Assembly: GCA_038214545.1 (NCBI GenBank)
Contig: JBBQRU010000106.1
Coordinates: forward strand, 1 to 19,631
Source of the DNA: Cyanophyceae cyanobacterium
GTDB lineage: Bacteria; Cyanobacteriota; Cyanobacteriia; Cyanobacteriales; Nostocaceae
Length of the DNA stretch: 19,631 nucleotides
Reading direction: 5' to 3'
A program made the position numbers and the translations under genes. The notes beneath the pieces are model-generated. The model was not told the DNA's origin. It was given only the letters and a program-made list of their open reading frames with translations, and did not search any database. Positions 1 to 19,631 of the stretch are shown piece after piece; position 1 is the stretch's first letter, and each line of letters begins with the position of its first letter.

Positions 1-524
1 ATTTTTATTACCCCTATTAACGACCTTCAAAAACAGATTCTTTCATTGATGAAAATGCCTGAATCACTTTATATGCTCGAAGTTAACCTGTGTAAGACAT
101 AATTACTTCTCATGAGGACAAAATGAGCGAACGGACAGCACTAGAGCTTGGATAAGTTCGATATAAGCTTGGACACGTTGTTCAGACATTAGTATTTATA
201 AATATAGAGTACCTTTTTATACTCATTCTAGTTCGCCATTTATCAATTATTTGTGAGAAATATAACTATTGCGGGCTTAAGTATGACTAGGTAGGGATTA
301 TATTGTGCTAGAGATTTTTGTAACTTAGTTCTGGATTTGCTCAAATAGTTTTTGCGACTCACTTACTCTTCCGTGGTTAAAAGCCCAGAAAACTTTGGCT
401 ATGCTAAATTTGTAGATAGATAGTCATCTTACAAAGCTGTAGTCCAGGTTCTGTATACCTGACTGGTACGCCAGCCTTTGGTCTTCTGCCGCGTATATCG
501 CTTTTGTACTGAGGCATATCTGCT

Positions 525-592
525 GTTTGATTAGCTCAGTGGTAGAGCACCGAGGTTCTCGGTTGACGTGGGTTCAAATCCGACATCAAACT
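525..592 (+). tRNA. tRNA-like gene, probably a pseudo or non-decoding tRNA: cloverleaf with a collapsed anticodon arm
   Basis: Acceptor gtttgat/atcaaac pairs perfectly over 7 bp. D-arm gctc-agtggta-gagc is canonical. T-loop ttcaaat sits in a 5-bp stem with one G:G mismatch. The anticodon region ccgag-gtt-ctcgg folds as a 5-bp stem with a 3-nt loop. The alternative 7-nt loop aggttct has G33 and C37. No encoded CCA. Total length 68 nt. Confidence 0.45.
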
Positions 593-594
593 CC

Positions 595-666
595 GGGAAG
601 TTAGCTCAAAGGTAGAGCAGTCGGCTAATCACCGATGGGTTACAGGTTCGAGTCCTGTACTTTTCC
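595..666 (+). tRNA. tRNA gene with a non-canonical anticodon loop cuAAUca (A34, C37); isotype not assignable
   Basis: 7-bp acceptor gggaagt/acttttc (with G:U pairs). D-arm gctc-aaaggta-gagc. Anticodon stem gtcgg/ccgat. 5-nt variable loop. T-arm acagg-ttcgagt-cctgt is perfect. It starts 2 nt after the previous tRNA-like gene and is followed by acca. Confidence 0.55.
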
Positions 667-689
667 ACCAACCTCGCCCTAGGTAAGGG

Positions 690-770
690 CACCTTTTTGT
701 GCAAAAGGCAGCGAGAATCGCTAAAAAATGGTACGGGAGAAATCCCAATTCGGTTCGAGTCCGTTATCTT
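690..770 (+). other. Structured non-coding segment with a tRNA T-arm-like fragment (ggttcgagtcc identical to the preceding tRNA) and small hairpins; possible tRNA remnant
   Basis: Motif tcggttcgagtccg at 750-763 has only a 3-bp stem. ggga-GAAA-tccc hairpin at 735-746. gcga-gaa-tcgc hairpin at 711-721. Alternative hairpins cctttt/aaaagg and gcac/gtgc at 692-709. No full cloverleaf could be built. Confidence 0.25.
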
Positions 771-1001
771 TATGCTCTGCTATGTAGGTGTAAAGAGTGA
801 TAGTTAAGGAGCCAGCGCGATCGCCAACTTCCCCCACTTGAGTATGTTATGAGCGTTTGTCAAATCCTCTATCTCACTTGAGATATGGGAACTGGTAAAT
901 GGAACGGCATATCTGAGGACTGTTTGATTTTTCGGACTTATCCTTGGGTAGTCGAGAAACAGCAGTAATCTTGATCGGGTTTGGGAATAGCGATCGCCCG
1001 C

Positions 1002-1036
1002 ACCACAACTGTCAACACCTACATTGTCAGAGTTAA
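1002..1036. repeat. 35-bp direct repeat, copy 1 (accacaactgtcaacacctacattgtcagagttaa)
   Basis: Identical 35-mer recurs at 1613-1647. The two copies bracket the toxin-antitoxin pair. Confidence 0.9.
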
Positions 1037-1098
1037 TCAATCTTTGATGAAGATTTGTGATAATTGGTAGTGTCTCCGTTAAAAAAGAGAATTTTTAG

Positions 1099-1317
1099 AT
1101 GACAAAGCTACTTGAGCAGGCAATTGCAAAGCTGAAAACTTTGCCCCTTGATGAGCAAGATTCAATTGCAGCAATGATTTTAGCAGAACTTGAAGATGAG
1201 CGTCGTTGGGATGAGTCATTTGCACATTCCCCAGATCTGTTGGCTAAACTTGCGGCCGAGGCAATGGCGGAACATCGTGCAGGCGAAACTCAAGAGTTAG
1301 ATCCAGAAACATTGTGA
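1099..1317 (+). CDS. Type II antitoxin (small acidic addiction-module antitoxin, 72 aa)
   Basis: Small ORF directly upstream of a RelE/ParE-like toxin, overlapping it by 4 nt (GTGA). Acidic C-terminal half (ELEDERRWDESF...) typical of cyanobacterial antitoxins. AGAGAA SD-like sequence before the ATG. Confidence 0.7.
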   Translation: MTKLLEQAIAKLKTLPLDEQDSIAAMILAELEDERRWDESFAHSPDLLAKLAAEAMAEHRAGETQELDPETL

Positions 1318-1583
1318 AATCTCGTAGAACCGCTCAGTTTCGGAAAATGTTTGCTGATTTACCGGAGCAAATTCAAGATCTTGCCCGCGAGGCATATCGG
1401 CAATTCAAGCAAGATCCAAGTTATCCCAGTCTACGATTCAAAAAAGTCCATCCCATTTTGCCAATCTATTCCGCACGCATCAGTAAATATTATCGAGCAG
1501 TAGGTCAATTAGACCGTGATACTGTAATCTGGTTCTGGATTGGTTCTCATGCAGAATACGACAAGCTGCTCGATCAATTGTAG
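1314..1583 (+). CDS. Type II toxin, RelE/ParE superfamily (89 aa, GTG start overlapping antitoxin stop)
   Basis: C-terminal RISKYYRAVGQLDRDTVIWFWIGSHAEYDKL resembles the RelE/ParE core (R-x-YR...v.vlrigHR.d.Y). Size and toxin-downstream arrangement fit. Confidence 0.7.
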   Translation: MKSRRTAQFRKMFADLPEQIQDLAREAYRQFKQDPSYPSLRFKKVHPILPIYSARISKYYRAVGQLDRDTVIWFWIGSHAEYDKLLDQL

Positions 1584-1612
1584 GAACGCCAGTTGTGTTT
1601 AAATTTTGCAAA

Positions 1613-1647
1613 ACCACAACTGTCAACACCTACATTGTCAGAGTTAA
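1613..1647. repeat. 35-bp direct repeat, copy 2
   Basis: Perfect match to 1002-1036. It lies inside the spurious 5' extension of the 1595-3262 ORF. Confidence 0.9.
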
Positions 1648-1732
1648 AAATTTGTTGTATTATATATACTACAAGAGTTATAACAGTACCGAACGAATAT
1701 CTTCCATCGGGCAAGTTTGCCTATCTTTAGCC

Positions 1733-3262
1733 ATGAAAATTTCTATGTGGGAAACTTTTTATATCAAACCCAACGAAATAGGCATTTTATATCACCGGAG
1801 TGACTTCCAGAAAATTTTGCGCCCTGGTACTTATAGGTATTTTGGTTGGCATTGGCAAGTAACAACTTATGACCTCAACCAGCCAGAAGCTAAAATAGAA
1901 AACTTAGAGTTGCTGTTGCGGAACCATGCTGTACTACAGCAAGATCTTTTAGTAGTACGCACAGCATTCAACCAAGCAGCTTTAGTGCGCTGGTGTCAAA
2001 ATTGGGTAAGTGTTGCACCCAACCAACTGCGAGCTTTTTGGCGTGGTTTTATAGACGTAGAATCTCATCTCTTCAACTTAGAAGAGAATTTAGAACTCCC
2101 TGGGGAATTCGTGCAGCAATTACGCGGTATTACTTTAAATGGATTGAAAAAGTACCAAATCTCCGAGTCTGAGATGGGGCTATTGTATGTACAGAATAAT
2201 TTTATCCGACCTCTCGAACCTGGTGATTATGCATTCTGGTCTGTGGATCGAGATGTCAAGATTCAGACTTTGAGCCGAATTATACCTAATCCGCAATTTC
2301 CCTTAGAAGATGTGTTGATTCAACATCCTGATTTTGTCGCCGCCTATTGTGAAATTGTGCAGTTAACTGGTCAGCAGGTAGGGATTGTGCGCTATCAAGG
2401 TAAGGTGATTGCTATCCTCCCACCACACAGCCGTAAACTATTTTGGCAAGGAGTTGAAGTCGAAGCAATTGAGATTACAAATGAAGCCAAGTTACCACCC
2501 GACTTAGTTGCAGAGTTAGTTTCTGGTTCATCTGAGATACTTTCTTTAAGCCACAATTCTTTACATATTTGTGAAGTTAAAGCGCAGCATGTCGGGCTAC
2601 TGTACGTTAATCAAGAGTTTCAATTTCAACTTCCACCGGGAATACATGCTTGGTGGATATTTGGACGTTCTTGGCAAACAGAAGTCATTGACCTCCGCTT
2701 GCAAACTATCGAATTATCAGGTCAAGATATTCTCTCTAAAGATAAAGTCCCGCTGCGCTTGAATTTAACTGCTGGTTTCCGGGTGACAGACCCATTACCA
2801 GCTAAGAATGGTTTGTCGGATATTGCTAGCTTTTTGTATAGAGAGCTACAGTTTGCTCTGCGTGGAGCTGTTGGCGAACGGACACTAGATGCTTTACTGG
2901 AAGATAAGGGGGCGATCGATAGAAGCATTGCTGATTACATTCGCCAGAAAACTCTCAACTACGGCATAGAATTTGAATCTGTGGGAGTGAAAGATATTAT
3001 TCTTCCGGGTGAGATTAAGACTATTTTGAGTAAGGTTGTAGAAGCAGAAAAAGCAGCCCAAGCAAACGTCGTGCGTCGTCGAGAAGAAACTGCAGCGACT
3101 CGCAGTATGTTAAATACTGCCAAAGTCATGGAAGATAACCCTGTCGCCTTGCGCTTGAAGGAACTAGAGGTGCTAGAACGGATTGCGGAGAAGATAGATC
3201 GAATTCAGGTTAACGGTAGCTTGGATAACATCTTAACAGACTTGATTCGCATTAACAGATAG
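1733..3262 (+). CDS. SPFH/band-7 (stomatin/prohibitin/HflKC-like, slipin family) protein with three extra N-terminal SPFH-start-like modules
   Basis: C-terminal ~250 aa match SPFH hallmarks: GLLYVNQEF..LPPGIHAWW..VIDLRLQ..DKVPLRLNLTAGFRVTDP, then a coiled-coil EAEKAAQANVVRRREETAA. Start moved to M47 (ATG 1733) because 1595-1732 contains the 35-bp repeat. No N-terminal TM segment is evident. Confidence 0.7.
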   Translation: MKISMWETFYIKPNEIGILYHRSDFQKILRPGTYRYFGWHWQVTTYDLNQPEAKIENLELLLRNHAVLQQDLLVVRTAFNQAALVRWCQNWVSVAPNQLRAFWRGFIDVESHLFNLEENLELPGEFVQQLRGITLNGLKKYQISESEMGLLYVQNNFIRPLEPGDYAFWSVDRDVKIQTLSRIIPNPQFPLEDVLIQHPDFVAAYCEIVQLTGQQVGIVRYQGKVIAILPPHSRKLFWQGVEVEAIEITNEAKLPPDLVAELVSGSSEILSLSHNSLHICEVKAQHVGLLYVNQEFQFQLPPGIHAWWIFGRSWQTEVIDLRLQTIELSGQDILSKDKVPLRLNLTAGFRVTDPLPAKNGLSDIASFLYRELQFALRGAVGERTLDALLEDKGAIDRSIADYIRQKTLNYGIEFESVGVKDIILPGEIKTILSKVVEAEKAAQANVVRRREETAATRSMLNTAKVMEDNPVALRLKELEVLERIAEKIDRIQVNGSLDNILTDLIRINR

Positions 3263-3281
3263 TTAGTTTTTTCGGCTCAAT

Positions 3282-4043
3282 TCACTGGGCAGTCATCCCA
3301 CCATCAGCAGCAATGACGGAACCAGTCATGAATGACGCCTCATCAGATGCAAAAAGTGCAAGGTGGGCGATCTCCCGTGGCTCACCTGGGCGACCGATCG
3401 GTTGGAAGGAGTCGATTGTGCTGTATACTTTCTCCAATCCACCCAGCATCTCGGCGTGTGCGTAGTTGATCGGCGTGTCCACCCATCCAGGACAGATCAC
3501 ATTGCAACGAATGCCTTTTTTAGCGTAATCAAGGGCAACACCGCGAGTCAGCATCACAACAGCACCTTTAGAAGCCGAGTAAACTGCCAAAAACGGTTCT
3601 GAGACTAGTCCGTTGACACTAGAGATATTAACGATTGAGCCGCCACCATTATTCAGCATATACGGAATCGCTGCCCGACACCCGTAGATCGGACTTTTGA
3701 CATTCACATTAAGTGTTTTGTCAATCACTTCATCAGGAACTTCATGCAGTACGCCGGGGATGTTTACACCAGCATTGTTGACAAGCACGTCAATTTTTCC
3801 GTAAAGTTCTACACACCGCGCAACGAAAGCGTTTACTTGTAGAGGGTCGCTAACATCAGCCGCAAATGCTTCAGCTATACCACCTGCATGACGGATACTC
3901 TCAGAAGTAGCGATCGCAGTTTCACCCTTGAGGTCAACACAGAGTATTTTCCCACCTTCCTCCGCCAGCCGTTCCGCAATTGCTTTACCAATGCCAGAAC
4001 CGGCACCCGTGACAACACATGCTTTATTCTCCACTCTTCTCAT
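3282..4043 (-). CDS. SDR-family NAD(P)-dependent oxidoreductase (classical short-chain dehydrogenase)
   Basis: TGAGSGIGKA Rossmann motif, NNAG, and catalytic YSASKGAV; 253 aa. Confidence 0.85.
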   Translation of the reverse strand: MRRVENKACVVTGAGSGIGKAIAERLAEEGGKILCVDLKGETAIATSESIRHAGGIAEAFAADVSDPLQVNAFVARCVELYGKIDVLVNNAGVNIPGVLHEVPDEVIDKTLNVNVKSPIYGCRAAIPYMLNNGGGSIVNISSVNGLVSEPFLAVYSASKGAVVMLTRGVALDYAKKGIRCNVICPGWVDTPINYAHAEMLGGLEKVYSTIDSFQPIGRPGEPREIAHLALFASDEASFMTGSVIAADGGMTAQ

Positions 4044-4377
4044 ATTCTATTTCCTGAATAACCGCACTTTCCGCCATTATTAATGTTTATTGACATAAAA
4101 ATTCACCTAAAAAGCGAAATTAACAAAATATAAGTTGTGTGCCAGTATCCTTAAATACAATATTGTGATTGCAAGCTTGATTTACTAGAGTTTAGCTCTG
4201 TTGGAGTGCTTGCAATAGTTGAAATATGCCGACCAAATCAGATATCTCTTGAGAAATGTTGCAACATGTCAACTGCTAATACTTAGTATTTATGACTGCA
4301 AACTTGCGCTCGCAAATTGCGTAATATTCAGGAAAAATTTCGGTCTTTTCAATTAAACTATTTACTAGCTTGAGGGT

Positions 4378-5841
4378 TTGAGCATGACTACTAAAATAGA
4401 AGCAAGACAAAGCAATTCTGGTCTGCGTTCCGACTGCCTTCCCTTCTCCGATGTGATCGCCCAATCGATCGCTAACATTGCCCCGACGCTAACACCGACA
4501 ATAAATGCTCCATTGGTGTTTGCTACTGCTGGAGTTGGCACTTGGTTGACTTACATGTTTGCTACTATTGGCTTGATATTTGTTGGTATCAATATTAACC
4601 AATTTGCTCGCCGCTCTGCCTCACCCGGTTCTTTATATGCCTACATTGCCAGAGGATTAGGTCCAACGGCTGGTGTAATTACTGGTTGGGCATTGATTTT
4701 GGCTTACGTATTTACCGCAATGGCAGTGATGTGTGGCTTTGCCAACTATGGCGAAGTTGTACTTAGTCCGTTAGGCATTCATCCCTCACCAATATTTCTG
4801 TTTGCTATCTGTACTGGTATTGCTTGGTATATCGCCTATCGCGACATCAAGCTATCCACTGTGATCATGCTGTTGATGGAAGCAGGCTCGGTGGCGTTGA
4901 TTGTTATTTTGGGTGCGATCGTCTTGTTCAAGAAAGGTTACGCAATTGATGCCTCTCAATTATCACTCCAAGGAGCTAAGCCGGGAGGGATTATGTTGGG
5001 TTTGGTATTGGCAGTATTCAGCTTTGTGGGGTTTGAAAGTGCGACAACACTGGGAGATGAAGCCAAGCGTCCGTTACAGAATATTCCGCGTGCAGTCATC
5101 ATCAGCACTGTAATTTCTGGGTTATTCTTTGTGCTTATTTCCTACGTTGAGATCATCGGTTTTGAAGGCTTCAAAACACCGTTTGACAAAAGCGAAGCAC
5201 CACTGAGCGATCTGGCTAATATTGCGGGAGTGGGATTTTTTGGCGTATTGATTGCGATCGGGGCGATGATTAGCTTCTTTGCTTGTACTCTAGCTAGTAT
5301 CAATGCGGGAGCGCGAATCTTCTTCTCGATGGGTCGGCATGGTATTTTCCACAATGTCATTGGTCAGGCGCATGGTAGTAATGAGACACCTCATGTTGCT
5401 GTGACACTAGCAGCGATCGTCACTTTTCTGGCTCCGGCTTCCACTACCCTATTTGGCGTGAAACTCCTAGATAATTACGGCTACTTTGGCACGATCGCTA
5501 CCTATGGTTTCTTAGTTGCCTATATTTTGATTTCGATCGCTGCTCCCGTCTATCTCCACCGCGAACATCAACTACGCTTTACAGATGTCCTGTTCTCCGT
5601 TCTCGGAATCGGATTCATGATAATTCCAGTACTTGGGAGTGTGGGTCTTCCTGGTAAAGATAGTTTATTTCCCATACCTGCAGCGCCTTACAATGTCTTC
5701 CCCTACTTGTTCTTACTTTACTTGGTCGCCGGCGGTGCTTGGTTCCTAATTATACGTCTGCGTTCTCCAGAAATTATCGAGCAGATGGAAGCTGACATTG
5801 AAACCTCTCATACTCGTTTTAACGCCATGAAAAAAGTCTGA
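4378..5841 (+). CDS. APC-superfamily amino acid/amine permease (12-TM)
   Basis: 487 aa, multiple hydrophobic helices, APC-family-like N-terminal region (AQSIANIAPTLTP...GSLYAYI). GAGGG SD before the ATG. Exact substrate not inferable. Confidence 0.75.
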   Translation: MSMTTKIEARQSNSGLRSDCLPFSDVIAQSIANIAPTLTPTINAPLVFATAGVGTWLTYMFATIGLIFVGININQFARRSASPGSLYAYIARGLGPTAGVITGWALILAYVFTAMAVMCGFANYGEVVLSPLGIHPSPIFLFAICTGIAWYIAYRDIKLSTVIMLLMEAGSVALIVILGAIVLFKKGYAIDASQLSLQGAKPGGIMLGLVLAVFSFVGFESATTLGDEAKRPLQNIPRAVIISTVISGLFFVLISYVEIIGFEGFKTPFDKSEAPLSDLANIAGVGFFGVLIAIGAMISFFACTLASINAGARIFFSMGRHGIFHNVIGQAHGSNETPHVAVTLAAIVTFLAPASTTLFGVKLLDNYGYFGTIATYGFLVAYILISIAAPVYLHREHQLRFTDVLFSVLGIGFMIIPVLGSVGLPGKDSLFPIPAAPYNVFPYLFLLYLVAGGAWFLIIRLRSPEIIEQMEADIETSHTRFNAMKKV

Positions 5842-5844
5842 AAT

Positions 5845-5938
5845 AGGGTGTGGGGTGCAGGAGAACAGAATATGCGCTTCCTCCTAGACTCTTTCCATTT
5901 GTCGAATGGGATTTCCCCACACCCACCCCTACACCCCA
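5845..5938 (+). terminator. G-rich/C-rich inverted repeat (agggtgtggggtg ... ccccacaccc) plus inner hairpins immediately after the permease stop; possible intrinsic terminator or RNA stability structure
   Basis: gggtgtgggg at 5846-5855 is complementary to ccccacaccc at 5916-5925. No clean U-run follows. Confidence 0.3.
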
Positions 5939-5983
5939 TTCTTGCTCAGCCTGTTGCAATTAACGAAGAATGGAATTAGATCG

Positions 5984-6025
5984 GTAACACTGCATACATA
6001 TTTGCAATAGCTTGAGAGATAGCGT
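5984..6025 (+). promoter_or_regulatory. NtcA-type (class II CRP-family) activated promoter: GTAacactgcaTAC-N22-TAGCGT
   Basis: GTA-N8-TAC at 5984-5997. TAN3T -10 box at 6020-6025, exactly 22 nt downstream. 30 nt upstream of the amine oxidase ATG (6055). Confidence 0.5.
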
Positions 6026-6054
6026 AGTAAAACTCATATTTGGTGAAAGGTATC

Positions 6055-7998
6055 ATGACGACCACACCTCTACACCCAGCCCCCACACAAATTGCCTCAG
6101 TTGTACATCCCCTCGAACCACTGACAGCGAAAGAAATTGCGGCGGCGGTGGCGATAGTCCGCACCGAAAAGATATTGGGCAGAAGTTTTCGCTTTGCGAC
6201 TGTTGTTTTAAAAGAACCCTCCAAGTCAGTTGTACTCAACTTCAACGATGGCGATAAAATTGAGCGCCAAGCATTTCTGATTTTATTAGATAATGCAACG
6301 GCAAAAACTTATGAGGCGATCGTCTCCATTACCAAGAGCACGATTCTCTCATGGAAAGAAATTCCTGATGTGCAACCAGGGATTATGCTAGATGAGTTTA
6401 TCGAGTGTGAAGCAGCAGTCAAAGCCAATCTGGAATTTCGTGCCGCCTTGCAGAGAAGAGGCATCACCGATATCGATTTGGTCATGGTAGACCCGTGGTC
6501 TGCAGGTAACTTTGGCATTGCCGAAGAAGCCGGATTAAGGCTTTCCCGTGCCTTATGTTGGATTCGCTCAGAACCTCATGATAATGGCTATGCTCGTCCC
6601 ATTGAAGGCGTCATCCCTGTTGTCGATCTCAACACAATGCGAGTGCTGCGGGTCGAAGATCATGGCATTATCCCGTTACCGCCGAATCCAGGTAACTACG
6701 CCCAAGATTATATCCCTCAGTTTCGTACAGATTTGCAACCTCTGGAGATTGTCCAACCGCAAGGACCTAGCTTCCACGTTGAAGGTCATAAAGTCTACTG
6801 GCAAAAGTGGCATTTCCGCATTGGATTTACTCCTCGCGAAGGATTAGTACTACACACTATTGGCTATGAAGACCAGGGACGGATTCGCCCGATTATTTAC
6901 CGAGCATCTTTGGCAGAAATGGTGGTACCATACGGCGATCCGAGTCCGGCGCACTATCGCAAAAATGCTTTTGACGTAGGTGAGTACGGTTTGGGAATGC
7001 TTGCAAACTCACTGACATTAGGCTGCGATTGTCTGGGTGAGATTCGCTACTTTGATGCCACAATGACGAATAGCCGAGGTGATGTAGCTGTGATTGCAAA
7101 TGCGGTGTGTATGCATGAAGAAGATTATGGTACTCTTTGGAAGCATGTAGACTGGCGGAATAACCATACAGAAGTTAGGCGATCGCGGCGTCTAGTAGTA
7201 TCCTTCGTGGCTACGGTTGGTAACTATGAATACGGATTCTTCTGGTATTTCTACCAAGATGGCACTATCCAACATGAGGTCAAGCTGACAGGTATAGTTA
7301 ATACTAGTGCTGTTGCGCCTGGTGTGACACCTAAGTATGGAACGCTGATTGCGCCTGAACTTAATGCTCATATTCACCAACACTTCTTTAACATGCGTTT
7401 AGATATGATGGTGGATGGTCAGAATAACTCGGTGTGCGAAGTTAACACTGAAGCTGTCCCTCGTGGTTCAGAGAATCCGCATGGTAATGCTTTCTTTGCG
7501 TCATCAACTTTATTACCAACAGAATCAGCCGCACAACGGGTAATCGATCCTTTTAGTGGGCGATATTGGAAGATTATCAATCCGTCGGTGCCGAATAGTT
7601 TAGGACAGCCTGTAGGATATAAGTTATCTCCTGGTGACAATATTTTGCCTTTTGCTGATGCTGAATCTAGTTTAATCAAGCGTGCAGGCTATATTAATAA
7701 GCACCTGTGGGTGACTCCTTACAGTCCAGATGAGATGTATCCTGCGGGAAATTATCCCAACCAACATCCAGGCGGTGATGGATTACCCAAGTGGACACAG
7801 GAAAATCGTGCGATTGAGGATACTGACTTGGTGGTATGGTACACCTTCGGACATCATCATGTTCCTCGCCCTGAAGACTGGCCAGTGATGCCTACAGGCT
7901 ATATTGGTTTTATGCTCAAACCCGTGGGGTTCTTCGATCAAAGTCCAGCAATGGATGTACCTCCTTCAGTTCCGAAAAAGGGTGCTTGCTGTAACTAA
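6055..7998 (+). CDS. Copper-containing (topaquinone) primary-amine oxidase
   Basis: TPQ consensus T-x-x-N-Y-E-Y (ATVGNYEYGFFWY). Copper His ligands HIHQHFFNMRLD and GHHHVPRPEDWPVMP. Start at ATG 6055 with GAAAGG SD; the ORF is open from TTG 6040. Confidence 0.9.
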   Translation: MTTTPLHPAPTQIASVVHPLEPLTAKEIAAAVAIVRTEKILGRSFRFATVVLKEPSKSVVLNFNDGDKIERQAFLILLDNATAKTYEAIVSITKSTILSWKEIPDVQPGIMLDEFIECEAAVKANLEFRAALQRRGITDIDLVMVDPWSAGNFGIAEEAGLRLSRALCWIRSEPHDNGYARPIEGVIPVVDLNTMRVLRVEDHGIIPLPPNPGNYAQDYIPQFRTDLQPLEIVQPQGPSFHVEGHKVYWQKWHFRIGFTPREGLVLHTIGYEDQGRIRPIIYRASLAEMVVPYGDPSPAHYRKNAFDVGEYGLGMLANSLTLGCDCLGEIRYFDATMTNSRGDVAVIANAVCMHEEDYGTLWKHVDWRNNHTEVRRSRRLVVSFVATVGNYEYGFFWYFYQDGTIQHEVKLTGIVNTSAVAPGVTPKYGTLIAPELNAHIHQHFFNMRLDMMVDGQNNSVCEVNTEAVPRGSENPHGNAFFASSTLLPTESAAQRVIDPFSGRYWKIINPSVPNSLGQPVGYKLSPGDNILPFADAESSLIKRAGYINKHLWVTPYSPDEMYPAGNYPNQHPGGDGLPKWTQENRAIEDTDLVVWYTFGHHHVPRPEDWPVMPTGYIGFMLKPVGFFDQSPAMDVPPSVPKKGACCN

Positions 7999-8092
7999 CA
8001 TTAGTTTGCTAGAGGTAGTTGACAAGATGCACGGTTCTTGCACACACTGATGAGTGCAATTTTCTGAATCTAATTTGTAAGAAGCTGATGCC

Positions 8093-9328
8093 ATGCCATT
8101 ACGGTTATTAAAGTTGGCGCTATCGAAACAACAAGCGCGAATGTTCCGGTCTCACGACCATCTCAAATCAAGTTACGATGCGGTGATTATTGGTGGCGGC
8201 GGTCACGGACTTGCTGCCGCTTATTATCTCGCTAGAGATTATGGGATGCATAATGTTGCTGTTTTAGAAAAAGGCTACATTGGCGGTGGCAATACTGGAC
8301 GGAATACCACGATTATTCGCTCGAATTATCTCACTCCGGAAGGGGTGAAATTCTACGATGAGTCAGTCCGATTGTGGCAAGATTTATCACAAGACTTTGA
8401 TCTGAATTTGTTTTACTCAAATCGCGGTCATTTCACTTTAGCTCATACTGATGCTGCTGTGCGGACGATGCGCTGGCGGGCTGAAGTTAACAAGCATTTT
8501 GGTATTGATAGCGAGTTAGTTGGTCCTGCGGAAATTCAACAGGCTTGTCCGCAAATTGATCTGTCGTGTGGTGGATATGCACCGATTTTAGGGGCGTTGT
8601 ATCATGCTCCTGGAAGCATTGCCCGACATGATGCAGTAGCTTGGGGATACGGTCGCGGTGCTGATATGCGAGGTGTTGAAATTCATCAGCAAACAGAAGT
8701 TTTGGACATTACGGTAGAAAGCGATCGCGTGACGGGAATCCAAACTAGCCGGGGATATATTTCGACTCCTCGTGTTCTTTGTGCTGTTGCTGGATCTACA
8801 CCGAGGATTTTGCAGATGGTAAACTTGCGATCGCCTCTTTATATTCATCCTCTCCAAGCAATGGTCAGTGAACCGATGAAAGCTTGGTTAGATGCGATTA
8901 TTGTGTCTGGAAGTTTGCATGTCTACGTCAGCCAGACCGCACGGGGTGAGTTGGTGATGGGGGCTTCGCTTGATCCTTATGAGTTACATTCTACGCGATC
9001 GACATTAGATTTTGTCGAAGGACTGGCGGCACATATGTTGGAATTGTTTCCGTTTTTGTCTCATGCCAAAGTCGTGCGTCAGTGGGCGGGGATGGCTGAT
9101 ATGACGCCGGATTTTGCGCCTATTATGGGTAAAACTGCGATTGAGGGGTTTTATCTGGATTCGGGTTGGGGAACTTGGGGTTTTAAGGCTACGCCTGTAT
9201 GTGGCAAAACTATGGCTTATACTGTTGCTTGCGATCGCAATCATGAGTTGATTACTGATTTTTCTTTGGATCGATTTGCTAGGTTTCAGTTGGTGGGTGA
9301 GAAGGGTGCGGCTTCGGTGGGTCATTAA
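8093..9328 (+). CDS. mgdA: Heterotetrameric sarcosine oxidase beta-subunit family (SoxB); by context N-methylglutamate dehydrogenase subunit A
   Basis: YDAVIIGGGGHGLAAAYYLA FAD dinucleotide fold, NTTIIRSNYL, ~411 aa. Followed by soxD-, soxA- and soxG-like genes. Confidence 0.8.
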   Translation: MPLRLLKLALSKQQARMFRSHDHLKSSYDAVIIGGGGHGLAAAYYLARDYGMHNVAVLEKGYIGGGNTGRNTTIIRSNYLTPEGVKFYDESVRLWQDLSQDFDLNLFYSNRGHFTLAHTDAAVRTMRWRAEVNKHFGIDSELVGPAEIQQACPQIDLSCGGYAPILGALYHAPGSIARHDAVAWGYGRGADMRGVEIHQQTEVLDITVESDRVTGIQTSRGYISTPRVLCAVAGSTPRILQMVNLRSPLYIHPLQAMVSEPMKAWLDAIIVSGSLHVYVSQTARGELVMGASLDPYELHSTRSTLDFVEGLAAHMLELFPFLSHAKVVRQWAGMADMTPDFAPIMGKTAIEGFYLDSGWGTWGFKATPVCGKTMAYTVACDRNHELITDFSLDRFARFQLVGEKGAASVGH

Positions 9329-9330
9329 TT

Positions 9331-9407
9331 TAACCGCAAAGGACACTAAGGACGCGAAGGAAGAAAGAAAGAAGGTAAAGAGAAGAAGGTAAAGAGAAGA
9401 AGGGGAG
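9331..9407 (-). repeat. Short dispersed repeat (minus-orientation copy of the gtcctt...ggtt / TTTCTTTCTTCCTT family) with a 14-nt tandem duplication gaaggtaaagagaa x2
   Basis: Reverse complement of 9331-9370 matches 13367-13402. Purine-only tract 9355-9407. Tandem 14-mer at 9371-9398. Confidence 0.7.
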
Positions 9408-9434
9408 TTTACTAATTATTTGGGACTGCTGTAT

Positions 9435-9695
9435 ATGAAAGTTATTGTTTGTCCGGTTAATGGTTCTCGTTCTGTTTCGGAGTTTGTTTGTAGTGGTGAG
9501 GTGCGTTTGATGCCTGATCCACAGGGGGTTGATGATGTAGTTTGGGCTGATTATATTTTTAATCGCAATAGTATACCGGGGATTAATACTGAATGGTGGT
9601 GTCATACACCTAGTAATACTTGGTTTGTTGCTGAACGTAATACTCAGACTGATGAATTTCTCCGGACTTATTTGTATGGTGAGGAGGTTTTATGA
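9435..9695 (+). CDS. mgdB: Sarcosine oxidase delta-subunit family (SoxD); by context N-methylglutamate dehydrogenase subunit B
   Basis: ~86 aa, N-terminus MKVIVCPVNGSRSVSEF fits the SoxD MxxIxCPxCGxRxExEF pattern. Stop overlaps the next start (ATGA). Confidence 0.7.
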   Translation: MKVIVCPVNGSRSVSEFVCSGEVRLMPDPQGVDDVVWADYIFNRNSIPGINTEWWCHTPSNTWFVAERNTQTDEFLRTYLYGEEVL

Positions 9696-12613
9696 GTCAG
9701 CGGTTGTCGCCTATTTTGGGTGAGTGGATCGATCGCCGTCGGATGATCGGTTTCACTTTTGAAGGGACTCATTTTTATGGATATGCGGGAGATACTATTT
9801 GTAGCGCTTTATGGGCTTCTGGACAATGTATCCTTGGACGGAGTTTCAAGTATCATCGTCCTCGGGGGATTTTGAGTTTTGCGAATCATGATATTAATGC
9901 TTTGATGCAGTCGGGACAGCAGCTTAGTGTCAGGGCTGATGTGACGCTGTTGGATGATGGGATGGTGCTTTCGGCGGTGAATACTAGTGGGGGGGTGATG
10001 CACGATCGCGCTAGTGTGCTCAATTTCTTCTCTGCTTTTTTACCTGTGGGATTTTACTATAAGGCATTTCATGGTAAGCGTTTATTTCCTTTTTGGGAGC
10101 GGGTGATTCGTTCGATTTCGGGGTTGGGAAAGCTGGATTTTTCTACTCCTCATGTTCGGACTGCAAAACGGTATGACTTTTGTGATGTCTTGGTAGTTGG
10201 TGGTGGTGTGTCGGGTTTGTCGGCGGGATTAGCTGCTGCTGATGCTGGTGCTGATGTGGTAATTGTGGATGAGAATTCACGGGTTGGTGGTGCGGGTGGG
10301 TATCAAATTGGTGGTGATGTTTCGCGGAGTGAAAAGACACAGGCTTTAGTTAAAGCTGTTGCTGAGCATCCACGTATACGTGTTTATATTGAGACTTTGG
10401 CAGCAGCGTATTATATTGATGGTTGGGTGCCTTTAGTCGATCGCGATCGCATGACGAAAATGCGAGCAAAAGCGACGATTATTGCTAGTGGCGCTTACGA
10501 ACAGCCTGCGGTTTTTCGCAATAATGACCTTCCGGGTGTAATGTTAGCATCAGCGGCGCAACGGTTAATTTATCGCTATGCTGTGAAACCTTTTAATCGC
10601 GCGGTTGTCTTAGTTGCTAACAATGATGGTTATCGGGCGGCGGTTGATTTAATTCAGCACGGTGTCACCATTAATGCAATTATTGATTTACGCGATCGCT
10701 ATCCAGAAAATCAGCTCACGCAGACTTTGAAAAACAAAGGTGTGGTAATTCTGACTCAACACTGTATTTATGAGGCGACAAATTTAGGTGGACATGGTGT
10801 GACGGCGGCGATCGTTTGTCCGCTAGATGCAAATGGTTTGCCAAATCCTCGATTAAAGCAAACAATAGCTTGTGATGGTATTGTTATGAGTGTTGGTTGG
10901 GCACCGGCGGCAAATTTGCTGTATCAAGCTGGGACTAAAATGGGCTGGAGCGAGCATTTGCAGCAATTCGTGCCAGATATTTTACCACTAAGTGTTTTTG
11001 CTTGCGGACGCGTCAATGGTGTGTTCGAGTTTACACAAAAACTCTTAGACGGTCATCGCGCTGGACTAGAAGCGGCGGCTCATTTGGGTTTGGTAGAAAA
11101 AGCTGAGATAAATATCGTACCGGAATCAGAGTGTCCATCACATCCGTGGGCGATCGTTGAGCATCCTGTAGGTAAGAATTTTGTTGATTTTGATGAAGAT
11201 TTGCAATATAAAGACCTTACCGATGCGATCGCGGAAGGATTTGATAATATTGAGTTGCTGAAACGCTACACTACTGTCGGGATGGGACCGAGCCAGGGTA
11301 AACATTCCAATATGAATGCTCTGCGGATATTGGCTCGGATTACAGGTAAATCTCCAAAAGAGGTGGGTACAACGACGGCAAGACCTTTTTTCCATCCTGT
11401 ACCATTGTCTCATTTAGCGGGGCGAGGTTTTACACCCGAACGACGCACGCCATTACATAGTCGTCATGCGGCAATGGGCGCAAAATTTATGTTAGCAGGT
11501 GTGTGGCAACGACCTGAATATTATGCGCGATCGCGCGACCGTGAGGAATGTATTCGCACTGAAGCCGAGGCAGTCCGAAATAGTGTAGGTATAATTGATG
11601 TCAGCACGTTAGGTAAACTAGAAGTGCGCGGTGCTGATTCGGCTGAGTTTCTAGAACGTGTTTACACCGGACGCTATAGTAATCTTAAAGTTGGCATGAC
11701 TCGCTATGCCTTGATGCTTGATGAAGCTGGCATTGTGATAGATGATGGTGTGATTGCAAGGTTGTCGCCAGACCATTTTTACTTTACTACGACAACTTCA
11801 GGCGCAGCCAATATTTATCGGGAATTATCTCGTTTGAATACAATTTGGCGATTAGATTGCGGTATGGTCAATTTAACGGGGGCGCGATCGGCAATCAATC
11901 TTGCTGGTCCTTTTGCTCGTAAAGTATTGGTTAAATTGATGCAGATGGATCTTTCTAGCACTGCTTTTCCCTATCTGGGTGTACGTGAAGCCAGAATTGC
12001 AGACATTCCGGCGGTTTTGATGCGGGTTGGGTTTGTCGGTGAATGGGGCTACGAAATACACGTTGCGGCTGAATCGGTTCCGGCGTTGTGGGATGCACTC
12101 GAAGATGCCGGAAAAAACTTCGATATTTTGCCCTTTGGCGTTGAAGCACAACGGTTGCTGAGACTGGAAAAAGGACACTTAATTATTGGTCAAGATACCG
12201 ATGCGCTGACTACACCAAGAGAAGTAAATTTAGAATGGGCAGTCAAAATGGATAAACCGTTTTTCATCGGTCAGCGTAGTTTACAAGCGATCGCCAAACA
12301 ACCACTCAAGCAAAAGCTAGTAGGATTTATGCTGGAATCACTTCCAGAAACACCGCCGCAAGAGTGTCATTTGGTAATCGAAAATAATGAGATTGCTGGT
12401 CGAGTGACAAGTATTGCTTTTAGTCCCGCTTTAAAGCAATTCATTGGACTTGCTTATGTCAAGCCAGAAATGGCAGAGAAAGGCAATTATTTTTCAATTC
12501 GTTTATCGGATGGAGCGTTAGTCAAGGCGATCGTTACTCCTACCCCATTTTACGATCCAGATAACTTACGGCAAAAAGCCGAAACCGCCATAATGGAGGA
12601 AGTTACTGCATGA
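9692..12613 (+). CDS. mgdC: Sarcosine oxidase alpha-subunit family (SoxA, with C-terminal GcvT-like folate-binding domain); by context N-methylglutamate dehydrogenase subunit C
   Basis: 973 aa. VVGGGVSGLSAGLAAADAGADVVIVDE dinucleotide fold. C-terminal aminomethyltransferase-like region (GFVGEWGYEIH...). Coupled to flanking genes by ATGA overlaps. Confidence 0.8.
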   Translation: MSQRLSPILGEWIDRRRMIGFTFEGTHFYGYAGDTICSALWASGQCILGRSFKYHRPRGILSFANHDINALMQSGQQLSVRADVTLLDDGMVLSAVNTSGGVMHDRASVLNFFSAFLPVGFYYKAFHGKRLFPFWERVIRSISGLGKLDFSTPHVRTAKRYDFCDVLVVGGGVSGLSAGLAAADAGADVVIVDENSRVGGAGGYQIGGDVSRSEKTQALVKAVAEHPRIRVYIETLAAAYYIDGWVPLVDRDRMTKMRAKATIIASGAYEQPAVFRNNDLPGVMLASAAQRLIYRYAVKPFNRAVVLVANNDGYRAAVDLIQHGVTINAIIDLRDRYPENQLTQTLKNKGVVILTQHCIYEATNLGGHGVTAAIVCPLDANGLPNPRLKQTIACDGIVMSVGWAPAANLLYQAGTKMGWSEHLQQFVPDILPLSVFACGRVNGVFEFTQKLLDGHRAGLEAAAHLGLVEKAEINIVPESECPSHPWAIVEHPVGKNFVDFDEDLQYKDLTDAIAEGFDNIELLKRYTTVGMGPSQGKHSNMNALRILARITGKSPKEVGTTTARPFFHPVPLSHLAGRGFTPERRTPLHSRHAAMGAKFMLAGVWQRPEYYARSRDREECIRTEAEAVRNSVGIIDVSTLGKLEVRGADSAEFLERVYTGRYSNLKVGMTRYALMLDEAGIVIDDGVIARLSPDHFYFTTTTSGAANIYRELSRLNTIWRLDCGMVNLTGARSAINLAGPFARKVLVKLMQMDLSSTAFPYLGVREARIADIPAVLMRVGFVGEWGYEIHVAAESVPALWDALEDAGKNFDILPFGVEAQRLLRLEKGHLIIGQDTDALTTPREVNLEWAVKMDKPFFIGQRSLQAIAKQPLKQKLVGFMLESLPETPPQECHLVIENNEIAGRVTSIAFSPALKQFIGLAYVKPEMAEKGNYFSIRLSDGALVKAIVTPTPFYDPDNLRQKAETAIMEEVTA

Positions 12614-13251
12614 AAACCCCACTCCGCCTTAGCCCCGTACACGATGCACTCCAAAAACTCAACGGTTCGTGGCGTGAATTAAACGGAATGCCAACGCTAT
12701 TTTCTCGCCCAGAAGACGCAGTCCATTCCACTCAATTAGGTATTGCCGACTTATCATTCCTGACACGCTTTGGCATCAAAGGAAAAAATGCCGCCAATTG
12801 GTTAATACAACAAGGAATCTCAGTACCCGATCGCCCTAATTCCTGGCATACACTACCAGAAGGAGGAATCATCGCTCGCCTAGGTTTAACCGAATTTCTC
12901 ATCGAAGACAGTATCACCTCCACCATAGCACCACAATTAACCGCAGCCTGTCAACACCCACCCACCAAAGTTTACCCAGTATTGCGCCAAGACTTAGCGA
13001 TCGCCCTAACAGGCACAGCCATCCCCGAACTCTTACGCCAAACCTGCAACATCAACTTTCAGGCACTTCCTCTCACAGAACACCCCGTCATCATAACCAC
13101 CGCCATCGGCGTAAATGTCACCATCATACCCAGCCAACCATGCTATAGAATTTGGTGTGATTACACCTATGGCGAATACGTTTGGCAAACATTATTAGCG
13201 ATCGTACAACAACTAGGCGGTGATGCGATCGGAGTAGAACAATATCTCTAA
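12610..13251 (+). CDS. mgdD: Sarcosine oxidase gamma-subunit family (SoxG); by context N-methylglutamate dehydrogenase subunit D
   Basis: 213 aa. ATGA overlap with the alpha subunit. Size and position typical for SoxG. Confidence 0.65.
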   Translation: MKTPLRLSPVHDALQKLNGSWRELNGMPTLFSRPEDAVHSTQLGIADLSFLTRFGIKGKNAANWLIQQGISVPDRPNSWHTLPEGGIIARLGLTEFLIEDSITSTIAPQLTAACQHPPTKVYPVLRQDLAIALTGTAIPELLRQTCNINFQALPLTEHPVIITTAIGVNVTIIPSQPCYRIWCDYTYGEYVWQTLLAIVQQLGGDAIGVEQYL

Positions 13252-13280
13252 AACTACCCACCTTCCACCAAAAAAATAAC

Positions 13281-13402
<122 letters not shown>

Positions 13403-13419
13403 TTCGTTAATTTATTAAA

Positions 13420-14748
13420 ATGACACCAACAGAAGCCAAAAAATTCTTAACAGACCATCAAATCAAATATGTCCTAGCGCAATTTGTCGATATACATGGC
13501 GTAGCCAAAACCAAAGCAGTACCCGCATCGCATTTTGACGACATACTCAACCCAGGCGCAGGCTTTGCCGGATTTGCCCTTTGGGGACTCGGAATGCAAC
13601 CCAACAGCCCCGACTTTCTCGCTGTAGGAGACCCGACAACACTAACATTAGTCCCGTGGATGCCCGGATATGCGCGAATGGCGTGTGTCGGACATGTTCT
13701 CGGTCAACCCTATGGATATGATGCACGATTTGTGTTAATGCAGCAAATCGAGCGACTAAAACAAAAAGGGTGGATAATGTACACCGGATTAGAGCCAGAA
13801 TTCTCATTGCTAAGTAGAGACGAAAATGGCAAAGTAGATTTAAGCGATCGCACCGACACATTAGACAAACCCTGCTACGACTATAAAGGTTTATCACGAA
13901 GTCGTGCATATTTAGAAAAATTAGTTAGCAGTTTGCAAACCGTTGGTTTTGACGTTTACCAAATCGACCATGAAGACGCCAACGGACAGTTTGAAATTAA
14001 CTACACTTATACAGATTGTTTAACCTCCGCCGATCGCTACATCTTTTTCAAAATGGCAGCTTCCGAAATCGCCAAAGAAATGGGATTAATTTGCTCCTTC
14101 ATGCCCAAACCATTTGCTAATCGCAGTGGTAACGGAATGCACATGCACATCTCAATTTCTGACGGCAAAACGAACTTATTTGCCGATGACAGCGACTCAA
14201 AAAAATTAGGATTATCCCAACTAGCATACCACTTTCTCGGTGGATTATTAGCTCACGCTCCGGCAATGACAGCGATTTGTGCGCCAACAATTAACTCTTA
14301 CAAGCGACTTGTAGTGGGACGTTCATTAAGTGGCGCAACTTGGGCACCAGCCTACATCGGCTATGGTGATAACAATCGCTCCAGTATGGTGAGAATTCCC
14401 GGCGGTCGCTTAGAATTTCGGCTAGCTGATGGCTCATGCAACCCTTATTTAGCTGCCGCTGTAGCAATCGCCGCCGGGTTAGATGGTATTGAGAAAAAAA
14501 TTGATCCAGGCGAACCACAGAATATTAATTTGTACGCCCTATCCGATATAGAATTAAAACAAAAAGGTATTCATACTTTACCTCAAAGTTTAAAAGAAGC
14601 CGTTGACGCCCTAGAATCTGATGAAGTAATCAAAGCTGCTTTAGGAGTTTTAGCTGATGAATTTATTAGCCTCAAACGGATGGAGTGGATTGAATACATG
14701 CGTCACGTATCCGATTGGGAAATACAGCGCTACTTAGAGTTTTTCTAA
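13420..14748 (+). CDS. gmaS: Glutamine synthetase family protein (type I-like, ~442 aa); by context gamma-glutamylmethylamide synthetase
   Basis: GS catalytic-domain motifs [17 protein letters not shown] and NSYKRLV...SWAP-like. Lies between soxBDAG-like and gltB-fragment genes, as in NMG clusters. Confidence 0.75.
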
Positions 14749-14759
14749 CAAGAGATTAA

Positions 14760-14905
14760 CGAACCACAAAGGACGCGCCAGCGTAGCGAAGCCGTCAGGC
14801 GTTAGGACACGAAGGAATACATAGCAAACTCTAACTTTCTTCTTTCTTCTCTTCGCGTTCTAACGCCTGACGGCTTCGCTACGCTGGTGTGTCCTTTGTG
14901 GTTCG
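14760..14905. repeat. 46-bp near-perfect inverted repeat (two inverted copies of the dispersed repeat, each with a 29-nt insert) with a ~54-nt loop; long RNA hairpin or MITE-like element
   Basis: 14760-14805 cgaaccacaaaggacgcgccagcgtagcgaagccgtcaggcgttag. Reverse complement of 14860-14905 is cgaaccacaaaggacacaccagcgtagcgaagccgtcaggcgttag. The 2 differences are both G vs A, so G:U-compatible in RNA. Confidence 0.85.
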
Positions 14906-14964
14906 GTAAAAGTATTTTTCAAAAATCAAATTAGAATACAATATCTATTGAAAGGGATTTTGCT

Positions 14965-15858
14965 ATGTGTGGAATCGTAGGATTGCTAATTAAAAACCCC
15001 GAATTAAGAAGTAGTTTAGGTGAGTTAATGGTACCAATGCTAATTGGAATGAGCGCACGCGGACCAGATTCAGCCGGACTAGCTGTGTTCACAGAAATGT
15101 TAGGCGAGCAATATCGAAAATACAGTCTTTATTCAACCGTACCTGACTTTAACTGGTCAAAAATTGCCCAAGACTTTGAAAAATATTTCCACGTTACCCC
15201 AACAATGGAAATTAATGGCAATCATGCAATTCTAGTTTCCGATTTGCTTCCCGAAAAAGTCAAGCACTGGTTTGGACAATATCCTGATTTGCATGTTCTT
15301 TCTACAGGTCGAGCCATCGATCTTTACAAAGACACAGGATCGCCTGTGGAGGTTGTCTCACGCTACGATTTCAAATCGCTTAAAGGTTCTCATGTTGTCG
15401 GTCACACGCGCATGGCGACGGAATCAGCAGTCACCCCAGCACATGCTCACCCATTCACAGCGGGTGAAGATTTTTGTCTGGTGCATAATGGTTCGCTGTC
15501 GAATCCACATCAAATTCGCCGTCAACTAGAGCCACTGGGGATTCATTTTGAGACAGATAATGATACTGAAGCAGCTTGTCGATTTTTAGAGTGGCGGATG
15601 CGCGAAGGTGATGATTTGGAAGCTGCTATTGAGAAAGGTTTTGAAGCATTAGATGGTTTTTATACTTTCTTGATGGGAACGGCTGATAAGTTAGCCTTGG
15701 TACGCGATCCTTTTGCTTGTAAGCCGGCGGTGGTTGCGGAGACTGATGATTATGTAGCGATCGCGTCTGAGTTTCGCTCCTTAGCGCATTTACCTGATGT
15801 TAAAAATGCAACTATCTATGAACCTGCACCTGAGGAAATGTACGTATGGAAAGCGTGA
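14965..15858 (+). CDS. mgsA: Class II (Ntn) glutamine amidotransferase domain protein, GltB N-terminal-like; by context N-methylglutamate synthase subunit A
   Basis: MCGIVGLL N-terminal nucleophile Cys2. 297 aa. AAGGGA SD before the ATG. Followed by the other two GltB-like fragments. Confidence 0.75.
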   Translation: MCGIVGLLIKNPELRSSLGELMVPMLIGMSARGPDSAGLAVFTEMLGEQYRKYSLYSTVPDFNWSKIAQDFEKYFHVTPTMEINGNHAILVSDLLPEKVKHWFGQYPDLHVLSTGRAIDLYKDTGSPVEVVSRYDFKSLKGSHVVGHTRMATESAVTPAHAHPFTAGEDFCLVHNGSLSNPHQIRRQLEPLGIHFETDNDTEAACRFLEWRMREGDDLEAAIEKGFEALDGFYTFLMGTADKLALVRDPFACKPAVVAETDDYVAIASEFRSLAHLPDVKNATIYEPAPEEMYVWKA

Positions 15859-16523
15859 CGTTTGATTTGGCAGGAACGCCTTTGCGTCAGGTAAATCATT
15901 TTTTACACCACGACAAGAGCCAGCACATCCAGATTCTTAACCCTGATGGGACACATAATATTGCTGTTGGCATTGATGCGACAATTGATGTGGAAATTCA
16001 CGGACATACAGGGTATTACGCTGCCAGTATGAATAAATTGGCAAATGTCACTATTTTTGGCAATGCTGGTACAGGTGTGGCGGAAAATATGATGTCGGGT
16101 CGAGTGCATGTGAAAGGATTTGCGTCAGTATCAGCGGGAGCCTCAGCACATGGCGGATTGCTGGTAATCGATGGCGATGCTGGTTTGCGTTGCGGAATTT
16201 CTCTCAAAGGTGGAGATATTGTGGTTGGTGGGAATGTGGGTAGTTTTAGTGCATTTATGGCACAAGCAGGAAGAATTGTTGTCTGTGGTGATGCTGGCGA
16301 TGCATTAGGCGACTCTATTTATGAAGCAGTGATTTACGTGCGGGGTAAAATTAAGTCCTTAGGTGCTGATGCTCAAATCGAGCCGATGTCTGAGGCAGAT
16401 TACAACGCCGTGAGCGAATTACTAGATAAAGCCGGATTTTCTTACAATCCAAGAGACTTTCAGCGCATCGCCGGTGCGAAGCAATTATATCACTGGAATG
16501 CTGATGCTAATCAGGAGTATTAA
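15846..16523 (+). CDS. mgsB: GXGXG-motif protein (glutamate synthase alpha-subunit C-terminal domain-like); by context N-methylglutamate synthase subunit B
   Basis: Repeated G-x-G-x-G beta-helix motifs (GNAGTGVAENM, VIDGDAGLRCG, VVGGNVGSF, VVCGDAGDALG). 225 aa. 13-nt overlap with mgsA. Confidence 0.75.
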   Translation: MESVTFDLAGTPLRQVNHFLHHDKSQHIQILNPDGTHNIAVGIDATIDVEIHGHTGYYAASMNKLANVTIFGNAGTGVAENMMSGRVHVKGFASVSAGASAHGGLLVIDGDAGLRCGISLKGGDIVVGGNVGSFSAFMAQAGRIVVCGDAGDALGDSIYEAVIYVRGKIKSLGADAQIEPMSEADYNAVSELLDKAGFSYNPRDFQRIAGAKQLYHWNADANQEY

Positions 16524-16525
16524 TT

Positions 16526-17872
16526 ATGAATATGAATCAATCGTCTCGCGAAGAATCTTGGGGATACGATCGCCGCATTCTCAGCTACATTCAAAATGCA
16601 GCAGCACACGGTTTGTATGAAATTCGCGGTTTAGGTGCAAAGCGTCGATTACCGCATTTCGACGATCTGGTGTTTTTGGGTGCATCGATGACACGCTATC
16701 CTCTCGAAGGCTACCGCGAGAAGTGCGTCACAAAAACGGTTCTTGGCACTCGCTACGCGACAAAACCGATTGAACTCGACATTCCAATTACGATCGCTGG
16801 CATGAGTTTCGGTTCGCTTTCGGCTAATGTTAAACAAGCGTTAGGACTCGCAGCGACTGAATTAGGCACCTCGACCACAACGGGCGATGGTGGTATGACT
16901 TCGGAAGAAAGACTTTCATCCCAGACGTTGATTTATCAATGTTTGCCTTCTCGGTATGGTTTCAACCCTGATGACCTGAGAAAAGCGGATGCGATTGAAA
17001 TTGTTATCGGTCAAGGTGCAAAACCAGGTGGTGGGGGTATGTTATTGGGGCAAAAAATCAATCCCCGCGTTGCCGAAATGCGAACCTTACCGGAAGGTGT
17101 AGATCAACGTTCTGCTTGTCGTCATCCTGACTGGACGGGTCCTGACGACCTGACTATTAAAATTCAGTCGTTGCGGGAACTGACTGATTGGGAAAAACCT
17201 ATATATGTCAAAGTGGGTGCATCGCGCACATTTAACGATGTCAAACTTGCAGTCCACTCCGGTGCGGATGTGATTGTGGTGGATGGGATGCAAGGCGGAA
17301 CTGCAGCTACCCAATCTGTGTTTATTGAGCATGTGGGTATACCTACCCTTGCGGCGGTACGTCAGGCTGTGGAGGCTCTGGAGGAGATGAATATGAAAGG
17401 GAAAGTTCAATTAATTATATCGGGTGGGATTCGTACTGGTGCAGATGTGGCGAAAGCGATCGCAATGGGTGCAGATGCTGTCTCTATTGGACAAGGCGTT
17501 TTAGTCGCAATGGGTTGCAATAGCGAAACTTATATTCAAGATGGCAAGCATTATTCCGCTGTTGAGGATTATAACGCATTAGGAACGGTTCCTGGATATT
17601 GCCATCATTGTCATACTGGAAAATGTCCGGTCGGTATAACAACGCAAGATGAAATTTTAGAGAAACGCCTAGAACCACAAGTTGGGGCGCGTCGAGTTAA
17701 GAATTATTTGCAAACTTTAAATATGGAGTTAACGGCGATCGCGCGTGCTTGCGGGAAGCAAAACATTCATCACCTCGAACGCGAAGATTTAGTCGCGCTG
17801 ACCATCGAAGCCGCCGCAATGGCGCACTTACCTCTTGCTGGTACCTCCTGGATTCCTGGAGTGACAAACTAA
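16526..17872 (+). CDS. mgsC: FMN-binding glutamate synthase central-domain-like protein; by context N-methylglutamate synthase subunit C
   Basis: GltB FMN-domain signatures (IVIGQGAKPGGGGML, VIVVDGMQGGTAAT, ISGGIRTGADVAKAIAMGAD). 448 aa. CAGGAG SD before the ATG. Confidence 0.8.
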   Translation: MNMNQSSREESWGYDRRILSYIQNAAAHGLYEIRGLGAKRRLPHFDDLVFLGASMTRYPLEGYREKCVTKTVLGTRYATKPIELDIPITIAGMSFGSLSANVKQALGLAATELGTSTTTGDGGMTSEERLSSQTLIYQCLPSRYGFNPDDLRKADAIEIVIGQGAKPGGGGMLLGQKINPRVAEMRTLPEGVDQRSACRHPDWTGPDDLTIKIQSLRELTDWEKPIYVKVGASRTFNDVKLAVHSGADVIVVDGMQGGTAATQSVFIEHVGIPTLAAVRQAVEALEEMNMKGKVQLIISGGIRTGADVAKAIAMGADAVSIGQGVLVAMGCNSETYIQDGKHYSAVEDYNALGTVPGYCHHCHTGKCPVGITTQDEILEKRLEPQVGARRVKNYLQTLNMELTAIARACGKQNIHHLEREDLVALTIEAAAMAHLPLAGTSWIPGVTN

Positions 17873-17885
17873 CTCAAGCGGGTGA

Positions 17886-18656
17886 TTAAAGAAACACTCC
17901 ACCACTGGCTTCAAGGCGCTGACCATTAATCCAACCTGCATCTGGCGAACACAGAAAAGCTACAATTCCGCCAATATCTTCGGCTTGCCCAACACGCCCA
18001 AGTGCAGTTTGTGAGGCAATATAATTTTTAATTTGAGGATTATTTCTAACCGTTGCACTGTTAAAATCTGTTTCAATCGCACCAGGTGCTAAAACATTGG
18101 CGGTAATTCCTCTAGCACCAACTTCTTTAGCTAAGTATCTGGTAAAAGTTTCAATTGCACTTTTAGCCGATGCGTAAACTGAATAACCAGGATTGGCAAA
18201 ACGAGTTGTACCGCTTGAAATATTGATTATTCTGCCTCCATCGTTAATATAAGAAAGAAGTTTTTGAGTTAAAAAATACACACCTTTAAAATGAATGTTT
18301 ACTAAATTATCAAAATCCTCTTCCGTAACTTGAGCAATTGGAATTGTAGCCCCAATTCCGGCATTGTTAATTAAAAAATCCAATTTTTCAGCTTCAAAAT
18401 TTCCCTTTAAAACATCCTTAAGCTCGTTAACAAAGTTATCTAAATTTTTAATTTGACCCACATCAAGTTTGACAGCAGCAGCTTTCTGCCCCATTTCCTT
18501 GATTTGAGACACAACACTATTGGCTTCTTCAAGCTTAGTTTGATAAGTGATTATGATATCACAGCCACTTTGAGCCAAGCGCAAAGCCATATCTTTTCCA
18601 AGTCCACGACTTCCACCCGTAATTAAAGCAATTTTAGCAGTTTTAGTCATATACAA
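17886..18656 (-). CDS. SDR-family oxidoreductase (AT-rich, likely horizontally acquired)
   Basis: TGGSRGLGKDMA, NNAG, YSASKSA motifs. Convergent with mgsC with a 13-bp gap. Start may be the third Met (18650). Confidence 0.8.
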   Translation of the reverse strand: MYMTKTAKIALITGGSRGLGKDMALRLAQSGCDIIITYQTKLEEANSVVSQIKEMGQKAAAVKLDVGQIKNLDNFVNELKDVLKGNFEAEKLDFLINNAGIGATIPIAQVTEEDFDNLVNIHFKGVYFLTQKLLSYINDGGRIINISSGTTRFANPGYSVYASAKSAIETFTRYLAKEVGARGITANVLAPGAIETDFNSATVRNNPQIKNYIASQTALGRVGQAEDIGGIVAFLCSPDAGWINGQRLEASGGVFL

Positions 18657-18775
18657 TGATTCCAGAAATATCTAAACACGATTGTCAATTAACTAAGTTG
18701 CTCGTTAGCCCTATAGAACGTATTTTCAGGCTTGGCTTGAAAATAGGTCTTTTTGAAACTTATGGTTGCTAAACC

Positions 18776-19249
18776 TTAAGAAACAATTAGCTTTTTTCTA
18801 AAAACTATTTTATCATCACCTTCCTTGTAGTACTCTCGGATTATAGCCTCCTTTTCATAATTATTTTTCACATAAAACTCTCTCGTTTTTTCAAAGCTTG
18901 CCAGTCCAGAGGTTTCGACCAGTAGCAATCTCTGTCCACGCTCTTTCACATGGTTTTCTACATATTTGAGCATTAACGAGCCTATTCCTTTTCCTTGCTG
19001 ATTTGGCAACACGCCGATGAAATATAAGTTATATACATTTTGTGCGAAAGACTCAGGTGCATAGTATGCTGCACTTGTAACGCCGCTATCATCATTGACT
19101 ATCCAGTAATGCTCTTCTCCAAGAGTTCCGTCAAAGTAACTGTCTATCAAATCCGACATAAATTTCAGTTCATCAGTATCAAATAAATTTAAAGCGCAGA
19201 AGATCTTTGTCATTTGATCTCTATCACTTGAGATAGCAGGTCTAATCAT
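18776..19249 (-). CDS. GNAT-family N-acetyltransferase
   Basis: GNAT acetyl-CoA motif region (RLLLVETSGLASFEKTREFYVKNNY, QQGKGIGSLMLKYV). Start placed at the internal Met (MIRPAISSD); the ORF is open from 19297. Confidence 0.7.
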   Translation of the reverse strand: MIRPAISSDRDQMTKIFCALNLFDTDELKFMSDLIDSYFDGTLGEEHYWIVNDDSGVTSAAYYAPESFAQNVYNLYFIGVLPNQQGKGIGSLMLKYVENHVKERGQRLLLVETSGLASFEKTREFYVKNNYEKEAIIREYYKEGDDKIVFRKKLIVS

Positions 19250-19631
19250 AGTAGTCACAAGTTTTATTGTATTTAAAGTATAAGTCCTAATACACATTAG
19301 GTCAAAATTTTAGGCTTTACTCAAAACAGAATTGAAAAAAATTATAATCTAGTCTGAGAGAGTGCCACCTTTTTTGATTTTTTCAGCAAGCTTTAATTAT
19401 GTGCAATGGAACTATGTTAACCTTGAACTTACAAATTAGTGAAAACTTAGAAGAATCTCCACAACTAATGAGCTAGGGCTAAACTATGGAAGGGAGCAAC
19501 GCGATTTGGTGAGGTCGGGCAAAAAATAAGCGCTCGCTAAAAACCACATGAAAATAGAAGGTAATTTTTTTTACTGAATACATGCATAATTGCATGAGAA
19601 TTAACCTTTATAAGATATCTTATAAAGATTA

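What the first reader, a model, noticed from the sequence alone, without database searches (positions are those of the whole stretch)
5984..7998. Copper/TPQ amine oxidase driven by a canonical NtcA-type promoter, with an APC permease immediately upstream of the NMG cluster
GTA-N8-TAC (5984-5997) followed after exactly 22 nt by a TAN3T -10 box (tagcgt, 6020-6025). This is the architecture of NtcA-activated cyanobacterial promoters, placed 30 nt before a copper amine oxidase gene. Amine oxidases release NH3 from primary amines. With the adjacent permease and the downstream methylamine module, this suggests a nitrogen-regulated amine-scavenging locus that offers two routes: oxidative deamination and the NMG pathway.
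Basis: partly seen in the sequence, partly recalled or inferred. Interest (0 to 1): 0.55.

Follow-up and report, generated by a model that had tools for sequence, protein, structure and literature searches.

The report
Nitrogen-controlled promoter before cyanobacterial amine oxidase
A cyanobacterial copper amine oxidase gene is preceded by the promoter layout used by the nitrogen-starvation regulator NtcA, and the same layout recurs before this gene in many distantly related cyanobacteria, so the enzyme most likely recovers ammonia from amines when nitrogen is scarce.

Summary
GTAACACTGCATAC lies at 5984-5997, then 22 nt, then TAGCGT at 6020-6025. The amine oxidase ATG is at 6055. A bare GTA-N8-TAC is not remarkable here (6 found, 2.8 expected), but the full composite is (2 found, 0.09 expected).

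The main evidence is comparative. Among 48 cyanobacterial orthologues, GT-N10-AC followed by TAN3T occurs 11 times at exactly 22 nt, against 0.8 expected. Other spacings stay at background. The motif precedes 3 of 340 other genes in the same loci and none of 25 Chloroflexi orthologues.

The protein is a true TPQ copper amine oxidase with no obvious signal peptide. I conclude this is a new predicted member of the known class of NtcA-activated class II promoters. It has not been tested experimentally.

Three further points:
- A second NtcA box at 4145-4158 has -10-like hexamers 22 nt away on both strands, facing the permease and a partner dehydrogenase.
- In relatives, a 14-bp palindrome (CTTGTyATrACAAG) sits at a fixed position between the NtcA box and the -10 hexamer of amine genes. 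This suggests a second, unknown regulator.
- The link to the NMG cluster is specific to this lineage, and that cluster has no canonical NtcA box.

The parts
5984..5997 (+). NtcA-type binding box GTAACACTGCATAC (GTA-N8-TAC), centred at about -41.5 from the predicted TSS
   Evidence: Read directly. In the 93%-identical relative L081 the GTA and TAC triplets are kept and the only change lies inside N8. The same box type occurs upstream of CuAO orthologues.
6001..6014 (+). Degenerate remnant (TTTGCAATAGCTTG) of the CTTGTyATrACAAG palindrome, which occupies this position in related promoters
   Evidence: Position-by-position comparison with L001, L012, L082 and L081. By my count it matches about 5 of the 10 core positions, so it may no longer function here.
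6020..6025 (+). -10 hexamer TAGCGT (TAN3T), 22 nt after the box
   Evidence: L081 has TAACGT, so TAN3T is kept despite a substitution. L012 and L070 have the identical TAGCGT.
6031..6033 (+). Predicted transcription start, giving a 5' UTR of about 23 nt
   Evidence: Inferred from the box centre plus 41.5 nt, using the canonical geometry in PMC3898017. Not measured. The UTR differs from L081 at one position.
6055..7998 (+). Copper/TPQ primary-amine oxidase, 647 aa, with no obvious N-terminal signal peptide
   Evidence: Pfam Cu_amine_oxid E 2e-168 plus N2/N3 domains. NCBIfam NF008559 scores 1008 bits against a cut-off of 651. AGAO 1av4 matches at E 3e-167, with the NYEY, HQH, third-His and FDVGEY motifs aligned.
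4384..5841 (+). APC-superfamily permease, the likely amine importer. It is a recurrent neighbour of the CuAO.
   Evidence: Pfam AA_permease. It falls below every specific NCBIfam cut-off. It is adjacent to the CuAO in L005, L011, L024, L081, L082/83 and L098-L101, and lies 1.1 kb upstream beyond a GNAT gene in L096/97.
4145..4158 (.). Second NtcA-type box, GTATCCTTAAATAC, in the divergent SDR/permease intergenic region
   Evidence: It is kept in L081 with one change inside N8.
4162..4175 (+). Palindrome-like element ATTGTGATTGCAAG (8 of 10 core positions) between the box and the -10 hexamer of the permease promoter
   Evidence: It has the same layout as the promoters of GS-like genes in L082, L013, L023 and L025.
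4181..4186 (+). -10-like hexamer TTTACT, 22 nt after the box, facing the permease (predicted TSS about 4193)
   Evidence: The same TTTACT at the same 22-nt spacing occurs in L081, L082, L013, L023, L025 and L030, and in 8 metagenome hits. It is not TAN3T.
4117..4122 (-). -10 hexamer TAATTT (read on the minus strand), 22 nt after the box, facing the SDR gene (predicted TSS about 4110)
   Evidence: L081 has TAGATT here, which is still TAN3T (read from the alignment).
3282..4043 (-). Short-chain dehydrogenase/reductase, possibly acting on the aldehyde product
   Evidence: Pfam adh_short. An 83%-identical copy lies in a same-strand CuAO-APC-SDR array in L011, and a 95%-identical copy in L081. Its role is inferred.
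8093..17872 (+). N-methylglutamate pathway cluster (mgdABCD-like, gmaS-like, mgsABC-like). This is context, not shown to belong to the NtcA unit.
   Evidence: Domain content. Only 94 nt and no terminator-like site separate it from the CuAO. It is inverted in L081. Only a weak box (GTTCTTGCACACAC, 23 nt, TAATTT) is present at 8034.

Best explanation
The box at 5984-5997 and the -10 hexamer at 6020-6025 form an NtcA-activated class II promoter for a cytoplasmic copper/TPQ primary-amine oxidase in a Nostocales-like cyanobacterium.

Proposed mechanism:
- When combined nitrogen is scarce, 2-oxoglutarate rises.
- The NtcA dimer binds the box centred at -41.5 and recruits RNA polymerase to a promoter that has a -10 hexamer but no -35 hexamer.
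- Transcription starts near 6032.
- The enzyme oxidises a primary amine, imported by the adjacent APC permease, to an aldehyde, H2O2 and NH3. The NH3 enters GS-GOGAT.

The box at 4145-4158 probably puts the permease (+ strand) and a partner SDR (- strand) under the same control.

Shown here: the sequence architecture, its non-random recurrence at orthologues, and the enzyme family.

Inferred: NtcA binding, the TSS, the nitrogen response, the substrate, and the roles of the permease and the SDR.
For: 1. The architecture matches the published definition exactly: GTAN8TAC centred at about -41.5 plus a TAN3T -10 hexamer (PMC3898017 and PMC5714215; sequence).

2. The composite motif occurs twice in the window against 0.09 expected, P(>=2) = 0.004.

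3. In the 300 nt upstream of 48 cyanobacterial CuAO orthologues (65-74% aa identity), GT-N10-AC followed by TAN3T occurs 11 times at exactly 22 nt. Expectation is 0.82, and 0 of 500 shuffles reach 11. Spacings 14-30 other than 22 give 0-2 hits each, and the opposite strand gives 0 at 22.

4. The background in real sequence is 3 of 340 other ORFs in the same loci (Fisher P = 1e-8), and 0 of 25 Chloroflexi orthologues have the motif (P = 0.006).

5. Further strict instances are L096/97 (GTAGTATTTCGTAC, 22 nt, TAGCTT) and the L082/L098-type loci, where the GS-like, CuAO and APC genes each carry their own strict box.

6. In the 93% relative L081, the substitutions in the box and the -10 hexamer fall in N8 and at a variable position of TAN3T.

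7. Positions I did not select for also follow the NtcA consensus: A after TAC in 12 of 16 sites and a T-rich 5' flank.

8. The host is cyanobacterial. HIP1 occurs 17 times against 0.17 expected, and the best named Band7 homologues are Calothrix, Nostoc and Chlorogloeopsis. NtcA is universal in cyanobacteria (PMC3898017).

9. The enzyme identity is secure.
Against: There are no experimental data of any kind for this locus or its orthologues.

About three quarters of cyanobacterial orthologues show no motif within 300 nt. Some of them sit inside operons or have other neighbours.

The orthologue promoters are not fully independent. L001 and L012, and less clearly L002, share a visibly homologous spacer.

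The base before the box is G, not the preferred T.

No convincing terminator separates the permease from the CuAO. The hairpin at 5848-5935 has z = -1.5, and the terminator scan found nothing in the permease-CuAO gap. Read-through from the upstream promoter may therefore contribute.

The literature I could search does not mention NtcA control of a cyanobacterial amine oxidase, so there is no independent confirmation.
Confidence: 0.8

Rival explanations
1. The CuAO is transcribed mainly as part of a permease-CuAO (and possibly NMG) operon from the promoter at about 4193. The 5984 box is then only a minor internal promoter or a decaying relic.
For: No significant terminator lies between the permease and the CuAO. 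The 213-nt gap includes a lineage-specific insertion absent from L081. APC and CuAO are adjacent and co-oriented in several relatives.
Against: In relatives where the CuAO stands alone or is divergently transcribed (L001, L002, L012, L096), the same box and -10 layout lies directly upstream of the CuAO. In the GS-CuAO-APC loci each gene has its own box. The box, the -10 hexamer and the UTR are kept in L081. This rival can hold alongside the main explanation.
Confidence: 0.25
2. The promoter is real, but a different factor or a different mode operates. Examples are another CRP-family protein, NtcA acting as a repressor, or control dominated by a substrate-sensing regulator that binds the palindrome region.
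For: A conserved palindrome lies between the box and the -10 hexamer in relatives, so these promoters receive at least one further input. GTA-N8-TAC sites can also be repressive when placed differently (PMC3898017).
Against: The box sits at the activator position (-41.5), not over the -35 to +1 region. The strict 22-nt phasing to the -10 hexamer is the signature of class II activation. In the window's own CuAO promoter the palindrome is degenerate.
Confidence: 0.1
3. The motif is a chance match with no regulatory role.
For: Single GTA-N8-TAC matches are expected about 3 times per window. If the spacing is relaxed to 20-24 nt, two composite hits are not rare (P = 0.08).
Against: The motif recurs at exactly 22-nt spacing across orthologues: 11 against 0.8 expected, 0 of 500 shuffles, and 3 of 340 background genes. 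The functional positions are kept in L081.
Confidence: 0.04

Closest known systems
Canonical NtcA-activated class II promoters of cyanobacteria (glnA, urtA, nirA, ntcB, amt1)
   Same: A GTA-N8-TAC box centred at about -41.5, a TAN3T -10 hexamer 22 nt downstream, no -35 hexamer, and a target gene that scavenges combined nitrogen (PMC3898017, PMC5714215).
   Different: The target is a copper amine oxidase, which the NtcA regulon literature I could search does not report. NtcA binding and the TSS are untested. Related promoters carry an extra 14-bp palindrome between the box and the -10 hexamer.
Arthrobacter globiformis phenylethylamine oxidase (AGAO, PDB 1av4)
   Same: It is the closest solved structure (E 3e-167 over residues 17-646). 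It has the same N2-N3-catalytic domain order. The TPQ precursor motif, the copper histidines and the catalytic Asp align. Neither protein has a leader, consistent with a cytoplasmic location.
   Different: The substrate of the window enzyme is unknown. Its genomic partners (methylamine and NMG genes, GS-like genes, Tdm-like and Amt-like genes in relatives) point to small aliphatic or methylated amines rather than arylethylamines. That is an inference.
Methylamine/primary-amine oxidases used for nitrogen or carbon acquisition (Hansenula polymorpha methylamine oxidase, PDB 1a2v; phytoplankton cell-surface amine oxidases, Palenik & Morel 1991 as cited in PMC4478897)
   Same: Copper amine oxidases that release NH3 from primary amines so the cell can use them as a nitrogen source. 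1a2v matches at E 7e-127. The phytoplankton case is cited.
   Different: Those enzymes are peroxisomal or extracellular and belong to eukaryotes. Their regulation is unrelated to NtcA. In Prymnesium the CuAO transcript did not respond to nitrogen limitation.
E. coli TynA and Klebsiella MaoA periplasmic amine oxidases
   Same: Same enzyme family (1d6u matches at E 1e-107).
   Different: Those enzymes are about 727 aa, the window protein aligns only from their residue 88 onward, and the equivalog model is not met (NF011285 433 bits against a cut-off of 1278). From my own knowledge, they are exported and are controlled by AraC-type activators and catabolite control, not by a nitrogen regulator.

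Membership tests
NtcA-activated class II promoter | Consensus NtcA box GTA-N8-TAC | tested here: met
   GTAACACTGCATAC at 5984-5997.
NtcA-activated class II promoter | A -10 hexamer TAN3T about 22 nt downstream, so that the box is centred near -41.5, with no -35 hexamer | tested here: met
   TAGCGT at 6020-6025 after exactly 22 nt. Definition from PMC3898017. The only sigma-70-like match nearby, TTGAGA-17-CATATT, scores 9 of 12, and such matches are no more frequent here than in shuffles.
NtcA-activated class II promoter | Conservation of the box and its phasing at orthologous genes beyond chance | tested here: met
   11 hits at 22 nt against 0.82 expected, 0 of 500 shuffles, 3 of 340 other genes, 0 of 25 Chloroflexi.
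NtcA-activated class II promoter | Host encodes NtcA | tested here: inconclusive
   ntcA is not in the 19.6-kb contig. The contig is cyanobacterial by HIP1 count and best homologues, and NtcA is reported as universal in cyanobacteria.
NtcA-activated class II promoter | NtcA binds the site (2-oxoglutarate-stimulated), and transcription from the mapped TSS depends on NtcA and nitrogen status | not testable with these tools
   Needs EMSA or ChIP, 5'-RACE or dRNA-seq, and an ntcA mutant.
Copper/TPQ amine oxidase (EC 1.4.3.21) | Cu_amine_oxid catalytic domain with N2 and N3 domains, scoring above the curated family cut-off | tested here: met
   PF01179 561 bits. NF008559 1008 bits against a cut-off of 651.
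Copper/TPQ amine oxidase (EC 1.4.3.21) | TPQ precursor Tyr in an N-Y-D/E-Y motif, three copper-ligand His residues, and the catalytic Asp | tested here: met
   In the alignment to AGAO 1av4, GNYEYGFFWY aligns with GNYDYGFYWY, IHQHFF with FHQHIF, GHHHVPR with GLTHFPR, and FDVGEY with FDTGEY. Which residue plays which role comes from my knowledge of AGAO.
Copper/TPQ amine oxidase (EC 1.4.3.21) | Amine oxidase activity and substrate range | not testable with these tools
   Needs an enzyme assay.
N-methylglutamate pathway cluster as part of the same nitrogen-regulated unit | Conserved linkage and shared NtcA-type promoter with the CuAO | tested here: not met
   Linkage occurs only in the window and L081, where the cluster is inverted and flanked by an XRE/cupin regulator. 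There is no canonical box before mgdA, gmaS or mgsA, only GTT-N8-CAC, 23 nt, TAATTT at 8034. Read-through from the CuAO remains possible.

The most novel reading that the evidence does not exclude
Cyanobacteria may have an undescribed amine-utilisation regulon. Its members would be the CuAO, the APC permease, GS-like gamma-glutamyl-amine-type ligases, and in some lineages Tdm-like and Amt-like genes.

Many of the promoters in this regulon would integrate two inputs at fixed phase. One is NtcA at -41.5, reporting nitrogen status. The other is an unknown, unlinked regulator that binds the 14-bp palindrome CTTGTyATrACAAG, which spans about -31 to -18. That regulator is perhaps a substrate-responsive repressor.

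The window would be a member of this regulon. Its permease promoter keeps the operator (8 of 10 core positions), while its CuAO promoter has largely lost it.
Probability: 0.45. Interest if true: 0.62.

Novelty: new member of a known kind. Interest (0 to 1): 0.47.

Why it matters
NtcA regulons have been defined mainly in model strains, and the regulon literature I could search never mentions this enzyme. Finding the canonical NtcA architecture before copper amine oxidase genes in several cyanobacterial lineages predicts that many filamentous and mat-forming cyanobacteria oxidise primary amines to obtain ammonia when nitrogen is limiting. That route is barely considered in cyanobacterial nitrogen budgets, and it also produces H2O2 and aldehydes inside the cell.

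The prediction can be tested cheaply with a clear yes-or-no result: the TSS, an EMSA, qPCR with and without combined nitrogen, and growth on amines. The phased palindrome offers a route to a second, unknown regulator of organic-nitrogen use.

Tried and rejected
1. TTGCAA(TA)GCTTGA, which is repeated in the window at about 4170, 4211 and 6003, looked like a local operator. It is not conserved in the CuAO promoter of L081. I replaced it with the CTTGT-N4-ACAAG palindrome seen across distant loci.

2. The permease-CuAO hairpin (5848-5935) as a terminator: z = -1.5 and no T tract. It is also a lineage-specific insertion. Rejected as evidence for separate transcription units.

3. A riboswitch or known RNA in the UTRs: Rfam returned only tRNA matches and spurious miRNA hits on the long inverted repeat.

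4. PlmA/CGRE1 as the palindrome-binding system: CGRE1 is 21-22 nt with GTTG or GTTA flanks, which is a different motif.

5. A regulator gene linked to the palindrome-bearing clusters: none was found in L025 or L013, or in the gene tables of L082 and L096-L101. L081 has an XRE/cupin gene, but it lies next to the NMG cluster.

6. Identifying the source record by exact protein look-up failed. A plasmid search found only a 77.6% match to the mgdA-like gene on a Kovacikia megaplasmid.

7. Literature searches for NtcA together with amine oxidase, and for the NMG pathway in cyanobacteria, found nothing directly relevant.
Full report
**1. Observation**

The sequence is as described.
- GTAACACTGCATAC occupies 5984-5997.
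- 22 nt follow (5998-6019).
- TAGCGT, a TAN3T hexamer, occupies 6020-6025.
- The first ATG of the long ORF is at 6055.

The mechanical ORF list begins at TTG 6040, but orthologues align from the ATG. With the box centred at -41.5, the predicted TSS is about 6032 and the 5' UTR is about 23 nt.

GTA-N8-TAC occurs 6 times against 2.8 expected, which is not significant. The composite with a TAN3T hexamer at exactly 22 nt occurs twice in the window, against 0.09 expected (P(>=2) = 0.004). With the spacing relaxed to 20-24 nt, P(>=2) = 0.08.

**2. Genes and host**

Pfam and NCBIfam give this map:

| Coordinates | Strand | Assignment |
|---|---|---|
| 1314-1583 | + | ParE-like |
| 1595-3262 | + | SPFH/Band7 |
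| 3282-4043 | - | SDR |
| 4384-5841 | + | APC-type permease |
| 6055-7998 | + | copper amine oxidase |
| 8093-13251 | + | mgdABCD-like |
| 13420-14748 | + | gmaS-like |
| 14965-17872 | + | mgsABC-like |
| 17886-18656 | - | SDR |
| 18776-19297 | - | GNAT |

The oxidase scores 1008 bits on NF008559 (cut-off 651). It aligns over its whole length to Arthrobacter globiformis AGAO (E 3e-167). The NYEY TPQ motif, the HQH and third-His copper ligands and the FDVGEY catalytic Asp are all present. It has no obvious signal peptide, so the substrate must be imported. That fits the adjacent permease.

The contig is cyanobacterial:
- HIP1 (GCGATCGC) occurs 17 times against 0.17 expected.
- The best named Band7 homologues are Calothrix, Nostoc and Chlorogloeopsis at 82-84% identity.

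**3. Comparative test of the promoter**

A genome-collection scan returned 80 loci with CuAO orthologues at 65-74% identity. Roughly two thirds are cyanobacterial and the rest are Chloroflexi.

Strict GTA-N8-TAC, 22 nt, TAN3T lies upstream of the gene in L001 (Oculatella), L002, L012 and L038. It also occurs in the 75%-identical L096/97.

With the core relaxed to GT-N10-AC, which ChIP-seq found to be the most conserved part (PMC3898017), the results across 48 cyanobacterial upstream regions are:
- 11 hits at exactly 22 nt, against 0.82 expected, with 0 of 500 shuffles reaching 11.
- Other spacings from 14 to 30 give 0-2 hits each, which is background.
- The opposite strand gives none at 22.

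Background in real sequence is 3 of 340 other long ORFs in the same loci (Fisher P = 1e-8). None of the 25 Chloroflexi orthologues has the motif.

Positions I did not select for also follow the NtcA consensus: A after TAC in 12 of 16 sites, a T-rich 5' flank, and TAG at the start of the -10 hexamer in 11 of 16.

In the nearest relative (L081, 93% aa identity), the box changes only inside N8 and the -10 hexamer changes from TAGCGT to TAACGT. The sharp preference for 22 nt is what class II activation predicts. Chance or composition does not explain it.

**4. The surrounding module**

A second box, GTATCCTTAAATAC (4145-4158), lies in the divergent SDR/permease intergenic region.
- On the minus strand it is followed after 22 nt by TAATTT, facing the SDR. 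L081 has TAGATT there, still TAN3T.
- On the plus strand it is followed after 22 nt by TTTACT, facing the permease.

TTTACT is not TAN3T. However, the identical hexamer at the identical spacing recurs at NtcA boxes before GS-like genes in L082, L013, L023, L025 and L030, and in 8 of 12 metagenome hits.

Synteny supports a functional module:
- CuAO and APC are adjacent in L005, L011, L024, L081, L082/83 and L098-L101.
- L011 has CuAO-APC-SDR on one strand, and its SDR is 83% identical to the window's.
- L082 and L098-L101 have GS-like-CuAO-APC, each gene with its own strict NtcA box.
- In Nodosilinea/Leptolyngbya-type loci the CuAO sits among a GS-like ligase, an ABC binding protein, a PhyH-like or acyl-CoA-dehydrogenase-like gene, a Tdm-like gene and an Amt-like transporter.

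These partners point to small or methylated amines as substrates. That is an inference.

**5. A second conserved element**

In L001 and L012 (CuAO), L082 (APC) and L013 and L023 (GS-like), a perfect palindrome CTTGT-N4-ACAAG lies 3 nt after the NtcA box and 5 nt before the -10 hexamer. L082 (GS-like and CuAO), L025, L030 and L032 carry near-perfect copies (8-9 of 10 core positions) at the same place.
- Among 394 strict-box strands in all loci, the palindrome score is bimodal. Fifteen score at least 8 of 10, against my estimate of about 0.5 expected.
- Exact copies number 4 against 0.3 expected in cyanobacterial loci, and 0 in Chloroflexi.
- A metagenome scan for GTAN8TACANNCTTGTYATNACAAG gave 12 hits. 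Eight carry TTTACT in phase, and six of those precede the GS-like gene. One further hit precedes a CuAO, and three look like chance matches.
- In Nodosilinea-type clusters, copies also precede the Tdm-like, Amt-like and PhyH-like genes without a canonical NtcA box.

In the window, the permease promoter keeps 8 of 10 core positions. The CuAO promoter keeps about 5 of 10, and L081's keeps 8 of 10.

I read this as the operator of a second, unlinked regulator that overlaps the polymerase-binding region. No regulator gene is linked, and the PlmA CGRE1 motif is different. From memory, the palindrome resembles GntR-type GT...AC operators. That is a lead, not a test.

**6. The NMG link**

The NMG cluster is adjacent to the CuAO only in the window and in L081. 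In L081 it is inverted, converges on the CuAO, and has an XRE/cupin regulator divergent from mgdA. Part of the mgdA upstream sequence moved with the cluster.

No canonical NtcA box precedes any NMG gene. Only a weak GTT-N8-CAC, 23 nt, TAATTT is present at 8034.

In the window, 94 nt and no terminator-like site separate the CuAO from mgdA. Read-through from the nitrogen-regulated promoter is therefore possible but unproven.

**7. Comparison with what is known, and novelty**

The promoter meets every sequence-level criterion of a canonical NtcA-activated promoter. The biochemical criteria cannot be tested here. The enzyme is a clear member of the TPQ copper amine oxidases.

I found no paper that links NtcA to a cyanobacterial amine oxidase. 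The closest functional analogues are amine oxidases used for nitrogen acquisition in yeasts and phytoplankton.

**8. Verdict**

It is best classed as a new predicted member of a known kind of promoter. Confidence is about 0.8 that the site is a functional NtcA-dependent promoter.

The phased palindrome is the most novel lead. I give it a probability of about 0.45 of being a true second-regulator operator.

Noticed in passing
window 4162-4175 and 6001-6014; L001 9896, L012 4418, L082 4525/5943/7958, L013 4560, L023 442, L025 7232-7245, L030, L032; L084-L095: A 14-bp palindrome, CTTGTyATrACAAG, sits 3 nt after NtcA boxes and 5 nt before the -10 hexamer of the CuAO, APC permease and GS-like genes in several cyanobacterial lineages. 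In Nodosilinea-type clusters it also precedes Tdm-like, Amt-like and PhyH-like genes without an NtcA box. It is probably the operator of an unknown, unlinked regulator.
   Followed up: partly
window 4145-4158 with 4117-4122 (-) and 4181-4186 (+): A single palindromic NtcA box has -10-like hexamers exactly 22 nt away on both strands: TAATTT towards the SDR and TTTACT towards the permease. This suggests one NtcA dimer serving two divergent promoters. Both arrangements are kept in L081.
   Followed up: partly
window 8093-17872 compared with L081 11953-21399: The whole NMG cluster is inverted relative to the 93%-identical relative. There it converges on the CuAO, and an XRE/cupin (PuuR-like architecture) regulator is divergent from mgdA. 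That regulator gene is absent from the window.
   Followed up: partly
window 13284-13379 and 9364-9403: A (TTCT/CTTT)n microsatellite of about 24 copies lies between mgdD and gmaS. A purine-rich 14-nt tandem repeat between mgdA and the SoxD-like gene is partly complementary to it (71-nt arms, 75% complementary).
   Followed up: no
window 14756-14909, 13389-13416: An inverted repeat with 59-nt arms (92% complementary, 36-nt loop) lies between gmaS and mgsA. Its terminal GTGTCCTTTGTGGTTCG motif also occurs just upstream of gmaS, so gmaS is bracketed by copies of the repeat. It could be a MITE-like element, a processing site or a terminator. Rfam gives only spurious miRNA matches.
   Followed up: no
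window about 5848-5935: A G/C-rich, imperfectly self-complementary insertion of about 66 nt (GGGTGTGGGGTG...CACACCCACCCCTACACCCC) lies just after the permease stop and is absent from L081. Its fold is not significantly stable (z = -1.5).
   Followed up: yes
window 1002-1036 and 1613-1647: A perfect 35-nt direct repeat, 611 nt apart, brackets the ParE-like gene (1314-1583). The second copy lies at the 5' end of the Band7 ORF, whose N-terminus is not covered by its homologues (91-92% query coverage). This suggests a toxin-antitoxin module inserted with duplication of the target.
   Followed up: no
window 525-592 and 595-666: Rfam finds two adjacent tRNA matches. ARAGORN calls only the second, as tRNA-Ile with the unusual anticodon AAT.
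   Followed up: no
window 8034-8076: A weak NtcA-like arrangement (GTTCTTGCACACAC, 23 nt, TAATTT) lies 17 nt before the mgdA start. It is non-canonical at both triplets and was not found in L081.
   Followed up: partly
L082, L098, L099-L101 (metagenome contigs): In the clade 75-77% identical to the window's CuAO, a gmaS-type GS-like gene, the CuAO and the APC permease form a co-oriented triad. Each gene is preceded by its own NtcA box, palindrome and -10 hexamer.
   Followed up: yes
L013, L015, L017, L025, L029 and similar loci (Nodosilinea/Leptolyngbya): The CuAO lies in a putative methylated-amine cluster. The other members are a roughly 500-aa GS-like ligase (below all NCBIfam cut-offs), an ABC binding protein, a PhyH-like or acyl-CoA-dehydrogenase-like gene, a Tdm-like protein (797 bits against a cut-off of 1100) and an Amt-family transporter.
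   Followed up: partly
NZ_CP083583.1 79126-80235 (Kovacikia minuta CCNUW1 1.2-Mb plasmid): This is the only plasmid-collection match to the window: 77.6% nucleotide identity to the mgdA-like gene. NMG-type genes therefore also occur on a cyanobacterial megaplasmid.
   Followed up: no

Follow-up and report, generated by a model that had tools for sequence, protein, structure and literature searches.

A likely eight-gene N-methylglutamate pathway operon in a cyanobacterial genome

The window analysed here, i.e. the whole stretch of 19,631 nucleotides, contains eight complete open reading frames between positions 8093 and 17872, all on the + strand and all intact (8/8). Their positions agree with those of a sequence-only reading made earlier on the same DNA, and ORF and profile analyses confirmed the sox-like, GS-like and GltB-like domain content which that reading had attributed to eight same-strand genes. 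Its description of the genes as mostly overlapping holds in part: overlaps occur at three junctions, a 2-nt gap separates the genes at one, and spacers of 91, 168 and 216 nt lie at the remaining three. The gene order is mgdABCD-gmaS-mgsABC, which the same reading took for the arrangement of methylotrophic proteobacteria. No other full arrangement is as common in related loci (50 of 161, in many phyla), but the order of Methyloversatilis universalis FAM5 is gmaS-mgsABC-mgdABCD (PMC5023235), found in 11 of the 161. The mgs set lies, at least partly, 3' of gmaS in 141 of the 161, and every cyanobacterial locus has the identical cluster order as far as its contig extends.

The first four genes would encode the subunits of an N-methylglutamate dehydrogenase. 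The soxB-like flavoprotein gene mgdA (8093-9328, + strand) carries a DAO domain; its product scores 469 bits against TIGR01373, under the cut-off of 529, and 375 bits against the sarcosine oxidase beta chain 2GAG_B, with His179 aligned to beta-His173, the carrier of the covalent FMN. Its identity among cyanobacterial loci is 84-96%. The soxD-like small subunit mgdB (9420-9695, + strand, likely start ATG 9435) matches PF04267 (89 bits) and stays under the TIGR01374 cut-off (58.6 vs 116.5 bits). The soxA-like large subunit mgdC (9692-12613, + strand) combines 2Fe-2S-type, FAD and folate-binding GCV_T domains (Pfam Fer2_4, Pyr_redox_2, SO_alpha_A3, GCV_T with 245 bits, and GCV_T_C), and scores 821 bits against TIGR01372, under the cut-off of 1164, and 407 bits against 1VRQ_A. 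The subunit in the soxG position, mgdD (12610-13251, + strand), is divergent: it shows a weak GCV_T match (27 bits) and no match in the NCBIfam profile search. Its position is constant, with 49-82% identity in all cyanobacterial loci and 27-43% in other phyla, in agreement with the MgdD divergence reported previously (PMC5023235).

The GS-like gene, gmaS, occupies positions 13420-14748 (+ strand). Its product passes the cut-off of TIGR03105 (650 vs 469.6 bits) and remains under those of the GlnA model TIGR00653 (361 vs 429 bits) and of the gamma-glutamylputrescine synthetase model (284 vs 650 bits). It is 69% identical (719 bits) to MmGMAS of Methylovorus mays (PDB 9QUR), 45% to RhGmaS and 39% to true glutamine synthetase. 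Ala50 stands at the Asp50' position of GS and Trp308 at that of the Glu of the Glu flap, and the diagnostic Lys32 is present beside the retained catalytic Asp183, Glu192 and Arg320; the residue changes separating GmaS from GS are those of PMC7948447. In the tree the cyanobacterial GmaS proteins, including that of the window, form a monophyletic clade (support 97/100). Model cut-offs, identities and residues thus bear out the placement of the protein in the GmaS group and not with GlnA or PuuA, and by family assignment it is a gamma-glutamylmethylamide synthetase (glutamate--methylamine ligase). MmGMAS has been characterised biochemically and accepts ethylamine and bulkier amines (PMC12588301). 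Since this nearest characterised GmaS is promiscuous, methylamine may not be the sole substrate.

The last three genes resemble a split glutamate synthase and would encode N-methylglutamate synthase. The Ntn-type amidotransferase subunit mgsA (14965-15858, + strand; GATase_6 and GATase_7) begins with MCGIVG, the Met-Cys start supplying the N-terminal Cys needed by this class. The GXGXG subunit mgsB (15846-16523, + strand) matches PF01493 with 40 bits, and its homologue in Acidithiobacillus caldus is annotated 'protein glxC'. The FMN-binding subunit mgsC (16526-17872, + strand) has a 'Glu_synthase' domain (PF01645, 322 bits) and is 86-90% identical among cyanobacterial loci; against GltB structures, including the ferredoxin-dependent glutamate synthase 1LLW, it scores only about 100 bits. 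GltB has the domain order amidotransferase, central domain, FMN domain, GXGXG, whereas the mgs order is amidotransferase, GXGXG, FMN domain. This permutation, the Met-Cys start of MgsA, the low GltB similarity and the linkage to gmaS in 141 of the 161 loci lead us to reject an origin of these genes as fragments of a disrupted full-length gltB, an outcome which the sequence-only reading had named as one that would count against it. Architecture and linkage together suggest the MgsABC and MgdABCD identities. The warning that such genes would be mis-annotated by homology is borne out by an annotated plasmid relative, in which products are named 'type III glutamate--ammonia ligase', 'sarcosine oxidase subunit delta' and 'FMN-binding glutamate synthase family protein'.

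The three longer spacers are filled with repeats. Spacer 1 (9329-9419) holds an inverted copy of a short repeat (core 9332-9344) and a purine-rich 14-nt tandem repeat (9364-9403); spacer 2 (13252-13419) holds a (TTCT)x24 microsatellite (13284-13379) and a repeat core (13392-13404); spacer 3 (14749-14964) holds a 154-nt palindromic element (14756-14909) with 59-nt arms and two copies of the repeat core, whose RNA fold reaches -119.7 kcal/mol (z-score -16.7). In the close relative L082 the first two junctions measure 10 and 30 nt, and the palindromic element is absent. The three spacers, one of them a very stable hairpin, could interrupt or modulate transcription.

Two genes of the same strand lie directly upstream. 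An APC-family permease, a candidate amine importer (4384-5841, + strand; Pfam AA_permease and AA_permease_2), is listed as an ORF from TTG 4378, but ATG 4384 is the likelier start and is conserved in L082. It matches only generic NCBIfam transporter models, all below cut-off; its L082 homologue is 91% identical, and homologues of 39-51% identity lie on the same strand less than 10 kb from gmaS-mgsABC in six loci (L012, L015, L039, L044, L050 and L098). It is followed by a copper (topaquinone) primary-amine oxidase (6055-7998, + strand; NF008559, 1008 bits vs a cut-off of 651), which carries the NYEY cofactor motif and whose best solved relative is Arthrobacter phenylethylamine oxidase (1AV4, 561 bits). 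L082 has an amine oxidase of 94% identity in the equivalent position, and the whole SDR, permease, oxidase and cluster layout recurs there, intact, with 88-90% nucleotide identity. Linkage of the oxidase to the cluster is confined, among the 161 loci, to the window and L082. GC3 is homogeneous over the cluster and its upstream genes.

An NtcA-type promoter candidate (5984-6025, + strand) ends about 30 nt 5' of the oxidase ATG. It consists of a box (5984-5997, GTAACACTGCATAC), 22 nt and TAGCGT; its L082 counterpart reads GTAACATTGCTTAC, 22 nt and TAACGT. Box, spacing and -10 element are thus kept, although the 22-nt spacer has diverged at 8 positions. The pattern GTAN8TAC occurs 6 times in the whole window vs 2.8 expected, so that the count alone is not significant. 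No NtcA-type site was found 5' of mgdA, either in the window or in the six other cyanobacterial loci examined for one (L002-L005, L007 and L009), and no terminator-like site is predicted between amine oxidase and mgdA. The XRE/cupin regulator, which in most NMG clusters has a PuuR-like HTH and cupin architecture, is absent from the window; the other cyanobacterial loci have it wherever their upstream flank is covered.

HIP1 (GCGATCGC) is found 17 times in the window vs 0.30 expected, a count reached in none of 200 shuffles. Thirteen of the 17 copies fall within the cluster, which is denser in HIP1 than its flanks; at 1.33 per kb it exceeds non-cyanobacterial homologous loci (0.076 per kb) about 17-fold, and density is also high in the cyanobacterial relatives. 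The same cluster was identified in 12 other cyanobacterial loci (Leptolyngbyales and Pleurocapsales). Between the window and four other cyanobacterial copies dN is 0.07-0.43 and dS is saturated. The HIP1 density, the monophyly of cyanobacterial GmaS and the saturated dS with low dN support, at the sequence level, a cyanobacterial host and a long residence of the cluster, as had been suggested from its HIP1 richness. Together with the homogeneous GC3 they also speak for selection acting on the cluster during that time. The closest non-cyanobacterial relatives are found in Burkholderiales and other Pseudomonadota (67-73%). The NMG pathway is well known from other bacteria; in the literature searched we found no published report or experimental evidence of it in cyanobacteria, in agreement with the view that the group is not generally known for it, and as far as that literature shows the cyanobacterial host is new.

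By analogy with the proteobacterial pathway, GmaS would use ATP to join methylamine to the gamma-carboxyl of glutamate, giving gamma-glutamylmethylamide, which MgsABC would turn into N-methylglutamate with release of ammonia. In this step MgsA, the amidotransferase, would feed the FMN subunit MgsC, as in a glutamate synthase split into separate subunits. MgdABCD would then oxidise N-methylglutamate to glutamate, and the GCV_T domain of MgdC would hand the methyl carbon to tetrahydrofolate. Overall, one ATP would be spent in converting methylamine to ammonia and methylene-tetrahydrofolate. In an oxygenic phototroph such a pathway would serve nitrogen scavenging and feed the one-carbon unit into the folate pool; this is the most likely role of the cluster. 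The conserved NtcA-type promoter candidate is one clue in its favour; another is the occurrence of the same cluster in Thioalkalivibrio, Thiomicrorhabdus, Hydrogenovibrio and Acidithiobacillus, which are chemolithoautotrophs. In line with the folate link suggested by the GCV_T domain of MgdC, the gene purU lies near the cluster in 35 loci, including the cyanobacterial L009, and the A. caldus cluster is flanked by both purU and folD; neither is present in the window. The permease and oxidase directly upstream, the conserved NtcA-type promoter and the lack of an XRE/cupin regulator lead us to propose that the 13.5-kb block 4384-17872 may form one amine-nitrogen scavenging unit, presumably co-transcribed, under global nitrogen control.

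We consider it likely that the window is a piece of cyanobacterial chromosome with a complete, functional-looking operon for the NMG pathway. The locus might instead serve ethylamine or other small primary amines, methylamine being one of several substrates or a minor one, with GmaS gamma-glutamylating several amines and the oxidase and permease taking larger ones. The substrate range of MmGMAS, the phenylethylamine-oxidase-like enzyme and generic APC permease conserved in L082, and, in the regulator found elsewhere, the PuuR-like HTH and cupin architecture of a gamma-glutamylation regulator all point this way. We nevertheless judge this broader route improbable: genetic work on FAM5 has connected the Mgs and Mgd partners with the use of methylamine (PMC5023235), purU or folD adjoins the cluster in many loci, pointing to a one-carbon product, and the oxidase accompanies the cluster at just two loci. 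A literal reading of the best named matches (sarcosine oxidase subunits, GS-type folds, a GltB FMN domain) would make the sox-like set a genuine heterotetrameric sarcosine oxidase, the GS-like protein one more glutamine synthetase and the GltB-like products a split glutamate synthase, with roles in the breakdown of sarcosine or glycine betaine and in the normal assimilation of ammonia. It is very unlikely to be right. The sub-cut-off scores with TIGR01373, TIGR01374 and TIGR01372 and the missing soxG match disfavour a certified sarcosine oxidase, the GS-like protein lacks the ammonium-binding Asp and flap Glu of GS and is far nearer to characterised GmaS, the mgs order and low similarity argue against GltB, and the genes move as a linked set across phyla.

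Repeat elements in all three longer spacers and the absence of a dedicated regulator would fit a decaying relic of horizontal transfer that has lost its function in this genome. There is very little chance of this, given eight intact frames with catalytic residues retained, low dN against saturated dS, and the intact equivalent layout in L082. That the cluster came from an associated proteobacterium through assembly or binning could be suspected from its nearest non-cyanobacterial relatives, in Burkholderiales and other Pseudomonadota, and from the frequency of homologues on plasmids. Such an artefact is extremely improbable: HIP1 is denser in the cluster than in its flanks and far denser than in non-cyanobacterial loci, GC3 is uniform with the upstream genes, the copies from cyanobacteria group in a clade of their own, and the cluster is part of a 2.45-Mb Phormidesmis contig (L007) and also occurs in records without a MAG label (Phormidesmis priestleyi BC1401 and strain FACHB-502).

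Compared by description with FAM5, and also with Methylocella silvestris BL2 and Methylobacterium extorquens, the NMG cluster of the window has the same eight products (GmaS, MgsABC and MgdABCD); for FAM5 the domain architectures, the predicted product methylene-tetrahydrofolate and the divergent MgdD are also alike (PMC5023235). FAM5 is a methylotroph, whereas the window host is an oxygenic phototroph, and the place of an adjacent pathway regulator is taken in the window by a permease, a copper amine oxidase and the NtcA-type promoter candidate. The Acidithiobacillus caldus ATCC 51756 megaplasmid (L081) and two Thioalkalivibrio loci (L013 and L027) share the order of the window, with GmaS 67-69% identical to its own. 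Unlike the window, they keep a divergent XRE regulator and purU and have no amine oxidase; the A. caldus locus also has folD and flanking transposases. Both genera are autotrophs, and what they gain from the pathway would be nitrogen, not carbon. MmGMAS, Rhodovulum RhGmaS (PDB 7CQL) and the window GmaS, the last known from sequence, have the catalytic Asp, Glu and Arg in common, and in all three Ala and Trp replace the ammonium-handling residues of GS. Heterotetrameric sarcosine oxidase SoxBDAG (2GAG, 1VRQ) has the four-subunit layout and folds of the window Mgd proteins, but these fall below all four curated family cut-offs and their genes have gmaS and mgs as linked partners, not sarcosine or creatine genes. 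Finally, although the window protein scores 284 bits against the cut-off of 650 for gamma-glutamylputrescine synthetase and the downstream enzymes are unrelated, the E. coli Puu pathway (PuuA, PuuR) follows the same logic, a GS-like ligase gamma-glutamylating the amine ahead of oxidation, and PuuR shares its HTH and cupin architecture with the regulator of most NMG clusters.

The coding content of positions 8093-17872 was analyzed. The ORF listing of the window gives eight complete ORFs in this region, all on the + strand, and profile searches agree for every one of them with the domain content proposed by the sequence-only reading. Matches were obtained to a soxB-like flavoprotein, a soxD-like small protein, a soxA-like protein of 973 aa with 2Fe-2S-type, FAD, A3 and folate-binding GCV_T domains, and a protein of 213 aa in the soxG position, whose sole family match is a weak one to GCV_T. 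They are followed by a GS-like protein, an Ntn-type amidotransferase starting with MCGIVG (the N-terminal Cys is thus present), a GXGXG protein and an FMN "Glu_synthase" domain protein. The genes had been described as mostly overlapping, which holds for three junctions; the others are one 2-nt gap and three spacers of 91, 168 and 216 nt. The likeness to the gene order of methylotrophs also stands in part. The model methylotroph Methyloversatilis universalis FAM5 has the order gmaS-mgsABC-mgdABCD (PMC5023235), which is not that of the window, but the window order mgdABCD-gmaS-mgsABC is the commonest full arrangement among the 161 related loci listed (best 80 loci per search), being present in 50 of these best-matching loci versus 11 for the FAM5 order.

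The GS-like protein is GmaS by family cut-offs, identity and diagnostic residues, and methylamine ligation is its predicted activity. It passes the GmaS model TIGR03105, historically named "type III glutamate--ammonia ligase" (650.4 bits for a cut-off of 469.6), and fails both the GlnA model TIGR00653 (360.6 bits, cut-off 429) and the gamma-glutamylputrescine synthetase model NF045547 (284 bits, cut-off 650). Its best solved relative is the Methylovorus mays enzyme MmGMAS (PDB 9QUR; 719 bits, 69% identity over 440 aligned positions), ahead of Rhodovulum RhGmaS (45%, 364 bits) and of the true GS 8S59 (39%, 289 bits). A grouping with GlnA or PuuA-type enzymes, named beforehand as the outcome that would speak against GmaS, is contradicted by the failed cut-offs of the sister families and by the greater closeness of a characterised GmaS. 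MmGMAS is a glutamate--methylamine ligase for which ligation of ethylamine to glutamate was shown and methylamine is reported to be accepted (PMC12588301). In the RhGmaS structure, the ammonium-binding Asp50' of GS is replaced by Ala48' and the catalytic Glu of the Glu-flap by Trp300, and Asp177, Glu186 and Arg312 are the catalytic residues (PMC7948447). Alignment places in the window protein Ala50 (FAG, FDG in GS) and Trp308 (ATWAP, GYEAP in GS) at the two diagnostic positions, Asp183, Glu192 and Arg320 opposite the three catalytic residues, and Lys32 opposite Lys30' of the neighbouring RhGmaS subunit.

For the genes on either side of gmaS, homology to better known enzymes offers two competing explanations. 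The three genes directly after gmaS, encoding the amidotransferase with N-terminal Cys, the GXGXG protein and the FMN protein, could be the remains of a disrupted gltB, with which they share domain types. The domain order of GltB is amidotransferase, central domain, FMN domain, GXGXG. The gene order amidotransferase, GXGXG, FMN domain is permuted relative to it and hence not collinear, the profile search found no GltB central domain in the cluster, and MgsC scores no more than about 100 bits on GltB structures, among them a ferredoxin-dependent glutamate synthase (1LLW). In addition, gmaS is followed by at least part of the mgs set in 141 of the 161 related loci (best-matching loci listed). 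Disruption of gltB, named beforehand as an outcome that would speak against the pathway, was therefore rejected, and the three genes are read as mgsABC. The four sox-like subunits, which include the folate-binding large subunit, could likewise form a heterotetrameric sarcosine oxidase SoxBDAG. They do resemble structures of this enzyme (375 bits for 2GAG_B and 407 bits for 1VRQ_A), but the curated cut-offs are all missed: 469 versus 529 for TIGR01373, 58.6 versus 116.5 for TIGR01374 and 821 versus 1164 for TIGR01372, and the soxG model TIGR01375 gives no match to the fourth protein. Membership of the SoxBDAG family is thus not supported. The four genes, read as mgdABCD, are linked to gmaS and mgs in the window, and mgd genes lie within reach of gmaS in 71 of the 161 best-matching loci. 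MgdD is the least conserved Mgd subunit across the loci compared, as it is in known clusters (PMC5023235). The Mgs and Mgd assignments thus come from architecture and from tight linkage to a well-supported GmaS, and activity on N-methylglutamate is predicted. Plasmid pAMI6 of Paracoccus aminophilus was considered as a validated reference for the Mgs and Mgd proteins but dropped, since the assignment in that paper was made by similarity only. The expectation that homology alone would misname these genes is borne out by an annotated relative, in which the products are called "FAD-dependent oxidoreductase", "sarcosine oxidase subunit delta", "2Fe-2S iron-sulfur cluster-binding protein", "type III glutamate--ammonia ligase", "class II glutamine amidotransferase", "protein glxC" and "FMN-binding glutamate synthase family protein". 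In standard annotation the pathway is masked by the names glutamine synthetase, sarcosine oxidase and glutamate synthase.

The presence of this cluster in cyanobacterial DNA could reflect contamination or a recent transfer. Homologues were found on 271 plasmids, of which 98 are of mobilizable or conjugative type, and this makes transfer as such plausible. The cyanobacterial motif HIP1 (GCGATCGC) occurs 17 times in the window for 0.30 expected, with 13 copies in the cluster (1.33 per kb) and 4 in the flanks (0.4 per kb); its density is 0.3-1.9 per kb in eight of nine cyanobacterial genome loci versus 0.076 per kb in 71 non-cyanobacterial loci. When one genome per species was scanned and the best 80 loci were considered, GmaS was 77-83% identical in nine cyanobacterial loci (L001-L009) and the next-best matches were in Burkholderiales (69-73%). 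The hosts are Phormidesmis priestleyi BC1401, two Phormidesmis MAGs, Leptolyngbyaceae SL_7_1, strain FACHB-502, Hydrococcus sp. Prado102 and three uncultured genomes; they span Leptolyngbyales and Pleurocapsales in the NCBI taxonomy, and the records of BC1401 and FACHB-502 bear no MAG label. A metagenome scan added three further cyanobacterial-type loci among its best 80: contig Ga0209512_1003712 (L082, 95%), L083 (83%) and L084 (79%). Gene order is identical in every cyanobacterial locus as far as the contig extends, and each of the eight products is more similar to its cyanobacterial counterparts than to those of any other phylum. A neighbour-joining tree built on GmaS alone (84 sequences, GS-rooted) unites the window and L001-L009 in one clade in 97 of 100 bootstraps. 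Comparison of the window with four other cyanobacterial copies gave dN of 0.07-0.43 and dS above 2 or not computable, so that in most comparisons dN and the saturation itself are usable rather than dN/dS ratios; low dN with saturated dS indicates copies that diverged long ago and stayed under purifying selection. GC3 is uniform from the upstream genes through the cluster and drops in the two genes downstream. HIP1 density, the GmaS clade and saturated dS with low dN uphold the long cyanobacterial residence that had been proposed from HIP1, and both contamination and recent transfer are very unlikely. Trichodesmium has been reported to lack Mgs and Mgd (bioRxiv 10.1101/2021.03.10.434842), and our full-text literature search, with subscription journals largely outside its scope, found no report of the NMG pathway in any cyanobacterium.

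The longer spacers of the cluster contain several repeated elements. A short repeat core, GTCCTTTGYGGTT, is present in four copies in the window for 0.04 expected, at 9332-9344 (-), 13392-13404 (+), 14762-14774 (-) and 14891-14903 (+). All four lie in the three longer spacers, each beside a pyrimidine- or purine-rich simple repeat. The core is absent from L082 (whose spacers measure 10 nt and 30 nt at two of the repeat-bearing junctions), from L083 and L084 (searched with an ambiguous core) and from 80 genome loci (exact GTCCTTTGTGGTT form). It resembles a small mobile or REP-like element specific to this lineage. The simple repeats include a (TTCT)x24 microsatellite at 13284-13379, between mgdD and gmaS within the presumed single operon, and a 14-nt purine-rich tandem repeat (x2.9) at 9364-9403, between mgdA and mgdB; changes in their length could alter expression. 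Between gmaS and mgsA, a 154-nt palindrome at 14756-14909 has 59-nt arms that are 92% complementary; its RNA has a folding energy of -119.7 kcal/mol (z-score -16.7), and a T-rich stretch comes next. Such an element could act on the transcript by stabilising, processing or partly terminating it. Exactly around gmaS lies a 28-nt inverted repeat (13389-13416 / 14750-14777). An Rfam scan of the whole window showed no riboswitch or other RNA near the cluster, and matches to miRNA families at 14771-14896 were discarded as a mere reflection of the long hairpin. The gmaS-mgsA junction is a hot spot of insertion in cyanobacteria: nucleotidyltransferase-like and methyltransferase genes are inserted there in Hydrococcus (L004 11328-13186), and a 164-aa ORF in another cyanobacterial locus (L001 4446-4940).

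Immediately upstream of the cluster and on its strand, an APC-family permease (4384-5841, +) precedes a copper primary-amine oxidase (6055-7998, +) with 1008 bits to NF008559, the NYEY cofactor motif and 561 bits to the Arthrobacter phenylethylamine oxidase structure. The closest relative, L082, is 88-90% identical in nucleotides and repeats the layout of the window: an SDR gene on the opposite strand is followed by permease, oxidase and the cluster, which is cut by the contig end inside mgsC. This layout is therefore not peculiar to one genome. Among the 161 loci listed, the linkage of oxidase and cluster is found only in the window and L082. The permease has homologues (39-51% identity) on the strand of gmaS-mgsABC and less than 10 kb away from it in six non-cyanobacterial loci, from Burkholderiales and others (L012 14490-15887, directly 3' of mgsC; L015, L039, L044, L050 and L098). 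This recurrent linkage suggests a dedicated amine importer, so far undescribed, for which transport is predicted. Farther upstream, two tRNA-like genes are 2 nt apart at 525-592 and 595-666 (+; Rfam tRNA 50.9 and 56.4 bits). ARAGORN calls only the one at 595-666, as tRNA-Ile with the unusual anticodon AAT, and that at 525-592 seems by eye to have an anticodon loop of only 3 nt. At 1099-1317 and 1314-1583 (+), a 72-aa ORF overlaps the ParE-like toxin gene (Pfam PF24732) that follows it, and the two are probably a toxin-antitoxin pair. A 555-aa protein (1595-3262, +) matches SPFH/Band 7 only in its C-terminal third (residues 328-498), its long N-terminal part having no family match.

The regulatory surroundings of the cluster were compared across loci. 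In all seven other cyanobacterial loci with an upstream flank, a divergent regulator with XRE-HTH and cupin domains adjoins mgdA (e.g. L005 4167-4862, L002 4189-4833, L004 3967-4629 and L009 3021-3707, all -). It has a PuuR-like architecture, is present in 96 of the 161 loci listed and is 55-78% identical across phyla; it is absent from the upstream regions examined in the window and L082. Cyanobacterial loci bearing the regulator have upstream a TTGACA -35 element ringed by repeated GAAAC motifs; before mgdA of the window, the TTGACA part is kept and the repeated GAAAC motifs are missing. The literature searched contains no functional study of this regulator: the FAM5 work mentions just "a putative transcriptional regulator", co-induced by methylamine. 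TmaR of Ruegeria, an AraC-type protein, was set aside as a counterpart, being a different kind of regulator.

Promoters activated by NtcA (class II) have the form GTAN8TAC, about 22 nt and a TAN3T -10 element. A candidate at 5984-6025 (+; GTAACACTGCATAC, 22 nt, TAGCGT), about 30 nt before the oxidase ATG, fits this form in box, spacing and -10. Its counterpart in L082 (GTAACATTGCTTAC, 22 nt, TAACGT) keeps the defining bases, and 8 of the 22 spacer bases differ. Over the whole window GTAN8TAC is not more frequent than by chance. Upstream of mgdA, an NtcA-type box was found neither in the window nor in the six other cyanobacterial loci that were checked, so the argument for nitrogen control depends solely on the candidate before the oxidase. 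No terminator-like site was predicted in the gap between oxidase and mgdA, to which use of the promoter and terminator scan was limited as its counts are no better than in shuffled sequence. NtcA control of an oxidase-cluster unit from this predicted site is thus a lead only. A second GTAN8TAC box, GTATCCTTAAATAC, lies at 4145-4158 between the divergently oriented SDR and permease genes, with no strand assignable, and is kept in L082 (GTATTATAAAATAC) along with about 30 nt downstream.

By analogy with characterised systems, GmaS would convert glutamate, methylamine and ATP to gamma-glutamylmethylamide, MgsABC would turn this into N-methylglutamate with release of ammonia, and MgdABCD would regenerate glutamate and pass the methyl carbon to tetrahydrofolate. 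The gene purU is within reach of the cluster in 35 of the loci listed, including cyanobacterial L009, and on the megaplasmid of Acidithiobacillus caldus the cluster is flanked by purU and folD; both findings fit a one-carbon product bound to folate. Autotrophs that oxidise sulfur have the cluster as well, which shows its use outside methylotrophy, and the most sensible role in a phototroph would be nitrogen supply. Methylammonium is known to be converted by cyanobacterial GS to a gamma-glutamyl compound, which accumulates; this dead end would be cleared by Mgs and Mgd. It is also conceivable, although we consider it rather doubtful, that the operon was cut from its substrate-sensing XRE/cupin regulator and fused with permease and copper amine oxidase behind an NtcA-type promoter, giving an oxygenic phototroph a general operon for scavenging amine nitrogen, induced by nitrogen starvation. 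On this reading, some benthic, mat-forming or polar cyanobacteria would use methylamine directly, without heterotrophs freeing the nitrogen, and its methyl carbon would join the folate pool alongside photosynthetic carbon.

Organic nitrogen is widely present as methylated amines, and the papers searched treat their use as a trait of heterotrophic bacteria. Methylamine-degrading marine Rhodobacteraceae are described as suppliers of ammonium to diatoms, since methylated amines usually cannot be used by microalgae (PMC7574528). Our prediction runs counter to this common assumption. A small but old cyanobacterial group that has the whole pathway would take up methylamine as a direct phototrophic sink. 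Compared with known systems, the NMG pathway, its enzymes and their chemistry are those already described; the host group and, in the lineage of the window, the neighbouring genes and the loss of the usual regulator are new, so that what is gained concerns host range, ecology and regulation rather than mechanism.
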